Below are positions 1 to 64,000 of a stretch of DNA of 64,000 bases, in pieces. Origin of the DNA: Methanobacteriota archaeon (GTDB lineage Archaea; Thermoplasmatota; Thermoplasmata; SG8-5; JAGLSY01); NCBI GenBank assembly GCA_020697715.1, contig JAEHCO010000001.1:810149-874148 (forward strand), read 5' to 3'. Numbering within the stretch: position 1 is the first letter of the stretch; the number at the start of each line of letters is the position of its first letter. Both the position numbers and the translations under genes were made by a program. Below the pieces are notes generated by a model. It saw nothing but the letters and a program-made list of their open reading frames with translations. It was not told the origin of the DNA and did no database searches.

Positions 1-1
1 C

Positions 2-403
2 AGAGATGGTACCGAGGGTGACTCAGCTTCTATATCTGTAGCAACTGCTGTCTTTTCCGCACTGGAAGGAGTGGAGGTCGACCAAAGTGTGGCAATGACT
101 GGTTCTCTCAGTGTGCGCGGCAAGGTTCTTCCAGTTGGAGGGGTGACTGCGAAGATCGAAGCTGCTGCCGAGATGGGACTCAGAAAAGTGATAATACCAA
201 AATCCAATCTCAAGGATGTTATTCTCGAGGATAGGTATGTGGATATGATAGAGATCGTTCCAGTAGATACTATAGGTGAGGTTCTGGAGCATGCATTGAT
301 CTTCGGTCCTGACAAAGATGGATTGCTTAAGAGATTGGCGGCTTCGATAGTTCCAAAAGGTGTCACTCCTCTCAAGGTCAAGCCAGAGAGTACTCCTGTA
401 TAA
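2..403 (+). CDS. lonB: Lon protease LonB, C-terminal proteolytic domain (5' partial)
   Basis: Frame is open from the window start: EGDSAS (catalytic Ser), [25 protein letters not shown] (catalytic Lys). Confidence 0.93.
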
Positions 404-415
404 GAGGGGATCAAT

Positions 416-604
416 TTGGTTGGCAATTTGGAATTCTACGGCAAAAAGATGGATAAAAAGCATGAACCTTTGGTTGGACGTATCTGTTATGTCTTCAATA
501 CGATGCTTCCAAGAGATGCCAATGACACGATCTGTACACATTGTATCAAGTTCATGACCCTTGAGTGTGAACATATTGATGAGTTCGTGGGAGATGATGA
601 TTAG
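416..604 (+). CDS. Small Cys-containing hypothetical protein, possibly metal-binding
   Basis: SD-like GAGGGG before a TTG start; C...CTHC...C; stop overlaps the next start. Confidence 0.65.
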   Translation: MVGNLEFYGKKMDKKHEPLVGRICYVFNTMLPRDANDTICTHCIKFMTLECEHIDEFVGDDD

Positions 605-1116
605 TGATCGCCCTTATGATCGGGCGTTTCCAACCATTTCATAATGGCCACTTGCAGGTTGTTAAAGAGATACTGGAAAATGTCGATATTGATGAGCTCA
701 TCATCGGAATAGGAAGTTCTCAATATGACCATGAAAAAAATAATCCTTTCTCATATGAAGAAAGAAAGGATATGATCTCACTTTCTTTGGATAAAGAGAA
801 AGTGCACAATTATTCAATGGTTCCAATTCCAGATATTCATAATTATCCTATCTGGGTGGAACATGTTCGTAAGCATGTTCCTCACTATGATGTCGTCTAC
901 ACTCGAAGCCAGCTTACAAAGCGTCTCTTCGAAGAGGCAGGGGACAAGGTGATAGAAACCGACCTCTATGACAGAAAAATATACTCTGGCTCTGAGATCA
1001 GGAGAAGGATTGTGACCAAAGAAAAATGGCAATATCTTGTTCCAGATGGCACATTGCTCGTACTCGATAGGATCGGCGGTGTTTCCCGCATCATCGAGTC
1101 TCAAGAAGATCAATAA
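604..1116 (+). CDS. nadM: Nicotinamide-nucleotide adenylyltransferase
   Basis: GRFQPFHNGH (HxGH motif), NPFS, SGSEIR. Confidence 0.92.
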   Translation: MIALMIGRFQPFHNGHLQVVKEILENVDIDELIIGIGSSQYDHEKNNPFSYEERKDMISLSLDKEKVHNYSMVPIPDIHNYPIWVEHVRKHVPHYDVVYTRSQLTKRLFEEAGDKVIETDLYDRKIYSGSEIRRRIVTKEKWQYLVPDGTLLVLDRIGGVSRIIESQEDQ

Positions 1117-1138
1117 TGTACAGATAGGAAGGGTGAAA

Positions 1139-1612
1139 ATGAGACCAATTGAGATCCTGGCCGAGAAGATGACCATGTCCCAGAGAACACTGGGCATTGC
1201 GGAATCATGTACAGGAGGACTGCTTAGTCATCACATAACCAATATTCCTGGAAGTTCCAATTTCTTTGAAGGTGGCGTGGTGGCCTATAGCGATGCTGCC
1301 AAAATGAAGATATTGGCTGTTACTGAGGAATGTCTGAAAACAAATGGAGCTGTAAGTGAAAGAACAGCACTGGCCATGGCAGATGGGGCCAGGGATATTT
1401 TCTCCGCAGATATAGGCATAGGGATCACAGGCATTGCTGGACCCGATGGAGGTTCTGAAGAAAAGCCAGTGGGTCTTGTCCACATCGCGATATCGGATGT
1501 GAATGATTTCATTTCGATGAAGTTCGAGTTCGATGGAGATAGAAGAGCGATAAAAGATCTGGCTATTGAGAAGGCAGTGGATATGAGCCTTCTGTTCCTG
1601 GCTGAACATTAA
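1139..1612 (+). CDS. cinA: CinA C-terminal / PncC nicotinamide-nucleotide amidase
   Basis: AESCTGG, GAVS, ITGIAGPDGGSEEKPVG; ATG at 1139 follows a GGGTGA SD. Confidence 0.9.
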   Translation: MRPIEILAEKMTMSQRTLGIAESCTGGLLSHHITNIPGSSNFFEGGVVAYSDAAKMKILAVTEECLKTNGAVSERTALAMADGARDIFSADIGIGITGIAGPDGGSEEKPVGLVHIAISDVNDFISMKFEFDGDRRAIKDLAIEKAVDMSLLFLAEH

Positions 1613-1666
1613 GAAATGAATGAACGAAGGTTTAATGTTCCTTATCACATTATCGTGGAGGTTGGC

Positions 1667-2347
1667 ATGAGGATATCTACTGGTTGTGATGTGATAGACG
1701 AGCTTCTTGGCGGTGGCATCGAGCAGGGGACCATCTCCCTGATATATGGCGAGGCAGGAAGTGGTAAGACCAATTTATGCATCCAGACCGCCAAGATAAT
1801 GGTGCTTTCAGGTAAGAAGGTCATATACATCGATACCGAAGGCCTATCACAGGATAGGATCGAACAAATGTGCGGTGATGACTATGAAATGATCATGAAG
1901 AATCTATTGATCTTCGAGCCTTATGCCTTTGATGAACAGGAAAATATTGTGGAAAAGGCCGTGAACCTTGCTCAGAAGAATGATGATATTGGATTGGTGA
2001 TCCTTGATTCCGCAACTCTCCATTATCGGATCGAATCCGGGCATGATTCAGAACGCGGTGAACGGCGTTCTCTGACGAAGCAGATCACGGCCTTACTTCG
2101 CCTTTGTCGAAAGAGAAAGATCGCCATATTGTTAACAAGTCAGGTCTTTACAGATGTGGATGTCGGCATCTTCAAGCCTCTGGGAGGTCATGTCCTCCAT
2201 CACAATGCCAAGGCCGTGATCCGGCTGGACAAGGTTGGTACTGGATTGCGTGAGGCGGTTTTAATGAAACATAGGGCCAGGGCTGAGGGTAAAAAGGTTC
2301 TATTTAGACTTACTGAGAATGGTCTTGAATGTATTGAGAATCCTTAA
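1667..2347 (+). CDS. radB: DNA repair protein RadB
   Basis: STGCDVIDELLGGG, Walker A GEAGSGKT, C-terminal KHR motif, no RadA N-terminal domain. Confidence 0.92.
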   Translation: MRISTGCDVIDELLGGGIEQGTISLIYGEAGSGKTNLCIQTAKIMVLSGKKVIYIDTEGLSQDRIEQMCGDDYEMIMKNLLIFEPYAFDEQENIVEKAVNLAQKNDDIGLVILDSATLHYRIESGHDSERGERRSLTKQITALLRLCRKRKIAILLTSQVFTDVDVGIFKPLGGHVLHHNAKAVIRLDKVGTGLREAVLMKHRARAEGKKVLFRLTENGLECIENP

Positions 2348-2466
2348 TTATCGAGCATTGTTTTTTCCAATAGCCTATGTTATTTCTAATCGCTTATATT
2401 CTAAATATCGCTAGCGATTAAAAAAACTAATACGTCTATATTCATTATTTATTCAGAGTATTTGTT

Positions 2467-3567
2467 TCAATGACCTCTGTGCACCAGGAAGTCCACCGCA
2501 TCTTCAAAGATCAGCCTCTGATTATCATTGAAGCCAGGTATGTTCCTTATTTGCTTCTTTGCCTCACTGGCATATTCCAATGTTATATCCCTGACCATAT
2601 CCTTGATCCCATATTCCTCATAAAGTTCGATCATCTGTTTGGTCATGAAGAAATCTCTTTGATTCCTATCCATACTGAACACACTTTTCACCCAGGCAAG
2701 GGTCTCATTATCTCCTGCCTTTCTTAATTCATCCAGAAGTTTGATCAAAAGAAGTGTGCGTTTACCCTCGACAATATCTCCACCCAGTTCCTTACCGGTA
2801 TCGGTGCTGAATACATTGAGCCAATCATCATGTATCTGGAATGCCCTGCCTAAGGGAAGGCCGAACTCGATCAGACTATTCATCGCCTTCTGGTTATCTG
2901 AAACTATCGCACCCAGCCTCAGAGGTCCGATGATCGTATACCAGCATGTTTTTCTATCCACCATTGCGAAGTATTCGTCCTCACTTATCAATTTCCTACC
3001 TGTGGTCCAGCCGATCTCCAGGAACTGTCCCTCACAAGTTTTTTGAAGTAGGCTATTCAATTCTCTATATAATTCCATTGTCTTGTCAATACCCAGAGTC
3101 TCCTGGTTTGACATGAGAACGTCCCACATTATGAGGTGAAGATGATCTCCTGCATTGACAGATAGCTCGTCCCCGTACAGAACTGGCAACGATGGTTTTC
3201 CCCTTCTCTCTAGAGAATGATCCTCAAAATCATCATGTATGAGTATCCAGTCCTCCGAGATCTCCATAGCGGCGGCGGTCTTCAATCCTTTTGATATATC
3301 TGTTTTATTGGCAATTGTCGACAAAAGCACTAAGCCTGGCCGAACATATTTACCGCCTCTATCAGGATATTCGGACAGCATCTTTTTGTGATGATGCAAT
3401 CCATATTCCTCTGGCATGATCTTGGACTTATCAGGCACATGTTGGAATATCTCATCTCTAATCGCGATCCTATTTTCCTGTAGGAAATCCAAAAATAAGC
3501 TTTCCTTTTCTATGCCATCTACCGTGATATATTTAGCTACGTTCTCTTTTCTCTTCATTCTCTTCAT
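2467..3567 (-). CDS. Polyprenyl (geranylgeranyl) diphosphate synthase
   Basis: GGKYVRP, LIHDDFED...RRG, FQIHDD, GDIVEGK motifs. Confidence 0.9.
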   Translation of the reverse strand: MKRMKRKENVAKYITVDGIEKESLFLDFLQENRIAIRDEIFQHVPDKSKIMPEEYGLHHHKKMLSEYPDRGGKYVRPGLVLLSTIANKTDISKGLKTAAAMEISEDWILIHDDFEDHSLERRGKPSLPVLYGDELSVNAGDHLHLIMWDVLMSNQETLGIDKTMELYRELNSLLQKTCEGQFLEIGWTTGRKLISEDEYFAMVDRKTCWYTIIGPLRLGAIVSDNQKAMNSLIEFGLPLGRAFQIHDDWLNVFSTDTGKELGGDIVEGKRTLLLIKLLDELRKAGDNETLAWVKSVFSMDRNQRDFFMTKQMIELYEEYGIKDMVRDITLEYASEAKKQIRNIPGFNDNQRLIFEDAVDFLVHRGH

Positions 3568-4625
3568 CCCATCCCTCCAAGACCTTCGAACCAGGTTGCG
3601 GTGATACCAGTTATTACCTTACTGGCACCAGCCAATTCTTCAATGTTCCTGCAACCTGTAAGGAACATCGCTCCTTTTAATTCTGATATTATAAGTCTAA
3701 GTTCTGTTTCCACAGCATCTCCACTCTCCATTGCGGCTGCCAATACCTGTTTAGCAATGCCAGCTGAACTAGCACCCATGACAATGCTACGTGCGACATC
3801 CAGTCCATTCTTTATCCCACCAGTTGCGATCATTGGCAATCCGACATCAGCCGTCTTGAGTGATATCGGTGTAGGAATACCCCAGTTCCAGAAGGTGTCG
3901 CCCATCCTTTTCAATCTTGAATTATCATCTCTCACAGCTCTGTGGAATTCCACCGCGGAAAAGCTGGTGCCACTCATGCCACCAATATCAAATCCTCTCA
4001 CTCCAGCATCTTTCAAGCGTGTTGCCACGTCCTTTGACAGGCCAGCTCCAGTCTCCTTGGCAATGACAGGTAATTCACTCGCAACCTGTCTTATGGCCTC
4101 AAGGCAACCCCTGGCCTTTGTGTCCCCCTCTATCTGCCCGATCTCCTGGGCGAAGTTCAGATGAATAGCCAGTATATCAGCATCTATCATATCCATAGCA
4201 GTCTTGCATGCATCTATACCAAAGGCGGCCTTATCTCCTTGCTGTATGAGCTGGGGAGCTCCGATATTTCCTATCATCAGAGGCACATTGTTCCCTTTTA
4301 CAATATCATAGGTTCCGGCCATTTCCGGCTCCTCAATGGCCGCTCTCTGGCTTCCGATGCCCATGCCGACACCCACTCGGCCAGCACCTATGGCCAGGTT
4401 GCGGTTGATATCGGTCGCACCATCAAATCCTCCTGTTATGGCGGCGATCACAATAGGAGCCTGTAACTTTTTTCCGAAAAGCTCGATCGAGGTGTCAATT
4501 TCATCCATATCGATCTCAGGTAGAGCATTGTGAACCAATGTTATGTCTGTCCAGTAATCTATGTCCGAATCCACCTGCTCGTTCAGGCATATATCAATAT
4601 GCTGGGCTTTTCTTGGCATCACCAT
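3564..4625 (-). CDS. fni: Type 2 isopentenyl-diphosphate delta-isomerase
   Basis: RKAQHI, AITGG, GSQR, HLN.AQE, KETG, GGMSGTSF, ATGGI. Confidence 0.95.
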   Translation of the reverse strand: MVMPRKAQHIDICLNEQVDSDIDYWTDITLVHNALPEIDMDEIDTSIELFGKKLQAPIVIAAITGGFDGATDINRNLAIGAGRVGVGMGIGSQRAAIEEPEMAGTYDIVKGNNVPLMIGNIGAPQLIQQGDKAAFGIDACKTAMDMIDADILAIHLNFAQEIGQIEGDTKARGCLEAIRQVASELPVIAKETGAGLSKDVATRLKDAGVRGFDIGGMSGTSFSAVEFHRAVRDDNSRLKRMGDTFWNWGIPTPISLKTADVGLPMIATGGIKNGLDVARSIVMGASSAGIAKQVLAAAMESGDAVETELRLIISELKGAMFLTGCRNIEELAGASKVITGITATWFEGLGGMG

Positions 4626-4628
4626 GTT

Positions 4629-5393
4629 CTAACCACCTCTGACCTTAGTTCCTATTATCTCCTTACCTTCAAGAGCGTCCTTCAATCTACCTGGCACAAG
4701 GCCATTCAGAAGGATCACATCACAACCTGTAGAGGTGATGTTGAATATAAGTTCGAGCTTTCTTTCCATACCACCGGTCACATCGGTGTTCATGGATTTG
4801 AATTTAATATCCTGACCGTGTTCGATATCTGGAATTGGCCCCTCGCCTTCATCAGGTGGGTAATGCGAGAATATGCCCTCCTCGGAGGTCACGAAGATAC
4901 ATTTCTTGATATCCAGCTCCTTGGCCAGATGTGTCATGATATCATCACCAGAGCAGATGCATACTCCCTTTTTCCTATCAACTACAACATCGCCGAAGCT
5001 GATGGGTGTTATTCCAATATCCAGGTAATGTTTGAAGATATTGGCTGGGAGCTCCATGAGCTCTCCATCCTCAAAGATCGATATCGCGCCAGCCGGTATG
5101 CTGGCAACTGGCATTCCAGCCGCATGAAAGGCGTCCACGACCAGGCCATTGAGCTTTCTCATGTCCATCTGAACTTCGTCAATGCCCTGTTTGTGGTCAG
5201 GATGGCCGATGCCATCCTGAAGACAATATTCCTTGGCCTTGATATGACCGAAAGAGCCAGCACCGTGAATGATAAGACAATCCTGTCCTGAATCTGCAAT
5301 TTCCTGTGTAAGTCTAGCAATTATATCCATCCTTGGAGTCATATCCTTGGATTTATCGGTTATCACACTGCCCCCGAGTTTTACCAATATCAT
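4629..5393 (-). CDS. ipk: Isopentenyl phosphate kinase
   Basis: KLGGSVITDK, HGAGSFGH, SGDD, DVTGGM..K; in an operon with fni. Confidence 0.93.
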   Translation of the reverse strand: MILVKLGGSVITDKSKDMTPRMDIIARLTQEIADSGQDCLIIHGAGSFGHIKAKEYCLQDGIGHPDHKQGIDEVQMDMRKLNGLVVDAFHAAGMPVASIPAGAISIFEDGELMELPANIFKHYLDIGITPISFGDVVVDRKKGVCICSGDDIMTHLAKELDIKKCIFVTSEEGIFSHYPPDEGEGPIPDIEHGQDIKFKSMNTDVTGGMERKLELIFNITSTGCDVILLNGLVPGRLKDALEGKEIIGTKVRGG

Positions 5394-5487
5394 ATGGAAA
5401 AGGAAAGATTGGACACAATATATATAGTTAATGATAGCACGCGTGTTTTTGTTTAAAGATCGATATCTAGAGAAAGCTGAAGCTGAT

Positions 5488-5532
5488 AAAAAATAAAAGT
5501 AAAAAGGAAAGGGTGGGAGAGCGTGTCTCCCA
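5488..5532 (-). terminator. Hairpin plus T-tract terminator of the 5556-7742 gene
   Basis: TGGGAGA (5514-5520) / TCTCCCA (5526-5532) stem, followed on the minus strand by a long T-rich tract. Confidence 0.7.
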
Positions 5533-5555
5533 TTCTCCGTAGTGAACTACCAGAT

Positions 5556-7742
5556 CTAATAGAATCCAATAGTTACTGTTATCGTGGCCTCATACTGCCC
5601 TTCTTGCGTACCTGCAGGCACGTCGATGAACCAGGCTACTTGAGTGTCCTGTTCCGTAGGGATCTGGTTGAAGTCTGAGCCATATGGTCCGATCGCGGTG
5701 GTTCCATTGCCTGGCGCAGGCAGTACATTCGTAGCACTCCAGTTGCCCCATATACCTATCTCAGTGTCCACTCCTGGTATTGTAGAAGGATTCAAGATCT
5801 CTGTGTTTGAGTTGTTTGCCTGACCTGTGATGTTCACGTGCTGTAAACTCACATTTACGGCTGGTATGTAATTCAGACCATCCACAAGATCCGTTATTGA
5901 CACATTGACATAATATGGTGTATTTGCCGAACATGTTATGTTGCTGTATGGGAACAGAGCGACGCCGCTGGTACCAGGTGGTGCATTTGCACTTGGATCA
6001 CCACTTGCCTGGACATCCGTGTATGTGAATACTCCAAACTCGCCGTATGTGTAGTTTGTGGCTGTTGGGAATCCAGCATCATAAACTTCGAATCTGAAGT
6101 TCCAGCTGTTTGGATCATCTAACATAGTACCTGCATCCCATTCGTCACCAGCTACTGGTGTCGCGAAGAATGGATCAGATCCTACGGCCGCACATGTCTG
6201 CTTATCGAAGGTGATGTTCATCCAGACATAGTATTTTTCATTGGCTACAGAAACATTCGACCACCAGCTGTCTACTGTGAATTCTCCAGGTCCAGCTGCA
6301 GGGTATGTCATAGCTGCGGATCCTGTTCCTGCTGAAAGACCGAGTCCTTCTGACCACAGAGCGGTGAACATCTTGGTCCTGTTCTCGGCTGTAGCTCCTC
6401 TTGGATTGGTATCTCCATCATCGTACCATCCATTGAGTTCCACTCTTACATTGTCTGCGCCATCGAAGAACTGGTCGTTCGCGCCTATGGAATAGTTGAA
6501 CTCGCCTCTGAAGGTGTATGTCTCACTGATGTCAACTTGCTTATCCAGTGTGCTTGCTCTTGTGACATCGGTCATGTCCCACATTCCTACTGAGTAACCA
6601 TGTGGCACATCTGTATTGACCTTCAATTTTGTATCTGAATTAACTGCTGATACGTAAGAACCAAGAGCTCCACCAACACCGACTGAAAGACCCGAGCTTG
6701 GGCTATTGTATCCTTTGATGGAAATTCCATTTAGTACTGGTGCTCCAGTGAAAGGAAGCTTGTAGGTCATATCCTTCAATGTTCCTGTCGCTGAGTAGTA
6801 ATTGTAGTATATTCCATCACCTGTGGCATTGGATCCAACTGCGGCTCCCCATGTACCATCTGGTGACCAATCGAAGTCAAGTATATTGTATCCTGTCTGG
6901 TTGTCCATCATATCTGGTATTCCACCATCGAACATGAAGAGATTCCCGCCCTCATGGTACAATCCGCCTATTATCGCGAAGGTTCCAGATGGCTGCCAAT
7001 CGATCGTGTTCAATGCTCCGACAGCAGGCCATGCAAGGGAATTCTCATATAGGTCTCCAGAGTTCGTCCAAGTGTAACCAACACCAATACCGGTATTCTC
7101 ACCGACAGCATAGTATGTGGCTATAGGGTTCGTCACTTGGTCCCATGTGACATCATAGAGTGTGTCACCAGCAAATTGAGCATTCAAGTCTGCGAATCTC
7201 CAACCTGTTGAACTACTATACCAGCATGCCAATCCTTTGTCACCTGTTGTATTATAGCCAACAGCAAAGAAATCATACGCCGAGTTGCCCCATTCATGGG
7301 CTACACAGACACCATTAAAGGTACCTAGATCCACTCCGCCATCTGGGCTGCCCAGTGGTGTTGGTCCGTTAACATAGTCATACTCGTATGCTAATGGGTG
7401 TCCAGCTATGTCATTTCCAACAACGTAGAATACTTCTGAGTAGTTATCGTAGATGATGTCATTCATTACATCCCCAGCCCCCAATATGGCTTGGACACTC
7501 CAAGCTGGGCTTGCAGTGAAATCATATATGTAGATATTATCTGATCCATCTACACCCAATGCGAAGTCTCCACTTGTGGTGTTCCACGCGATCTTTTTAA
7601 GGTCACTGTAGCCATCATTCAACTCCTCGAACATTCTTGCGGAGTCTTCAGCAACTACATTCAGCCCTAAGATCGAAAATCCTGCTCCTATCATCGCAAA
7701 TGTTATTGCGAATACCATAATTTTTTTACTGATCATATCCAT
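5556..7742 (-). CDS. Secreted cell-surface / S-layer-like glycoprotein (propeller-like N half, beta-sandwich C half)
   Basis: Signal peptide, many NxS/T sequons, repeated (D/T)W.P motifs, C-terminal G.Y.ATIT; own SD and terminator. Confidence 0.7.
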   Translation of the reverse strand: MDMISKKIMVFAITFAMIGAGFSILGLNVVAEDSARMFEELNDGYSDLKKIAWNTTSGDFALGVDGSDNIYIYDFTASPAWSVQAILGAGDVMNDIIYDNYSEVFYVVGNDIAGHPLAYEYDYVNGPTPLGSPDGGVDLGTFNGVCVAHEWGNSAYDFFAVGYNTTGDKGLACWYSSSTGWRFADLNAQFAGDTLYDVTWDQVTNPIATYYAVGENTGIGVGYTWTNSGDLYENSLAWPAVGALNTIDWQPSGTFAIIGGLYHEGGNLFMFDGGIPDMMDNQTGYNILDFDWSPDGTWGAAVGSNATGDGIYYNYYSATGTLKDMTYKLPFTGAPVLNGISIKGYNSPSSGLSVGVGGALGSYVSAVNSDTKLKVNTDVPHGYSVGMWDMTDVTRASTLDKQVDISETYTFRGEFNYSIGANDQFFDGADNVRVELNGWYDDGDTNPRGATAENRTKMFTALWSEGLGLSAGTGSAAMTYPAAGPGEFTVDSWWSNVSVANEKYYVWMNITFDKQTCAAVGSDPFFATPVAGDEWDAGTMLDDPNSWNFRFEVYDAGFPTATNYTYGEFGVFTYTDVQASGDPSANAPPGTSGVALFPYSNITCSANTPYYVNVSITDLVDGLNYIPAVNVSLQHVNITGQANNSNTEILNPSTIPGVDTEIGIWGNWSATNVLPAPGNGTTAIGPYGSDFNQIPTEQDTQVAWFIDVPAGTQEGQYEATITVTIGFY

Positions 7743-7882
7743 TTCTCCCTCACCGATTATTTTTAAACTCTGTTTACGATTGTAAAAGCTATGTATAAAA
7801 TGGTATTAATAACTTTGCTGTGTTAATATGTGCAATATTATGTATATCTATAATTGATGCATGACAAAATAGTTTTAACTAT

Positions 7883-8050
7883 CTCGGCAATACCAATTCT
7901 TTATTATTTAGCCTTCGGCACTTTTTTCTTTTGAACCTCGCTGTGCTGGCTCTGGCTCCAAAAGAAAAAAGGCGGACAAATAAAGAAACTCGCCAGAGCC
8001 TGCTCGCTCGGCAGTAATAATTCTTTATTATTTAGCCTTCGGCACTTTTT
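7883..8050. repeat. 44-bp direct repeat (41/44 identical, 32-bp exact core) duplicating the tal 3' end, with internal inverted repeats
   Basis: AATTCTTTATTATTTAGCCTTCGGCACTTTTT at 7895-7926 and 8019-8050. Confidence 0.9.
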
Positions 8051-8678
8051 CCCAATCCGCCAGGAACTTCTCGATCCCGGAATCCGTCAAAGGATGACTG
8101 ACCATGAGCTTCAGAACTTTCAATGGTAAAGTGGCAATATGCGCACCGGCCTTTGCCGAGTCAATAACATGTATCGGATGCCTAACACTGGCAACTATGA
8201 TCTCCGTATCAAAGCCATAGTTCATGAATATCTGAGCTATGTCGCGTATGATCTGCATACCTTCCTGGCCATTATCATCCAATCTGCCAACGAATGGACT
8301 TACGAAAGTGGCACCTGCCTTTGCGGCCAGTAATGCCTGGTTGGCAGAGAATATGAGAGTGACATTTGTTTTGATACCTCTCAATGAAAGCTCTCTTGTT
8401 GCTTTGAGTCCTTCAGCACACATTGGAATTTTAATTGTAATATTGTCATGGATCTTGACCAGTTCCCTGGCTTCCTTCACCATGCCTTTGGCATCCATGC
8501 TGACGACCTCGGCACTTATTGGCCCATCGACAATGGCGCATATCTCTTTTACAACTTCTTTAAAATCCCTTCCTTCCCTTGCTATGAGTGAAGGGTTTGT
8601 CGTAACTCCATCGATTATGCCCCAGCTGTTCGCTTCTTTTATCTCGTCAATGTTCGCTGTGTCCAGAAATATCTTCAT
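8028..8678 (-). CDS. tal: Transaldolase (fructose-6-phosphate aldolase family)
   Basis: [13 protein letters not shown], Schiff-base IKIP, SPFVGR, ASVR. Confidence 0.93.
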
Positions 8679-8706
8679 ATTATCAATTCTCCTCGATAAT
8701 TGATCA

Positions 8707-9663
8707 TTATCTACCTCTTCTCTTCATTACATCATGAGCCGCATCCACTATGTGATCGACCGTTAGTCCGTATTTTTCCATGAGCTCATCAGAAGTACCC
8801 GATTCCCCGAAGGAATCCCGGATCCCAACTCTCTTCATCGGTACATGGAAGTTCTCGACCAGTGTCATGGCAACTGCAGAACCCATGCCGACCATGACAT
8901 TGTGCTCCTCGGCCGTGACCATCCCACCTGTTTCTCTCGCGGCCTTGATCAATGTTTTCTCATCCATTGGTTTGATGGTGGACATGTTTATCACTTTTGC
9001 ATCGATCTTATGCTTCTTCAGATCTTCCGCGGCCTCAAGACACTTGGCAACCATTATTCCAGTACCAACGAGTGTGATGTCCGCTCCTTCTCGCATGATA
9101 CTAGCCTTCCCTATCTCGAAGTCCTGACATTCAGGAATATCCGTACACACGGGGATATTGGCTCTTCCCAATCGGATATAGACTGGTCCCTTGTATTCAG
9201 CAGCTGCCATCACCGCTCTCTTGGTTTCGGGAGCATCTGCTGGCACTATGACTGTCATATTAGGTAGAACTCTCATTAGGGCTAGATCTTCGATCATCTG
9301 ATGAGTTGCTCCATCTCCCCCCACGGTTATACCTGCGTGGGTGGCGACTATCTTCACATCCAGTTTGGGATAGGCCACACTCTGTCTGATCTGATCGTAC
9401 ACACGCCCTGTAACGAATATCGCGAAGGTACTGGCAAAAGCTGTCTTACCAGCAGCTGCAAAGCCCGCACATGCGCTGATCATATTTTGTTCAGCGATAC
9501 CGAAGTTGAAATGCCTTTCTGGAAAATGCTCGGCGAAAACACCGGTCTTGACAGAGCAGGAAAGATCCGCACTGGCAACGACGATATCACTTCTCTGTTC
9601 TCCAAGCTCGACCAGAGCCTCACCAAAGGCATCTCTCTGATTCTTCAATTCCCATTTTTTCAT
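8707..9663 (-). CDS. Transketolase, C-terminal subunit
   Basis: [32 protein letters not shown]. Confidence 0.93.
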
Positions 9664-9719
9664 GCAGAAACCCTCCACTTAATTTCGGGTTTTTGAATAC
9701 AATCGCTTTGCTCTCGCAT

Positions 9720-10556
9720 TCAATCCCCTCCCAGTTCTTTCATGGCTTTTTCATACTCGTCCTTGCTGGGTGATTTACCATGGAAGCCAACAGCTCCTTC
9801 CATGAAGCTGACTCCTTTTCCTTTGATGGTATTGGCAATTATCACACTCGGATGGCCTTTTGTTTCCTTTGCCTTCTTGAAAGCAGCCAATATCTCTCTG
9901 AAATTATGACCTTCAATCTCGATGACATTCCATCCAAAGGCCTTCCATTTATCTCCCAGTGGTTCAAGGGACATGATCTTCTCAGTGGGGCCATCCAGCT
10001 GGAGTTTGTTCCTGTCTATTATGGCTACCAGATTATCGATCTTGAACTGGGATGCGGACATCGCGGCTTCCCATATCTGGCCGCAATTATTCTCCCCATC
10101 TCCCAGCATCACGTAGGTCCTATATTTCTTCCTGTCCAACTTGGCGGCCAATGCCATCCCGATACCCATGCTCAGACCTTGCCCCTCACTGCCTGTGGAA
10201 GCCTCGACACCCGGTGTCTTTCTCATATCTGGGTGCCCCTGTAATCTTGAACCGATCTTTCTGATGGTCTTCAGCTCATCGACCGGGAAATACCCGGATT
10301 CTGCAAGGCAAGCATACAGTGTGGGAGCCGCATGTCCCTTACTGAGAACGAATCTGTCTCTGTCTTCCCATTTAGGATCCTCTGATCTATGGTTCATTTC
10401 CATGAAATAAAGCGCGACGAGCACATCTGTCGCGGATAATGATCCGCCGGGATGCCCTGATCCGGCTCCATATATCATTTCTATGATATGGCGTCTGACC
10501 TTGCTGGCCATTTCTTCAAGCATTTTGATGTCTTCATCTGGATAACTGTTTACCAC
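9720..10556 (-). CDS. Transketolase, N-terminal subunit
   Basis: SGHPGGSLS, LSKGHA, LQGHP, TPP motif GDGE...N. Confidence 0.94.
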   Translation of the reverse strand: MVNSYPDEDIKMLEEMASKVRRHIIEMIYGAGSGHPGGSLSATDVLVALYFMEMNHRSEDPKWEDRDRFVLSKGHAAPTLYACLAESGYFPVDELKTIRKIGSRLQGHPDMRKTPGVEASTGSEGQGLSMGIGMALAAKLDRKKYRTYVMLGDGENNCGQIWEAAMSASQFKIDNLVAIIDRNKLQLDGPTEKIMSLEPLGDKWKAFGWNVIEIEGHNFREILAAFKKAKETKGHPSVIIANTIKGKGVSFMEGAVGFHGKSPSKDEYEKAMKELGGD

Positions 10557-10680
10557 GATACCTGCCCCTAGTTCTATGAGGACGGGGAATACACTCGCAC
10601 TTCATATTCTTTACTAATAAAACTATAAAACATCTGCATAGATTATAAGATGTAATATGTCCATAAGGTATGTGATAATT

Positions 10681-11205
10681 ATGGCAAAAGAAAAGATAGA
10701 AGAATCCAGACTAGCACTCAGAGAAATGCCGGCCTTTCCAGTTGGCCTCATCACTGTCGGCAAGGGGAAGGAAGCGAATATCATAACCGCGGCTCTGATC
10801 CATGTATTCTCCTTTGACCCGCCGCTCATCGGCATTGGCATATCTCCCAAAAGGCACTCACATGGCCTTCTGGTCAAGGAAGATGAGTTTGTTGTCAATA
10901 TACCTGGCAAGGATATCTTGAAGCAAACACTGGGATGTGGTACAGTATCTGGATCCAAGGTGAACAAGTTCGAGCTTTATGAATTGGAAAAGCTCGATTC
11001 TCAGGTTGTCGAAACTCCATCCATTGGCCAGTGCAAGGTTAATTTTGAATGTCGAAAAACCCAGTTTTTCACCACTGGCGATCATGATTGGTTCATCGGT
11101 GAGATCGTGATGACCATGGTCGAGAAGGGCTATAAACGAGGAGATGGTTTACTTTACTGGGGTGGGGATTTCCGTCTGCCTGGCAAGGTCATAAAAGACA
11201 GATGA
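10681..11205 (+). CDS. Flavin reductase family protein
   Basis: FDPPLIGI, FVVNIP, GDHDWFIGEI. Confidence 0.87.
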   Translation: MAKEKIEESRLALREMPAFPVGLITVGKGKEANIITAALIHVFSFDPPLIGIGISPKRHSHGLLVKEDEFVVNIPGKDILKQTLGCGTVSGSKVNKFELYELEKLDSQVVETPSIGQCKVNFECRKTQFFTTGDHDWFIGEIVMTMVEKGYKRGDGLLYWGGDFRLPGKVIKDR

Positions 11206-11285
11206 CGATATAGCTCATCAGCCAGAATCACCTACCACCGATACAAAGAGTTTTATCACAAATCCGCTATCCCAATTCCGATAAT

Positions 11286-11456
11286 ATGAAACATGACATG
11301 ATGGAGATCCTATGTTGCCCCGTATGCAAATCCGACCTCGAGCTCAAGGCCACGAAAGAGCAGGATGGAGACGTGATCGAAGGAACACTGGCATGTGGAA
11401 AATGCTCCCATGATTACAAGATAGAGAATTCCATTCCGAATCTACTGCCACCGTGA
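11286..11456 (+). CDS. trm112: Trm112-like methyltransferase activator (56 aa, not in the ORF track)
   Basis: Manual translation MKHDMMEILCCPVCKSDL...GTLACGKCSHDYKIENSIPNLLPP: Zn knuckles and IPNLL motif. Confidence 0.9.
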   Translation: MKHDMMEILCCPVCKSDLELKATKEQDGDVIEGTLACGKCSHDYKIENSIPNLLPP

Positions 11457-11978
11457 TCAAATAAAAAGAGATTGAGCTTCAATTATTTCTTTAGAATTTT
11501 TTGCCTTTTCATACTCTTCCAGTGGTTCTCGATTCAGAGTCAGGAACGTATCACCAAATCTGAACTTGGCCAACATTCTCTCTCCCTGTTCCCTGTGTCC
11601 GAGAATTATCAAAGAGGAAGCGAAAGCCTCCACACTGGAAAGCATGAAAGGCTTTCCATAATTGACTGGGTTGGCGGCCAGCATGAATGGAAGAGACCTT
11701 CCCTTGCTTTTTCTGCCCACTCTTGGGAAATCCTCACCCGTGGCCTTCCAGGAAAGATCCAGTACAGCTAAGCCTGACCTTTCAGCCACTTCCTGATCTT
11801 CTTTGGACAAGACCTTTTCAGCCGTGGGAACCAGAACAAGAGCTGAAGCCGGCACTTGAGATATTTTCTTAATATCTATAGCTAGATCGAATTTAGCCAA
11901 CTTCCTGCCAGTGCACTTTTTTGGATCACACTGCTTCCCATCGTAAAAATATAGCTTGACATCATTGGTATTTGACAT
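11457..11978 (-). CDS. tsr3: 16S rRNA aminocarboxypropyltransferase Tsr3
   Basis: QCDPKKCTGRKL, DLSW, RSLPFMLAANPVNYGKP, LSSVEA. Confidence 0.93.
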   Translation of the reverse strand: MSNTNDVKLYFYDGKQCDPKKCTGRKLAKFDLAIDIKKISQVPASALVLVPTAEKVLSKEDQEVAERSGLAVLDLSWKATGEDFPRVGRKSKGRSLPFMLAANPVNYGKPFMLSSVEAFASSLIILGHREQGERMLAKFRFGDTFLTLNREPLEEYEKAKNSKEIIEAQSLFI

Positions 11979-11985
11979 CGGAGCA

Positions 11986-12222
11986 TCACTTCATCTTGAT
12001 AGTTTCTTGCTCCACATAATTGCCTGGCTTGACAAGCACGGTAGAGAGATAGCCCGCGAGATTGGTCCCTCCGACTATGATCAGGTATAGGCCAACCAGC
12101 AGTTCCAGGTCCAAATATCCTGTCAGAATGATTATGCCGAAAGCTATGGTCAGAATAGCTGATGCTATGCCGGTTATCCCGAGTTTTCCAAGGATCTTTT
12201 TTGATATATTTCCATTGGTCAT
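11986..12222 (-). CDS. Small 2-TM membrane protein (DUF3096-like)
   Basis: GIIIL...LVGLYLIIVG hydrophobic hairpin; ATG at 12222 after GAGGAA. Confidence 0.6.
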   Translation of the reverse strand: MTNGNISKKILGKLGITGIASAILTIAFGIIILTGYLDLELLVGLYLIIVGGTNLAGYLSTVLVKPGNYVEQETIKMK

Positions 12223-12307
12223 TTCCTCATTGTTCAAGTGTATCGCCTCTCGACCTATAACAAAAATCAACCATAAAAACTTACTTGTGCTGGTATCATT
12301 ATCAGCA

Positions 12308-12373
12308 TCTGCCTCGATGATGATAAAAAAACGTTCTGATATGTGATGAATGATGGGCGAACTGAGTGGCAGA
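12308..12373 (+). ncRNA. Box C/D guide sRNA
   Basis: Terminal stem TCTGCC/GGCAGA; C box ATGATGA 12317, D' CTGA 12336, C' GTGATGA 12343, D CTGA 12362; two 12-nt guides. Confidence 0.9.
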
Positions 12374-12378
12374 CTAAC

Positions 12379-12408
12379 TACCATTCCATGAAATTGGATG
12401 GAATGGTA
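12379..12408. promoter_or_regulatory. Perfect inverted repeat with 11-bp arms upstream of xth (operator or processing hairpin)
   Basis: TACCATTCCAT-N8-ATGGAATGGTA. Confidence 0.45.
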
Positions 12409-12440
12409 TCCATAACCTATATCTGAAATATGGTGAAAAT

Positions 12441-13229
12441 ATGAGATTGATATCCTGGAATGTGAATGGTATTCGTGCTGTATCCAAAAAGGAGATATTT
12501 GGAAGCACGGGATTCAAGGACTGGCTGGCTGATGATGGCCCTGATGTGCTCTGTCTGCAGGAAACAAAGGCCTGGCCAGAGCAATTGAAAGAGGATCTAT
12601 TGGAGCCGGCAGGTTATTCATCATACTGGAACCAGGCTGAGAAGAAAGGATATAGTGGCACTGTCATTTACACCAAAAAGAAGCCTCTCAACCACTACAC
12701 CGGTATGTTCTCCGAGACCTATGATAAGGAAGGAAGGATAGTGGCAACGGAGTTCGATAATATCACTCTGCTCAACATCTACTTTCCAAATGGTATGCAG
12801 AGCCCGGAGCGCCTGAAATACAAGCTGGAATTCTATGACACTTTCCTCGAGCATATTGATAGTATCCGAAAAAAAGGAAAGAGCGTGATCTTCTGTGGGG
12901 ATCTCAACACCGCCCATAATCCGATAGACCTGGCTCGCCCAAAAGAAAATGTAAATAACTCTGGTTTTCTACCTATCGAAAGGGAATGGATGGACAAGGT
13001 GGTGGAGCATGGCTACACGGACACTTTCAGGCATTTGAGCGATGAGCCAGACATGTACTCTTGGTGGGATTACAAGACAAGAGCAAGAGAACGAAATGTG
13101 GGCTGGAGGCTGGATTATTTCTGGGTGTCCAATGACCTATTGCCTTTCCTGAAGAATGCTTTTATAATGACCGAGATAGTGGGAAGCGATCATTGCCCAG
13201 TGGGTATTGACATCGATATTGAATTGTGA
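12441..13229 (+). CDS. xth: Exodeoxyribonuclease III / AP endonuclease
   Basis: SWNVNGIRA, LQETK, GYSG, YFPNG, GDLNTAH, GWRLDY, SDHCP. Confidence 0.96.
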   Translation: MRLISWNVNGIRAVSKKEIFGSTGFKDWLADDGPDVLCLQETKAWPEQLKEDLLEPAGYSSYWNQAEKKGYSGTVIYTKKKPLNHYTGMFSETYDKEGRIVATEFDNITLLNIYFPNGMQSPERLKYKLEFYDTFLEHIDSIRKKGKSVIFCGDLNTAHNPIDLARPKENVNNSGFLPIEREWMDKVVEHGYTDTFRHLSDEPDMYSWWDYKTRARERNVGWRLDYFWVSNDLLPFLKNAFIMTEIVGSDHCPVGIDIDIEL

Positions 13230-13267
13230 TAATAACTCTAATTTAAAAATTAAAAAGATAGAAAATG

Positions 13268-13471
13268 CTAATCCTTTGGCCATTCCACAACCCGGCTCAT
13301 GCATCTGTGGCAAAGAGCCTGCTCCGTATCATCGGTCTTCGGATTCATCCTGCCTCCGCATTTCGAGCACCATTCCTTCTCATCCCGCATGATGGCCACT
13401 TGGTCGCACGCATGCTCGAACTCCTGCATTTGCATGAATCGTCCGCAAAAGGGGCAGTAATTGTTCACCAT
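13268..13471 (-). CDS. Small Cys-rich zinc-finger-like protein
   Basis: CPFC, HAC, CSKC, CHRC; GAGG SD upstream. Confidence 0.6.
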   Translation of the reverse strand: MVNNYCPFCGRFMQMQEFEHACDQVAIMRDEKEWCSKCGGRMNPKTDDTEQALCHRCMSRVVEWPKD

Positions 13472-13489
13472 CGGATCATCCTCAATTTT

Positions 13490-14392
13490 TCAATCTCCGA
13501 TCCTCAGAATGAATTTCTCAACATGATGGTCGGGCTCGTACCGTTTCATTGCTTTTCGCAGGCCAGTATCACCAAGGTCCTGTTCCATATTGACCCAGGT
13601 CACCTCATTCGGCAATCTGGATATGAACTCCATATTCAGATACTGGTGCAATCCCGGATACTTGTGATTGGCCTTTTCAGAGTGAACGACCGCCATATTG
13701 TCGCTCATTCTTTCGCCCATGGTGAATCCAGCCAGCTCATCATCCATGTATACCACCCCACCTATTAGTCCCAATTCCGAGAAATATTTCAAGGATTCCA
13801 CAATGGCATAGGGTTCTTCAAGTAGTTTTAGTTTGCCCAGGCACCACCCTGGCTCACGCCAATCTCTCAGACCAAGACAGGTATTGGCCAGATCTTTGTC
13901 CATATCGACGTATCTGCACCTTCCCTCGAATTTTTCCATGAATTTTCTGATGAGAAGACTCCTGCTCTCATGCTTGGAGCTATTGGGATCTCCCAGGTTT
14001 GAAGCTTTGTAAACATAGTCCCAATTCTTTCTATCTGGCTCTACATTGTAACCTTCTTCTCTTAGTTGCCCAGCAAGAGGTTCGGTTATGGAATCTATCG
14101 CGAATTTCTCATTATTGTTCTCTGCTTTTTCTATCAGAGAAATGGTACTGGCCAGTACGTCCTTATGAGTGACAGGAGGATAATAGCTCAATTCGCCCAA
14201 TGGACTCATCTCACTAATGACCAATGCGCCTTTCAGGTCGGAAAGCCCAAGGGCTCTGGTTCTCCTCCAGATGAACATATTGGCAAATGTGAGCTCTGAT
14301 GCATGTGGCTGAGCATCTTTTAGATATTCATCGACCATTTCCTTATGATGCATACGCAGATATGTGAATTCCGGAAACTCCTTGATAGGCAT
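13490..14392 (-). CDS. DUF2156 / phosphatidylglycerol lysyltransferase-like (GNAT) domain protein
   Basis: ELTFANMFIW, DYVY, HSEKA, VNMEQDLGDTGLRKAMKRYEP. Confidence 0.85.
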   Translation of the reverse strand: MPIKEFPEFTYLRMHHKEMVDEYLKDAQPHASELTFANMFIWRRTRALGLSDLKGALVISEMSPLGELSYYPPVTHKDVLASTISLIEKAENNNEKFAIDSITEPLAGQLREEGYNVEPDRKNWDYVYKASNLGDPNSSKHESRSLLIRKFMEKFEGRCRYVDMDKDLANTCLGLRDWREPGWCLGKLKLLEEPYAIVESLKYFSELGLIGGVVYMDDELAGFTMGERMSDNMAVVHSEKANHKYPGLHQYLNMEFISRLPNEVTWVNMEQDLGDTGLRKAMKRYEPDHHVEKFILRIGD

Positions 14393-14529
14393 ATTGATTG
14401 TTAATACAATTTTGTTATAAAAACATGTCTTTTTATCAATTTTAAAAACAAAAGAAGCAATACCATTTTATCCATCATGTGCATTGCCGAATCGTCGAAA
14501 TCACAAGAAATTTCGATGGAGGATTAGTT

Positions 14530-15732
14530 ATGGTATCATCTGAAGAATGCATGAAAATGGAATCGACCTATGGAGCGCACAATTATCACCCAATACCTGT
14601 GGTGATCTCGAGGGCCGAAGGCCTATATGTTTGGGATCCTGAGGGAAAAAGGTACATGGACATGCTATCCTGCTATTCCGCACTCAATCAAGGCCACCGC
14701 AACCCGAAGATAATCAAGGCCGCTATCGATCAGATGGAGAAACTCACACTTACAAGTCGAGCATTTTATAATGACCAGCTCGGACCATTCCTCAAGAAGA
14801 TAACCGAGATCTCCGGCATGGAGATGGCCCTGCCCATGAACACCGGGGCAGAGGCTGTTGAGACCGGTATAAAGCTGGCCCGCAGATGGGCATACAGGAA
14901 GAAGGGCGTACCAACTGACCAAGCGGAGATAATCGTCTGTGCGGATAATTTCCACGGCAGGACAACCACGATAGCTGGCTTTTCTTCAGATCCAGATACT
15001 TATGATGATTTCGGGCCTTTCACACCTGGCTTCAAAGCAGTGCCTTACGGTAACGCTGAGGCACTGGAGGCCGCTATCACACCAAACACAGCTGCTTTCA
15101 TTGTCGAACCTATCCAGGGAGAAGCTGGAGTCGTAGTACCACCAGCTGGCTACCTCAAAGAAGTAAGGGAAATATGCACACGTCACAATGTCCTCATGAT
15201 AGCGGATGAGATCCAAACCGGACTATGCAGAACTGGCAAGATGTTCTGCTTCCAGCACGATGACATCAAGCCAGACGTTGTATTCCTGGCAAAAGCACTG
15301 GGCGGGGGCATCATGCCAATATCCGTTGTTCTAAGCTCGAAAGAAATTATGTCGGTCTTCACGCCAGGCAGTCATGGTTCCACTTTTGGCGGAAATCCAC
15401 TGGCCTGCGCGGTCGCCATGGCTTCCCTGGATGTTCTTATCGATGAAAAGCTGGATATTCGCGCACAGGAAATGGGCGGCTATTTCATGCAGGAGCTGAC
15501 CAACCTCAATAACCCGCTTATCAAGCTTGTCAGGGGAAAAGGTCTTCTCATTGCTATCGAGCTCATGCCAGAAGCTGGACCAGCAAGGAAATACACCGAA
15601 GGCCTGATGCAGAACGGTCTGCTGGCAAAGGAAACACATTCAACCATAATCAGGTTCGCGCCAAGTCTGCTCATAACCAAAGAGCAGATCGACGATGCCA
15701 TTGTGATCATCAAGGGTGTATTTGAGGCTTGA
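14530..15732 (+). CDS. rocD: Ornithine-oxoacid aminotransferase
   Basis: GAHNYHP, YSALNQGH, LTLTSRAF, EPIQGEAG, DEIQTG, KALGGG, HGSTFGGNPL. Confidence 0.93.
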   Translation: MVSSEECMKMESTYGAHNYHPIPVVISRAEGLYVWDPEGKRYMDMLSCYSALNQGHRNPKIIKAAIDQMEKLTLTSRAFYNDQLGPFLKKITEISGMEMALPMNTGAEAVETGIKLARRWAYRKKGVPTDQAEIIVCADNFHGRTTTIAGFSSDPDTYDDFGPFTPGFKAVPYGNAEALEAAITPNTAAFIVEPIQGEAGVVVPPAGYLKEVREICTRHNVLMIADEIQTGLCRTGKMFCFQHDDIKPDVVFLAKALGGGIMPISVVLSSKEIMSVFTPGSHGSTFGGNPLACAVAMASLDVLIDEKLDIRAQEMGGYFMQELTNLNNPLIKLVRGKGLLIAIELMPEAGPARKYTEGLMQNGLLAKETHSTIIRFAPSLLITKEQIDDAIVIIKGVFEA

Positions 15733-18700
15733 TCACCAATCGATAGTCCAGATAGTATCCGCTGGCACATGCACCCAATAACCTTCTCCAGGCTGCATGA
15801 TATGTCCTGGGCCAACCTCAATGACATTATAGGGTTGGCTGGCATTGAATGCCTCTACTATATCAGCTCCAGTTCCGAGAAGTGCATCCGCAACAGTAAC
15901 TGTATCGTTCAATGTCGGGTAGCCAACAAGATTCCAGCCAGCGTATAATTGGATGGCTGTCGAACTTGGTTCGCTTCCCCATACCTCCAGTGTGCAGGTT
16001 TCTGTTATGTTGATCCAGAATCCCATGGTATAATCCAGTACTTCTAGATCATTAAGTTGATCAGGCATGGTAGTGTGATTAATTTTCCAATGATCCTGAC
16101 CTATCGGGTCATAAGCTTGTATGCTGTCCCATTTACCTGAAATGCTTGACAATATAGAGTCTACGTAGTCTCCCCGGATCAGCGGTAGAGAGACGAGGTT
16201 CCAGCCTTCTGCTAGATCTATATTATAAGTGGTCGGAGGTGCCCAGGGGGCCATAAGTGGATAATTGTCCTGGCCACTATTGAATATTGAGTGAGGTGTA
16301 TCGCCGACTCCATCTGCTGGTGCAATATTTTGATCAGGTGTGCAATTGTTATCCACACCATCATAATCTGACCAGTAATTTCCACCACCAGGGTAGCCAA
16401 TATCCCATGTATTATTTGAACCATAATCATAGGCTTGAGATGGATTATTTATGAAATTATTGTGATATATGAGATTATTATCATTAGAGCCTATGTAGCA
16501 TCCTCGATAATTATCATTGATCGTATTATTGCGAATTATATTATCATCTACTGAAGGCCCAAAATCAATTCCTGCATATTGATTGTAGCTTATCTCATTA
16601 TTTTTAATAGTATTATTAGATGAGAAACCCAAAGTAATTCCAATACTGGTATGATCCAATATCTGACCTGAAATATGAATGTATGAACAGTTGGCAAGGA
16701 TCACTTGGCCTGCACCTGGAGGGATTATTCCTCCAGATACATCATACCAGTAAATTACTGGCTTACCATTTACTGTGTTCTGTGTGTCAATATAATGTGT
16801 GTTATAATGTTCTAATAAATTCCCTGCCAACTTAATTCCATTTTCATACATTGTATTTTTTGATATAATGCAATCCTGAGAACCTACGATATAAATGCCT
16901 ACAGTACCACTAAATGAAACATTATTATTTTTCACAATTGTCCCGATTGAGAAACCCAGGCTGATCCCATATTTCTCATTATACAACACTGTATTGTTCG
17001 TAACAGTGTTCTGGTCTGAATATTTCACTTCTATTCCAGCCTCTGTTGAAGCTCCGAGGTTGCGGTTTGAATTTACTGTATTATTGTTAATTATATTGAG
17101 ATCCGAGCCCGAAAAAATGTAAATTCCTTCATTACAATCTGAAATACTATTTCTTTCCAAATAATTATTATCCGCTCCCATCAGAATTATTCCCGAATTT
17201 GTATTGGAGTAGATCGTATTATTGATCAAGGTATTGAAATGTGAATTTTCTAGACCAATACCATTCCCTAAATTAGAGTATACGATATTATTTTCTATAA
17301 TTCCATTATCTACATTAGTGAGGGCTATGCCAGTGCCTGGAAATAAGGAAGGGAAAGGTCCATTGCTGGTATCATGGATGATGCAATCTCTGAAGATGAA
17401 GTGATCTGTCGTATTCCCAACATAAAGGCTATTACTAGCACCGATCCCATTAATGTCATAGCCCTCAATGATCCATGGATTACCTTCTGTACCATCACCA
17501 GTATGCCAGTTCACGACACCATGGGCCTCATCGAAATCCATGTTTGAATCTATTCTGATGGGACGATGAGCTGTGTATGAAGACCTGGTTTCCAATGGCT
17601 CCATCAATGGATAATTATCATAAATGTCAATAGGCTCTGAATAATTGAGCCAGACAAATACAGGCATACCATCCGCCCACCAGCTCCAGGCCAAGGTGAC
17701 TTCGCCTGTTGTGTAATTTAGTACATAATCATCCCAATTTGGGCCGGAGCCATCATCCTCTTCAAGCATCCAAATAAAGCCACCATCGTCATTATATATT
17801 GTACAATCAATGATATCAGTATATCCTACATTGAATGTGGTTGCTTCAAAGACTGTAAAGTATACGGTCTCATTCTCAACCGAAATGGTGTTGGAGTTAT
17901 GATCCACCATATACGGTGTATCTCCCAGATCATCTGAACCAGGGATGTCTTGATCTGGGCCAGACATAATATCCATGCCTGAATGATCATCCCAATAGTT
18001 GCCACCAGATGGGTAGCCATTATCCCAATTATTGTTCTCATTGTCATCATCAGCATGGATAGTATTTCCAATGAAATTATTGTGATAGATAAAATTGCTG
18101 TTGGATTGTGAAAGTAGAATGCCGTTTATCGTGCTCATTGAAATATTGTTCTCATGAATAAATAAGCCAGTGCTTTGGGTAAAGAATAAACCATACATAT
18201 TGTTAGAAACATTGTTGTTTCTGATTATACAAGACGATGAGCTATCGAGTCTTATGCCTGCACCATTGCCATAAGCAACATTGTTCTCGATAAGGCAATT
18301 TACAGCTGACCAGGTATGTATCCCCTCACCTGGATTATTAGAGAGATCATTGCCTCTGATCGTACCATTATGAACATTGTTCAGGACCAATCCTATTGTG
18401 GGGCCATAGGGCCAGTCTTCCCACTCAGTAGTATCATGAAGATAACTATCGCTCAAAACAAAATGATCCGTGGTATTTCCAATGTATATGCAATAACTAT
18501 AGCCAGTTCCATCAATGTCCCAGTTCTGGATGATCCAAGGGTTGCCACCACTACCATCGCCAGTCGCCCAGTTGACAACACCATGAGCTAAATCAAAGTC
18601 CGCATTCGAATTTATTCTGATAGGTGCATGAACTGTGTATGATGGCTCAGGATCATCAGGCATATCCGCCCCTCCAGCACCCATATCTCCCTGGTAAAAT

Positions 18701-18768
18701 GATATGAATAAACTAACTACTATTAGTCCAAAACACACTCTACTTAACATTGATCTGCCCATGATCAT
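15733..18768 (-). CDS. Secreted NosD/parallel beta-helix protein with two tandem modules and a C-terminal GWNL-repeat domain
   Basis: Signal peptide; duplicated HxPIRIxSNxDFDxAHGVVNW...GNPWII modules; IYHNNF...GGNYW; C-terminal GWNLVSLP / GWNLVGYP...GYWV. Confidence 0.85.
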   Translation of the reverse strand: MIMGRSMLSRVCFGLIVVSLFISFYQGDMGAGGADMPDDPEPSYTVHAPIRINSNADFDLAHGVVNWATGDGSGGNPWIIQNWDIDGTGYSYCIYIGNTTDHFVLSDSYLHDTTEWEDWPYGPTIGLVLNNVHNGTIRGNDLSNNPGEGIHTWSAVNCLIENNVAYGNGAGIRLDSSSSCIIRNNNVSNNMYGLFFTQSTGLFIHENNISMSTINGILLSQSNSNFIYHNNFIGNTIHADDDNENNNWDNGYPSGGNYWDDHSGMDIMSGPDQDIPGSDDLGDTPYMVDHNSNTISVENETVYFTVFEATTFNVGYTDIIDCTIYNDDGGFIWMLEEDDGSGPNWDDYVLNYTTGEVTLAWSWWADGMPVFVWLNYSEPIDIYDNYPLMEPLETRSSYTAHRPIRIDSNMDFDEAHGVVNWHTGDGTEGNPWIIEGYDINGIGASNSLYVGNTTDHFIFRDCIIHDTSNGPFPSLFPGTGIALTNVDNGIIENNIVYSNLGNGIGLENSHFNTLINNTIYSNTNSGIILMGADNNYLERNSISDCNEGIYIFSGSDLNIINNNTVNSNRNLGASTEAGIEVKYSDQNTVTNNTVLYNEKYGISLGFSIGTIVKNNNVSFSGTVGIYIVGSQDCIISKNTMYENGIKLAGNLLEHYNTHYIDTQNTVNGKPVIYWYDVSGGIIPPGAGQVILANCSYIHISGQILDHTSIGITLGFSSNNTIKNNEISYNQYAGIDFGPSVDDNIIRNNTINDNYRGCYIGSNDNNLIYHNNFINNPSQAYDYGSNNTWDIGYPGGGNYWSDYDGVDNNCTPDQNIAPADGVGDTPHSIFNSGQDNYPLMAPWAPPTTYNIDLAEGWNLVSLPLIRGDYVDSILSSISGKWDSIQAYDPIGQDHWKINHTTMPDQLNDLEVLDYTMGFWINITETCTLEVWGSEPSSTAIQLYAGWNLVGYPTLNDTVTVADALLGTGADIVEAFNASQPYNVIEVGPGHIMQPGEGYWVHVPADTIWTIDW

Positions 18769-18845
18769 CTCACTTCTCCCTTTGATGAAGCGAATATGTT
18801 GATAATGTTATTTAAGGATACTGTAATCATTAACAGAGTATGGAA

Positions 18846-18930
18846 AATAGGGGTTTGGGAGGAGAGCCAGCTTTGGATATTTGGCAATTCTGAAAGATGG
18901 ACCTCCCCGATCTTAACATGATCGGGGGTA
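18846..18930 (-). ncRNA. Candidate structured RNA sharing a CU-rich motif with the 31224 and 31422 elements
   Basis: Minus strand: CCCCGATC/GATCGGGG hairpin, CCAtCTTT/AAAGcTGG stem, then CTCTCCTCCCAAACCCC and a T tract. Confidence 0.3.
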
Positions 18931-18939
18931 ATGAATAAG

Positions 18940-19122
18940 CACCCCGCCCGCGCACTGAAATAATACTGTGTTTAGACGGGGCTTAGGAATTCCAATTTGT
19001 GTTTGTCAACCACTGAGATATAGAATATAAAACTACGCCCAATTCAATAATTGGGCTAGTTCGCAAAACTTGTTTTGCTCACCCCGCCCTAATGAATATT
19101 CTATGAATTATCCAGACGGGGC
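18940..19122. repeat. Two copies of CACCCCGCCC-N24-AGACGGGGC flanking further hairpins
   Basis: Copies at 18940-18982 and 19080-19122, identical arms and spacer length, different spacer sequence. Confidence 0.75.
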
Positions 19123-19173
19123 ATGCTGTAGAGAATATGTTTGATCTCAATAGATCAATGCTGAGAATCTGAA

Positions 19174-21747
19174 TTATTCCTCATCATCTGGCTCTATCTC
19201 TTCTTCCAGCCCGCTGAGTTCCGCATCACTCATCACGTGCTGCGGTTTCTTCTCCGCGTGCTCGGCTTCTTCAATGGCTTCCTCAACTTCTTCGGGAGCC
19301 ACGAGCCTCGTCACACTGCAGACCTTGTCATCCTTCTTCTTCAGGCGCATGATCTTCACTCCTTGTGTCGCCCTGCTGATGATCCTAATATCCTTGACTG
19401 GCGTGCGTATGACCATGCCGCTTTCCGAAGTGACAATCAACTCATGATCGTCAGTGACTTCCCTGACGGTGACGACCTCTCCATTCCTTTCGGAGGTCCT
19501 TATATTGATAACACCTTTGGCACCGCGCTTGGTCTTTCTGTAATCCGAGACATTGGACCGCTTGCCGTATCCGTTCTCCGTAACCGTCAGGAGAACGCTC
19601 TCCTCGTCCACGATGGCCATTGACACGACCTCGTCATCGCTGGCCAGTGTCATTCCCTTCACGCCGATGGAGTGCCTGGACACTGTTCTGACAAGGGATT
19701 CTTCGAACCTCACAGCCTGGCCTTTTCTGGAGGCCAGGATTATCTCCTTGCTTCCATCGGTCATGGCCACTCGAACCAACTCATCATCCTCTCTTAGCTT
19801 GACAGCCCAGATACCAGTGACCCTCGGTCTCTTGTAAGCCGAGAGTTTCGTCTTCTTGATGATACCCTTCTTGGTGGAGAATATTAAATAATGGTCTTCA
19901 TCGAATTCCCTGACCGGGATGGCTGTCTGGACATACTCATCATCTTCCAACCTTGGAAGTATATTGACTATGGCCTTGCCCTTCGCATGACGACCTCCAA
20001 TTGGTATCCTGTATCCCTTGAGCCAGTGCACTCTTCCTTTATTGGTGAAGAAGAGCATGAAATTGTGAGTTGTCGTGACATACATATCTGTGATGATGTC
20101 CTCTTCCTTGGTCTCCATACCTATGAGGCCAACACCTCCACGGCGCTGTTGCTTGTATGTATCCAATGTAAGACGCTTGATATAGCCAGTTTGTGTCATG
20201 GAAATGACGATATCCTCTTCTGGGATGAGATCCTCAATATCCATGTCATCCGCATGCACGATTATATCGGTCTTACGCTCATCACCATATCTGGCTTTTA
20301 ATTCTGCCAGTTCTTCCTTGATGATCCTCATCACACGCTCTGGTGTCTCAAGGATATTTGTAAGGTCGGCAATGACGTTCAGCAGGGCGGAGTATTCGTC
20401 CTTCACGCCTTGTCTCTCCATATTGGTAAGCTTCTGAAGCCTCATGTCAAGTATTGCCTTTACCTGTTCAAGTGAAAGCATGAAATTGCCCATGAGCCCT
20501 TCTCTGGCTTCTTCCGCGGTCTTGGATTTTCTGATGATCGCTATGACGGCATCGATATTATCAAGGGCAACTATGAGTCCCTCTAATATGTGGGCTCTGG
20601 CCTTTGCCTTGCTCAGGTCGAATTCCGTTCTGCGAACTACAATGATCTTCCTGTGATTCACCCAATGTTCCAGCATCACCTTGAGGTTCATGACCTTTGG
20701 CTCATTGTCCACAAGAGCCAAGTTGATTATACCGAAGGTCGTCTGCATCTGCGTGTGCTTGTAAAGGATATTGAGAACGACTTCCTCCATCGTACCCCTC
20801 TTGAGCTCGATGACGATCCTCATTCCTTTTCTGTCGCTCTCATCCCTGAGATCGACAATTCCCTCGACCTTTTTGTTCTTCACAAGGTCAGCTATGTTCT
20901 CGATAAGCCTGGATTTATTAACTTGATATGGAATTTCTGTGACGATGATCCGGCTCTTGCCATTGTCCATTTCCTCGATGTGGCTTTTAGCCCTAATTCT
21001 GACACGACCACGGCCAGTGTTGTAGGCTTCGATTATGCCGACCATTCCATAGATCGTTCCGCCAGTTGGGAAATCCGGGGCCTGGATGAATTCCATCAGA
21101 TCCGCAACCTCGGCATCTGGATTGTCAATAAGGAAAGTAAGGCCATCCACAACTTCAGATAGGTTATGTGGCGGGATATTGGTCGCCATTCCGACCGCTA
21201 TTCCGGATGATCCATTGATTATGAGATTTGGAAGCCTGGAAGGCAGAACTGTCGGTTCCTGAAGACTGCCATCGAAATTATCAACGAATTCCACGGTCTC
21301 TTTATCTATATCGGCCAGCATTTCCTCCGCTGTCCGTCTCATACGACATTCTGTGTAACGCATGGCCGCCGCACTGTCACCGTCCACGCTACCGAAATTA
21401 CCCTGACCATCTACCAGCATGTACCTTAGTGAAAAAGGCTGGGCCATTCTGACCAATGTGCCATAAAGTGCCTGGTCACCATGTGGATGGTATTTACCAA
21501 GAACGTCACCGACCACACGGACAGATTTCTTGAAGGGGCGGTTGTGTCCCAGTCCTAGTTCGTTCATGCCATGCAGTAATCTACGATGAGCTGGCTTCAG
21601 TCCATCCCTGACATCTGGAAGAGCACGCCCGACTATGACACTCATCGCATAGTCGATATAGCATTTCTTCATCTCGTCCTCTATTGGCTTTGGGATCTCG
21701 CGTCTTCCCAGGGTTTCCTCATTTATTTCCATATCCACCATTTTCAA
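19174..21747 (-). CDS. gyrA: DNA gyrase subunit A
   Basis: [24 protein letters not shown] catalytic Tyr, GyrA-box QRRGGVG, pinwheel repeats. Confidence 0.97.
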
Positions 21748-21759
21748 TCACCCCTTGAT

Positions 21760-23793
<2,034 letters not shown>

Positions 23794-24007
23794 GATGATA
23801 CTATTATCTAATATTTTTAACATTATACAATGCTCCTCAATAGTTTCTGATTTGTTATAAAACATATTTCATCATGTTTTTTATCATAATGTCAATAATT
23901 ATCTAAATATCGACTTAATATCCTAATTAATCTGTCAAAACCTTTATGAAGGATATTACCTTTTACCATTATACATTAAGTAAATTTGGGATCGGCGAGG
24001 ATTGATA

Positions 24008-24367
24008 ATGGCAAATATTTCACAGATAGAAGATGCACTTCATTCGATAAAGCAAAATAATGGAGTTATGGACGCTGTAATGGTGTCCAGAAGCGGTATG
24101 CATATAGCTGGTGATGTTCCATCTGGAGTACACACAGAGACCTTCGTAGCCATGTCTGCAATTTTACTTGGAGCGGCTGAAACCTCAACTTCCGAGCTCA
24201 GAGACAAACTAAAGCTGGTGACAATAAACCTTGAACACTCTACCATATTCATCAATACCATCAGTAGCAGGGGGATATTGGTATTGAGGTCCAAGACCGA
24301 AGTTACCAGGGATGAGATCGTGGATATCATCAACACCCACGCAAGTAAGATCGAAGCAAGCCTTTGA
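24008..24367 (+). CDS. Roadblock/LC7 domain protein
   Basis: AVMVSRSGMHIAG...ETFVAMSAILLGAAE. Confidence 0.88.
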   Translation: MANISQIEDALHSIKQNNGVMDAVMVSRSGMHIAGDVPSGVHTETFVAMSAILLGAAETSTSELRDKLKLVTINLEHSTIFINTISSRGILVLRSKTEVTRDEIVDIINTHASKIEASL

Positions 24368-24487
24368 TATCTCAGACCTTTATCTTATCATAGATCACCT
24401 GTTCAGCTCATGCTGTACATGATCTTGAAATGTTATAATTTATCTTGAAGGATGACTTAAGATAGATGAATGAAGATAAATGAATAT

Positions 24488-26674
24488 TCACTTTATCTTT
24501 GACCCTGGCTTCATGTCCTTGTCAGAAACTATGTTCATATTTCCTGTTCTAAGGAGAAGCTCCGAATCCGCACTCATGATAGCTGCTTTATTGCCATCTC
24601 TTATTTTCAGGGTGACATTCTGGAATTCTGGAAAGCTGATCTGTTTCGCGCCCTCTGCTCCAGAGATCCTATCACCTGGCTTTGCATCGCCATCAGGCAT
24701 CAATATGGATACCTTCTCATCATCACTCGCGGCCAGGAGCATGCACTGGGATTCAATCCCCCTCAGCTTTGCTGGTTTCAGATTGCAGACAACTGTTATT
24801 GTTTTACCAGCCAGCTCCTCTTTTGAATAGTGTTCTTTGAGGCCAGCCACCAATTGCCTTTCCTCATCTCCGAGATCGATGATCATGACAATGAGTTTGT
24901 CAGCATCCGGGTGGTCATGCACCTCGGCGATCCTGCCGATCCTCAGATCCAGCTTCTTTAGTTCATCTGCTGGGCTAGCTATCTTTTCTTCAATAGTGGT
25001 GTCGGTATCCATTTCATCGTCCTCCTCAATTTCTTCTAGCTTTTTGAATAATGGCTCTGGCTTTTTGAGTTCTGTACCTGATATAGGTGGCTCGATTGCC
25101 TTGTTCCAATTATCTTTGTCAAGCACTTGTCCTTCCTCTCCAAGTGCTTCCCACAATTTCTGGGATGAGAAAGGCAAATATGGTGCGAAGATAACAGCCA
25201 GTGCTTTCGAGATGCGAAGAGAAGTATGGAGAGTTATGGCACATTTATCCCTATCTTGCTTCAATTCAGCCCATGGAGCCTTTGTGTCAATGTACTGATT
25301 TCCAAAGCGTGCTAATTCCATAGCACGTTTTATCCCTCGCTTGAACTCACATTTATCCAGATGTTCTGCAACATCATGCACAACGGCCTTGATCTCTTCC
25401 AATGCTTCCTCATCCGGAGCACTCAATTGGCCAGGCTCGTCCGGTATCTGGCCAAAGTTCTTCTGTGTGAAGCTCAGGGTCCTATGAACGAAGTTCCCAT
25501 AAGTAGCAACAAGTTCATTGTTGTTCCTGGTCTGGAAATCTTCCCATGTGAAATCAGTGTCGCGGTTCTCTGGCATGGTCGTGGTCATGTAATATCTCAT
25601 GGCGTCGGGCTCATATTTCTCAACAATATCCTTTATCGAGACTGAAACACCGCGAGATTTGGAGAATTGCTGACCTCCAAATCTGAGGTATGCATTTCCT
25701 GGAACATCATAGGGCAGGTTAAGATCCTTATCAAAGGAACGGAGAACTGCTGGCCAGAATATTGTGTGAAATGGGATATTGTCCTTTCCGAGGAAGTAAT
25801 AATGACGGCATTCGGGGTTCTTCCAGAAGCTCTCGAGCTTCTGTTCATCCACCTGGCCATCCTTATCCATCGCCCATTTGACAGCCATCGTGTAATAGCC
25901 CATGAAGGCCTCGAACCAAACATATATTCTCTTATCATCATGTCCGTCAAAAGGTATTTTGATCCCATAGGTGGTATCTCGGGTAACTGGCCTGTCTTTC
26001 AATCCGCCTTCTATGAACATCCTGGAGAAATTGAGAACATGAGGTCGCCAGTAGTCTTTATCCGACATCCATTCCTTCAGTTCTTGCTCAAGGGCGCTCA
26101 GTTTGAAGAAGAAATGACTGCGTGTGACGAACTTCGGCTCCGAGCCACAGGCCGTGCATCTGAGAGATATCAGCATATCTGGATCCATGAGCTTTCCACA
26201 TTCCTCGCATTGATCGCCTCTGGCATTCTCATAATGGCAGAAGGGGCATTCGCCCTCCACATACCGGTCTGGCAGGGTTCTGTCGCATTCGCCACAATAG
26301 GGTAGTTCCATCTCTTTCTCGTAGAGGTAGCCATTCTCGTGAATTGTCTTGAACAAATGGCTCACGGTCTCGATATGAACTGGATCCTCGGTGCTGTGGA
26401 ATTCATCGAACTCGATCCCGAAGTCCTTGAGCGCTTTGTCATTCATGGTGTGGTATTTCTGGGCCAGCTCCTCTGGTCTGATGCCCTCTTTCTCGGCTCC
26501 CACAGTGACTGGGGTGCCGTGCATATCCGAGCCAGATACCATCAGGACCTCGTTGCCTCTCATGATATGGAATTTACGGAATATGTCGGGGGGAAGGTTG
26601 CATCCAGCCATGTGGCCGACATGAATTGGGCCATTGGCATAGGGCCAGGCCACTCCTATGAATATCTTGCTCAT
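24488..26674 (-). CDS. metG: Methionyl-tRNA synthetase with C-terminal tRNA-binding OB domain
   Basis: PYANGPIHVGH, two Zn knuckles, GKDNIPFH, FSKS, HPDADKL...NLKPAKLRG. Confidence 0.97.
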   Translation of the reverse strand: MSKIFIGVAWPYANGPIHVGHMAGCNLPPDIFRKFHIMRGNEVLMVSGSDMHGTPVTVGAEKEGIRPEELAQKYHTMNDKALKDFGIEFDEFHSTEDPVHIETVSHLFKTIHENGYLYEKEMELPYCGECDRTLPDRYVEGECPFCHYENARGDQCEECGKLMDPDMLISLRCTACGSEPKFVTRSHFFFKLSALEQELKEWMSDKDYWRPHVLNFSRMFIEGGLKDRPVTRDTTYGIKIPFDGHDDKRIYVWFEAFMGYYTMAVKWAMDKDGQVDEQKLESFWKNPECRHYYFLGKDNIPFHTIFWPAVLRSFDKDLNLPYDVPGNAYLRFGGQQFSKSRGVSVSIKDIVEKYEPDAMRYYMTTTMPENRDTDFTWEDFQTRNNNELVATYGNFVHRTLSFTQKNFGQIPDEPGQLSAPDEEALEEIKAVVHDVAEHLDKCEFKRGIKRAMELARFGNQYIDTKAPWAELKQDRDKCAITLHTSLRISKALAVIFAPYLPFSSQKLWEALGEEGQVLDKDNWNKAIEPPISGTELKKPEPLFKKLEEIEEDDEMDTDTTIEEKIASPADELKKLDLRIGRIAEVHDHPDADKLIVMIIDLGDEERQLVAGLKEHYSKEELAGKTITVVCNLKPAKLRGIESQCMLLAASDDEKVSILMPDGDAKPGDRISGAEGAKQISFPEFQNVTLKIRDGNKAAIMSADSELLLRTGNMNIVSDKDMKPGSKIK

Positions 26675-26774
26675 TTTAAGCACCTCTGTAGGGCTGATAC
26701 GGATATAGGATTTATAATTTTATGAGTACAGAATGTATTTGTAAATGAATAAAACGGTATGAGGTCCGAGATGG

Positions 26775-26927
26775 GAAAAATGAGATTTTATTGACGCATA
26801 TTCTCATTTTTCGCGCTAGCCCAATTATGAAGAATTCAATTCACTGGCTGAAGAATTGGGCGTATATCAACATTGGCTAATATCATTTTATGAGTATGAA
26901 AAATAATTGACGAAAATAAAATGATAT
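26775..26927. repeat. Three consecutive inverted repeats 3' of tRNA-His
   Basis: GAAAAATGAGA/TCTCATTTTTC, GCCCAATT/AATTGGGC, ATATCATTTTAT/ATAAAATGATAT. Confidence 0.65.
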
Positions 26928-26930
26928 GAG

Positions 26931-27003
26931 GGCCGAGACCGAGAATTGAACCCGGGACGAGGGCTCCACAGGCCCCCAGGATAACCACTACCCCACCCCG
27001 GCC
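26931..27003 (-). tRNA. tRNA-His(GTG), G-1 encoded, CCA not fully encoded
   Basis: G-GCCGGGG...TCTCGGC-C acceptor stem; anticodon loop CTGTGGA; GTTCAATTC T-loop. Confidence 0.95.
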
Positions 27004-27140
27004 ATACTGTGCGATTGATAGATCAATGTGGTAATGTGGAAGACCTACAAACATGACATTATATAAAAATTTAGCAGGAAGTATATGTAAATGCCATCAG
27101 GGAGCTATAATTTATATCGGTAAAGAGCATTTCCTGCACT

Positions 27141-28163
27141 ATGGCAGAAGGGGAAGGGCCAATTCCAATTATATCAGCCAGTGATCTGGAGAAGTACGGA
27201 TACTGTCCAATGAGCTGGTGGTTGAGCATTGGCCTCTCTAATGAGAAAGAGGAGGACAAAAAGGTATTAGCTACCGGTCAGGAGAAGCACAATAGCCTGA
27301 GTCAGGACCTTACCAGTATCTTGGAAGGGGAGAGCATGGCGAAGGAATCCGAGACCATTGTTCTTTGGTTCGCTATCGCGGCCACCCTCATATCTTTGGT
27401 CGGCCTATCTCTGGTGTTCAAAGCAGATCTCAATATCGGTCTTATAATGGGGGTCATTGCTCTTATTTGGATACTCGCGGCCTGTTATTTTCTCTATCTA
27501 GCAGAGACGATATCACATAAAAAGACCATAATGGTCTATCAAAGAATAATCCTTATATTTGCAATTGTCGGAGCCATCATCGGAGTCAATTCCCTTACTA
27601 TCCTTGAGCAATATTTCAGTCCGGAAATGGCCGAGATAATGCTTGCCATTTCACTAACCTGGCTTGTCGCCGCTTCTTATTTCCTGTACAGATCGTTGAA
27701 GCACTTTCATGACGCGATGAAGAAAAGACAGTTGAGAAAGGTAAAGGAAAAGATATCTTATGTGGATACTGAAGATAAGAAACCCAAATTATTCATATCC
27801 AAGAAGCTGGGTCTTAGTGGTAGGCCTGATTATGTGCTCGTGATAGATGAGGGTCACATACCCGTGGAGGTCAAGACTGGGCGAACACCCCGGGGACCAT
27901 TGTTCTCCCATATACTTCAAACCGCAGCCTATTGCATCCTGATAGATGAAAAATATGGCGAGGCTCCCCCCTATGGGATCTTAAGGTATGATAAGGCCGA
28001 GCATGAGATAGAGTATGACGAATCCCTCAAGGACCTGGTCATCACAAAGCTCAAGGAAATGCGAAATATCTTGATAACAAAGGAAGTGCACAGGAATCAT
28101 AATAAGCCAGGCAAGTGCAAGAATTGTTCAAGAAGGTCCATTTGCCAGGAAAGATTGGACTGA
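27141..28163 (+). CDS. cas4: Solo Cas4-like PD-(D/E)xK Fe-S nuclease with four inserted TM helices
   Basis: SASDLEKYGYCP; GRPDYV, VEVKTG, QTAAY; C-terminal CKNC...C; hydrophobic segments at about aa 73-185. Confidence 0.85.
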   Translation: MAEGEGPIPIISASDLEKYGYCPMSWWLSIGLSNEKEEDKKVLATGQEKHNSLSQDLTSILEGESMAKESETIVLWFAIAATLISLVGLSLVFKADLNIGLIMGVIALIWILAACYFLYLAETISHKKTIMVYQRIILIFAIVGAIIGVNSLTILEQYFSPEMAEIMLAISLTWLVAASYFLYRSLKHFHDAMKKRQLRKVKEKISYVDTEDKKPKLFISKKLGLSGRPDYVLVIDEGHIPVEVKTGRTPRGPLFSHILQTAAYCILIDEKYGEAPPYGILRYDKAEHEIEYDESLKDLVITKLKEMRNILITKEVHRNHNKPGKCKNCSRRSICQERLD

Positions 28164-28223
28164 TAGCAATAATTATTTTAAGGGTGCTGGCAGCATGTAT
28201 TTTTAATTATGAAGGATTCATAA

Positions 28224-28550
28224 TTATTTGATATCCTGTTCATAATTGAGACCACTGAGAAGAGCCATTTCCGCCTTCTGGATCTCCCTGCCAAGGTAAG
28301 CCGCGTGTTCCATCCTAGAGACCAGATTCTCTCTGATTATGGTGTGACAAAGGGCTTCAGCATTTCTTCCACATACAGTGGCCATCAACTTGCCAGTATC
28401 TGTCTTTTTTGAATCCTTGCCTTTGGAGACATTCTCATAGAACTCGACAACTATCTCCTTTCTTGATTTATCTATGAATATTACAAAGAATCCTTTGGGA
28501 TCCAGTATCAGGCGCACATCTTTTTCTGCTTCAATTGTCTCCATGCTCAT
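28224..28550 (-). CDS. DUF4346 domain protein
   Basis: LDPKGFFVI...GRNAEALC...HAAYLGREIQKAE...YEQD. Confidence 0.85.
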   Translation of the reverse strand: MSMETIEAEKDVRLILDPKGFFVIFIDKSRKEIVVEFYENVSKGKDSKKTDTGKLMATVCGRNAEALCHTIIRENLVSRMEHAAYLGREIQKAEMALLSGLNYEQDIK

Positions 28551-28566
28551 ATCGATTTCCTCCAGT

Positions 28567-29538
28567 TCATTTTGTGATCATCAGCTCCTTCTCAACCAGA
28601 TCTCTGGCCTCCACCATATTTCTTAGTTTTTGGCAGGCGACCTTTTGATCAAGGTTCCGCAACCCGCAATCCGGGTCGAGTAAGAGCTTATCCTCACTAA
28701 ATAGGTCGAGCCCCTTTAAAATCCTTTCTTTGATTTTATCAACACTTTCCGCTTCATTGACATCGGATCGAACACATCCGAATCCCAGCTTATGCGGGAA
28801 GTCATATCCCGAGACAAAATCATCAAGGCCAGTATGCGCCGCGAACTCATGGTCAAGTATATCGACATCGATCTCGATCAAGTCTTCGAACAAGGGCTTG
28901 ATATCACCACATACATGAAGGGCCTTGTCAACATTCGTGTTCTTCAGGACGATTTCTACCAGATCCTTACCGTACTCTGGCCGATCTATCGAGAAGAAGG
29001 GCTCGTCCACCTGTATGATATCGACGATGTCCGAGATGGCTTCCACTTCCTTCGAAAGAGACTCCGCGATATCGAAGGCCAGGTTTTCCACATTACCGTA
29101 ATGCTCATCCACGCAGGAGCGGGCCATCGTGTACGCTCCTGTCACGATGCCTTTGATCCTCACATTGTCCCCGACAAGACTTCTCGCATACAGGAGATCA
29201 TCATGGGTTATTGGAGAATCGAATGATACGTCACCGATCACCACTGGCCGGGTCTTCATCCTTATGCCATTGAGCTTCGACGCAAAGAGGGTGACCATGT
29301 CATTCCTGGTCTGCCCATCTGAAATGATATCTATGCCAGCTTCCAGCTGAGCCTGTATGGAATCCTCCAGGCTTTTTTTGAAGGGATCTGGGTCAATAGA
29401 AGATCCCTGATCTTGAGCAGCATCTTCCATTGATGTCATGCGCCCCACATCAATGTTATATGACCTTTCAAAGTCCCTGCCTCGAGGTCTGGCTGGGAAG
29501 CTTCCGACTACCGTGGTCGTCAATCTATGTCCGCTCAC
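28567..29538 (-). CDS. Core (single-barrel) methionine synthase, MesA-like
   Basis: TTVVGSFP, ISDGQ, KGIVTG, IQVDEP; Zn ligands HVC, HE, PDCG; no N-terminal folate-binding barrel. Confidence 0.88.
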   Translation of the reverse strand: MSGHRLTTTVVGSFPARPRGRDFERSYNIDVGRMTSMEDAAQDQGSSIDPDPFKKSLEDSIQAQLEAGIDIISDGQTRNDMVTLFASKLNGIRMKTRPVVIGDVSFDSPITHDDLLYARSLVGDNVRIKGIVTGAYTMARSCVDEHYGNVENLAFDIAESLSKEVEAISDIVDIIQVDEPFFSIDRPEYGKDLVEIVLKNTNVDKALHVCGDIKPLFEDLIEIDVDILDHEFAAHTGLDDFVSGYDFPHKLGFGCVRSDVNEAESVDKIKERILKGLDLFSEDKLLLDPDCGLRNLDQKVACQKLRNMVEARDLVEKELMITK

Positions 29539-30464
29539 TTCAATCTCCTCTTTGGATGATCCTCGGGTATCTCGATGCCGAAATAATCCTCACCGCCCTC
29601 GGCAATGAACTTGTCCACCATCGCGATGAATGGGAATATCTGGCCAGCATTTCTCATTGGTCCGTATACGCAGTAATCGGCTCCCATCATGACAGGCAGT
29701 GCGTTTGCCCCGACATCGCAAGTGAGATATGCCTCGCGATGTGTCTTTCTGTAATCCTTCATCCATAACCATGATTCCACGGTGTTGTGGATGGCACATC
29801 CTGCTGGCAATCCCCATTTGTTCTTCATCACGGGGATCGACCTGATGGTCTCTGCCGTATTGTGATCAAAGGGAGTCGCGCCAGTATCTATTATCATATT
29901 GGGAATATTGGCTTCTTTCGCAATATCCATGAGCCCTTGGTCCAGAAGGCCAGCACCATTCTCCAGTATCTCCATCCTGCCATCCGTGCTCATGTTCTTC
30001 GGATTGTAGCCCAGAACGATAGCGCAACCCGGCGGATTGTTAGCCAGTGCTTCTTTCTCCATCTCTTCCAATCCCAGGTTAAGGGAATTGTATATCAGCC
30101 TCGATGAGACGCCGATCTCCCCGGCGTGGTCCAGGACCTTCGCCCGGAGCTCGCTCTCTGGAACATCCACGCATATCGGCCTGTTCTCTGGAACTCGGTC
30201 CAGAACAAAGTTCAATCGGGTCTCTATTTGCTCTTCCGACCCGATGAATATATCACATATTCCTGGATTGCCAGTCATCTGGCTGAGTTCCTCTTGGGTG
30301 GCGATAAAACCAGCAATTTCCTCCATGGCCTCTGGTGCATGATCTCTGTATTTTTTACCGTAAAATACAGTTCCGAACAACACGGTGGGCAATTCTCCTG
30401 GCTGTCCACCCATGCTCATATCGCCTATCTTGATCTTTATTTGTTCTTTTGAAAAGTTCAACAT
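29535..30464 (-). CDS. mtrH: MtrH/MtxH-like methyl-tetrahydropterin:corrinoid methyltransferase
   Basis: FSKEQ...GGQPGELPTVLFGTVFY, IYNS, KWGLPAGCAIHN, GADYCVYGP. Confidence 0.88.
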   Translation of the reverse strand: MLNFSKEQIKIKIGDMSMGGQPGELPTVLFGTVFYGKKYRDHAPEAMEEIAGFIATQEELSQMTGNPGICDIFIGSEEQIETRLNFVLDRVPENRPICVDVPESELRAKVLDHAGEIGVSSRLIYNSLNLGLEEMEKEALANNPPGCAIVLGYNPKNMSTDGRMEILENGAGLLDQGLMDIAKEANIPNMIIDTGATPFDHNTAETIRSIPVMKNKWGLPAGCAIHNTVESWLWMKDYRKTHREAYLTCDVGANALPVMMGADYCVYGPMRNAGQIFPFIAMVDKFIAEGGEDYFGIEIPEDHPKRRLK

Positions 30465-31064
30465 TTAACTCTCCTCCACTGGCATTTCCTCGATCTCAAG
30501 AAAAGGATCGAGTATCAGGTCCTTGTGAAATCCTATCTTGCCCGTTAGTCTCTTAACGGACGGCCTGTCGCTATTCTTATTGTCCACGAACTCCACGATA
30601 TAAGGCTCTCCAAATGACTCATGGTCGATAGCCAGTTGTTCCTCCACGGCCTTCATGATCTCCTCATTATCGATCACATCGATCATGTTGATGATCTTGA
30701 TCTGGCTACGGAAACGCTCGATCGCTTCTTCATCAATATTCTCGATGAAGGGAACCGCTCCCTTCGCGCCCGATATCCTTCCATTGTCGTCCACTCCTTT
30801 GCTGTGAAGTGATAGAAGGCTATGGCCGGATCTGTGGCCGCGAACTTCCTCACCACATACTATAAGAACTCTGATAAGCGGATTGGAGATCACATTCGCT
30901 ACAACCTTCTCGATACCCAGGTTCTCGGTCTTCATGTGACCCCATATCGCGATTTTGTCTTTTGGAAAATCGATCTTACTGGCCAGTGTGACGATCGCCA
31001 CCGGGCTATCCGGGCTTCCAATTGTGTATTCTCCTCTCCATGGGTACATCATGTTCTCACTCAT
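30465..31064 (-). CDS. mtrA: Soluble MtrA/MtxA-like corrinoid protein
   Basis: PWRGEY..G, VAIVTLAS, KTENLGIEKVVANVISNP.IR, EVRGHRSG (Co-ligand His), PFIEN...RFRSQ; no C-terminal TM helix. Confidence 0.9.
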   Translation of the reverse strand: MSENMMYPWRGEYTIGSPDSPVAIVTLASKIDFPKDKIAIWGHMKTENLGIEKVVANVISNPLIRVLIVCGEEVRGHRSGHSLLSLHSKGVDDNGRISGAKGAVPFIENIDEEAIERFRSQIKIINMIDVIDNEEIMKAVEEQLAIDHESFGEPYIVEFVDNKNSDRPSVKRLTGKIGFHKDLILDPFLEIEEMPVEES

Positions 31065-31223
31065 TCTTTGAGCCAGGATTATGAGTTTCTACACTTAAAG
31101 ATATTTGCTGAAAGTGTCTCTGATAATGACAAGAATAATTCAGTGATATTCATCAATAATTTAGTAAATACCAAAGGACGACCCAAGGAAAATTATATAT
31201 TAGATAATAGATTGACCAGGCCT

Positions 31224-31315
31224 GTGTGAAGGGGCAAAATTATACCCTTCGGGGTACTATTTTAACTCTTCTTCCCACACCCCCTTCACACTCTCTAATA
31301 TTTGTTTGTTTTTTT
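31224..31315 (+). ncRNA. Candidate small structured RNA 1
   Basis: TTATATAT at 31193; 11-bp closing stem GTGTGAAGGGG/CCCCTTCACAC; inner hairpin with a C(UUCG)G tetraloop; oligo-T 3' end. Confidence 0.6.
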
Positions 31316-31421
31316 ACATTGCGAAAGTCCCATTACTAAAAAGTATATTTTTATCTCCAAATTCCTTCAAAAATGAACTTTCAAGGCGAAACACTTAAGC
31401 CTTGAATTAATAATGTATTCA

Positions 31422-31500
31422 TTGGCAAGACTGGAAGAAAGTGTTATTATCCTTCCACTTCTCTCGACTCTTTCTCCATTCTAGTCTTGCCAACTTATTT
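31422..31500 (+). ncRNA. Candidate small structured RNA 2
   Basis: 15-bp closing stem with one G-U pair that forms only on the plus strand; inner hairpin; 3' bulge ACTCTTTCTCCA. Confidence 0.45.
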
Positions 31501-31524
31501 TGTATAATTGGTAATCCATGATAG

Positions 31525-34500
31525 CTAACTTTGTTTATAAACCTTCTTGATATTCTTGGCCAGCCTTTCACTGATGCCCTTGACCTTGACCAATTCAGCC
31601 TCGGATGCCTTCTCCAGATCCTTGAAAGTCGTAAATCCCGCATCATGAACTGCCTCGGCCTTTGAGAATCCAACTCCTGGCACGCCCACAAGGGCATTGA
31701 CGAACTCCTTCTTCACTTCTTCCGGAGTATTGGCCTTTGGTTTTTCTTTCTTGTCATGTTTGACATCCAGTATGTCTTCCAATTCCTCGATGACCGCTTC
31801 TTCTTTCTCTTCCTCAGTGAACTTGGTCCCGCATTTGTCGCAGAACTTGTCATCTATATTGCCAATTGCGTCACAAGCTGGACATCGGAATTGTTCTCCC
31901 GCGATCATGTCATCCTCTATTTCTTCCGCGACCTCTATTTCCGTTCTGTCCAACTCTGGCTCGGGAGCCTTATCAGGTTCGACCTGCGATCCCAATCGTC
32001 TTACAGTGGCATCCCGATTCTTGATCGCATCCCTGAATCCAGGGTCTATGCCGAGTGCTCTTTCAAAGCACTCGAGGGCGAAAGTGTGCTCATCCATCCT
32101 TGAGAGCGCGATACCCTTATTGTTCCATGCTTCCGGATGTTCAGGGTCGAGAGTTATAGCTTTATCCAGGATCCTTATCGCTTTGTCCAGATCATCATCA
32201 CTGATCAGAACGAATCCTTTATTTGAAAGTAATAATGGAGTCTCATTTATGTTCAATGCCATGTCCAGGCAGGATATAGCTTCTTTGAACCTATCCATCT
32301 CGTACAATGCGGCAGCTTTGTCCGCCCATGCAATGTCATTATCTTGATCGATATCTATGGCCCTATCGAAGTACTTGATAGATCCTTCTGGGTTGCCAGA
32401 CGCGAGGATCGCATTTCCTTTATTGCACCAGGCCTCGGAGAAATCTGGATCTATCTGTATGGCTCTATCAAAGCACAGGATGGAGTCATCATGCTTTCCG
32501 ATGCTGAGCAAAGCAATACCTTCCGCGTTCCACACCTCGGATGATCCTGGCTCGATCTCGATCGCTCTGTCAAAGCTCTCGATGGCCTTCAGGGTGTCAC
32601 CGAGGCTCATGTGGATATTCGCTCTTTCTATCCACAATGCGGGCTCTTCCTTTTCTAGTTCTGTAAGCACATCATTGGCTCTCAGAGCATCTTCGAATTC
32701 CCCAATCTCGATCAATGATGTTGCTCGATTCATCATGGCTGAAATGTTATCTGGCTCCTTCTTCAGGACCTTGTCATAATATTCAATGGCATCATCGAAC
32801 CTTCCCATCAGATAAAGCAAATTAGCTTTCTCCAGTATTGATGATGCACGCTCCTCCAATTCGATGGTTGTGTTCAGGCAATCCAGTGCCTCATCGTACT
32901 TCATCATCCTTATCAGCATTTTTGATTTCTCGAAAAGAATGGAATATTCTCTGATCTCCTCTTCCAGAGCCAGATCTTCCTCCACCTGTTCAAGCTCTGG
33001 TGGATCTCCAACTGGAAGTTCCGATTCTGGTAATGGTACGGCATCCTCAACTCCATGGCCGCATTTGGCACAGAAAGCCGCCGCATCTGTAAGAGGTGCA
33101 TCGCATGCGGAGCAGTTTGGATCTGATCCAAGTCCTATGAGGTCGGCAAAGTCATTTGTCAATGATTCCTCTGTGATCGCCGGCTTTTTGCTTGCAGCCT
33201 TTTTAGCTGCAAGTTTTGATTCTTCTGCTTCCCTGGCCTCTCTTTCCTCAGCTTCCTTGAGAAGAAGTTTCTCTTCGAGTTCCTTTGCCTTTTCTTCCTC
33301 TTCGATAAGGCGGAGGCGCTCTTCTTCCGCCTCTCTTTCTCTTCTTTCTTCCAATTCCAAAAGACGGGATTCATCCATTTCTTTCAAAGCTTCCTCTGCC
33401 TTCTTCTTCTCCTCTATGGCCAGGTCCCAATATGGTTTAAGAAGAAGTGAATTGTCAAAAGCATCAATGGCCCTTCTTGGATCTTCCATCGCCATCAGCG
33501 CGATGCCCTTTTGATAGTAAACCTCGGGACTTTTCTCAAGCCCCAGTACCTTGTCATAACATGAGATGCAATGCTCATACTGCTCCATATCATGCAGTAG
33601 CAGTCCCTTATTTAGCCAGGCCTCTTTGTAATCATCCTTTTTCGCCGTGGCCTTGTCAAAGGATTCCAGTGCATTTCCGTAATCCTTGAGGTATTTGAGT
33701 GCCACGCCTTTGTTATTAAGCACATTGATATTGTCTGGCTCAAGGAGCAATACTTTGTCATAGCACAGCACCGCTTCCTCATGCTTGCCCTGCTCATGCA
33801 GTGTCGCGCCTTTATTGTTCCAGGCTTTGGTGAAATTCTTGTTTATCTTCAATGCCTGGTCATAGCACTGGATCTCATCTTCATATCTTTGTAGTTCGTA
33901 ATAGATAGCTCCAAGATTATACCATGATTCCTCACTATCTGGATTGACCTCAAGAGCCTTTTTGAAACATTCGGCGGCTTCTTCCATTCTTTTCATGGAC
34001 TTCAAAACACTGCCTTTCATGATCCAAGCCAGGTCATAGTTCGGCTTCATTTTCAAAGCATTATCGTAGTATTCGATAGCTTTCTTGAAATTACCTGAAT
34101 TGAAAAAGTCATTGCCCCATCTCATCTGGTTCTCCAGCTCGTCAATGCTGGGTAGGAACCTCTCTCCATCTTGTTCAAGCACTTTCTTCGAGTCCTGCTT
34201 CTTGAGATCATCATCAAGTTCCAGCTCTTTCAGGAGCAGACCGAATTTGTCCCCATCCGCGAGATTCACACCAAGAAGATCAGCATACTTCCTCGCATCC
34301 TTGGAGAGCTTGGTCGTGGATATGAAGATCGCTCTGACATCGACACCTCCTCTCTTCCTGCCGACCATCTTCTGGATGTCCTCGGGTCCAGCATCTGAAT
34401 GGCCCCGTTTTACTTTGATCACAAAGGGCTCTGAGTTTCCTTCAACTTCTCTCAGTGCTTCTATCTCCACATCATCGGCTCTCATGCGAGAACTGGTTAT

Positions 34501-34596
34501 CTTGAAGTCCATCTTCTCCAGTAGTTTATTGGATAGTATCCGGAACTCCTCTGGACCGAGGTCATTGACTATGTTCATGAGATATTCCTGACCCAT
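31525..34596 (-). CDS. Mrr-like (degenerate restriction endonuclease fold) + TPR + Zn ribbons + C-terminal HhH protein
   Basis: N-terminal PEEFR...FVIKVKR...FISTT...DGDKF; TPR blocks; CSAC/CAKC and CPAC/CDKC; VPGVG...VKGIS; ATG 34596 after GGAGGGAGG. Confidence 0.8.
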   Translation of the reverse strand: MGQEYLMNIVNDLGPEEFRILSNKLLEKMDFKITSSRMRADDVEIEALREVEGNSEPFVIKVKRGHSDAGPEDIQKMVGRKRGGVDVRAIFISTTKLSKDARKYADLLGVNLADGDKFGLLLKELELDDDLKKQDSKKVLEQDGERFLPSIDELENQMRWGNDFFNSGNFKKAIEYYDNALKMKPNYDLAWIMKGSVLKSMKRMEEAAECFKKALEVNPDSEESWYNLGAIYYELQRYEDEIQCYDQALKINKNFTKAWNNKGATLHEQGKHEEAVLCYDKVLLLEPDNINVLNNKGVALKYLKDYGNALESFDKATAKKDDYKEAWLNKGLLLHDMEQYEHCISCYDKVLGLEKSPEVYYQKGIALMAMEDPRRAIDAFDNSLLLKPYWDLAIEEKKKAEEALKEMDESRLLELEERREREAEEERLRLIEEEEKAKELEEKLLLKEAEEREAREAEESKLAAKKAASKKPAITEESLTNDFADLIGLGSDPNCSACDAPLTDAAAFCAKCGHGVEDAVPLPESELPVGDPPELEQVEEDLALEEEIREYSILFEKSKMLIRMMKYDEALDCLNTTIELEERASSILEKANLLYLMGRFDDAIEYYDKVLKKEPDNISAMMNRATSLIEIGEFEDALRANDVLTELEKEEPALWIERANIHMSLGDTLKAIESFDRAIEIEPGSSEVWNAEGIALLSIGKHDDSILCFDRAIQIDPDFSEAWCNKGNAILASGNPEGSIKYFDRAIDIDQDNDIAWADKAAALYEMDRFKEAISCLDMALNINETPLLLSNKGFVLISDDDLDKAIRILDKAITLDPEHPEAWNNKGIALSRMDEHTFALECFERALGIDPGFRDAIKNRDATVRRLGSQVEPDKAPEPELDRTEIEVAEEIEDDMIAGEQFRCPACDAIGNIDDKFCDKCGTKFTEEEKEEAVIEELEDILDVKHDKKEKPKANTPEEVKKEFVNALVGVPGVGFSKAEAVHDAGFTTFKDLEKASEAELVKVKGISERLAKNIKKVYKQS

Positions 34597-34598
34597 GT

Positions 34599-37500
34599 TC
34601 AGCCTCCCTCCCTCAACCTTTTTGTACTTCTCTTCTTCCATGATCCAGCCTCTTCATGTTCGGGGTCCAATTCCAGGACCTTATCAAAGCTAATGATGGC
34701 CTGTTTATACTTTTCGGCCTCGTGCATGGTGACCCCTCTAGCCAACCAATTCTTTGGATTGTCCTTCCCCATCTTCACAGAGTAATCCATCGATCTTATG
34801 GCATCATCGTATTTGCCGATGTCCTTCTGTGCGACTCCCAGCAATCTCCATAGATAATCATTCTCTGGGTTTAATTTCAAAGCTTCTCTGTAAAGATTGA
34901 TGGCCTCATTATATCCACCATTCTTGTACATAAGACGTCCTTTTCCTATCAGGGCATCGCTATTCTCACCATCGACCTCTATGGCGAGATCATAAGCCTC
35001 TCGGGATTCATCGATCTTTCCCTGGCTTCGATGAACATCTCCTTTCAGAGTGAGTGCCCGACTATCATTCGGATATATTCTCAATGCGCTGTCCAGAGCT
35101 TGAATAGCTCCACCCCACTTGCCCTTCCTTAGCATTATATCCGCCTTGCCGATCAAAGCATCCGCATTGGTTGGAGCGAATTTGAGCAGTCCTTTATAGA
35201 TATTCTCTGCTTCATCCACCTTGTCCTTTTCCAATAGCATGTTCGCCTTCTTTATCCAGGCGTATTCATATTCTTCATCAAGGCTTATGGCCCTGTCATA
35301 GAATTGTAAAGCCCCGCCCCATCTTCCTTTCTGATGGAGAACATCTGCTTTTTTGGCCCATGCTTCTGGTTCATCTGGGTCTATATCAGATGCTTTCTCA
35401 TAGCATTTGTAGGCCTCGTCATATCTTTCGAGCCCTGCAAATCCATCTCCTATGCCCAGCCAGGCATCCATATTGTTCACATCTACCTCGATAATACCAT
35501 TGAAGCACACGATAGCGTCTTCGTACATCTCATTCTCAAGGTCGATGGTTCCCAGTAGGAATCGTGCATCAATGTGATCCTTATCAAGCTCTGTGGCTTT
35601 TTTCAATGACGCGACAGCTTCATCAAATTCTTCAATATCGTAGAGTCCTCTTCCTTTCTGGTACAAGGCCTCTATATTATCCTCATCTGACTCAAGGACC
35701 CTGTCCAACATCCTGAGTCCTTGTTTCTCGCGACCCATGTCTATCAATAATACTGCCTTGCCGGTCTGGAATTGAAGATTATCAGGGTTCAGATTGATAC
35801 CCGTATCGTAGCAAAGAAGGGCTCCCTCTTCATCCCCTTCTTCTATGAGCTCTTCAGCCCTTTCCAGAAGAGCCTCCTCATCATTGGATGGATCATGATC
35901 TTCGAGATCCTCATCCTCATCCTCATGATCGTCCTCCTCATCCAGTTCTTCATCCTCAACTTCCTCTTCAGGATCATCATCTTCCTCATCCGGCTCATCA
36001 TGGATAACTATGTCCTCTCCTTCAAGGACAAGCATATCTTCTGGATTCAGCATATCGACGATGTCCGCCTCTGTCTGCAGCTCTTCGATATCTGCGGCTT
36101 CTTCGATGATGGGAATGTCATCCACTTCTTTGCTTGGAGTTTCGGTATCTGATTTCGGCCCGCCCATTTTACCAAAGATATCATCGACATCCTGGAACCC
36201 TGCTTCGACATCAACGGTTCCTAACTCCGCCTCGACATCGATGGAGCCCTCATCTTCTTCCACATCTGTGTCAAGTGCATCTGTAAGGTCAGCGATACCC
36301 GATTTTTCTATCTCATCCACGGTATCTTCAATTTCATCATCTTCATGATCATCATCCTCATGATCATCCTCTTCAACCTCATCCTCAAAAGCCTCTTCTA
36401 TATCGGAGACCAGGTCTTCCTCAACAGGAAGCTCTGGCTCTGGCTGTGACTCTGGCTCTGTGGCTTCATCAATATCGGCCATGAGCTCGTCTTCCAGGGA
36501 TAGTTGATCATCAATGACATCGGCATCATCTTCATGATCTATATCATCTTCAATGACCTCATCAATTTCTTCCTCTATCGATGGCTCTGGAGTTATATCA
36601 TCATCAATTATTTCTTCGATCGGGGTCTCAAGTTCTGCTGGCATCTCAGTTTCTGCCGGCAATTCCACTGGATCTTCTTCCTTTATCTCAGATACTGGTT
36701 CCTCTGGTAGGGTCACACTTTCCGGGTGAAGTGGCAGTGGCTTCTTCTCCATCCGCCTGATGAATTTCGGTCTCGATGTGATGGTTTTGGCCAGATCATA
36801 ACATTCAACAGCCTCGTCTATGCTTCCGAGCTTGGTGAGTGCGTCACCCTTTCCTATCAGTGCCTCTGGGTGATTCTCATCCAGCTTGAGTGAAAAGTCA
36901 TAGCACATTATGGCTTCTTTATATTTGCCGATGGATAGCAGTGCGTCGCCCTTGTGCTTCCAGATGCCAGCTTCTTTCGGGGATAATAATAATGCTCTAT
37001 CAAAGCTCCTCAATGCATCCTCTTCTTCTCCAATATGAAGGTGAGCGGTTCCCTTGACATTCCAGATGATCCCATCTTCCGGATCCATGTCAAGGTATTC
37101 CTTGCTGGCTTCAATAGCCTCCTGAAACCTCTCTATAGAATAAAGGATTATAATGTGATTTCTCCTTGCTGGCATATATCCATCATCTTCCACCAAAGCT
37201 CTTTCATATTGCTTCAGAGCATAATCCGCACACCTGCTTTTGATCATCTTCGCATCCTTGTCATCAAATGCGATATTATCCTTCACCGCATTGACATTGA
37301 GCCAGGATACATTTCCTATCATGGTCTCCGCCCTTGCGCCAAGATCAAGCTCCGTGTATTTCTCATGAAGATCGTGAGCCATATCCTTCAGTCTATTTCC
37401 TATGTCTACCGCTTCCTTCGTGATAAGTATGCTCTCATCTGGCTCTATCTGGACCGGGATGCCAAGATGTTGGAGAAGACGCTTTATCTTCGATACTTGT

Positions 37501-37769
37501 TTTTCTATATCCTTCTCCTTCTCAATATTATTCTGGATCTTGTCAACATCATCTTCCAGGGATGCCAGTGATCCAAAGGACATGGCTTGGGTCGATGATG
37601 GTCCGATAATAATGGTCAAGGAGCCCATTTTTCTGGCTCTTGTGAGTGGACTTTCTCCTATCAATGAATATCCCGTGATAAGGGCCGGAGAATTATCTAG
37701 GCCTTGCTTCGTGCATGTGCCACATATCAGCCCACCACGGATCAGCTCTCCACAACCTATACAGTCCAA
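34599..37769 (-). CDS. Large TPR protein with N-terminal CxxC pair and long acidic linker
   Basis: CIGC/CGTC, two TPR blocks separated by about 280 D/E-rich residues. Confidence 0.82.
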   Translation of the reverse strand: MDCIGCGELIRGGLICGTCTKQGLDNSPALITGYSLIGESPLTRARKMGSLTIIIGPSSTQAMSFGSLASLEDDVDKIQNNIEKEKDIEKQVSKIKRLLQHLGIPVQIEPDESILITKEAVDIGNRLKDMAHDLHEKYTELDLGARAETMIGNVSWLNVNAVKDNIAFDDKDAKMIKSRCADYALKQYERALVEDDGYMPARRNHIIILYSIERFQEAIEASKEYLDMDPEDGIIWNVKGTAHLHIGEEEDALRSFDRALLLSPKEAGIWKHKGDALLSIGKYKEAIMCYDFSLKLDENHPEALIGKGDALTKLGSIDEAVECYDLAKTITSRPKFIRRMEKKPLPLHPESVTLPEEPVSEIKEEDPVELPAETEMPAELETPIEEIIDDDITPEPSIEEEIDEVIEDDIDHEDDADVIDDQLSLEDELMADIDEATEPESQPEPELPVEEDLVSDIEEAFEDEVEEDDHEDDDHEDDEIEDTVDEIEKSGIADLTDALDTDVEEDEGSIDVEAELGTVDVEAGFQDVDDIFGKMGGPKSDTETPSKEVDDIPIIEEAADIEELQTEADIVDMLNPEDMLVLEGEDIVIHDEPDEEDDDPEEEVEDEELDEEDDHEDEDEDLEDHDPSNDEEALLERAEELIEEGDEEGALLCYDTGINLNPDNLQFQTGKAVLLIDMGREKQGLRMLDRVLESDEDNIEALYQKGRGLYDIEEFDEAVASLKKATELDKDHIDARFLLGTIDLENEMYEDAIVCFNGIIEVDVNNMDAWLGIGDGFAGLERYDEAYKCYEKASDIDPDEPEAWAKKADVLHQKGRWGGALQFYDRAISLDEEYEYAWIKKANMLLEKDKVDEAENIYKGLLKFAPTNADALIGKADIMLRKGKWGGAIQALDSALRIYPNDSRALTLKGDVHRSQGKIDESREAYDLAIEVDGENSDALIGKGRLMYKNGGYNEAINLYREALKLNPENDYLWRLLGVAQKDIGKYDDAIRSMDYSVKMGKDNPKNWLARGVTMHEAEKYKQAIISFDKVLELDPEHEEAGSWKKRSTKRLREGG

Positions 37770-37919
37770 TAATTCACCACATAGTCAATATACTGTTTAG
37801 GATAAAAAGCTTATTAATATATTATATTAGTGCTTATAATACTATATTTATGGTTAAAATTGTTATAATAATGCATGATTCGATGTTTTAATATCAATAT
37901 AAATCTCAAATGCTCAAGC

Positions 37920-38855
37920 TCAAAGACCGATGATCGCAGTAACTCTAACCTCTTTCATCGCCACACTGTCGTCAAGGAAAACGATGGTGGGTATATCATG
38001 GCCATGATCTGACAATGAGGCAAATCTATTCGTGAACTCGGTTGCCCAGGCCTCGTTTATGCCGAACCCTTTGGCAAGGAATATGGCGCATTTCGGATCC
38101 AGTACCTTGAGAGATAGCCAGTCTGACTTGTGCAATTCATCATTTAAGACAAATATGGGATCATCCCCTCGCCATTCAGCAACATCCATTCTAAAGATGT
38201 GGCTGATCTTGAATGTCTTTTTCAATTCTTTCAAACATCCTCTGTCCAGATCATTTAATTCCATGATAGGTGTGGCCACTACTTTGTTCATCACCTTGAA
38301 GGCCTTCATTAGCGGGAGATTGGGCACTTCTTTCAGAATTTGGTCGTTCTTGAAGACCACCGCACTGCCCCATTTTCTCAAAGCCTCTAATTGCTTTGTG
38401 GATATGTGACGTTTCTGAATGCCTTCCGCATTCAGGGGTGTGGTGATCAGAGCCAGAGGTGTTGCTTTGGACATTCTGGCGGATTTAGAGACCAGGGAAG
38501 CCAACCACCCTCCATTACTTCCGCCAAGACCAGCTATGGGGAATACGAGATCATAACCCTTTAGAAGATAACTTAGTTGAGCTTCAGCATCATTGTCTGC
38601 GTAATGTGAGTCTTTGGCCAGTGCTGAAGATGCCGCATCCTTGGAATTGATGATCATCTCTTCATCAGCTCCTGTACTGGATATCTTTCTTCTATCGGAG
38701 GCAATAGCTATTTTCTTCACGCCATGAGGGAGGTCAATACTGCGGAGGGCATTGCAACCCATGCCACCACATCCGACAACAGCTATTTTGAGAGGGCTAT
38801 GGCCCGCGCTAGAGCTCGTACTCTTTCTGAAAATCATGGTCCCATCCACGGTCAT
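37920..38855 (-). CDS. Divergent FtsZ/tubulin-family protein
   Basis: VVGCGGMGCNA; GLGGSNGG in place of GGGTGTG; TTPLNAEG; NDQI...AFKVMN. Confidence 0.75.
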   Translation of the reverse strand: MTVDGTMIFRKSTSSSAGHSPLKIAVVGCGGMGCNALRSIDLPHGVKKIAIASDRRKISSTGADEEMIINSKDAASSALAKDSHYADNDAEAQLSYLLKGYDLVFPIAGLGGSNGGWLASLVSKSARMSKATPLALITTPLNAEGIQKRHISTKQLEALRKWGSAVVFKNDQILKEVPNLPLMKAFKVMNKVVATPIMELNDLDRGCLKELKKTFKISHIFRMDVAEWRGDDPIFVLNDELHKSDWLSLKVLDPKCAIFLAKGFGINEAWATEFTNRFASLSDHGHDIPTIVFLDDSVAMKEVRVTAIIGL

Positions 38856-38956
38856 CCGCTCAGAATTGGGCTCACACCCTAAAAACCTATTGGAAGTCTA
38901 TTGCGGCGAAAAGTGGATATGCAACTGTAAGTTATCCACTTCAGAAGTTGAATATT

Positions 38957-39892
38957 ATGGACATGTACCTTGTAGGAGCTTCAGCCGCGGTGTTCACCTC
39001 CGCACTATGGACCATAAATGCAATTCTATTCACTTCTGCTGGCAAGCGGATCGGAGCCATCAGTGTCAATGCCTGGCGGATCCTCTTCGCAGTTATTCTT
39101 CTATGGGTGACCCAGATACTTGTTTTCGGCAAGTTCTTTCCAGATGCGACAGGTGAGCAATGGTTCTGGATCGGACTGAGTGGAATAATAGGGCTGGGTG
39201 TGGGTGATTTCGGGCTTTTCGCTTCTTTTGTCATCATCGGCACCCGAAGATCGGTCCTGATGATGTCCCTGTCAGCCATATTCGCATCAATTGCCGCTTT
39301 CTTCCTCTTTGATGAGACATTGCAGATCGTGGCCGTCGTCGGTATCGCGGTCACATTGACTGGTGTCGTCATGGTGCTTCTGGAAGATGAGACCAAATCA
39401 GATGAGAGAAAATTGTCCAAGAAGGAAAAGACCTGGGGCATATCACTGGCCCTTGTCGGAGCTATTGGACAAGGGCTTGGATTGGCCTTTCTGAAGAAGG
39501 GAATGCTCCTATATCCTGAGGCTGATGGGCTTACAGAAGCTATGTCATTGGCTATCACTTCCACTTTGATCCGGATGATACTGGGCGCGATCTTCGTGTG
39601 GGTGGTCGTCACCATCTGGGGCAAGCTACCGGAGATCAAGGAAGCTCTCAAGGACAAGAAAGGGATGAAATATGTCACTGCTGGATCCTTCATCGGCCCC
39701 TTTATCGGTGTCACGCTCTCAACCCTGGCCGCCTACCTTGTGGAGGTCGGCGTTGCCCAGACCCTCCTTTCCCTGATGCCGGTCTTCATCATCCCAGTTG
39801 TCTGGCTCCTTTTCAAACAGAGGACCAGCTGGCGGGGCGTGGTGGGAGCTTTCATCGCGGTGGCTGGCGTGGCTATATTGTTCTTATTGTGA
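38957..39892 (+). CDS. DMT/EamA family transporter
   Basis: About 10 TM helices in two repeats; LSGIIGLGVGD. Confidence 0.88.
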   Translation: MDMYLVGASAAVFTSALWTINAILFTSAGKRIGAISVNAWRILFAVILLWVTQILVFGKFFPDATGEQWFWIGLSGIIGLGVGDFGLFASFVIIGTRRSVLMMSLSAIFASIAAFFLFDETLQIVAVVGIAVTLTGVVMVLLEDETKSDERKLSKKEKTWGISLALVGAIGQGLGLAFLKKGMLLYPEADGLTEAMSLAITSTLIRMILGAIFVWVVVTIWGKLPEIKEALKDKKGMKYVTAGSFIGPFIGVTLSTLAAYLVEVGVAQTLLSLMPVFIIPVVWLLFKQRTSWRGVVGAFIAVAGVAILFLL

Positions 39893-40020
39893 GCTATGGA
39901 TATCACCAATTCAATTCATTCCCATACCCAAGTTCGTCAATTGTCTTTGCACCTTTAATTAACCTAATATACCATTAGGAAATTCAGGGTATCGTATTAG
40001 CTAAACATCAAGGTGATAAC

Positions 40021-40959
40021 ATGTCAACTGGCAGTGGTTTCGGAAAGGCAATATTGTTCGGCGAACATTTCGTCGTGTATGGGAAAGCGTCGATAGCTTC
40101 AGGAATATCAAAGAAGACAACGGTGACACTTGTCGAAGGAAAAGAGCCTGGCTTCAAAATAATCGACAAGAGACCGGCGGCTGATGGCTATATCGAGAAG
40201 TACGCGGAAGCTCAGCGCGAGTCTGTCGAGCTCATGAACAAAGCGGTCTGGCATCTGGATTTTGATGCCAATCCGGTCGAGGTCACCATCGGAGGCGACC
40301 TTTACTGCGCCTCCGGTGTAGGTGCTTCAGCGGCCAGTTGCGTCGCAATGGCCAGGGCTGTTTCCGAGCATTTCAATCTCAATTTGAATGATGAGCAGAT
40401 AAACCTCTGCGGCCTGGAAGGCGACAAGGCCTATGCCGGCACACCCAGTGGCATTGACAATACCTGCTCCACCTATGGCGGTCTTATTTTCTTCAGAAAG
40501 AACCTGGATGGCGGCTCCAATCAGATGGATCAGATAACTCTCGGCAAACCATTGAACATCCTCCTGGTATCAACAGGTGTGACGACCAAGACAAAGCAAG
40601 CTGTCGATGGCGTTCGGGAAAGAAAGGAGAAGGATCCAGAATATTACGAGCCTATCTTTGACCAGGCTGAGGAACTGGTCATCCTGGCAAAGGATGCTCT
40701 TGCACAAGGTAATTTGATAAAAGTGGGCCAGCTTATGGATCAGAATCACACTCTCCTGCAGGAAATTCGAGTATCACATCCAAAGCTTGATCATCTGGTC
40801 GATCTCACAAGGGAGAATGGAGCCCTTGGCGCGAAGATGACTGGTGGTGGCATGGGTGGATACATGATCGCGCTCTTTGCGGATGAGGAAACACAAGAAC
40901 TGGCTGCCCGAGTCTGTGAATCTGAAGGGTTCAAGGTCATCAGGGCGAGAATTGGATGA
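40021..40959 (+). CDS. mvk: Mevalonate kinase
   Basis: GKAILFGEHFVVYG, SGVGASAA, PSGID, GAKMTGGGMGG. Confidence 0.92.
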   Translation: MSTGSGFGKAILFGEHFVVYGKASIASGISKKTTVTLVEGKEPGFKIIDKRPAADGYIEKYAEAQRESVELMNKAVWHLDFDANPVEVTIGGDLYCASGVGASAASCVAMARAVSEHFNLNLNDEQINLCGLEGDKAYAGTPSGIDNTCSTYGGLIFFRKNLDGGSNQMDQITLGKPLNILLVSTGVTTKTKQAVDGVRERKEKDPEYYEPIFDQAEELVILAKDALAQGNLIKVGQLMDQNHTLLQEIRVSHPKLDHLVDLTRENGALGAKMTGGGMGGYMIALFADEETQELAARVCESEGFKVIRARIG

Positions 40960-41022
40960 TCATCCCACCCGAATAGTTATAAACTAATTTTTCATTACTA
41001 TATCCCATAAGGGAGTGTGTGA

Positions 41023-42336
41023 ATGGATCTACGTAAGTTCTTGGACAAGCTGGAAGCCAGTGGCAAATTGATAAGGGTGACTAAAGAGGTAAGCACGGAA
41101 TACGAGATAGCCAATGTCATCAATTCTTTTGGAGAGCAGCCGATCATCTTTGAAAATGTGAAGGACAGTGATTTTCCAGTATTTGCCGGGATCACATCTT
41201 CCAGAGATATTATCGCAGACGGCCTGGGGACTGTGAAAGAGGATCTCCTTCTCAAGATGGTGAATGCTCTTCGTGAGCCAGTGGAGCCAGATATGGTTGA
41301 CGGAGCTGACGCACCGTGTCAAGAAGTGGTCGTCCACGATCCAGATCTTTCTAGAGTTCCTTTTTTGATGCATCTGGAAGGCGATGGCGGTAGATACGCC
41401 ACCGCCACGTGTGCTATTATCAAGGATCCTGAAACTGGCCGTAATATGTCCTATCATAGATTGATGTATCGCGGTGGAAATAAATTCACAGCCAGGCTTA
41501 TTCCCAAACGGCAGACCAGGACCACTTATGACAAGGTGGAAGGCGAGGTGGAGATCGCGGTCTGTATTGGAAATTCCGTTCCCGTGATGATAGCGGCTTC
41601 CCTTGGACCAGCACCAGGAACTGACGAATTGGCAATAGCTAATTCATTGGGAAAGACCGACCTCGTTAAGTGTGTGACAAAAGATCTGGAAGTTCCAGCC
41701 AGCAGTGAGATCGTCCTCGAAGGTAGGCTGATCAAGCAGGCGGATATTGAAGGACCATTTGTCGACCTTACTGAAACTCGCGATTTCGAAAGGCAGGAGC
41801 CTATATTTGTCGTGGATTGCATCACGCATAGGAAGGACGCGATGTACCAGGCACTTCTGGCGGGTCGGAACGAGCATAAACTATTGATGGGTATGCCGAA
41901 AGAACCCACCATATACGATGAAGTTAGCAAAGTCTGCAAATGCACGAACGCGGTCATCACACTGGGTGGAGGATCGTGGCTGCATGGTGTTGTTCAAATT
42001 CAGAAGCAAAATGAGGATGATGGAAGGAAAGCGATCGAAGCAGCTTTCCTCGGTCACAAGAGCATGAAGCACGTGATAGTGGTCGAAGATGATGTGGATA
42101 TCTTCGATCCCATAGCGATAGAATGGGCAATAGCTACCAGGTTCCAGGCTCACAAGGATGCGATCATCATGCCGGATCAACCCGGATCTTCGCTGGACCC
42201 ATCCGGGGATCACAGTGGCAAGAAGACCATGATCACGAAAGTGGGATTGGATGTGACCAAGCCGGCTGGAGTGGATCCAGCCAAGTACGTGAAAGTAAGC
42301 TACAAGGATGTGAATGTTGATGAATACCGTGGGTGA
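41023..42336 (+). CDS. UbiD-family decarboxylase, likely anhydromevalonate phosphate decarboxylase
   Basis: SYHR, EIVLEG, EGPFVDLT, VEDDVDIF...EWAIATR, SSLDPS; flanked by mvk and AcnX genes. Confidence 0.88.
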   Translation: MDLRKFLDKLEASGKLIRVTKEVSTEYEIANVINSFGEQPIIFENVKDSDFPVFAGITSSRDIIADGLGTVKEDLLLKMVNALREPVEPDMVDGADAPCQEVVVHDPDLSRVPFLMHLEGDGGRYATATCAIIKDPETGRNMSYHRLMYRGGNKFTARLIPKRQTRTTYDKVEGEVEIAVCIGNSVPVMIAASLGPAPGTDELAIANSLGKTDLVKCVTKDLEVPASSEIVLEGRLIKQADIEGPFVDLTETRDFERQEPIFVVDCITHRKDAMYQALLAGRNEHKLLMGMPKEPTIYDEVSKVCKCTNAVITLGGGSWLHGVVQIQKQNEDDGRKAIEAAFLGHKSMKHVIVVEDDVDIFDPIAIEWAIATRFQAHKDAIIMPDQPGSSLDPSGDHSGKKTMITKVGLDVTKPAGVDPAKYVKVSYKDVNVDEYRG

Positions 42337-42637
42337 AGGGAAATTCAGGGTCTGGCTCCAATGCGAGGGCATAGGCAATGACCTGGTCTACATGCTTGGT
42401 GGCGGTCAGAGATCGCATATAGGGAGCATAGTTCTCAAGATACCGCAGAAAGAAGTGGAAATATTGAACCTGGAAGGACATTATGATCACAGGGTGCTGG
42501 TGCCTATTGCGGAGGCGGCAGCCCAGAAGTATCACAAGAAAGTGGTGGCACTGGGTGGAGTTCACATTGATGATGCGACCAAGGAAGAAATTGAACAATT
42601 GGTCGCCAATTGCATGGAGTTGATAAAGTGCATCTGA
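42314..42637 (+). CDS. LpdD-like / PAC-fold small protein, candidate prFMN chaperone
   Basis: GGG..SHIG, EGHYD, GGVHIDDAT; overlaps both neighbouring genes. Confidence 0.72.
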   Translation: MLMNTVGEGKFRVWLQCEGIGNDLVYMLGGGQRSHIGSIVLKIPQKEVEILNLEGHYDHRVLVPIAEAAAQKYHKKVVALGGVHIDDATKEEIEQLVANCMELIKCI

Positions 42638-43818
42638 CGAAAGAGCAGGAAGGCATGCTGGCTGGAGAACAGGGAGAAGTTGTGGAACGATTATTCCGCC
42701 TGCTTGTCCGATTGGGCGACATCTATGGCGCGGAGGAAATGATTCCCGTTGGTAGTGTGCAGGTCGCAGGTGTGTCATACAAGTCCATTGGTGATCCCGG
42801 TCTGGAATTTCTTGAGGACTTCGCGGCCAAAGGAGCGAAGGTCAAGACACTTACATATCTCAACCCTGCTGGCATGGACATGGAGAACTGGAAAGAAGTT
42901 GGCTTTCCAGAGGACTTCGCCAAGCCCCAGATAAGGATAATGGAAGCCTTCAGAAAGATGGGCATAGTGGTCACGGCCACATGCACTCCTTACCTCGCTG
43001 GCAATCTGCCAAGGTACAGGGAGCACATCGCGTGGTCCGAATCTTCTGCGGTATCATTTTCCAATTCCGTTATCGGAGCCAGGACCAATCGAGAAGGTGG
43101 CCCATCAGCACTGGCAGCCGCGATATGTGGTGTGACCCCGAACTACGGTCTGCATCTTGATGAGAATCGCAAGCCAAACATAATTGTGAAAGTGGATAAA
43201 GAATTGGAATTCAGCTCGGACTATGGAGCATTGGGATATCATGTTGGAAAGCAGGTGAAGAACAAAATACCTTATTTCACCGGAATACCCAGCTCGGCCA
43301 ATACGGATCAATTAAAAGCACTCGGAGCAGCCATGGCGGCCTCCGGAGCCGTCGCGCTTTACCATGCAGAGGGCCTGACACCCGAAGCTCAATTGATGGA
43401 TGTATCTGGATTGGAGACCATCAATGTCGGAAAGGAGGAGATGGCCACTACTTACGAGACTCTGAACACAGGATCCATACCGGACATCGCGATACTTGGA
43501 TGTCCGCATGCGTCATTGCGAGAAATAGGGAGTTTGGCTGGCAAACTAGAGGGCTTGAAGCTCAAAAGACCCATCTGGATATGCACTTCCAGGGTGATGA
43601 AGGAAGCTGCCGATCGCATGGGATTCATCACTATCATAGAGAATGCCGGGGGCAGGGTGGTCGCCGATACCTGCATGGTGGTCTCACCCATTGAGGAAAT
43701 GGGTTTCAATATTACAGGTGTGAATTCAGGAAAGGCCGCGAACTACTTGCCTGGCTTCTGCCAGCAACAGGTTGTTTTCCATGATGTGGATGAGCTCATA
43801 AGGAGGCTGTCAGCATGA
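42628..43818 (+). CDS. Aconitase X large subunit (phosphomevalonate dehydratase L)
   Basis: QVAGVSYK, NPAG, TCTPY, WSESSA, TNREGGP, GCPH, DTC, NSGKAA; GTG start at 42628. Confidence 0.92.
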   Translation: MHLTKEQEGMLAGEQGEVVERLFRLLVRLGDIYGAEEMIPVGSVQVAGVSYKSIGDPGLEFLEDFAAKGAKVKTLTYLNPAGMDMENWKEVGFPEDFAKPQIRIMEAFRKMGIVVTATCTPYLAGNLPRYREHIAWSESSAVSFSNSVIGARTNREGGPSALAAAICGVTPNYGLHLDENRKPNIIVKVDKELEFSSDYGALGYHVGKQVKNKIPYFTGIPSSANTDQLKALGAAMAASGAVALYHAEGLTPEAQLMDVSGLETINVGKEEMATTYETLNTGSIPDIAILGCPHASLREIGSLAGKLEGLKLKRPIWICTSRVMKEAADRMGFITIIENAGGRVVADTCMVVSPIEEMGFNITGVNSGKAANYLPGFCQQQVVFHDVDELIRRLSA

Positions 43819-44198
43819 AAGGGCGAATGATCAACCCCGGAAAGGTCGAGGCCGAGGCCATCGTATCCAGCGAGCCCATCGGGTTCTATGGTGGTATCGA
43901 TGCAAAGACCGGCATAGTGATCGAGAAAGGTCATCAGCTTGAAGGACAATCGGTCACTGGCAAGATCTTGGTCTTCCCTCAGGGAAAGGGCTCGACTGTC
44001 GGTTCCTATGTCATTTACGGCCTGCACATGAATGGTGTTGGCCCAGCGGCTATCATCAATAAGGAAACAGAGACAATTGTCGCTACAGGTGTGATATTGG
44101 CAGATATACCATGTATCGATGGTATAGACATCGATCAGATAAAGACTGGCAATAAGCTCAAGATAGATGCTGACGAAGGCCTGGTAGAGATAATATAG
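43815..44198 (+). CDS. Aconitase X swivel subunit (phosphomevalonate dehydratase S, DUF126)
   Basis: FYGGID..TG, GKILVFPQGKGSTVGSY. Confidence 0.92.
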   Translation: MKGRMINPGKVEAEAIVSSEPIGFYGGIDAKTGIVIEKGHQLEGQSVTGKILVFPQGKGSTVGSYVIYGLHMNGVGPAAIINKETETIVATGVILADIPCIDGIDIDQIKTGNKLKIDADEGLVEII

Positions 44199-44206
44199 AG
44201 GAACTC

Positions 44207-44968
44207 ATGCTGTCAATCCTCAATGCCCTGATATTAGGATTTCTATGGGGCATTCGTAGAGGTGCCAGCTCCTGTCTCGCTCTGTGTATTCCATCCATTG
44301 TGCCGACCCTCATGGAGGAGCGTGGGAATTGGAAGAGTGGCCTCAAGGTCGCTCTCTGGTTCAATGCACCCCGAATTATCATATTATCACTTTTAGGTGC
44401 GGTAATTGGTGCTGGCGGATACATAATAAAAGAAGGTGTTCAGGAATTTTCTGTGGGCTCATCCATCTGGGCTATTGGCTATGGCATTGTGGGATGCATC
44501 ATGATCATCTACGGAACCTTCATATTCGCCACCATTTCGGATAAGCTGGAAGAAGGAGGCGATGCGGATGATGTCGATCAGGGATCTTGCATGGAAACAC
44601 CACATCCATTGCTCTCCAAGTTCAACTTGATAACACCAAAGAGCAGAACAGGCCTCTTTTTGTGGGGAGGCCTGGTAAGCATCGCTTGCATCGGGGAGAC
44701 CGTGCTGGCTATCGAGACGATCTTTGTCGGGATATTCACTGCCGAAGGAGCTGTAAGCCCAATGACCGGAGCAATGCTCGGAGCTCTGGCCTTTTTCATA
44801 TTCGCACTTGGCACTGCGATACCATCAATGCTGATCGCCTCTTTCAGCACCTCACTGGCCGATCGTGAAAAAAGAAGAACAAGACTTCTACAGATCGAGA
44901 AATTCTCAGGTGTTTTGATGATAGTTTTCGGCGGTATACTGGTGATGACAGCGGTGTTCGTTATTTGA
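44207..44968 (+). CDS. DsbD_2/TauE/CcdA-like membrane protein
   Basis: About 6 TM helices; CLALC in TM1, SIAC later, FALGTAIP. Confidence 0.7.
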   Translation: MLSILNALILGFLWGIRRGASSCLALCIPSIVPTLMEERGNWKSGLKVALWFNAPRIIILSLLGAVIGAGGYIIKEGVQEFSVGSSIWAIGYGIVGCIMIIYGTFIFATISDKLEEGGDADDVDQGSCMETPHPLLSKFNLITPKSRTGLFLWGGLVSIACIGETVLAIETIFVGIFTAEGAVSPMTGAMLGALAFFIFALGTAIPSMLIASFSTSLADREKRRTRLLQIEKFSGVLMIVFGGILVMTAVFVI

Positions 44969-44975
44969 TATTCAT

Positions 44976-47942
44976 TCAGGACTCTGGCTCTTCTTTCTTA
45001 TCTTCTATTTTGCCAGGTTTCTTTTTCCGAACAATTCTAGCGATATTCAATCCAATAGCGACCATGGCGAACATGATCAATACCGCGATACCCATGGTAT
45101 TGAAGGCTCCTGGATCGGCTATCTCTCCAGCACCGTGGTGGTCATCTCCATGATCTTCAACAGGAATAAGATGCGCATCCAGCCACTCGGTCTCCTGGAT
45201 ATTACCTGCCTCGTCCTCCGCGATTATCTTGTAATGGAATATATTGTGAATATCTTCTATCGGGTATGCGCTGGCGATGTATGTATTACCTCCAACTTCC
45301 CGCACTGTCATATTCACCTCGAAGGTCGGGGAGCATACTTCATCCGTACAGGAATAGTAGATCATCTTGACCTCCACCGGGTTTAGGTCACCTACCACGG
45401 CAGATACGTTTATGAGATCCGTAGACATGGCATCTACTGGCTCGTGCTCCGCACTTGCTATTATCGGGGGTATGATGTCATCCTTTACCAGAAGTGTGAG
45501 CTTTTGATTAAGATCTACAGTTGTGTCATTAACTCCCCTGGCTCTTATATTGAACTCCGCGATATCTCCCAGTGTGCTGTTGACATTGCTGATATCAACA
45601 GTTATGGCCTCTGATCCCATAGCTGGAACTGTGATATTATCAACAGACAGATCCACTGACCATCTGGATATATCATTGCTGGAAAGGTTGGCTTGTATAG
45701 CTACATCTTGATAGTTCCAAAGAGTTAGATCGAAAGATGCTGAGCTGTTCATCTCAATGGCCTTGATATCAATATCGGCTTCCCATACCAATGCATCCTC
45801 GATGCCCGCATCGATCATCTTCGAGTTCACAAGCACCCCATCTTGCCATACTGTGATAACCACACCCAGGTTGCTAAGTCTGAAATCAGAATAGGCCAAT
45901 GCATCTGTGCCATCCCATGTGATGTTTATCATTTCGATCTGACTTTCAGCCAGGTCGACCGTCTGGTTCGCTATCAGGTCGATGAAGGCATTTGGTATTG
46001 GATCTTCATCTTTATTAGGGAATCTGGATACTTTCTCTATCAGGGATGCCTTTACCAGCACCGTGTGGGTGGAATTGTCTATATTCATAATGGAAATGTT
46101 TGTCTGTAAGGATCCGGATGATTCGCTCATTATTCCGGTTATGGAAACATTGGCCTGAGCCAGTTCCGCACTGTTGATAGATCTCATGTATTCACTAATA
46201 ACACTATCAAGAACACCTGGGGTATCTATATTGCCACCGCCAGCTGTATTGATCGGGCCACCATTGAATATCGCCCATGGATGACCCTTGCTTGTATTGC
46301 TATAGTCATTTTTGATCTCTCTCAGGTATTTGGTTTCCATGAATATTGAATGATTACCAGATACCGTATCCGCATCAGTATTATAGGCTATGAAGTTCGT
46401 AATGCCCAGTTCTTCGAATTCCATAAGTACTTCCTCGGTAACTGGGCAATTGACACATGTCTCATCCACGAACAGCTCGACGAAAGGCATCTTTCCTGTA
46501 TCCACGACAGATATTGGCCCAGCAGCCTCCTGATACATCGCGACAGCATCTTCTATCACGATCTCCAGATCAGCTTTCTTGGAAACTCCAGCATCACTGG
46601 AAGAACCATATACTGACTTGAATACTGGCAGAACACCATCCGCGGTCTGATTAAGGGTGACTATGGCGAATAATGGAACGCCGGATGTGTCGTCAATTTC
46701 TCCCAACACATCATAATCATAGTAGCTGTTTACTTCATCCTCTGGTGCGAGATCGAGATTTATGTGTATGAACTTGATCTGTTCCCCATACTCTTCCTCA
46801 AGCTCGTCAATATGCGGATCCATCTCATCACATGCCGCACAAACTATCGTTCGATAATGAAGGAATACTGGACTGTGATCCAGGGTCTCCGTGACAAAAT
46901 CCTGATGATTTCCAGTACCATCATCATTGACCGTGTCCGAATCACTGAAGAACCATTCATCCGGGCTCACCGGATCAAGAGCCAGGCAACCCAAACAAGG
47001 TATGGCATTGATCGCATCCACGCGTTCGTAGCCCGCATTGTAAGCTCCTGCGAACATCAGACTCGCGGCCAATATGACCACGATCATCCATGGCATGAAT
47101 CCAGCCATCTTTCCCTTTGCGAATCTGGAACCCAGTTTCAGAGATCCATGCCTGCAATTGTCCACACATCTTCCGCAGAGAATGCACTCCGCATCTTCGT
47201 GTCTTCCCATGCCCTTCACGTCCATAGGGCATGCTCTCTCACAGAGATTGCAGTTTGTACAGGATCCCTCATCCCTTGAGAGGTTGACAGCGGACTTGTA
47301 GTTCAATGGAGCCAAGAAAGCTCCGACTGGGCACAGATACTTGCACCATCCCCTGACGACCAGTAATATCAATATTATGAAAAGCACGATGGATGTGATC
47401 TTTATCGGGAAGGTGGTTCCCAGTGTCCATTCAGAGGCATAGAATACCAGTGTGGGTACGGTTCCAGTCACTCCGCCAACTGGGCAGAAAGTGGTATAGA
47501 AAAGATCCATCGCCCAATAAGATAGGAAAGGTATCGCGATCAATATGAGGTATTTGATGTACTTCACACGATGATCGATCTCTCCACCTATCTTCTTGTT
47601 AAGATATTTGCCGATGCCAGTCTTATTGGTAACATCCTGTAGGGCACCTATTGGGCACCCCCATCCACAGAATGCTCTTCCGAAAAGCAATCCCATCAGT
47701 ACCATGAATCCTATAAAGAAACCAAGCATCGCCATGCCGGTCCAGAACAATCCCTCGATCTGTATATCGATGACCGAGTGTTCCAGTATCCCGATAGGGC
47801 ATGCTCCCACATCCCAGGGACATGAGTAACAGAAGAAGTAAGGGTAGATGATCCCGGTCGTGCTCAACCCGAACAATATTCCTGAAAGTGTGACTACCAG
47901 GAATGCGATCTGCGCTGTTCTTCTGTAAGTGCTGAGCTGCAT
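44976..47942 (-). CDS. NapH/YccM-like membrane polyferredoxin fused to two thioredoxin-fold domains, Ig-like domains and a TM anchor
   Basis: CYSCP..ACP, GRAFCGWGCP, RGWCKYLCP, two 4Fe-4S motifs; then CLGC, CAAC, CVNC. Confidence 0.82.
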   Translation of the reverse strand: MQLSTYRRTAQIAFLVVTLSGILFGLSTTGIIYPYFFCYSCPWDVGACPIGILEHSVIDIQIEGLFWTGMAMLGFFIGFMVLMGLLFGRAFCGWGCPIGALQDVTNKTGIGKYLNKKIGGEIDHRVKYIKYLILIAIPFLSYWAMDLFYTTFCPVGGVTGTVPTLVFYASEWTLGTTFPIKITSIVLFIILILLVVRGWCKYLCPVGAFLAPLNYKSAVNLSRDEGSCTNCNLCERACPMDVKGMGRHEDAECILCGRCVDNCRHGSLKLGSRFAKGKMAGFMPWMIVVILAASLMFAGAYNAGYERVDAINAIPCLGCLALDPVSPDEWFFSDSDTVNDDGTGNHQDFVTETLDHSPVFLHYRTIVCAACDEMDPHIDELEEEYGEQIKFIHINLDLAPEDEVNSYYDYDVLGEIDDTSGVPLFAIVTLNQTADGVLPVFKSVYGSSSDAGVSKKADLEIVIEDAVAMYQEAAGPISVVDTGKMPFVELFVDETCVNCPVTEEVLMEFEELGITNFIAYNTDADTVSGNHSIFMETKYLREIKNDYSNTSKGHPWAIFNGGPINTAGGGNIDTPGVLDSVISEYMRSINSAELAQANVSITGIMSESSGSLQTNISIMNIDNSTHTVLVKASLIEKVSRFPNKDEDPIPNAFIDLIANQTVDLAESQIEMINITWDGTDALAYSDFRLSNLGVVITVWQDGVLVNSKMIDAGIEDALVWEADIDIKAIEMNSSASFDLTLWNYQDVAIQANLSSNDISRWSVDLSVDNITVPAMGSEAITVDISNVNSTLGDIAEFNIRARGVNDTTVDLNQKLTLLVKDDIIPPIIASAEHEPVDAMSTDLINVSAVVGDLNPVEVKMIYYSCTDEVCSPTFEVNMTVREVGGNTYIASAYPIEDIHNIFHYKIIAEDEAGNIQETEWLDAHLIPVEDHGDDHHGAGEIADPGAFNTMGIAVLIMFAMVAIGLNIARIVRKKKPGKIEDKKEEPES

Positions 47943-47951
47943 GTGATTACC

Positions 47952-50825
47952 TTATTCTGTCTTCTTCGCTGTTTCGTCTGATATTTCAGTCTCGGTGCTT
48001 GGTTCTTCAGCTGGAGTTTCTTCGTTTGGGGCTTCTGGCTCGATATCTGAAGGTGCTTTGCCAGGTCCCTTGCCCATCATCATGATCGCGACTACGGCCA
48101 CGACGATAAGAACTATACCCAGAATGGCAAAGACGATCATGCTATCACTATCGTCATCTGTACCCGCATCATCATCAGTGACATTGCCATCATCAGCATT
48201 ATCATCGATGGTATCTGTGTTATCACCGATACCATCGCCATCCGAGTCAGTGTCCTCTGTCTCATCCAGTGGGAAGTCATCATTGATATCCAGGACACCG
48301 TCACCATCATCATCATCGTCCTCGGCATTGGTCAGTCCATCATTGTCCGTATCGTATGGCATTGTGTCTGTCGTATCTGGGATCTTATCATTATCATCAT
48401 CACCATCGATATCATTGTCCAATCCGTCATTGTCCGTATCGTATGGCATGGTGTCAATGGTATCCGGGATCCCATCCTCATCATCATCCAGATCTGCATT
48501 GTCTCCAATACCATCACCATCATAATCCATGGTCTCGGAAGCATCCTTTGGGAAGGCATCATCTACATCATCTGTCCCATCATCATCATCATCTGTGTCC
48601 GCATTATCTCCGGTCCCATCTCCATCCGTATCGATGGATTCTGTCGCATCCAGTGGGAAGGCATCTGTAAGATCGGGCACGCCATCACCATCATCGTCGG
48701 TGTCCGCATTGTCTCCGATATTATCAGAATCGGTGTCATTCCACTCGCCAGCATTTTCTGGGAAGATATCCACAGTGTTATTGTAGCCATCTCCATCGAT
48801 GTCATCGTCCAATGAATCCGGTATTCCATCATCATCGATGTCGGATGGCATGGATGTATCATCCAGTGGGTCTGTCCCTTCCTGGATCTCCACCGTGTCG
48901 AGCCAGCCATCTCCATCATCATCAGTGTCTACATCGTCACCGATGCCGTCTCCGTCCGTATCATTGTCTATAAAGAGAACCTTCGAGGCCATGTTATTGT
49001 CCTCGAATGCCTCATCAATGGCATCCAATGGGTCGAGAGTGACATTTATCGTATGATTGCCTGGAGTGGCTGTCCAGTTGAAGGTGACAATGGTGTATTC
49101 GCCATCATTCAAAGTGGTGATATTATCAGAACCCAGATATGTCTCATTTGTTGTGAAGCTGGTGAAGTTCAGAAGGATATCCGTGGCTGGGGCATTTCCC
49201 GTATTGCTCACATTTATCATCATCTCTATGATATTTCCTTCAAGGTAGGTGCCAACTGTATCATTGAACTCCAGATCCGTATCATCAATGTTAAGATCCG
49301 CTATTGGAACAGAGTTGACCTGTATGGAGAAATTCTTATATCCAGTTACCACACCGAACAATGTACCATCAACAGTTACATTTACAGTGTAAGTGTCCTC
49401 AGTTGCAGGAACTGTGATCAAGACATTGAAATCACCATTTGTATCTGTGACCACCGTGTCATTGGAGAGGGCGGTACCATCAATGGAAACATTGACCATT
49501 TCTCCTACTGAGGGATCGCCATTTCCGTATGTGGCTGTTCCATTGACCCATATCTGTGTGCTTGGAAATGCTATGGTGGGATCTGCATTGGCTGTCACAT
49601 CCAGAACAGGTGTCTGGACATCGACATCGATCGTATTGGATAGTTCGCTGTCATCATAGGTCTCATCAATGGCAGTCACGGTTATGGTACAGGCTCCTGG
49701 AGTCATTGGTAAAGTGACTTGCTGGCTGAAATTACCGTCAGCATCTGTGGATATCGCGTGATTGCCTGTGCTAAGATTGACCCAGGCCTTTGTTGTCTCG
49801 ACAGGGGTTCCATCATCATATTTGACGGTGCCGTTCACAAGAACAGATTCACCGGGATAAACAGAAGTTGGGAAAGCCGTTAGAGCGATATCATCCACTT
49901 GCGGAAATGCCACTACTTGGAACATGACATCGGCAGATACACATGGCACATTCCTTGTCTCATTACCAGCCCAGTTCTGGGTCGTATTGGTCATGTCAGT
50001 GCTGATATTGTAGAATCCAGGTGTGGTTGGAGCTGTGATCATAAATGAGTAATTCCCATTAGCATCTGTCTTGCCATTTATAGTGGGGTTGTAGGTGAGG
50101 CTCATGGGTGTGTCTTCAACAGGTATCAAATGTGAATAATTGCCTGGCTTTGATGTACTTGGCCAGTAATGTGCACTTCCATTCACCCAGAAGGTCTCAC
50201 CAGGATCCAAAATAGCCTTTGAGGCGACAGAGGTCGCATTGGTCTGTTCCGGAGGCCAGGCGGGGTTGACGTAGATCCTGTCACCATTATCAATACCATC
50301 TCCATTAAAATCAGGATAATATAACCAATCCCAGGTGGTTGTATTTTCTAAATATAGCGTAAAGTAAAAATCATATCCGTCTCCATGGGAAGCCTCGTAT
50401 ACATTGGCTGACAGCCCCTCATCTCCGGGTAATTGGTAAGTGAAGAGATTGTAAGTAGTCATGTTTATGGGAGAAAGCTCGACCCAAGGAGGGGGCGTGT
50501 CATAACATATGGTATGATTACAATATCCTGTAAAGATCTCTGCATAATCAATTGATAGATTCGTCATAATATTCAATGTTATTATGTCTCCTGCCTCTTC
50601 AATTTCAATATATGAAGGTTGAATTCCAATTGCCTCCCAGTAAATACCCATCGGATACCTGGGAGTGGTGTAAATATCTATTATAGCGTCCTCTTGTGGT
50701 ATGACAATTGGGGCTGAAACTTCTTCCTGCTGTGGCATCGAAGTACCTGGCCCAATCATCAATGGGGTCATGAAGCTCAATATCAGAATTCCTGCTATCA
50801 TCATGCTGAACTGTGTTTTCTTCAT
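47952..50825 (-). CDS. Secreted Ig/CARDB protein with thrombospondin type-3-like Ca-binding repeats and C-terminal TM anchor
   Basis: Signal peptide; NTGN...LDP...DEAFEDNN (CARDB); many DxDxDG repeats; TM helix plus acidic tail. Confidence 0.85.
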   Translation of the reverse strand: MKKTQFSMMIAGILILSFMTPLMIGPGTSMPQQEEVSAPIVIPQEDAIIDIYTTPRYPMGIYWEAIGIQPSYIEIEEAGDIITLNIMTNLSIDYAEIFTGYCNHTICYDTPPPWVELSPINMTTYNLFTYQLPGDEGLSANVYEASHGDGYDFYFTLYLENTTTWDWLYYPDFNGDGIDNGDRIYVNPAWPPEQTNATSVASKAILDPGETFWVNGSAHYWPSTSKPGNYSHLIPVEDTPMSLTYNPTINGKTDANGNYSFMITAPTTPGFYNISTDMTNTTQNWAGNETRNVPCVSADVMFQVVAFPQVDDIALTAFPTSVYPGESVLVNGTVKYDDGTPVETTKAWVNLSTGNHAISTDADGNFSQQVTLPMTPGACTITVTAIDETYDDSELSNTIDVDVQTPVLDVTANADPTIAFPSTQIWVNGTATYGNGDPSVGEMVNVSIDGTALSNDTVVTDTNGDFNVLITVPATEDTYTVNVTVDGTLFGVVTGYKNFSIQVNSVPIADLNIDDTDLEFNDTVGTYLEGNIIEMMINVSNTGNAPATDILLNFTSFTTNETYLGSDNITTLNDGEYTIVTFNWTATPGNHTINVTLDPLDAIDEAFEDNNMASKVLFIDNDTDGDGIGDDVDTDDDGDGWLDTVEIQEGTDPLDDTSMPSDIDDDGIPDSLDDDIDGDGYNNTVDIFPENAGEWNDTDSDNIGDNADTDDDGDGVPDLTDAFPLDATESIDTDGDGTGDNADTDDDDDGTDDVDDAFPKDASETMDYDGDGIGDNADLDDDEDGIPDTIDTMPYDTDNDGLDNDIDGDDDNDKIPDTTDTMPYDTDNDGLTNAEDDDDDGDGVLDINDDFPLDETEDTDSDGDGIGDNTDTIDDNADDGNVTDDDAGTDDDSDSMIVFAILGIVLIVVAVVAIMMMGKGPGKAPSDIEPEAPNEETPAEEPSTETEISDETAKKTE

Positions 50826-50906
50826 TTTATCTTCCTCTGTAAATTATTGAATGATATTGTAAATGTGAATTATGTTTTAGTATTTGTTTCTGATGGTGAT
50901 TTTATT

Positions 50907-50947
50907 AAAAAATTAAATGGGAGAGAGCCCGTAGGGCTCTCTCATTT
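50907..50947 (-). terminator. Hairpin terminator of the 50963-53842 gene
   Basis: GAGAGAGCCC-GTA-GGGCTCTCTC perfect 10-bp stem, then a T tract on the minus strand. Confidence 0.75.
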
Positions 50948-50962
50948 ACTTATTCCTCATGC

Positions 50963-53842
50963 TTACCAGTTGACTGTCCATGTCGAGCCTGAACTTACAT
51001 AGACCCAATATGCCTCACCACGCTGTAGGACATAGTCATCTGCCAGTGTGATGATATTGTATGGTCCAGCACCGTAGCCCTCAACTTTGGTTGCACCAGT
51101 TGCTGTCTTCAGATCCAATACATCATAGGCTGAATCATCCACTGCGGGGTAACCGATAAGGTTCCAGCCAGCATTCAAAGCTATGCCTGTGCTTGTAGGT
51201 TCATATCCCTGACCAACAGTCAGGAGTGTACCTGCTGTTGTGAGTTTCACCCACATGCCTTTGGCATTGTCCACGTTCGGCATGTCCTGTGCGATCCCAG
51301 CAGCTGCCTGTGCTTTGTCATAGGTCTTCCAGTGGTCTGTAGCATCTATTGTGTCATACCAGCAGACAGTTTCCCATGTGGTGTCGCCATTACCCCAACT
51401 CGCATCATCGAGAACTGTTAGGACATCTCCAGATGCTGTTATTGGGAATGAGACAAAGATCCAGTCTCCAGCTGATGCTGCACTTGTGTCCACATCGTAG
51501 TTGATCGGTGGTGATCCGGTTCCAATGGTCGGTGCTACCTTTGATTGTGTCTGGCCATAGTCGTATTCCATGTAGACTATTGGTGATGGCTGGTCGAAGG
51601 TAAGGGCCACATTGTCGAAGCCGACATAGTAGTTCCCGTCACCCTTGTTGGTTGAGTCATGCCTGAATCCCAGCTTGAGGTAATATGTGGTATCAGAATC
51701 TACTGCCGCTGACACATCAATTGTTCCGCTTCCAGTCCAGCCATATGTTCCACTTACATCAGAATTCCAAAGTTCTGAACCCCTTGAAGGGGCACCTGAG
51801 AAGTCGTCAATGAAAGCATATAAGGTCATTGTGGCAAGGTCTATGCCAACCTGAGTACAGGCGTGGTCCAATGACAGCTGTGCACTGAAGGGTGAGAAAC
51901 CAGTGGCGACTGGAAGTTCCCAGTAACCGGAGTATTCCTCGACAACGCTCTGACCGCCTCCATCACTGATAATTCCGATGTCAACATATCCGCCAGGGTT
52001 ACCGCCAGAAGATTGGTAGTTGCCTACCACATTACCGCCTGCAGTTCCCATGACCCACTGGTGGAAGGTCCAAGGTGTGGCAGCAGAATCGAATCCCTGA
52101 TTATCTGATTGTCCAGCAAATGATGGATATGGCCCACCAACTGCCTCGACCCAGATCTCAACTACTAAGCTGTCTCCATCACCGATTGCTCCAGACAATG
52201 TCTCTGTCCAGGTGAATTCATGTGATGTGGGGAATGCTCCAATATTCTCATTATCAAGGATCGTGGTGTATATTGGTGTACCCAAGTTGGATGACGTAAA
52301 GATCTTGGCGTACAGGTATGCTTCTAATGGATTGTAACCTGCATTTGGTGTCTTTCCGAACACATTGAAGGTCCAGGCACCGTTTATCGACTTGCCTGAG
52401 AAGGTCTGTGTAGTCTCCCATGTTCCCAATTGGAAGTGGCCAGCATCTGTTATGTCCCCGGTGTCGATCTCATTTTGTGTCAACTCGGCTGGGTTGATAT
52501 TCAGATCAAATGGTCCATCCAATTGGAAGTACCACTCGTCGTCGGGTGTGTTCATGACACTGAAGCACTCTGCACTGGTTGCATATCTGTAATTTCCAAG
52601 CGAGTCTGTTGCTTTGACCCTAACCATGTATGCTATGCCATCAGATACAGATGTTGTGTCCCATGTGTATTGGAAAGGGGCGATATTGTTGTCGGTGCCA
52701 GTGTATATGGTCGTCCAAGCCTGCCCACCATTTGCACTGTATTGGACCTCTATGTCCAATCCAGTGTCTGGGTCATCCTCGAAATCTGTAGCTGTCCATT
52801 CGACAACGACATCTCCACTGAGAACCTGCTCTGCGGCTCCTGTTGGTGTGACAAGTGTAACATCTGGTGCCAGATTGTCGAACAATTCGACCTCTGCCTG
52901 GTAGACCTCCCTGGTCGCCATATCCTGTACGAAGACAGTGGCTCCGATCTTGTCAACTACCCAGTCGGTGTCCAATGTTAATGGATAGCTCAGAGAGACC
53001 CAGTCTCCAGGGTTTGCTCCAGCTGTGTCAAATATTGGCTCTCCTACTCCACCAGCAGGCAAGATGTTCCATACTGCCCAGTCCAATTCGGCCTCGCCGT
53101 TCGGGTAAGGGGAAGCGTCCCATATCATATTGACTGGATCCCACAAAGGCCTGTTTATGTCTGTTTCCCAAAGGTAGACAAAGGCTCTCAAGTTTGTTGA
53201 AATAATTGCATCAGAAGCCTCAATATAGAGATTCATCGTACCATCTAGGCTCAAACCATTTATTGAGCTTCCAGCTGTATCGATTATCAAAGGTGATGGA
53301 ACTGCTGCTGCGTTATTGAAGGCAGTCACATAGGTGGCTGTCGTCTGGCCCGTATTAATGTCTCCTCCATCAAGGAAACAATCTGGAACACCAGTAATTC
53401 CATAGTAATTCACCCTCTCAATAACAGAATTGTCTGCATTACAGTAGTTGTATACCGCATCTGTAGCTGCACTTGGCCACCATACATGTACGTATGCTGG
53501 AGCCACAACATCATAGCCCACCGTCTCTATGGCAGGGGTCCACAATGGATTGTGGCTTGCACAGGGGGGACAGGCCCACTCTGTATAATCCACAGCCAAT
53601 GATGTTCTCTGTACCGAGTGCGGTGTGTAACCTGGTGTTGTCCCATACGTTTTCACAATTGGCGCTGTCGCAATTGATTGCGGCGGCTCTGCCGCGCTAA
53701 CGATGGGGGCATTACCATCCATTACCACACGCTCTGGAATGGCTTCTGGAGTTGTTTCACTGACCACTCCTACTGTCAAAAGTCCAAACCCACTTATTAT
53801 CATCATAGCAGTTACTATTCCCGCTAATAATTTCAATTTCAT
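50963..53842 (-). CDS. Secreted Omp28-like thioredoxin-fold protein with Ig domains and C-terminal GWNL domain
   Basis: Signal peptide, WACPPC, HVWWP, YYGITGVP..FLDG, VFVQD, YSANGG, GWNLIGYP...AYWV. Confidence 0.8.
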   Translation of the reverse strand: MKLKLLAGIVTAMMIISGFGLLTVGVVSETTPEAIPERVVMDGNAPIVSAAEPPQSIATAPIVKTYGTTPGYTPHSVQRTSLAVDYTEWACPPCASHNPLWTPAIETVGYDVVAPAYVHVWWPSAATDAVYNYCNADNSVIERVNYYGITGVPDCFLDGGDINTGQTTATYVTAFNNAAAVPSPLIIDTAGSSINGLSLDGTMNLYIEASDAIISTNLRAFVYLWETDINRPLWDPVNMIWDASPYPNGEAELDWAVWNILPAGGVGEPIFDTAGANPGDWVSLSYPLTLDTDWVVDKIGATVFVQDMATREVYQAEVELFDNLAPDVTLVTPTGAAEQVLSGDVVVEWTATDFEDDPDTGLDIEVQYSANGGQAWTTIYTGTDNNIAPFQYTWDTTSVSDGIAYMVRVKATDSLGNYRYATSAECFSVMNTPDDEWYFQLDGPFDLNINPAELTQNEIDTGDITDAGHFQLGTWETTQTFSGKSINGAWTFNVFGKTPNAGYNPLEAYLYAKIFTSSNLGTPIYTTILDNENIGAFPTSHEFTWTETLSGAIGDGDSLVVEIWVEAVGGPYPSFAGQSDNQGFDSAATPWTFHQWVMGTAGGNVVGNYQSSGGNPGGYVDIGIISDGGGQSVVEEYSGYWELPVATGFSPFSAQLSLDHACTQVGIDLATMTLYAFIDDFSGAPSRGSELWNSDVSGTYGWTGSGTIDVSAAVDSDTTYYLKLGFRHDSTNKGDGNYYVGFDNVALTFDQPSPIVYMEYDYGQTQSKVAPTIGTGSPPINYDVDTSAASAGDWIFVSFPITASGDVLTVLDDASWGNGDTTWETVCWYDTIDATDHWKTYDKAQAAAGIAQDMPNVDNAKGMWVKLTTAGTLLTVGQGYEPTSTGIALNAGWNLIGYPAVDDSAYDVLDLKTATGATKVEGYGAGPYNIITLADDYVLQRGEAYWVYVSSGSTWTVNW

Positions 53843-54108
53843 CTTATTCCTCCTCTTTGTCTCTAACTTCAATTGTACTATTTTGATACACTAATGTTAG
53901 ATGTTAGCACATATTAATATAGTTAATATATATAAGATTTATTGCAATAATATAGCACAATGAATTAGTTTTTTGTTATGTTTGAATAATAAGGTTATAG
54001 ATGGTATGGCAGGCTGATTATGACCTTAAAATAATACTTTTTTCTATGTTAAATTCATGCTAAATTGTTCAATAGAAATTCCTATATATCACCATCTCCT
54101 TCTATCAT

Positions 54109-54609
54109 ATGATGTGGAGAAAGATAGAGGATGAATTTTCCCGCTTGCCGTCCCAGGCAGTCGTTGCCAAGTACATGTTGGAGACTGGCATAAAGGTCGA
54201 TAAGATGAAATTATATTTCGACAAGGTCGCCATGTCACATTCTCAGCTGGCCACCGCACTTGAGAAGGATAAGCGAGTGGTCACATCCACTGTCAAGACC
54301 ATCAATGATAATCCCCGTCTGTATGAGATATACTCCAAATTGACCCCCACATGCAATCTTTTCAATATGGCTCTGAACATGGGCTGGGGTGTTATCGGAT
54401 TGGATATCTGCTATACTGGAAAACCAGGGACCATGGGTGAGATCACCAGTATAATCGGTGAGGGTGGCATCTCCATCAGACAGGCGCAATGCCCTGCTAC
54501 TTCCGCCGGCCTTCTGTACATAATAACAGACACTCCGATCCCTGCAAAGATCATAGAGAAGATCAAGACAGTGGCTGATGTGAAGACTATCACTTTCTAT
54601 CAAGAATGA
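54109..54609 (+). CDS. ACT-domain regulator of amino acid metabolism (COG2150-like)
   Basis: MW..I...F...PSQ..VA, DKRVV..T, PG.MGEI...ISIRQ. Confidence 0.82.
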   Translation: MMWRKIEDEFSRLPSQAVVAKYMLETGIKVDKMKLYFDKVAMSHSQLATALEKDKRVVTSTVKTINDNPRLYEIYSKLTPTCNLFNMALNMGWGVIGLDICYTGKPGTMGEITSIIGEGGISIRQAQCPATSAGLLYIITDTPIPAKIIEKIKTVADVKTITFYQE

Positions 54610-54705
54610 ACTCAGACCCTATTTTTATATAATTAGTCTTTCATACACATTATATTACTAATTTATGCAGATATGCATGATGAATTGTATGATGGAGAGA
54701 TATAG

Positions 54706-57700
54706 ATGAGTTTATTAGAAAATATGAAAAGTGGGCAAATTAAAGCAATGATTTCAGTTTTAATGGTAGGGTTGATGTTCCTCATGAGTGCGGGGCCAAT
54801 CATGGCGGAATATTCTGGAGATGCGATATCTCAGGACGGTGGCAATGCCACAACTCCTGCGGCTTTCCCAACTCCTTGGCTTGATGATTTTGAATTTGGT
54901 GTGCTTGGTGGAAGTACTGGGGTCAATTGGACGACCACGGACATAACACTTTCCGGTGTGAGCAATGCCATATCTCAATCGGGAATCAATTCCCTTTACA
55001 CATGCGGAGGATCTGTAGTCGTTAATTCCTCTTCTATAGATACCAGTTCTCTTAGTTATACTCAGTTAACATTCTGGATAATGAGAGGGGACGATGGTGT
55101 GATCGGTAGTGAGGATACGGATGCAGGTGAGAACTTCGTAGTGTCTTACTTAAATGATCTTGGTTCTTGGATAACTCTCGAGATCTTCCTAGGTAGTGGT
55201 TTAAATGGAGAGATCATGTCCAGGGAATATTCATTGCCAGCAGATGCAAATCATGCAAATTTCCAGGTTCAATTCGAGCAGACAGCAGGAAGTGGTTTTG
55301 GGATGGATTACTGGCATGTGGACGATGTCATGGTCAGAGAATATACGCCCTTCGAAGTGGAGGTGACCCCTGGATCCCAAACAGGTTCAGCCCCAGCAGG
55401 TGGGGTGGTCGATCACCATATCAGTATTGAGAACATAGGAATATTGAATGACACATATGATCTTTCTGTATCTGGAAATACTTGGCCAGTGACCTTTAGA
55501 AACATGGCGGATACCATGGATATCACGATGATCAGTGTACCTGTCGGCAATATGATCCAGGTGATCGTACGTGTGAATATTGCAAACACTGCCATGCCTG
55601 GTGATTCAGATCTTGCCAACATAACTGTCACTTCACAAAGTGATGGCTCAGTGGAGGATAAATGCATTGTGAATACTGAATTTTACATGACTGTTAGCAG
55701 TGGCGGTGCTTATTTCGTTACTGGATCCTTATCAGATTGGGCTTATGTATCCAATGATGGGTCCCAACATTTCATATTCAATACTTTTGATTGGGTTTGG
55801 CCGACATATGCTAACAGTGGTGAGATACTTCTCATATGGGACGAAGACGCTTGGAATGATGCCTGGAGAACTGAAATGGGACTTCGCAGTATACCATTCA
55901 CACAAGTTACTGGTAGCGCGGTAAATGCCAGCATGCTGGATAGTACCACTTATCCGATGATCATAATTTCTGAAATGATGTACACCGCATCTCTTCCAAA
56001 TATGGAATCACTCGTTACTGAATTTGAGGACTATGTATTGGATGGAGGAGTTCTTATTGATATGATAGGCACCAACAATTTGAGGAGATGGAGCCAGGGA
56101 ACTCCAGGTCCTTTTGGAACAGTAACGGATGCCACTACAGATCTTAACAATTATGTTGCTGAGGTTGGACATGAGATGGTTGAAAATATCCCTATGCCTT
56201 TCTTTTCAGGCAACTCCGCATCTCATGCCAGAATAACCACATCACCAAACGGTTCTATTGACCTTCTTACAACAGGGACGACCCCGGGCGGGGTTCCAGT
56301 GGCTTGCTGGCTTGAATTTACAAGCTTTGAGAATGTCACAGTATTATGGACATCTCCTGCCAATGATTCCACGAGTGTCCCGGTCAATAACAATATCGTT
56401 GTGGTATATGATCAGAATATGAATTCCAGTGATATACCAGTGCTTTCACAGGTTGGCGGTACAGATCCAGGAGGATGGACATTCACAGGCTGGTCTTCAT
56501 CAAATATAAATAATGACACCGCGACATGGACGCATAATGACTGGGCACTGAACCAGACCGTGAACATGACGGTTTACAATGGTAGTTCGATAAGTGGGAA
56601 TGTGCCAATTCAATATAATTGGACCTTCAATACCACATTGGGTGGTGTCACAACAGCCAATGCCACAGGCCCCATTGGTACCTGGTCAAATAATGCTGAT
56701 ATTGACATTCAATATGTGACAACCGGAGGCCCATCCACTGTTGATATTTATTATTCGACAAATGGTGGGGCAACCTGGACCTTGATAGGTACTGATGATC
56801 CCGCAGACGGATCCTTCCTATGGACCATTCCAGGAGAGGGGGTGTATTCTTGGATAGCCGTGTCTCCTGATGAGATCGCACCTGTTCCAACAGATATACC
56901 CGAAATTAGCTCTTACCAGTATGATGCTACATCACCTGCTTCATCTGCTGACCTGATAACCCCTTACTGGCATGAGTCCTCGCTTTTGATAACAGCAACA
57001 GCAAATGATGCTCTAAGTGGTGTATCCTCTGTCCAGCTCTATTATAGATACTCGGCGGATAATGCATCATGGGGAGGTTGGATATTATTCAATACGGACA
57101 GCGCCGCTGCTTATGATTTCAACTTTGATTTCCCACAGTCTGATGGTTATTATGAATTCTACACTATTGCGATGGATAATGCCTTCAATATGGAGGCAGC
57201 TCCCGGGTCTGCAGATGCCATATGTGCCTATGATCCTGTCCCACCAGCAAGCTGGGTAGATATGATATCACCTTACCTCCAGCATATGTCGCCTTTACTC
57301 ATAACCGCCACAGCAAGTGATGCCACGACAAGTGTGGATTATGTGGAATTATGGTACAGGTATTCGAACTTTAACTTCACTTGGGGTGCATGGACGATAA
57401 TAGGTAATGATACGACATCACCATATTCGTATAGCTTCACATTCCCTAATGGTGAAGGTTACTATCAATTCTACACTCGGGCAATGGACAATAATTCTCA
57501 ATATGAGCCAGCTCCAGTAATGGCTGACACATCCTGTCAATATGAACTGATCATTCCAGATGTCACATCTGTGGTTCCTGTAGATGCATCCACTGGCATA
57601 GATATTGGTCAGGATGTCAGTGTGGTATATGATGGGACCATGAACACTCTTGTCACTCCGATATTGACACAGACTGGCGGTACCAACCCGGGTGGCTGGG

Positions 57701-59295
57701 TCTTTGTAGGATGGTCCACGACCAATGTAGCGGATGATACAGCCACATGGACCCACAGTGATTGGACATATGCTCAGCTTATCACTTTGCAAATAAATGG
57801 GGGTGAAAATCTCTATGGTAACTCACTTGCAAATCCTGCTACCTGGAGCTTCACGACCTTTGTGCCGGATATGACACCACCTGTGGTGGATGCTGGCAAT
57901 GACAGATTTGAGAACTCGATCTTCACACAATACGGTTCAGCCACTGATGCAGAATCTGGGGTCGATGGATATGAATGGACACAGGAATCTGGTCCAGGTA
58001 CTATCACTTTCCAGGATCCATATAATGCGTATACCCAAATGGAGGCTGATACTGATGGGGTATATGTGGTAAGCCTCATGGCCTATGATTTCGAAGGAAA
58101 TAGTGCCACTGACACCTTTAGACTTGTATGGGATACGGTCGTTCCTATTGTTGATGCAGGACCTAATAGCACCCGGAATAAGCAATTCACTCAGTACGGC
58201 ACGGTCATAGAAGAAGGAAGTGGGATCAGTTACTACTCATGGACAGTGGAAATTGGATATGTCAGTCATATCACCTTTGGATCCAGTTATGATAATCAGA
58301 CCACGATTCGATCTGACTCAGATAGGACATACACCATCCGGTTCACCGTCTCTGATCTTGCAGGAAATAGCGCCTATGATGAATTCACTTTGGTTTGGGA
58401 TACCACGTCCCCCATGGTCACTATAACTCCATCTGGAAATGATGTCCCGATCGATACCAATATCACCTTGTCCTTTGATGAGGAAATGAACCGCGACAGT
58501 GTGGAAGCTGGTCTGATAATACTATGGAACAATGGGGATGAATATGTTGAGGATGATACGATCACTGGAACCTTCAACTGGAATGATGCTGGCTCAGAGG
58601 TGTCCTTCGATCCAGATGATCCGCTATCTTATAGTATGAAATATACTGTGGAATTCACAAATTCGGTGAGAGATATAGCTGGTAACAAAATGGGCAGTGA
58701 TGGAGGATACAAGGGCTTTATCACCATGGATGAACCAATTCCACCAGCAGGCGATATAGAAGGCCAGATATTGGATAATAATGATGAACCTATCGAAGGA
58801 GCCGTGGTCGAGATAATGATCGATGGAGTTTCGTATAGTGACACGACGGATTCAGATGGTAATTTCGAAATAGAGGGCGTTCCTGTAGGAACTCACGATA
58901 TGACAGTTACCAAAGGTACTGTGGAAGATACCATATCGGTTGTGATCGAGCCTGATGACACTACAGAGGTCCCACCTTTCAATCTTGTTCCAGAAACAGT
59001 AGAGGATGATGGAGCATCGAGCTTTTGGTGGATACTGTTAATAATAATAGTAGTGGTAATTCTGATCTTGATCATCGTGATGAAGAATAAGAAAAATGGA
59101 CCACCGCAACAGGCACACACACCTCCACAACATTACGAGGATCCCCCACCGCCACCAGGATATGTCGATCAGTCTGCTAGCACCATGCCTCCAGAGGGAG
59201 CTCCCCCTACGACTCCAGGGGAAGCAACACCTGTGATGCCAGAAGAGGCACCACCGATGCCACCTGAAGATATGCCACCAGCATCTCCTGAATAG
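54706..59295 (+). CDS. Large Ig-like (Big_5/PKD/carboxypeptidase-regulatory) surface protein with TM anchor and Pro-rich tail
   Basis: Signal peptide; duplicated GGTDPGGW...DTATWTH and LYYRYS...W modules; WWILL TM helix. Confidence 0.82.
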   Translation: MSLLENMKSGQIKAMISVLMVGLMFLMSAGPIMAEYSGDAISQDGGNATTPAAFPTPWLDDFEFGVLGGSTGVNWTTTDITLSGVSNAISQSGINSLYTCGGSVVVNSSSIDTSSLSYTQLTFWIMRGDDGVIGSEDTDAGENFVVSYLNDLGSWITLEIFLGSGLNGEIMSREYSLPADANHANFQVQFEQTAGSGFGMDYWHVDDVMVREYTPFEVEVTPGSQTGSAPAGGVVDHHISIENIGILNDTYDLSVSGNTWPVTFRNMADTMDITMISVPVGNMIQVIVRVNIANTAMPGDSDLANITVTSQSDGSVEDKCIVNTEFYMTVSSGGAYFVTGSLSDWAYVSNDGSQHFIFNTFDWVWPTYANSGEILLIWDEDAWNDAWRTEMGLRSIPFTQVTGSAVNASMLDSTTYPMIIISEMMYTASLPNMESLVTEFEDYVLDGGVLIDMIGTNNLRRWSQGTPGPFGTVTDATTDLNNYVAEVGHEMVENIPMPFFSGNSASHARITTSPNGSIDLLTTGTTPGGVPVACWLEFTSFENVTVLWTSPANDSTSVPVNNNIVVVYDQNMNSSDIPVLSQVGGTDPGGWTFTGWSSSNINNDTATWTHNDWALNQTVNMTVYNGSSISGNVPIQYNWTFNTTLGGVTTANATGPIGTWSNNADIDIQYVTTGGPSTVDIYYSTNGGATWTLIGTDDPADGSFLWTIPGEGVYSWIAVSPDEIAPVPTDIPEISSYQYDATSPASSADLITPYWHESSLLITATANDALSGVSSVQLYYRYSADNASWGGWILFNTDSAAAYDFNFDFPQSDGYYEFYTIAMDNAFNMEAAPGSADAICAYDPVPPASWVDMISPYLQHMSPLLITATASDATTSVDYVELWYRYSNFNFTWGAWTIIGNDTTSPYSYSFTFPNGEGYYQFYTRAMDNNSQYEPAPVMADTSCQYELIIPDVTSVVPVDASTGIDIGQDVSVVYDGTMNTLVTPILTQTGGTNPGGWVFVGWSTTNVADDTATWTHSDWTYAQLITLQINGGENLYGNSLANPATWSFTTFVPDMTPPVVDAGNDRFENSIFTQYGSATDAESGVDGYEWTQESGPGTITFQDPYNAYTQMEADTDGVYVVSLMAYDFEGNSATDTFRLVWDTVVPIVDAGPNSTRNKQFTQYGTVIEEGSGISYYSWTVEIGYVSHITFGSSYDNQTTIRSDSDRTYTIRFTVSDLAGNSAYDEFTLVWDTTSPMVTITPSGNDVPIDTNITLSFDEEMNRDSVEAGLIILWNNGDEYVEDDTITGTFNWNDAGSEVSFDPDDPLSYSMKYTVEFTNSVRDIAGNKMGSDGGYKGFITMDEPIPPAGDIEGQILDNNDEPIEGAVVEIMIDGVSYSDTTDSDGNFEIEGVPVGTHDMTVTKGTVEDTISVVIEPDDTTEVPPFNLVPETVEDDGASSFWWILLIIIVVVILILIIVMKNKKNGPPQQAHTPPQHYEDPPPPPGYVDQSASTMPPEGAPPTTPGEATPVMPEEAPPMPPEDMPPASPE

Positions 59296-59526
59296 ATATA
59301 CATCAGTGTCTTCCAGATATCGTAGATCACAAAGACTATGAGCAATGTATGTTCGATTTGAAATACTATAGGAATAGTGCTTGACATCCAAAAAGATCAT
59401 GCCTGGCTTGGTCGCTCTAACTATATGAAATGTGGATGTATGATTTGGTGCTTTAAAGTATTAGACTATAAAGCTATCCCAAAACCTTTTTTAAATGCCC
59501 TATCAATATAAGAATGGAGTGAAATC

Positions 59527-60021
59527 ATGGCAAGCATCGAGGATGAACTGGTCAAGGCAGACATACTATTAGCGGAATTTGAACATGAAAAAGCCAGAAA
59601 GAAGTTCAATGATATCATTAAAAAGGATCCAAAGAATGCAAGGGCTTACTTCGGTAAGGCTGAAGCTTCTCTGGGAGTACACAAGGTGAAGGCTGAAGAG
59701 ATACAGGAATTATACATGAAAGCTGCTGAACTGGATCCTGAAGAAGTGTACTATGTCACTTCTCTCGCATCTTTCTGCAATGATATAGGTCGCTTCAATG
59801 AGGCCGAGGAGTATTATAACAAGGCCACTGAGATAGATGAGGAAAATGCTGGTCTGTATTTCTCCGAGTTCGCAATGGGCTATTTCACAAGGGCTCCGAT
59901 CGCCATGGAAAAGTTCCTTGATGAGACCACGACACGTATGATCAAGAAGAAATCCTTGACATACATGTTAAAAGCTCTGGACATGGATGAGAAAGAAGCA
60001 ATGGAACTTCTCTCAGATTAG
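59527..60021 (+). CDS. TPR protein
   Basis: DPKNARAYFGKA, AAELDP, YYNKATEID. Confidence 0.8.
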   Translation: MASIEDELVKADILLAEFEHEKARKKFNDIIKKDPKNARAYFGKAEASLGVHKVKAEEIQELYMKAAELDPEEVYYVTSLASFCNDIGRFNEAEEYYNKATEIDEENAGLYFSEFAMGYFTRAPIAMEKFLDETTTRMIKKKSLTYMLKALDMDEKEAMELLSD

Positions 60022-60060
60022 ATATTCTATTAATTGCATTTTTTAAGCTATCAGCTTCAG

Positions 60061-60168
60061 CTTATCGAATCATCCCCAAGCTTGGGTTGGATTCAATAAG
60101 GGCTCATATTCCTGCTAAACTTCAATGATTTATCAGAAGGAATACCCCCTTTAGGGTTTGGGAGCCCT
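60061..60168 (-). other. Multi-stem structured element in the 3' region of the mptA operon
   Basis: AGGGCTC/GAGCCCT, TATTCCT/AGGAATA, CTTATTGAATC/GATTCGATAAG (G-U favours the minus strand). Confidence 0.45.
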
Positions 60169-60296
60169 CATTCTTTTCCGCTGGTGCAACTCTTGCATCC
60201 GCCCGAGTGTGGATCCAGGCAGCTCTTGCAGGATATCTTCCCGCATAAGGAACAGCTTGTCATCGCAGGCTTCCCACATACATGGCATACTCCCAT
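60168..60296 (-). CDS. 42-aa 8-Cys zinc-finger microprotein (not in the ORF track)
   Basis: MGVCHVCGKPAMTSCSLCGKISCKSCLDPHSGGCKSCTSGKE; starts 5 nt after the mptA stop. Confidence 0.78.
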   Translation of the reverse strand: MGVCHVCGKPAMTSCSLCGKISCKSCLDPHSGGCKSCTSGKE

Positions 60297-60301
60297 GAGT
60301 T

Positions 60302-61180
60302 TCATGCTTTGAGCTCTCCCAATGTCGTGACCCTTTCGGCAAATGCATTATGTTTGTGTATGGATTCCTGACTTTCACTCTTTGCCATTATCCTTACATC
60401 ATCTGGCATGTTCTGATATTTGTCCAGTACCGCGCTAAGTATGTCTCTGACGACATCTTCCACGAATTTGGGATTGGCATGAGCCTTTTCAACGATATCC
60501 GCTTCATGCTTTCTTTTCAATATCTCCCTGGTAGGGCTGCTCAATGATCCCTCAAGTATGTTTATGAGATCCTCGGCTTCAACATCGAAATTTGCAGGGA
60601 CGTCTATCTCCAGACTGCTGATATTCCTCTGATTGTGGGTGATGATCGGAATTGCCTTGAGCAATTCCTCACTTTCCGGGTGGCGGGAAAGGTATCTGTC
60701 CCTCACTTCCTCCATCGCACACGGACAGGCCGTCATACCGATGACCTCCACACCTATTGATTTGTTGGATTCACCATTTCGGAAGCTTACTGCTGTTGCC
60801 TTAAGAAGATAAGATTCCAGACTGCTGGTACCTCCATTCACTTCTCTCTCCATGAAATAATCCGCCATGATGTTCACCTCTGAACATGTAGCATATTCAT
60901 GTCTGATCAAAAGCTCAGAGCATATCCTGTCTGCTAGTATTTCCAGGCTGTCAGCATGATCTCTCACACTCTCATCCAGAACCTGTGATAGAACCTCAAG
61001 GTTCCTGGAAAGATGAGAGCCTTTCAATTCAGCTGGAAGGTCGACAAAGATATCGAAACTGGCAGTTAGCACAACTTCCTTGTTACCTCTCTTAATTGTC
61101 ACAGGCTTCTTGACATCTGTGACACCTACTCTCGTTAGCTTGAAACTTCCTCTCAGTAATTGGCTCTGGACATCGGACAT
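60302..61180 (-). CDS. mptA: GTP cyclohydrolase MptA (FolE2 family)
   Basis: DVQ, LTRVGV, KGSHLSR, GMTACPCA, THNQR, LKR..E, NPKFVED, ESIH.HNA. Confidence 0.92.
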   Translation of the reverse strand: MSDVQSQLLRGSFKLTRVGVTDVKKPVTIKRGNKEVVLTASFDIFVDLPAELKGSHLSRNLEVLSQVLDESVRDHADSLEILADRICSELLIRHEYATCSEVNIMADYFMEREVNGGTSSLESYLLKATAVSFRNGESNKSIGVEVIGMTACPCAMEEVRDRYLSRHPESEELLKAIPIITHNQRNISSLEIDVPANFDVEAEDLINILEGSLSSPTREILKRKHEADIVEKAHANPKFVEDVVRDILSAVLDKYQNMPDDVRIMAKSESQESIHKHNAFAERVTTLGELKA

Positions 61181-61372
61181 TATGTCACTCCTATATCGTG
61201 GTCTTATTAACAACATGTAGATAAAGATTGGTATCTTTTCTATCCCTAATTTCGCTTGCTTGATCTTGCTTGATATTTTACATTAGGATGTGATGAGATC
61301 CGCGATGATATATCATAAAAATACCACTATAAGTTAAGTATCTGATATCGATATCCATCCAGTGGTGATATT

Positions 61373-62173
61373 TTGGAAGATGATATAAAGATCATAAATA
61401 GAAAAGAATTCGATATGGATGGCGCGGTACTGATCGAAGGGTTCCCAAGTGTTGGAATGGTCAGCACCATTGTTTCCAATTATCTGATCAAGATCCTCAA
61501 GCTGGAATATGTGGGTTCCATATCATCAAGACACTTCTATCCCACAGCTGTAGTGGTGAACTCCATACCTATGCCACCTATGAGGATATATGCTGGAAAA
61601 CCCATGTGTGATGATGGTAATATCTGTAGCAAGGTGGTTGTCGTGACATCCGAATTTCCTCCACCGACCGAATTGATGAAGCCCCTTGTTGACAATATTA
61701 TCGAATGGTCCGAAAAAGCGGGGATCAGACAGATCATATCCGTTGAGGGCATAGTGAACACAAAGGCCGATGCAGCGAATGGTGCATCGGAGGATGATGA
61801 AGGTGCTACCTATGGTATTGCCAGTTCAGAACCCTCCCGCGAGCTGATAAAGGATCTGGAAGCTCTCACACCACTTGAAAATGGTGTGATAACTGGAATT
61901 TCCGGCGTATTGCTCTATGAAGCAGAGAGGCTGGGAAGGGATGTCATATGTCTATTGGCTGATGCACATTCGGACTATCCAGATGCGCGAGCTGCGGCTA
62001 GACTGATAGTTTGCCTTGACAATTTCCTGCCAAAGGTCAAATTGGACCCACAACCACTCATTGATGAGGCCGAACTTCTTGAAGGCCAGCTTAAGAAAGC
62101 GGTCAAGCAAGCACAGCCTGCTATTCAGAAATCACCTGCACTATCAGAAATATCACAGCATATGTATGGCTGA
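61373..62173 (+). CDS. PAC2-family proteasome assembly chaperone
   Basis: EGFPSVGMVSTI, PPMRIY, GVITGISGVLL, YPDARAAA, C-terminal MYG (HbYX motif). Confidence 0.9.
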   Translation: MEDDIKIINRKEFDMDGAVLIEGFPSVGMVSTIVSNYLIKILKLEYVGSISSRHFYPTAVVVNSIPMPPMRIYAGKPMCDDGNICSKVVVVTSEFPPPTELMKPLVDNIIEWSEKAGIRQIISVEGIVNTKADAANGASEDDEGATYGIASSEPSRELIKDLEALTPLENGVITGISGVLLYEAERLGRDVICLLADAHSDYPDARAAARLIVCLDNFLPKVKLDPQPLIDEAELLEGQLKKAVKQAQPAIQKSPALSEISQHMYG

Positions 62174-62233
62174 ATTTATTCATACTCTTTCAAACCCATA
62201 TCATAATTATTTAAATAAGAAGTATGATGTACA

Positions 62234-64000
62234 TTGAGCGAGGTGCTGTTAACGTCTAATGATTTCCTTCCCGATGGTAAACTGATCCGAACTATCCACG
62301 GCGGAGAGGATACTCTCAAGAAAAGTCTTATAAAACTCAAGAAATATGAGTTCACTGGCTACGTTAAGAGCATGCTGAAGCGTGATGGGAAGATATCTGA
62401 AGGATATTTGATAATTAAAAATGGAGTTCCTGTAGCGGCAGTCTATGGTCGAAGAGATGGATCCGATCTGCAGATAACGAAGCAGGGTGAGAAAGCTCTT
62501 AAACTTGCCTGGGTGGATTCCTATGATGATAAATGTGAGATAGAGGTCAGAGGTAGATTGGAGGTAGATGCATTTCTCTCAGAACATCCCGAATCCTCCA
62601 TTACTGTTCTGAAACCCTCTGGAAAGAAAAGACCACGAGCCAAAGTGGGGATATCGTGGGGGGATTCAAATAATAAAGAACCAAATAAGACAGGTCCGAG
62701 CAAGGAATTGAAACCCCTTCAAAATAGGATCGAACTATGGAGATCTGAAGGATATGTCGTGAACAACCTTCAGGAGGCTCTTGAAGGTCCAATTGAAAAT
62801 GCGAAGCACATGTTCGACGAATTCAGTGAGAATATCAAGAAGATAGATTTTTTCAAGGACGATCTGGAAAGCATGGATACCATCGGTCATGGGACCGAGG
62901 TGGAAAAGCTCAAGGCTCTTTTCAAGAATCCGATGAAGATAACCGCCATAGAAGCCGCTATGGAAGATCTGAGCGACAAGATACATATATTGGATGACCC
63001 AGAGGAATCTGAAGATATAGGAACTGGACATGATTTCAATCTGGAAATAGAGCCAATAGTTGCTGAAAAGCCACCAACTACTGAACCGATCATCGAGAAG
63101 CCAGTTCAGAAGTCAAAACCTGTATTCAGTTCAGTTCCCGAACTAGATCCCATTGTCATGAACAAGGAAGAAACTATCAAAGAGCCTATTGAGGATCTTT
63201 GTGGGATATGTGGCGGTGGTATGGGCGGTCTTGATGAATGTCCAATATGCGGTGCTATCAGGAACACGAAAACAGACAAAGGAAAGCTTGATGATATTCT
63301 CAAGACGAAGGATACTGGACTCATTCCCACATTCACCTTCGAGAATTTTGTTGTCGGGGACAATAACAGATTCTCGCAAGCGGCTTCCTTGGCTGTTGCC
63401 AAAGCCGAATCATCTGTTTACAATCCATTATTGATCTGCAGTGGAGTTGGTCTTGGTAAGACACATATGATCAATGCCATAGGAAATTATGTGGTAAATG
63501 GTGATGAGGGTAGGAAGGTCCTTTATATCACCACCGAGAAGTTCATGCAGGAATTCATAGAAGCTACCAGATCCAATAAGCTGAAGGCTTTCAGAAGCCG
63601 ATATAGAAAGATAGACATTCTTCTTTTAGATGATATCCAGTTCATCGCCGATCAGGAAGCTGTTCAGGATGAATTGTTCCATACTTTCAATGCTCTTTAT
63701 AAGGATAATAAACAGATAGTCATGTCCAGTGATTGTCCATTAAAAGATATATCTGGCTTGAAGGATAGACTTGTCTCTCGTTTCGAATCAGGCCTGGTTA
63801 CAGATATACAGGCTCCGGATCTTGAGACCCGAGTGAGCATATTGAGGAAGAAGGCCGAGATAGCGGGCTTTGTTGTTGGAGATGATGTATTGAATTTCAT
63901 TTCCCGGATATATACCAGCAATGTCCGGCTTTTGGAAGGTGCATTGAATAAGATCATCGCATATTGTGAATTGATGAACACAAGCCCAACAATATCCCTT
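62234..64000 (+). CDS. DUF2226-like + Zn ribbon + bacterial-type DnaA AAA+ domain protein (3' partial, not in the ORF track)
   Basis: Open from TTG 62234 / GTG 62243: LPDGKL...FTGYV...EGYLIIKNG; CGIC/CPIC; FTFENFVVGDNN, YNPL, GVGLGKTH, LLDDIQF, FHTFN, SRFESG, NVRLLEGAL. Confidence 0.9.
   Translation, partial: MSEVLLTSNDFLPDGKLIRTIHGGEDTLKKSLIKLKKYEFTGYVKSMLKRDGKISEGYLIIKNGVPVAAVYGRRDGSDLQITKQGEKALKLAWVDSYDDKCEIEVRGRLEVDAFLSEHPESSITVLKPSGKKRPRAKVGISWGDSNNKEPNKTGPSKELKPLQNRIELWRSEGYVVNNLQEALEGPIENAKHMFDEFSENIKKIDFFKDDLESMDTIGHGTEVEKLKALFKNPMKITAIEAAMEDLSDKIHILDDPEESEDIGTGHDFNLEIEPIVAEKPPTTEPIIEKPVQKSKPVFSSVPELDPIVMNKEETIKEPIEDLCGICGGGMGGLDECPICGAIRNTKTDKGKLDDILKTKDTGLIPTFTFENFVVGDNNRFSQAASLAVAKAESSVYNPLLICSGVGLGKTHMINAIGNYVVNGDEGRKVLYITTEKFMQEFIEATRSNKLKAFRSRYRKIDILLLDDIQFIADQEAVQDELFHTFNALYKDNKQIVMSSDCPLKDISGLKDRLVSRFESGLVTDIQAPDLETRVSILRKKAEIAGFVVGDDVLNFISRIYTSNVRLLEGALNKIIAYCELMNTSPTISL

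Follow-up and report, generated by a model that had tools for sequence, protein, structure and literature searches.

Organization of the locus

The window, by which we mean the whole 64,000-nucleotide stretch of DNA analysed, carries on one strand four open reading frames encoding an MtrA-type protein, an MtrH-type protein, a MesA-like synthase (Mes) and a stand-alone DUF4346 (Table 1). Coordinates, strand and spacing (0 nt, a 4-nt overlap and 16 nt) agree with those given in a preliminary description of this DNA, and the Pfam scores of all four proteins lie far above the respective cut-offs. The overlap joins the mtrH stop to the GTG start of mes, and a GGAGG is found 8 nt 5' of the ATG of the DUF4346 gene. 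The four genes are predicted to constitute a tight co-directional operon. A search of positions 26500-32000 against Rfam returned the tRNA-His as the sole element, and no riboswitch near the operon. The metG gene does lie about 1.5 kb downstream on the same strand, as previously noted, but we place it outside the operon because the tRNA-His and a convergent Cas4-like gene are found between the two, and its proximity to the cluster is kept in one relative only (88% identical). The mptA gene reported in the window was also recovered, and passes the MptA equivalog model.

Table 1. Position and supporting evidence of the features discussed in the text
Feature	Position	Strand	Details
MtrA-type cobamide-binding protein, soluble (putative)	30465..31064	-	199 aa; PF04208, 183 bits
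MtrH-type methyl-pterin:corrinoid methyltransferase (putative)	29535..30464	-	309 aa; PF02007, 258.6 bits (cut-off 22.8)
MesA-like single-barrel Zn methionine synthase (Mes; putative)	28567..29538	-	323 aa; Meth_synt_2 PF01717, 154.2 bits
Stand-alone DUF4346	28224..28550	-	108 aa; PterinBD-DUF4346 PF14251, 96 bits (gathering score 29.6)
AT-rich intergenic region, presumed promoter region	31065..31524	-	460 nt, 5' of mtrA; inferred from the sequence read
metG	24488-26683	-	1541 nt downstream of the four-gene cluster
tRNA-His	26930-27002	-	Between metG and the cluster
Cas4-like gene, convergent	27141-28163	+	Between metG and the cluster
mptA	60302-61216	-	NCBIfam MptA equivalog, 322.5 bits (cut-off 220)

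Features of the four proteins

The best match of the MtrA-type protein in the PDB is 5laa, the cytoplasmic M. fervidus homologue of MtrA with cobalamin (159 bits), and its residues His77 and Glu47 align to the cobalt-ligand His84 and to Glu54 of that structure, whose roles have been described (PMC4915002). Both residues are invariant among 18 MtrA sequences of the cluster, and the protein, a Rossmann-type domain of the PF04208 family with ligand His and Glu, is predicted to bind a cobamide. In none of the four proteins does a 19-residue window reach a Kyte-Doolittle value of 1.6; the maximum in MtrA (1.51) is located in the Rossmann core rather than at the C-terminus, which instead consists of a conserved tail of about 40 aa with an LHxxLxxDP-like motif. 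The earlier claim of a soluble MtrA-like protein with the cobalt-ligand His and no membrane anchor is thus borne out by both alignment and hydropathy. A subunit of the MtrA-H membrane complex would be expected to have a C-terminal transmembrane helix and co-encoded membrane subunits as partners. No hydrophobic C-terminus is seen here, and MtrE, the membrane subunit searched for individually, was not found in the genome.

MtrH is a single-copy protein in this genome. It belongs to PF02007 and also passes the H4MPT-type equivalog TIGR01114, narrowly (277.2 bits for a cut-off of 271.4), with a weaker match to the H4F-dependent MtgA model NF047990 (146.8 bits), and the preliminary assignment to the MtrH family stands, its pterin specificity being a prediction.

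Mes is the product of the only Meth_synt_2 gene in the genome and contains one such domain, with neither a Meth_synt_1 domain nor a Meth_synt_1 partner (PF08267) found in the genome. MesA has been defined by His/Cys/Glu/Cys zinc ligands together with a Ser, a Gln replacing Glu484 and an Asp (Price et al. 2021, PMC7857596), and the corresponding residues of Mes are all conserved, with H208, C210, E231 and C291 as putative zinc ligands and S13, Q76 and D178, the MesA-type Gln included, invariant at the putative homocysteine-binding positions. These features are in accordance with the single-barrel zinc methionine synthase predicted beforehand. The best NCBIfam model is NF002119 (279 bits, cut-off 258), which scores the MesA proteins of Methanocella and Methanobrevibacter at 342-361 bits; Mes reaches 198 bits with NF003317, whereas a Thermofilum split-MetE reference scores 254 with NF002119 and 484 with NF003317. 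Identity amounts to 35-39% with Methanocella MesA and 30% with that of M. filiformis, the published threshold for MesA being a phmmer score of at least 174 bits (about 40% identity) to the characterised Methanothermobacter enzyme (Price et al. 2021). In a quick tree, the mtrAH-linked Mes sequences fall outside a clade of 20 methanogen, Asgard and Nitrospinota rows (98 SH-aLRT), and a branch with a support of 100 parts them from the split-MetE rows. MesA is also delimited as an enzyme of methanogens only, in contrast to this host, which has no McrA or MtrE and whose Mes lies outside the methanogen clade.

The fourth gene, correctly described as a stand-alone DUF4346, is the only copy in the genome. 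Its product displays 13-14 invariant residues, including D17, E36, Y38, H82, Y85, E89 and Q105, and an AF2 model (pLDDT 82.5) has three strands and two helices. By sequence it has no relative in the PDB (best E 0.14); Foldseek returned nothing at E<=0.001, the best VIA-align Z of 5.8 (ribosomal proteins, PSRP-3, EVH1) is under the stated noise level, and the scores in the protein atlas are of just 0.86, to phage clusters. No paper on DUF4346, PF14251 or PterinBD was found in the literature searched. Outside this cluster, DUF4346 is joined in one protein to MtrA more often than to any other partner, in settings that have nothing to do with methionine; fused MtrA-DUF4346 proteins are encoded next to thymidylate synthase in CPR/DPANN. 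The protein consequently probably assists the corrinoid module and not the making of methionine in itself. The earlier suggestion of an accessory factor is retained with respect to conservation in the cluster, and modified as to the module that it serves. Since the locus occurs without DUF4346 in Undinarchaeota and some others, the protein is not essential.

Conservation of the gene cluster

The order MtrA-MtrH-Mes(-DUF4346), on one strand, is found at 45 of the 80 loci listed by tblastn, which span several Thermoplasmatota lineages, Altiarchaeota, Undinarchaeota and UBA202, with Mes identities down to about 39%; the neighbourhood survey called for at the outset thus revealed a cluster conserved across several phyla. 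In a survey of 201 genomes of the class, window-type MtrA (at least 159 bits) and MesA-like proteins (NF002119, at least 227 bits) were each detected in 44 genomes, 43 being common to both. Together with G132, whose Mes is truncated at the end of a contig, and G160 (61% complete), these 43 make up a set of 45 cluster genomes. MtrA and Mes lie on one contig and strand in 40 of the 43, and in 34 of these 40 they are separated by 1.0-1.2 kb, the size of one mtrH. DUF4346 is present in 44/45 cluster genomes vs 2/156 others. McrA, detected in 25 of the 201 genomes, was found in none of the 45, nor in any of five Altiarchaeota, Undinarchaeota, UBA202 and SG8-5 genomes.

A gene for MTHFR is located directly upstream of mtrA in all 21 testable genomes of the sister family f18, where the arrangement is metF-mtrA-mtrH-mes-DUF4346, and also in G016; MTHFR and mtrA overlap by 4 nt in loci L108-L112. 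MTHFR is encoded in 39/45 cluster genomes, and among the six in which it was not found five either fall short of 80% completeness or carry the cluster at the edge of a contig, the other (G043) being 94% complete. No MTHFR was seen in the SG8-5 genome L015 either, and both observations count against the proposed synthesis of methionine. In five genomes mtrAH is unlinked from Mes-DUF4346, and metF-mtrA-mtrH is still kept there.

Genomic context of methionine synthesis

The genome is 93.8% complete, and the recommended search for mcr, metH and full-length metE detected none of McrA, MetH and Meth_synt_1 in it. MetH was rejected as a candidate since TIGR02082 yields two weak B12-domain matches only and its homocysteine domain, PF02574, has no match in this genome or in the cluster families, and occurs in 2/201 genomes of the class. 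Split MetE was likewise rejected, on the lack of a Meth_synt_1 partner, the preference for NF002119 over NF003317 and the separation in the tree. Mes is accordingly the sole candidate methionine synthase of the genome, as judged from sequence. A metF gene is found 224 nt upstream of the gene for SAM synthetase, and FolD and SAH hydrolase are also encoded; Mer and Mch were not found.

Other aspects of the genome count against a cobamide-dependent synthesis of methionine at this locus. Neither a reductive activase of the RACo/RamA type nor a MetH-like reactivation module, by which Co(II) might be repaired, was found, and a second small B12-binding protein of 214 aa is encoded at C11:248852-249496. 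CobS was not found either, and the cobamide must therefore be scavenged. In addition, these archaea may live as peptide feeders and need a methionine synthase for recycling alone.

Discussion

Based on the observed gene content, conserved residues, synteny and co-occurrence, we consider it likely that the four genes specify a soluble methionine synthase, cobamide-dependent and made up of three components, along with an accessory protein; in this synthase the methyl group would pass from CH3-H4F through MtrH and the cobamide of MtrA to Mes and homocysteine. Methylene-H4F would be reduced by MetF, and MtrH would move the methyl group from methyl-H4F, or from an archaeal folate-like pterin, to the Co(I) of a cobamide held His-on by soluble MtrA. 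Methyl-Co(III)-MtrA would then dock on the MesA-like barrel, where a zinc-activated homocysteine thiolate may accept the methyl group to yield methionine. With SAM synthetase and SAH hydrolase encoded, this reaction would close the SAM cycle of an organism that lacks MetH, MetE and split MetE alike. DUF4346 might act on the corrinoid module of MtrA by shielding it, docking it or keeping it active, which is a guess. Every chemical step, its direction, the pterin and the binding of the cobamide are predicted from the sequences. The relay formulated in the preliminary description is favored by the synteny across phyla, the co-occurrence, the zinc and homocysteine residues and the position of Mes as sole candidate, and departs from our reading in admitting H4MPT as donor. 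Its portrayal as a counterpart of MetH in function, built from separate polypeptides and uncoupled from Na+ pumping, fits the genomic tests, although the wording "unrelated parts" is overstated, because MtrH and the pterin module of MetH are distantly homologous (PMC4632066).

The most likely methyl donor is of the methyl-H4F type and not methyl-H4MPT, since MetF and FolD are present, Mer and Mch were not found and metF is part of the operon in f18. A relay drawing on methyl-H4MPT, as in methanogens, could invoke the passing score of MtrH with the methanogen equivalog and the mptA gene in the window, and is nevertheless the least probable of the alternatives that we considered. MptA serves folate synthesis too, in folate-using archaea. 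Furthermore, the genome has no second DUF4346 and hence no archaeal pterin synthase of the TIGR00284 type with that domain. The parts would formally also equal a methylotrophic three-component system (substrate methyltransferase, corrinoid protein and corrinoid:H4F methyltransferase, with MetF adjoining in f18), in which Mes would take a methyl group from methionine or a methyl-thioether and pass it via MtrA and MtrH to H4F, for oxidation by MetF and FolD. The direction is that of MtgA, to which MtrH bears a resemblance, yet the activase usual in catabolic systems was not found, the genes are single copies in each genome with no substrate-specific paralogues, metF stands beside the SAM synthetase gene in this genome and no other methionine synthase was found. 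Moving a methyl group off methionine and onto cob(I)amide is moreover strongly uphill, according to the chemistry of MetH and MetE, and we regard such a reverse, catabolic demethylase as very improbable.

An equally small probability is assigned to MtrAH acting in energy or carbon metabolism as a methyl-H4F (or H4MPT):thiol methyltransferase, which would fill or empty a methyl pool, CoM-like or other, with Mes methylating a thiol other than homocysteine. Such a role of MtrAH has been proposed for Methanomassiliicoccales 'Lake Pavin' (Speth and Orphan 2018) and for the Asgard groups Sifarchaeia and Jordarchaeia (Sun et al. 2021), MtrAH has been suggested as a possible route of methyl groups into the Wood-Ljungdahl pathway (Adam et al. 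2022), and in the methanogenic family f26 about 10 kb separate MtrA-MtrH from mcrA, a RACo activase lies next to the pair and no MesA-type gene accompanies it. However, the MtrA of f26 is of a different, lower-scoring type (131-145 bits), McrA is missing from all cluster genomes, SG8-5 MAGs with mtrAH are reported to have no Wood-Ljungdahl pathway (Zinke et al.), and this assignment would leave the cluster genomes with no methionine synthase. Slightly less improbable is that Mes is a methionine synthase with another donor, be it the B12-binding protein of 214 aa, a free methyl-cobamide or some unknown one, and that MtrAH is merely co-regulated. Characterised core synthases do use free methylcobalamin in vitro, with a high Km (PMC7005905, PMC11378808), and the five genomes with unlinked genes could be read in this sense. 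These five retain metF-mtrA-mtrH, though, the synteny and co-occurrence of Mes and MtrAH are near perfect across phyla, and no alternative acceptor for an MtrA-bound methyl group is evident.

The proposed folate-dependent relay is a variant of a known idea and not a new category. MesA has been predicted to take its methyl group from MtrA in methanogens (Price et al. 2021), and occasional adjacency of the genes in a few genomes has been noted (Price et al. 2024), so that partial precedent, as anticipated, exists; no description of the operon was encountered in the literature searched, although relevant rows could be present in the S1 Table of Price et al. (2021) and in the MtrH trees published by Zinke and Adam. 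Mes resembles the MesA of methanogens (Price, Deutschbauer and Arkin 2021; the enzyme of Schroeder and Thauer 1999) in having one Meth_synt_2 barrel, an HCEC zinc site and a Gln at the position of MetE Glu484, as well as in its best-scoring model and presumed methyl-corrinoid protein donor. It differs in having a non-methanogenic host, a dedicated soluble MtrA instead of the membrane Mtr complex, an operon shared with mtrH and DUF4346, a putative folate-type donor pterin and a position outside the methanogen clade. With MetH, and with the split MetH of marine bacteria (MtgCDE, PMC12478193), the system would share the route from CH3-H4F via cob(I)amide to homocysteine, the zinc thiolate and, for the latter, the distribution of modules over separate polypeptides. 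In contrast to them, the homocysteine module is of the MetE type and not PF02574, and the corrinoid module is of the MtrA type, with another cobalamin-binding mode (PMC4915002) and no reactivation domain. The split MetE known from thermophilic and halophilic archaea has a related catalytic subunit of about 320 aa, and is distinguished by its Meth_synt_1-like partner, its NF003317-type sequence and its separate branch. Finally, the cytoplasmic MtrA homologues encoded by mtxXAH or mtrAH in methanogens and non-methanogens are also soluble proteins of about 170-200 aa with the ligand His and an MtrH paralogue as partner; here, unlike there, the operon also contains the gene for a defined acceptor enzyme, which confers a testable function on soluble MtrA-MtrH. 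The donor being small, soluble and expressible with two partner enzymes, the operon would offer a first direct handle on the prediction of Price et al.

A broader view, which we put forward tentatively and hold to be possible though doubtful, is that MtrA and DUF4346 represent an ancient general-purpose soluble methyl carrier. With MtrH and a MesA-like barrel it would make up the methionine synthase in many archaea other than methanogens, and in fused form it would serve other acceptors, namely a thymidylate-synthase-like enzyme in CPR bacteria and DPANN archaea and metal(loid) operons under ArsR control in many bacteria. Were this true, MtrA and MtrH at deep archaeal nodes would signify methionine biosynthesis and not methanogenesis, and the membrane Mtr pump would have been built from a biosynthetic relay.

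Outside methanogens the function of MtrA and MtrH has been called "unclear" or "unknown" (Zinke 2020; Adam 2022), and a 2026 reconstruction places both at the archaeal root as part of the case for a methanogenic ancestor. They are read as methylotrophy genes or remnants of methanogenesis. These readings would have to be revised if the two proteins had a housekeeping role in the synthesis of methionine, which would explain why many non-methanogens have kept "methanogen" genes. Such a role would also fill in the missing synthase of several uncultured lineages (SG8-5, UBA147-type Thermoplasmata, Altiarchaeota and Undinarchaeota) and would make them cobamide-dependent for methionine.

Results

The genes mtrA, mtrH, mes (a MesA-like single-barrel Zn methionine synthase) and DUF4346 look like a single unit. 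They follow one another on one strand, the first two abutting (0 nt), mes overlapping mtrH by 4 nt and DUF4346 starting after 16 nt; mtrA is preceded by 460 nt of AT-rich intergenic sequence, and the end of a convergent Cas4-like gene is reached 60 nt past DUF4346. The tight coupling noted in the preliminary description is borne out by coordinates, spacing and Pfam families. Its link to metG holds in part: this gene is on the same strand 1541 nt further along, separated from the cluster by a tRNA-His gene and the Cas4-like gene, and by tblastn of the loci the neighborhood is retained in just one relative, 88% identical. The Cas4-like protein, whose N-terminal half (~190 residues) appears hydrophobic by eye, has no cas genes next to its own in the window. 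Two adjacent genes encode TPR-rich proteins of >1000 aa with long acidic stretches, and a further cluster presumably fits an archaeal-type mevalonate pathway.

Location of the operon, neighboring genes and related loci (L, loci cut out around matches; G, surveyed genomes, G000 being the window's own)
Feature	Location	Strand	Match or remark
MtrA-like ORF	30465-31064	-	Pfam MtrA 183 bits
MtrH ORF	29535-30464	-	Pfam MtrH 258.6 bits; NCBIfam TIGR01114 mtrH 277.2 bits (cut-off 271.4)
Mes ORF	28567-29538	-	Pfam Meth_synt_2 154.2 bits; NCBIfam NF002119 "methionine synthase" 279 bits (cut-off 258)
DUF4346 ORF	28224-28550	-	Pfam PterinBD-DUF4346 96 bits
Stand-alone Cas4-like PD-(D/E)XK nuclease	27141-28163	+	TIGR00372 88.9 bits (cut-off 65)
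TPR-rich protein	31525-34641	-	N-terminal Mrr_cat nuclease domain, zinc ribbons, C-terminal helix-hairpin-helix domain
Adjacent TPR-rich protein	34599-37769	-	
GHMP kinase, UbiD-family decarboxylase, PAC_bac protein, AcnX large and small subunits	40021-44198	+	
MetF and archaeal SAM synthetase	G000:C28:132829-135179		224 nt apart
Nitrospinota MesA-like gene and preceding Pterin_bind gene	L099:4113-4952 and 4995-5906		PF00809, 288.6 bits
Freyarchaeota MesA-like gene and MTTB-family methyltransferase gene	L100:4941-5846 and 5861-7297		Abutting, opposite strand
Longer MtrA (264 aa), MtrH, RACo-type corrinoid activase	L113:5543-9715		G103, family f26
Fused MtrA-DUF4346 with thymidylate synthase	L180, L189, L190, L193, L166, L176		Match ~5001-5860 in each
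Fusions in metal/metalloid context	L121, L124, L126, L128, L137, L138, L163, L185, L156; L114:3958-5103		

The closest match of the MtrA-like protein (159 bits) is 5laa, the cytoplasmic MtrA homologue of Methanothermus fervidus, whose structure was solved with cobalamin. A passage of PMC4915002 gives His84 as its cobalt ligand and Glu54 as the partner; in that numbering these correspond to His77 and Glu47 of the window protein, both invariant across 18 cluster MtrA proteins. Hydropathy of the sequence reveals no hydrophobic C-terminus, this end being a conserved tail of ~40 residues, and the earlier prediction of a soluble MtrA with a cobalt-ligand His and no transmembrane anchor is consistent with these features. 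Mes keeps the zinc ligands of MetE (H208, C210, E231, C291) and the homocysteine-holding residues S13, Q76 and D178; a Gln matching Q76 is named as a feature of MesA and MesC in a passage of Price et al. (PMC7857596).

The MesA model NF002119 gives 342-361 bits with proteins of Methanocella and M. filiformis; for catalytic subunits of split MetE the best model is NF003317, and the window Mes reaches 279 bits on NF002119 versus 198 on NF003317. In a quick IQ-TREE reconstruction of 83 rows, with 7 split-MetE rows as the root, all MesA-like rows, the window Mes included, group together (support 100). Methanogen, Mnemosynella, Asgard, Nitrospinota and related sequences make up a clade of 20 rows (support 98), none of whose loci has a MtrAH link; of the other 56 rows, 50 show a link to MtrAH and/or DUF4346. 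Judged by profile preference and tree position, the window Mes is related to MesA but lies outside the methanogen clade. A Nitrospinota MesA-like gene follows a Pterin_bind gene and precedes an ORF of 183 aa that matches no Pfam family, and a Freyarchaeota one abuts an MTTB-family methyltransferase gene; MesA-like enzymes may be fed by other donor systems too.

The cluster is strongly conserved. The synthase as query yielded 25 loci and the alignment 80. Comparison of the 80 with the four window proteins by tblastn places MtrA and/or MtrH immediately before Mes, in the same orientation, in 45. Linked loci come from a number of Thermoplasmatota lineages, among them SG8-5, UBA147 and UBA280, and from Altiarchaeota, Undinarchaeota and UBA202, so that conservation spans several phyla; the synthase stands alone, with no MtrAH link, in Methanocella, Methanobrevibacter, Mnemosynella, Asgard and Nitrospinota loci. 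Among 201 genomes of the class (tallies include G098, flagged unpublished, on which no claim rests), MtrA occurs in 50, window-type MtrA in 44 and an NF002119 match of >=227 bits in 44, the last two sets sharing 43 genomes; the two exceptions are a genome 61% complete and one with Mes cut by a contig end. Both genes lie on one contig and strand in 40 of the 43, with an mtrH-sized gap in 34 of those 40. DUF4346, usually <=100 nt downstream of Mes, is present in 44 of the 45 genomes with window-type MtrA and/or a MesA-like gene (cluster genomes) versus 2 of the 156 others. McrA was detected in 25 of the 201 genomes and in 0 of the 45, and PF02574 (the MetH/BHMT homocysteine domain) in 2 of 201, neither from a cluster family. 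In McrA-positive relatives of family f26 a longer MtrA and MtrH adjoin a RACo-type activase and are ~10 kb from mcrA; since no MesA-type gene was found in these genomes in the class survey, f26-type MtrAH probably has another role.

In the window's own assembly (2.12 Mb, 93.8% complete, so that absences are those of an incomplete genome), MtrA, MtrH, Meth_synt_2 and DUF4346 are single copies, and McrA, MetH, Meth_synt_1, Mer, Mch, a RACo-type activase and CobS were not found. The preliminary description noted no adjacent genes for the Mtr membrane subunits; MtrE, the one of these searched for, is absent genome-wide. MetF, upstream of SAM synthetase, FolD and SAH hydrolase are encoded. Since CobS was not found and the genome does encode a subunit of a B12-dependent mutase, cobamide is probably scavenged, for the Mtr/Mes system and for methylmalonyl-CoA mutase.

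In five genomes Mes-DUF4346 stands apart from mtrAH; all five retain MtrA elsewhere, in metF-mtrA-mtrH with 4-nt overlaps. An MTHFR-family gene is immediately upstream of mtrA in 21/21 testable f18 genomes and in G016, resulting in a five-gene cluster, metF-mtrA-mtrH-mes-DUF4346. MTHFR is found in 39 of the 45 cluster genomes and in 4 of 5 genomes examined from other phyla or lineages.

A confident AlphaFold model of DUF4346 (pLDDT 82.5) predicts three strands and two helices; 13-14 residues, mostly polar, are invariant, and structure and sequence comparison gave no convincing structural relative. The cluster profile matches (E<=1e-5) 2134 of 7996 longer proteins scored. Among the best 120 of these, 117 also contain an MtrA domain, 2 a thymidylate synthase domain (PF00303; P0069, P0095) and 1 is named dihydropteroate-synthase-like. 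Fusions as queries confirmed at least 585 genome stretches, mostly bacterial; four neighbors each were inspected in 35 of 80 kept loci, and no MtrH or MetE-type gene was among them. Thymidylate synthase, of a divergent, archaeal type, is directly downstream in 6 of the 35, from CPR bacteria (Parcubacteria, Saccharibacteria, Gottesmanbacteria, Nealsonbacteria) and DPANN archaea, with dCTP deaminase upstream in 3 and thymidylate kinase further on in 2. An ArsR-type regulator is upstream in ~9 of the 35, with thioredoxin/DsbD, P-type ATPase or RND genes near and no MtrH or MetE-type gene. Fusions in this metal or metalloid context, from many bacteria and one Thermoplasmata genome (G130), have an N-terminal extension, Cys-rich in the one sequence inspected (P0074).

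Discussion

DUF4346 is probably an accessory of the corrinoid module: it accompanies the MtrA domain in more than one setting, although in split archaeal clusters it lies beside Mes. In the tiny genomes of CPR bacteria and DPANN archaea, fused MtrA-DUF4346 may be a cobamide- or pterin-binding partner of thymidylate synthesis.

We consider it likely that the cluster encodes a soluble relay, in which MtrH would take the methyl group from a methyl-folate-type donor and pass it to soluble MtrA, a dedicated carrier, from which the MesA-like Mes would form methionine. The preliminary description had proposed such a relay with methyl-H4MPT among the donors; the relay is favored, but the position of metF upstream of mtrA, the distribution of MTHFR and the presence of MetF and FolD in a genome where Mer and Mch were not found point to a folate-type donor instead. 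The MptA gene in the window does not decide between the two.

A passage of Deobald et al. (2020) recalls the proposal of Schroeder and Thauer that the donor is a corrinoid protein. Passages of Speth and Orphan (2018) and Zinke et al. (2020) present mtrAH in these Thermoplasmata as CoM methyltransferase or of unknown function, the word "methionine" having 0 occurrences in the two texts, and according to a passage of Adam et al. (2022) it is unclear what MtrAH does in non-methanogens. Price et al. (2024) noted adjacency of MesA and MtrA genes in a few genomes. A literature search, supplements not covered, found no description of a mtrA-mtrH-mes-DUF4346 operon. The proposed relay extends the prediction of Price et al. 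(2021), that MesA of methanogens takes its methyl group from MtrA, to archaea that are not methanogens, and adds a soluble carrier dedicated to the task, evidence from the operon and a link to folate.

Follow-up and report, generated by a model that had tools for sequence, protein, structure and literature searches.

A conserved archaeal fusion of a DnaA-type ATPase domain with DUF835 in place of the DNA-recognition domain

Replication initiation is generally ascribed to DnaA in bacteria and to Orc1/Cdc6 in archaea, each being treated as the hallmark of its domain. What, then, is the role of a DnaA-type ATPase domain encoded on the chromosome of an archaeon? The question is raised by a reading frame at the 3' end of a 64,000-nucleotide stretch (the window; GenBank contig JAEHCO010000001.1, forward-strand positions 810,149 to 874,148) from a genome of the class Thermoplasmata. 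The frame continues for 555 nt past the window end, to G000:C11:874703 (L001:1501-3822), giving a complete gene of 773 codons. Either TTG at 62234 or GTG at 62243 may serve as the start codon; relatives P0004 and P0005 begin MSEVLF at the position aligned with 62234, and the database copy of the protein, P0003, has 770 residues. From the N- to the C-terminus, the protein consists of an α/β domain (Ndom), a helical spacer (Hel), an acidic linker that holds a zinc ribbon (CxxC..CxxC), DnaA domain III, and DUF835 (Table 1).

Table 1. Positions of the modules of the DnaA-like gene and of its convergent neighbour. Plain numbers are window positions; G000:C11 denotes this genome and contig, and L001 and L023 are extracted loci.
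Feature	Coordinates	Strand	Extent and remarks
DnaA-like ORF, part in the window	62234..64000	+	589 aa, aa 1-589 of 773; 3' end open at window edge
Ndom	62261..62608	+	aa 10-125; alpha/beta, beta-alpha-4 beta-alpha-beta-alpha in the predicted structure
Hel, helical spacer	62696..63001	+	aa 155-256; pLDDT 93-98
Acidic linker with CxxC-x9-CxxC zinc ribbon	63002..63316	+	ribbon aa 323-339, nt 63200-63250
DnaA domain III (AAA+ core and lid)	63317..64000	+	aa 362-598, last 9 residues past window; Pfam, NCBIfam and PDB matches
DUF835	G000:C11:874281-874682 = L001:3400-3801	+	aa 634-767, past window end; PF05763
Convergent neighbour	G000:C11:874724-876373 = L023:10724-12373	-	549 aa, past window end

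The first-pass annotation of this DNA, made from the letters alone, had assigned the last ~230 residues in the window to DnaA domain III, and reading of the translation and alignment confirmed every motif at its site. The Walker A motif GVGLGKT (aa 404–410, nt 63443–63463) and the Walker B motif LLLDD (aa 463–467) are followed by an SRF motif with the arginine finger R516 and an NVR motif with the sensor II residue R565; the key residues of the domain are K409 in Walker A, D466/D467 in Walker B, R512, R516, and R565. Pfam Bac_DnaA (PF00308) covers aa 365–524 with 203.6 bits (E 2.8e-60), and the NCBIfam model TIGR00362 (DnaA) covers aa 354–603 at model positions 95–340 of 437 with 329 bits, below its equivalog cut-off of 343.9. 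Among solved structures, B. subtilis DnaA (PDB 8bv3/8btg; E ~4e-78) comes closest, and its printed alignment runs without a gap over aa 363–596. These scores, together with the residues kept, establish the domain as DnaA domain III. Its identity to single-domain representatives of bacterial length is 49–55%, and the conservation includes the initiator-specific insertion. Among 40 archaeal representatives, the Walker A lysine, the Walker B aspartate pair, and sensor II are each present in 40/40, the R260 equivalent in 38, and the equivalent of the arginine finger R264 in 37. The archaeal and the B. subtilis proteins have in common a full domain III with Walker A/B, the R260/R264 box VII, and sensor II.

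Related ATPases of the same clade were considered in turn. Like the DnaA-like protein, Hda/HdaA is a DnaA-clade domain III protein that lacks domain IV, and an Hda lid model weakly matches 20 of 34 relatives. The Hda models score far below their cut-offs on our protein (TIGR03420, 80.8 versus 194.8 bits; NF005982, 46.6 versus 268), and Hda in the PDB is matched at E 4e-6. Hda is a protein of ~230–250 aa that acts on DnaA-ATP together with the sliding clamp; this genome offers no DnaA as its target. The helper ATPases IstB and DnaC share the AAA+ initiator/loader clade, and Pfam IstB_IS21 gives 40.6 bits, but the IstB model NF038214 reaches 55.5 bits against a cut-off of 200 and the DnaC model NF005931 20.1 against 357; unlike IstB, the gene has no transposase in its neighbourhood. 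Orc1/Cdc6 proteins are likewise AAA+ initiator-clade ATPases of archaea, yet they are encoded by separate genes in this genome, and the DnaA-like ORF is not among the 13 matches to TIGR02928 at E up to 0.001. The HMM scores and the absence from the Orc1/Cdc6 matches agree with the earlier assignment to the DnaA type rather than to IstB/DnaC, Hda, or Cdc6.

A bacterial-type domain on an archaeal contig invites the idea of an assembly chimera, or of a stray piece of bacterial dnaA, a contaminant that became fused to archaeal sequence around 63300. The idea stems solely from that pairing; no other observation in its favour was found. The order Ndom-(Hel)-AAA-DUF835 recurs in 17/17 loci from 17 genomes, 118 of the 120 top-ranking homologues in the databases, which come from independent sources, have both PF00308 and PF05763, and the gene lies on a 956-kb contig with an even GC content of 0.41–0.43 along its length. 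A chimeric join at this point, on which the first-pass reading would have fallen, is already refuted because the architecture is kept across many archaeal families, and we consider it vanishingly improbable. The same conservation of a non-bacterial architecture upholds the view that a DnaA domain sits here in a re-wired setting.

Beyond the ATPase, the protein departs from bacterial DnaA: it lacks domains I, II, and IV, and carries DUF835 and Ndom-Hel fused on instead. Whether domain IV is present could not be seen within the window; following the gene past its end showed that DUF835 stands in that place. PF05763 matches with 90.4 bits (cut-off 33.1) over model positions 3–136 of 136, and the conserved motifs LWLTD and DGLEYL are present. 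The region gives weak matches to KaiC (E 0.016), FlaH (E 0.0014), and DUF7504, and aa 620–773 contain no GK[ST] motif of a P-loop. Pfam detects no Bac_DnaA_C in the whole protein, and a profile of domain IV, made from bacterial hits, finds no match among the 40 archaeal rows. PF05763 is found in 32/34 relatives, and DUF835 takes the place of domain IV in 118/120 best homologues. In a table of PMC5847659, DUF835 is given as an inactivated KaiC-like ('iKaiC') output domain of REC-DUF835 response regulators in Methanomicrobia and Thermoplasmata. The C-terminal PF05763 is common to our protein and to these regulators or other archaeal 'iKaiC' proteins; the input module is a DnaA-type ATPase in the former and a receiver domain in the REC-DUF835 regulators. 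This genome encodes five DUF835 ORFs with differing partner modules. With a signalling-type domain standing where bacterial DnaA has its DNA-reading end, the DnaA-like protein probably has a new job.

The residues of domain III that contact single-stranded DNA bear on what this job may be. As described for B. subtilis DnaA in a preprint (10.1101/2022.03.18.484894), R264A blocks oligomerisation, and strand separation is lost in I190A, K222S, K222Q, and T225A; ATP binding and oligomerisation were confirmed intact in K222S/Q and T225A, I190A having been assessed earlier. At the positions of I190, K222, and T225, the archaeal protein has I442, Q474, and V477. Counting I/V/L/M, K/R, and T/S as kept, all three positions are kept in 5/40 archaeal rows versus 51/68 rows of bacterial DnaA, the bacterial set being drawn from the best-scoring 150 representatives rather than evenly sampled. 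Taken singly, the I190 position is hydrophobic in 23/40 archaeal rows, K222 is K/R in 18/40, and T225 is T/S in 6/40. Four columns conserved at ≥85% in the 68 bacterial DnaAs are retained in <50% of the archaeal set, namely B. subtilis Y115, I190, I216, and K222. The ssDNA residues are not uniformly lost across the wider archaeal-type group, since in tandem relatives 13/18 rows of the second ATPase domain have the full triad; some family members, and the subclade of the window at I442, may partly retain the ssDNA surface. With the residues for ATP and oligomerisation kept and those for ssDNA relaxed, the pattern is more in keeping with the earlier suggestion (an oligomer dependent on ATP, or a signalling protein) than with an initiator.

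Several sources name this protein 'chromosomal replication initiator protein DnaA', and its genuine DnaA-type AAA+ module, with the ATP site and arginine finger intact, would suit a second initiator, of bacterial type, with which these archaea would open an origin. We judge this very unlikely. Domain IV is absent, TIGR00362 stays under its equivalog cut-off, and the ssDNA triad is relaxed. The hosts also have Orc1/Cdc6, and the check for orc1/cdc6 that the first-pass annotation had suggested yielded two genes in this genome (423 and 262 bits), at C11:418510 and C11:233238 on the same contig, ~454 and 639 kb from the DnaA-like gene. Sites of the form TTWTNCACA, which we take to be the DnaA-box consensus, number 205 versus 181 expected in a crude test, and by the same crude test contig C11 has no 600-bp stretch that holds a cluster of 3, and none occurs within ~5 kb of the gene. 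A further point against a second initiator is that the families of the class that include complete single-contig genomes gave no strong match to the protein, f9, f13, and f20 giving weak cross-hits only.

Of 201 genomes sampled from the class, ~104 have strong matches, one per genome in most cases, and 39 of 40 archaeal rows fall into one clade with an SH-aLRT of 98 (in an unrooted tree, base unresolved). The gene appears to be vertically inherited, because of the single strong match in most genomes, the common clade, and a convergent neighbour conserved in 69 genomes. This neighbour, absent from the first-pass annotation, is placed tail-to-tail with the DnaA-like gene (69 genomes as read from place tables; 14/17 examined loci) and encodes three zinc ribbons (DZR, E 1.6e-11), a Pro/Glu-rich linker, and a helical-repeat domain of ~270 aa. 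Its helical domain and Hel are apparently unrelated, the hhalign probability of kinship being 0.6%. No replication gene is conserved beside the DnaA-like gene across lineages in the 17 loci; one family has gyrB and gyrA at a distance of two to three genes, and in this window they are ~38 kb off.

At the N-terminus, Ndom is a confidently predicted fold, with a pLDDT of ~95 inside a 365-aa model and 82.7 when folded alone, and with invariant glycines G23, G42, G57, G64, and G85. Searched alone against solved folds, it gave nothing clear (best VIA Z 5.2, best Foldseek E 0.028), which does not make the fold new; the N-terminal 365 residues gave a best Foldseek E of 0.024 and a best VIA Z of 6.8, the latter in the helical part. 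Pfam reports no family in aa 1–362 save a chance-level match to Fes1 at E up to 10; it detects no DnaA domain I there, and none is listed in the fold searches. The N-terminus had been called DUF2226-like, but the resemblance is weak: aa 37–78 give the sole match to PF09987 in the genome, with 13.4 bits (E 0.049), under the cut-off of 22. The model matches 3 of 34 relatives at E up to 1 (best 3e-4), the Atlas lead for DUF2226 is 0.89, and 151 genomes of the phylum contain no DUF2226 protein above the cut-off. In this genome, a paralogue of Ndom also forms the N-terminus of a long coiled-coil protein of 809 aa, and searches for Ndom as a stand-alone protein at 59–228 aa returned one 102-aa fragment only, the searches being word-based so that distant relatives can escape.

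The helical spacer is marked by the near-invariant W169, G173, and P233, and its fold matches are generic helical bundles only (Z up to 6.8). It is repeated eightfold in relatives P0153, P0163, and P0180, and sits between both ATPase domains of tandem relatives. On these sequence features, the Ndom-headed coiled-coil protein and the Hel repeats fit a head-plus-rod scaffold. The zinc ribbon, with cysteines C323-C326 and C336-C339, is predicted at a pLDDT of ~87 within surroundings below 55. The CxxC..CxxC pattern noted earlier is present, but as a trait of one part of the family rather than of the whole, since only 16/30 aligned representatives have it; in the ~half that do, it could bind nucleic acid.

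From domain identities, conservation, the residue pattern, and synteny, we infer the following role, to which we give about an even chance. The protein would be a lineage-specific archaeal factor that uses a captured bacterial DnaA domain III as an ATP-gated module for head-to-tail oligomerisation, working as a switch or scaffold rather than as an origin melter. With ATP bound, each subunit would supply its arginine finger to the ATP site of the adjacent subunit, as happens in DnaA, and oligomerisation would cluster the flanking modules, the Ndom head on its helical spacer and the C-terminal DUF835, listed as inactivated KaiC-like, both most likely protein-binding adaptors. In this way the protein would act as a switch or scaffold governed by nucleotide, without the DnaA-box reading and origin melting of an initiator, and it may have ties to KaiC-type signalling and to the conserved neighbour with its zinc ribbons and helical repeats. 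The hint of a link to KaiC-like ATPases comes from the domain label and a loose co-location.

A different role, which we hold to be rather unlikely though well worth weighing, is that of a DNA-acting accessory factor that uses domain III, the zinc ribbon, or Ndom to load on nucleic acid and regulates replication, repair, or chromosome organisation beside Orc1/Cdc6 without being an initiator. Domain III is strongly conserved over its full length; that the whole domain, the initiator-specific insertion too, is about as conserved as in bacteria could reflect a persisting DNA-related constraint. The ssDNA positions are part-kept (hydrophobic at the first, basic at the second, in the fractions given above), the triad persists in the second ATPase domain of the tandem relatives, 16/30 representatives have a ribbon, and gyrB/gyrA are close by in one family. 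However, the protein is without a dsDNA-recognition domain, and at the K222 position it has the very glutamine whose introduction abolishes strand separation in the B. subtilis work (10.1101/2022.03.18.484894). Threonine or serine stands at T225 in just six archaeal rows, about half of the family lacks the ribbon, and replication neighbours are not conserved across lineages.

At its most far-reaching, the switch-or-scaffold reading would have a bacterial DnaA ATPase domesticated by the common ancestor of a large, uncultured radiation of Thermoplasmata and now forming one part of a second, bacterial-derived layer of chromosome-cycle control alongside Orc1/Cdc6. An ATP-charged filament on a head-and-rod scaffold would report to, or be gated by, a KaiC-type network through DUF835, together with the zinc-ribbon neighbour. 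We regard this fuller picture as a long shot.

The family is labelled "DnaA", "DnaA/Hda family", or "DUF835" in databases, and in the literature searched we found no paper on it, nor one in which 'DnaA' and 'DUF835' are mentioned together; the absence of strong matches from families with complete single-contig genomes may, if those are the cultured ones, explain the lack of studies found. The public label 'chromosomal replication initiator protein DnaA' misleads genome annotation and origin prediction. Through this family, both DUF835 and a new N-terminal domain can be approached. It is also a natural variant, fixed in many archaeal families, in which DnaA domain III is about as conserved as in bacteria while the DNA-reading domain is gone and the ssDNA contacts are relaxed, and which would separate the ATP-dependent assembly of DnaA from the recognition and melting of origins.

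The DnaA-like gene at the end of the window, which spans G000:C11:810149-874148, encodes a 773-aa protein in which a DnaA domain III ATPase core (AAA) is set between N-terminal modules and a C-terminal DUF835 domain (PF05763). Pfam places Bac_DnaA (PF00308) at aa 365–524 (203.6 bits, E 2.8e-60). Among NCBIfam models, TIGR00362 (DnaA) scores 329 bits over model positions 95–340 of 437, under its equivalog cut-off of 343.9 but well ahead of the models for Hda (80.8 bits) and IstB (55.5 bits). These scores bear out the DnaA-type ATPase proposed in the first-pass annotation, all of whose ATPase motifs were found in place. The closest solved relative is B. subtilis DnaA (8bv3/8btg, E ~4e-78), with a gap-free alignment over aa 363–596 that ends where domain IV would start. 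The DnaA C-terminal helix-turn-helix, which was to be sought past the window edge, is not there: Pfam finds no DnaA C-terminal domain in the extended protein, and DUF835 takes its place. A table and footnote of PMC5847659 class DUF835, an output domain in archaeal response regulators, as inactivated KaiC-like; here, the protein sequence has no P-loop in this domain.

Coordinates of the DnaA-like gene, its domains, and related features in the host archaeal genome (G000; C11 and C22, contigs; L001 and L023, cut-out loci)
Feature	Position	Strand	Remarks
DnaA-like ORF in window	window 62234 to window end	+	589 aa, 3' end open
DnaA-like ORF, full on contig	L001:1501-3822		773 aa
DUF835 of DnaA-like protein	aa 634-767		90.4 bits, E 1.1e-25 (Pfam)
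Ndom-coiled-coil paralogue	G000:C22:161844-164279	-	Ndom E 1.3e-15, then ~690 aa coiled coil
Further DUF835 ORFs	G000:C11:75666-76649, 196470-199695, 285134-285973
KaiC-like ATPase match beside DUF835 ORFs	C11:195071-195694
Orthologue of clustered KaiC-like ATPase	C11:242845-243546
Orc1/Cdc6 genes	C11:418510; C11:233238		~454 and ~639 kb from DnaA-like gene
Helical-repeat neighbour	L023:10724-12373 = G000:C11:874724-876373	-	549 aa, just past window end
gyrB + gyrA, bacterial-type	window 19687-23718	-	~38 kb upstream of DnaA-like gene
ThsB-like TIR/8xMP pair	L023:16923-17797 = G000:C11:880923-881797	+
1,529-aa Big_5/PKD-like/CarboxypepD_reg protein	window 54854-59443 = L023:854-5443	+

The only Pfam hit in the N-terminal region (aa 1–362), to Fes1, is at chance level (E 0.21). 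A model of aa 1–365, built from 34 aligned sequences, consists of an α/β domain (Ndom, aa 10–125, pLDDT ~95), a confidently modelled helical domain (Hel, aa 155–256), a disordered acidic linker, and a small zinc ribbon (pLDDT ~87). Foldseek and VIA-align gave no clear solved counterpart for this model, nor for the N-domain folded alone (pLDDT 82.7; best Z 5.2, E 0.028). The earlier label 'DUF2226-like' survives as a faint likeness: the DUF2226 model has its sole match in the genome at aa 37–78 of this ORF, but scores 13.4 bits there, short of the cut-off of 22, and with E allowed up to 1 it matches 3/34 relatives, the best at 3e-4; the Atlas gives a DUF2226 cluster at 0.89. The zinc ribbon, also noted at first pass, is present in the window's protein but is no family feature, because only 16 of 30 aligned representatives have it. 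Ndom recurs in a single further ORF of the genome, which encodes an 809-aa protein with Ndom in front and coiled coil after it; this paralogue suggests that Ndom heads rod-like scaffold proteins. Four further DUF835 ORFs of the genome have varied partner modules, TPR repeats and zinc ribbons among them. Two of them adjoin a KaiC-like ATPase match, and the N-terminal region of one is rich in cysteines and may be V4R-like.

A word-indexed search scored 7,997 candidates and returned 600 proteins at E up to 0.001. Both PF00308 and PF05763 are found in 118 of the best 120 of these, the two exceptions being shorter records (568 and 627 aa) on contigs of 8.8 and 2.2 kb. Where names are given, they read 'DnaA/Hda family protein', 'DUF835 domain-containing protein', or 'chromosomal replication initiator protein DnaA' of Thermoplasmata. 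The order Ndom-AAA-DUF835 holds in 17/17 loci cut from 17 genomes, 16 of which also have Hel. An artefact, such as the chimeric join considered at first pass, is excluded by this conservation over loci and homologues, which settles the question. Within the sampled class, PF00308 matches 136/201 genomes at E up to 0.001; because the model also cross-hits archaeal control genomes, only strong matches count, and a hand count finds a best E of 1e-40 or lower in 104/201, the majority having just one strong match. Families f9, f12, f13, f20, and f26 have weak cross-hits only, as does f16 except for one genome at 1e-21; several genomes of these six families are complete, in one contig.

At E up to 0.001, an exhaustive search with aa 345–589 returned 19,787 representatives, among which proteins of bacterial DnaA length are 47–55% identical to the query. 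Sorting 146 new representatives by four profiles left the ATPase domain alone in 103; 68 of these match a domain IV profile, most of the others are truncated or garbled, and 11 have long low-complexity tails. Two tandem ATPase domains occur in 29/146 (Hel in between in 15), DUF835 in 10, Ndom with eight Hel matches and one ATPase domain in three, and two Hel matches with one ATPase domain in one. Non-canonical domain III architectures (tandem, Ndom-eight-Hel, low-complexity tail) include database proteins P0123-P0142, P0153, P0163, P0180, and others; one tandem-ATPase protein is labelled as coming from a Gemmatimonadota MAG. We computed a quick maximum-likelihood tree (LG+G4, SH-aLRT only) from 147 domain III rows, having dropped 23 of 68 bacterial rows at random and excluded truncated or garbled rows. 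In this unrooted tree, whose base is not resolved, 39/40 DUF835-fused rows form a single clade, with support 98, separate from the bacterial DnaAs in the sample.

Domain III was compared, in B. subtilis numbering, between 40 archaeal and 68 bacterial rows. The Walker A lysine, the Walker B DD pair, and sensor II R313 are kept in all 40 archaeal rows, R260 in 38, and the arginine finger R264 in 37. Four columns conserved in at least 85% of bacterial rows are retained in <50% of archaeal ones: Y115, I190, I216, and K222. A preprint (10.1101/2022.03.18.484894) reports that in B. subtilis DnaA the R264A change blocks oligomerisation, and that variants I190A, K222S, K222Q, and T225A give no strand separation; K222S/Q and T225A were confirmed still competent for ATP binding and oligomerisation, and I190A and R264A had been assessed in work before it. 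All three ssDNA positions are retained in 5/40 archaeal rows versus 51/68 bacterial rows, and the window's protein has I442, Q474, and V477 there. In these alignments, therefore, the constraint on ATP handling and subunit contacts is intact and that on the ssDNA surface of DnaA is relaxed, although in part only: the I190 position is hydrophobic in 23/40 archaeal rows and K222 basic in 18/40. Since domain III is conserved along its whole length and many members still keep some of the ssDNA surface, an accessory role acting on DNA is plausible, if on balance doubtful.

That the protein is a true second initiator is highly improbable. The genome has two Orc1/Cdc6 genes over cut-off, on the same contig, and the DnaA-box-like words proposed as a further check are near expectation (205 seen, 181 expected), with no clusters on C11. 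Upstream of the DnaA-like gene lie genes for a PAC2 proteasome chaperone, FolE2, and a TPR protein. Downstream, tail-to-tail across a 20-nt gap, a neighbour encodes three zinc ribbons, a Pro/Glu-rich linker, and a ~270-aa helical-repeat domain. This neighbour adjoins the DnaA-like gene in 14/17 loci, and by hand comparison the best match to its helical domain lies <4 kb away, convergent on the opposite strand, in 69 genomes. Five fragmented genomes, from families that are otherwise positive, have the two genes on separate contigs, and in families f11 and f18 the genes are not adjacent. The helical domain itself occurs in 154/201 genomes (including the unpublished G098, which supports none of the claims made here), with up to 18 matches per genome, some in ORFs of ~1,500 aa. 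In some lineages the cluster also holds a KaiC-like ATPase and a coiled-coil zinc-ribbon protein, and family f7 genomes have gyrB and gyrA at a distance of two to three genes from the DnaA-like gene (L029-L031, L034, L035). Elsewhere in the region, two genes that overlap by a few bases, one with a ThsB-like TIR domain (E 6e-18) and one for an 8xMP octameric membrane protein (E 7.5e-40), may be a small defence-type pair; the 1,529-aa protein is probably a surface protein.

No paper describing the family was found in the collection of papers searched; Makarova et al. 2017 may bear on DUF835 fusions. The domains are already known and the proteins are in public databases under automatic names; what is new here is a conserved archaeal architecture around a DnaA-clade ATPase. 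We infer the protein's function, partners, and cellular process: with about an even chance, a captured DnaA assembly module would provide ATP-gated oligomerisation, with an adaptor end on either side of it.
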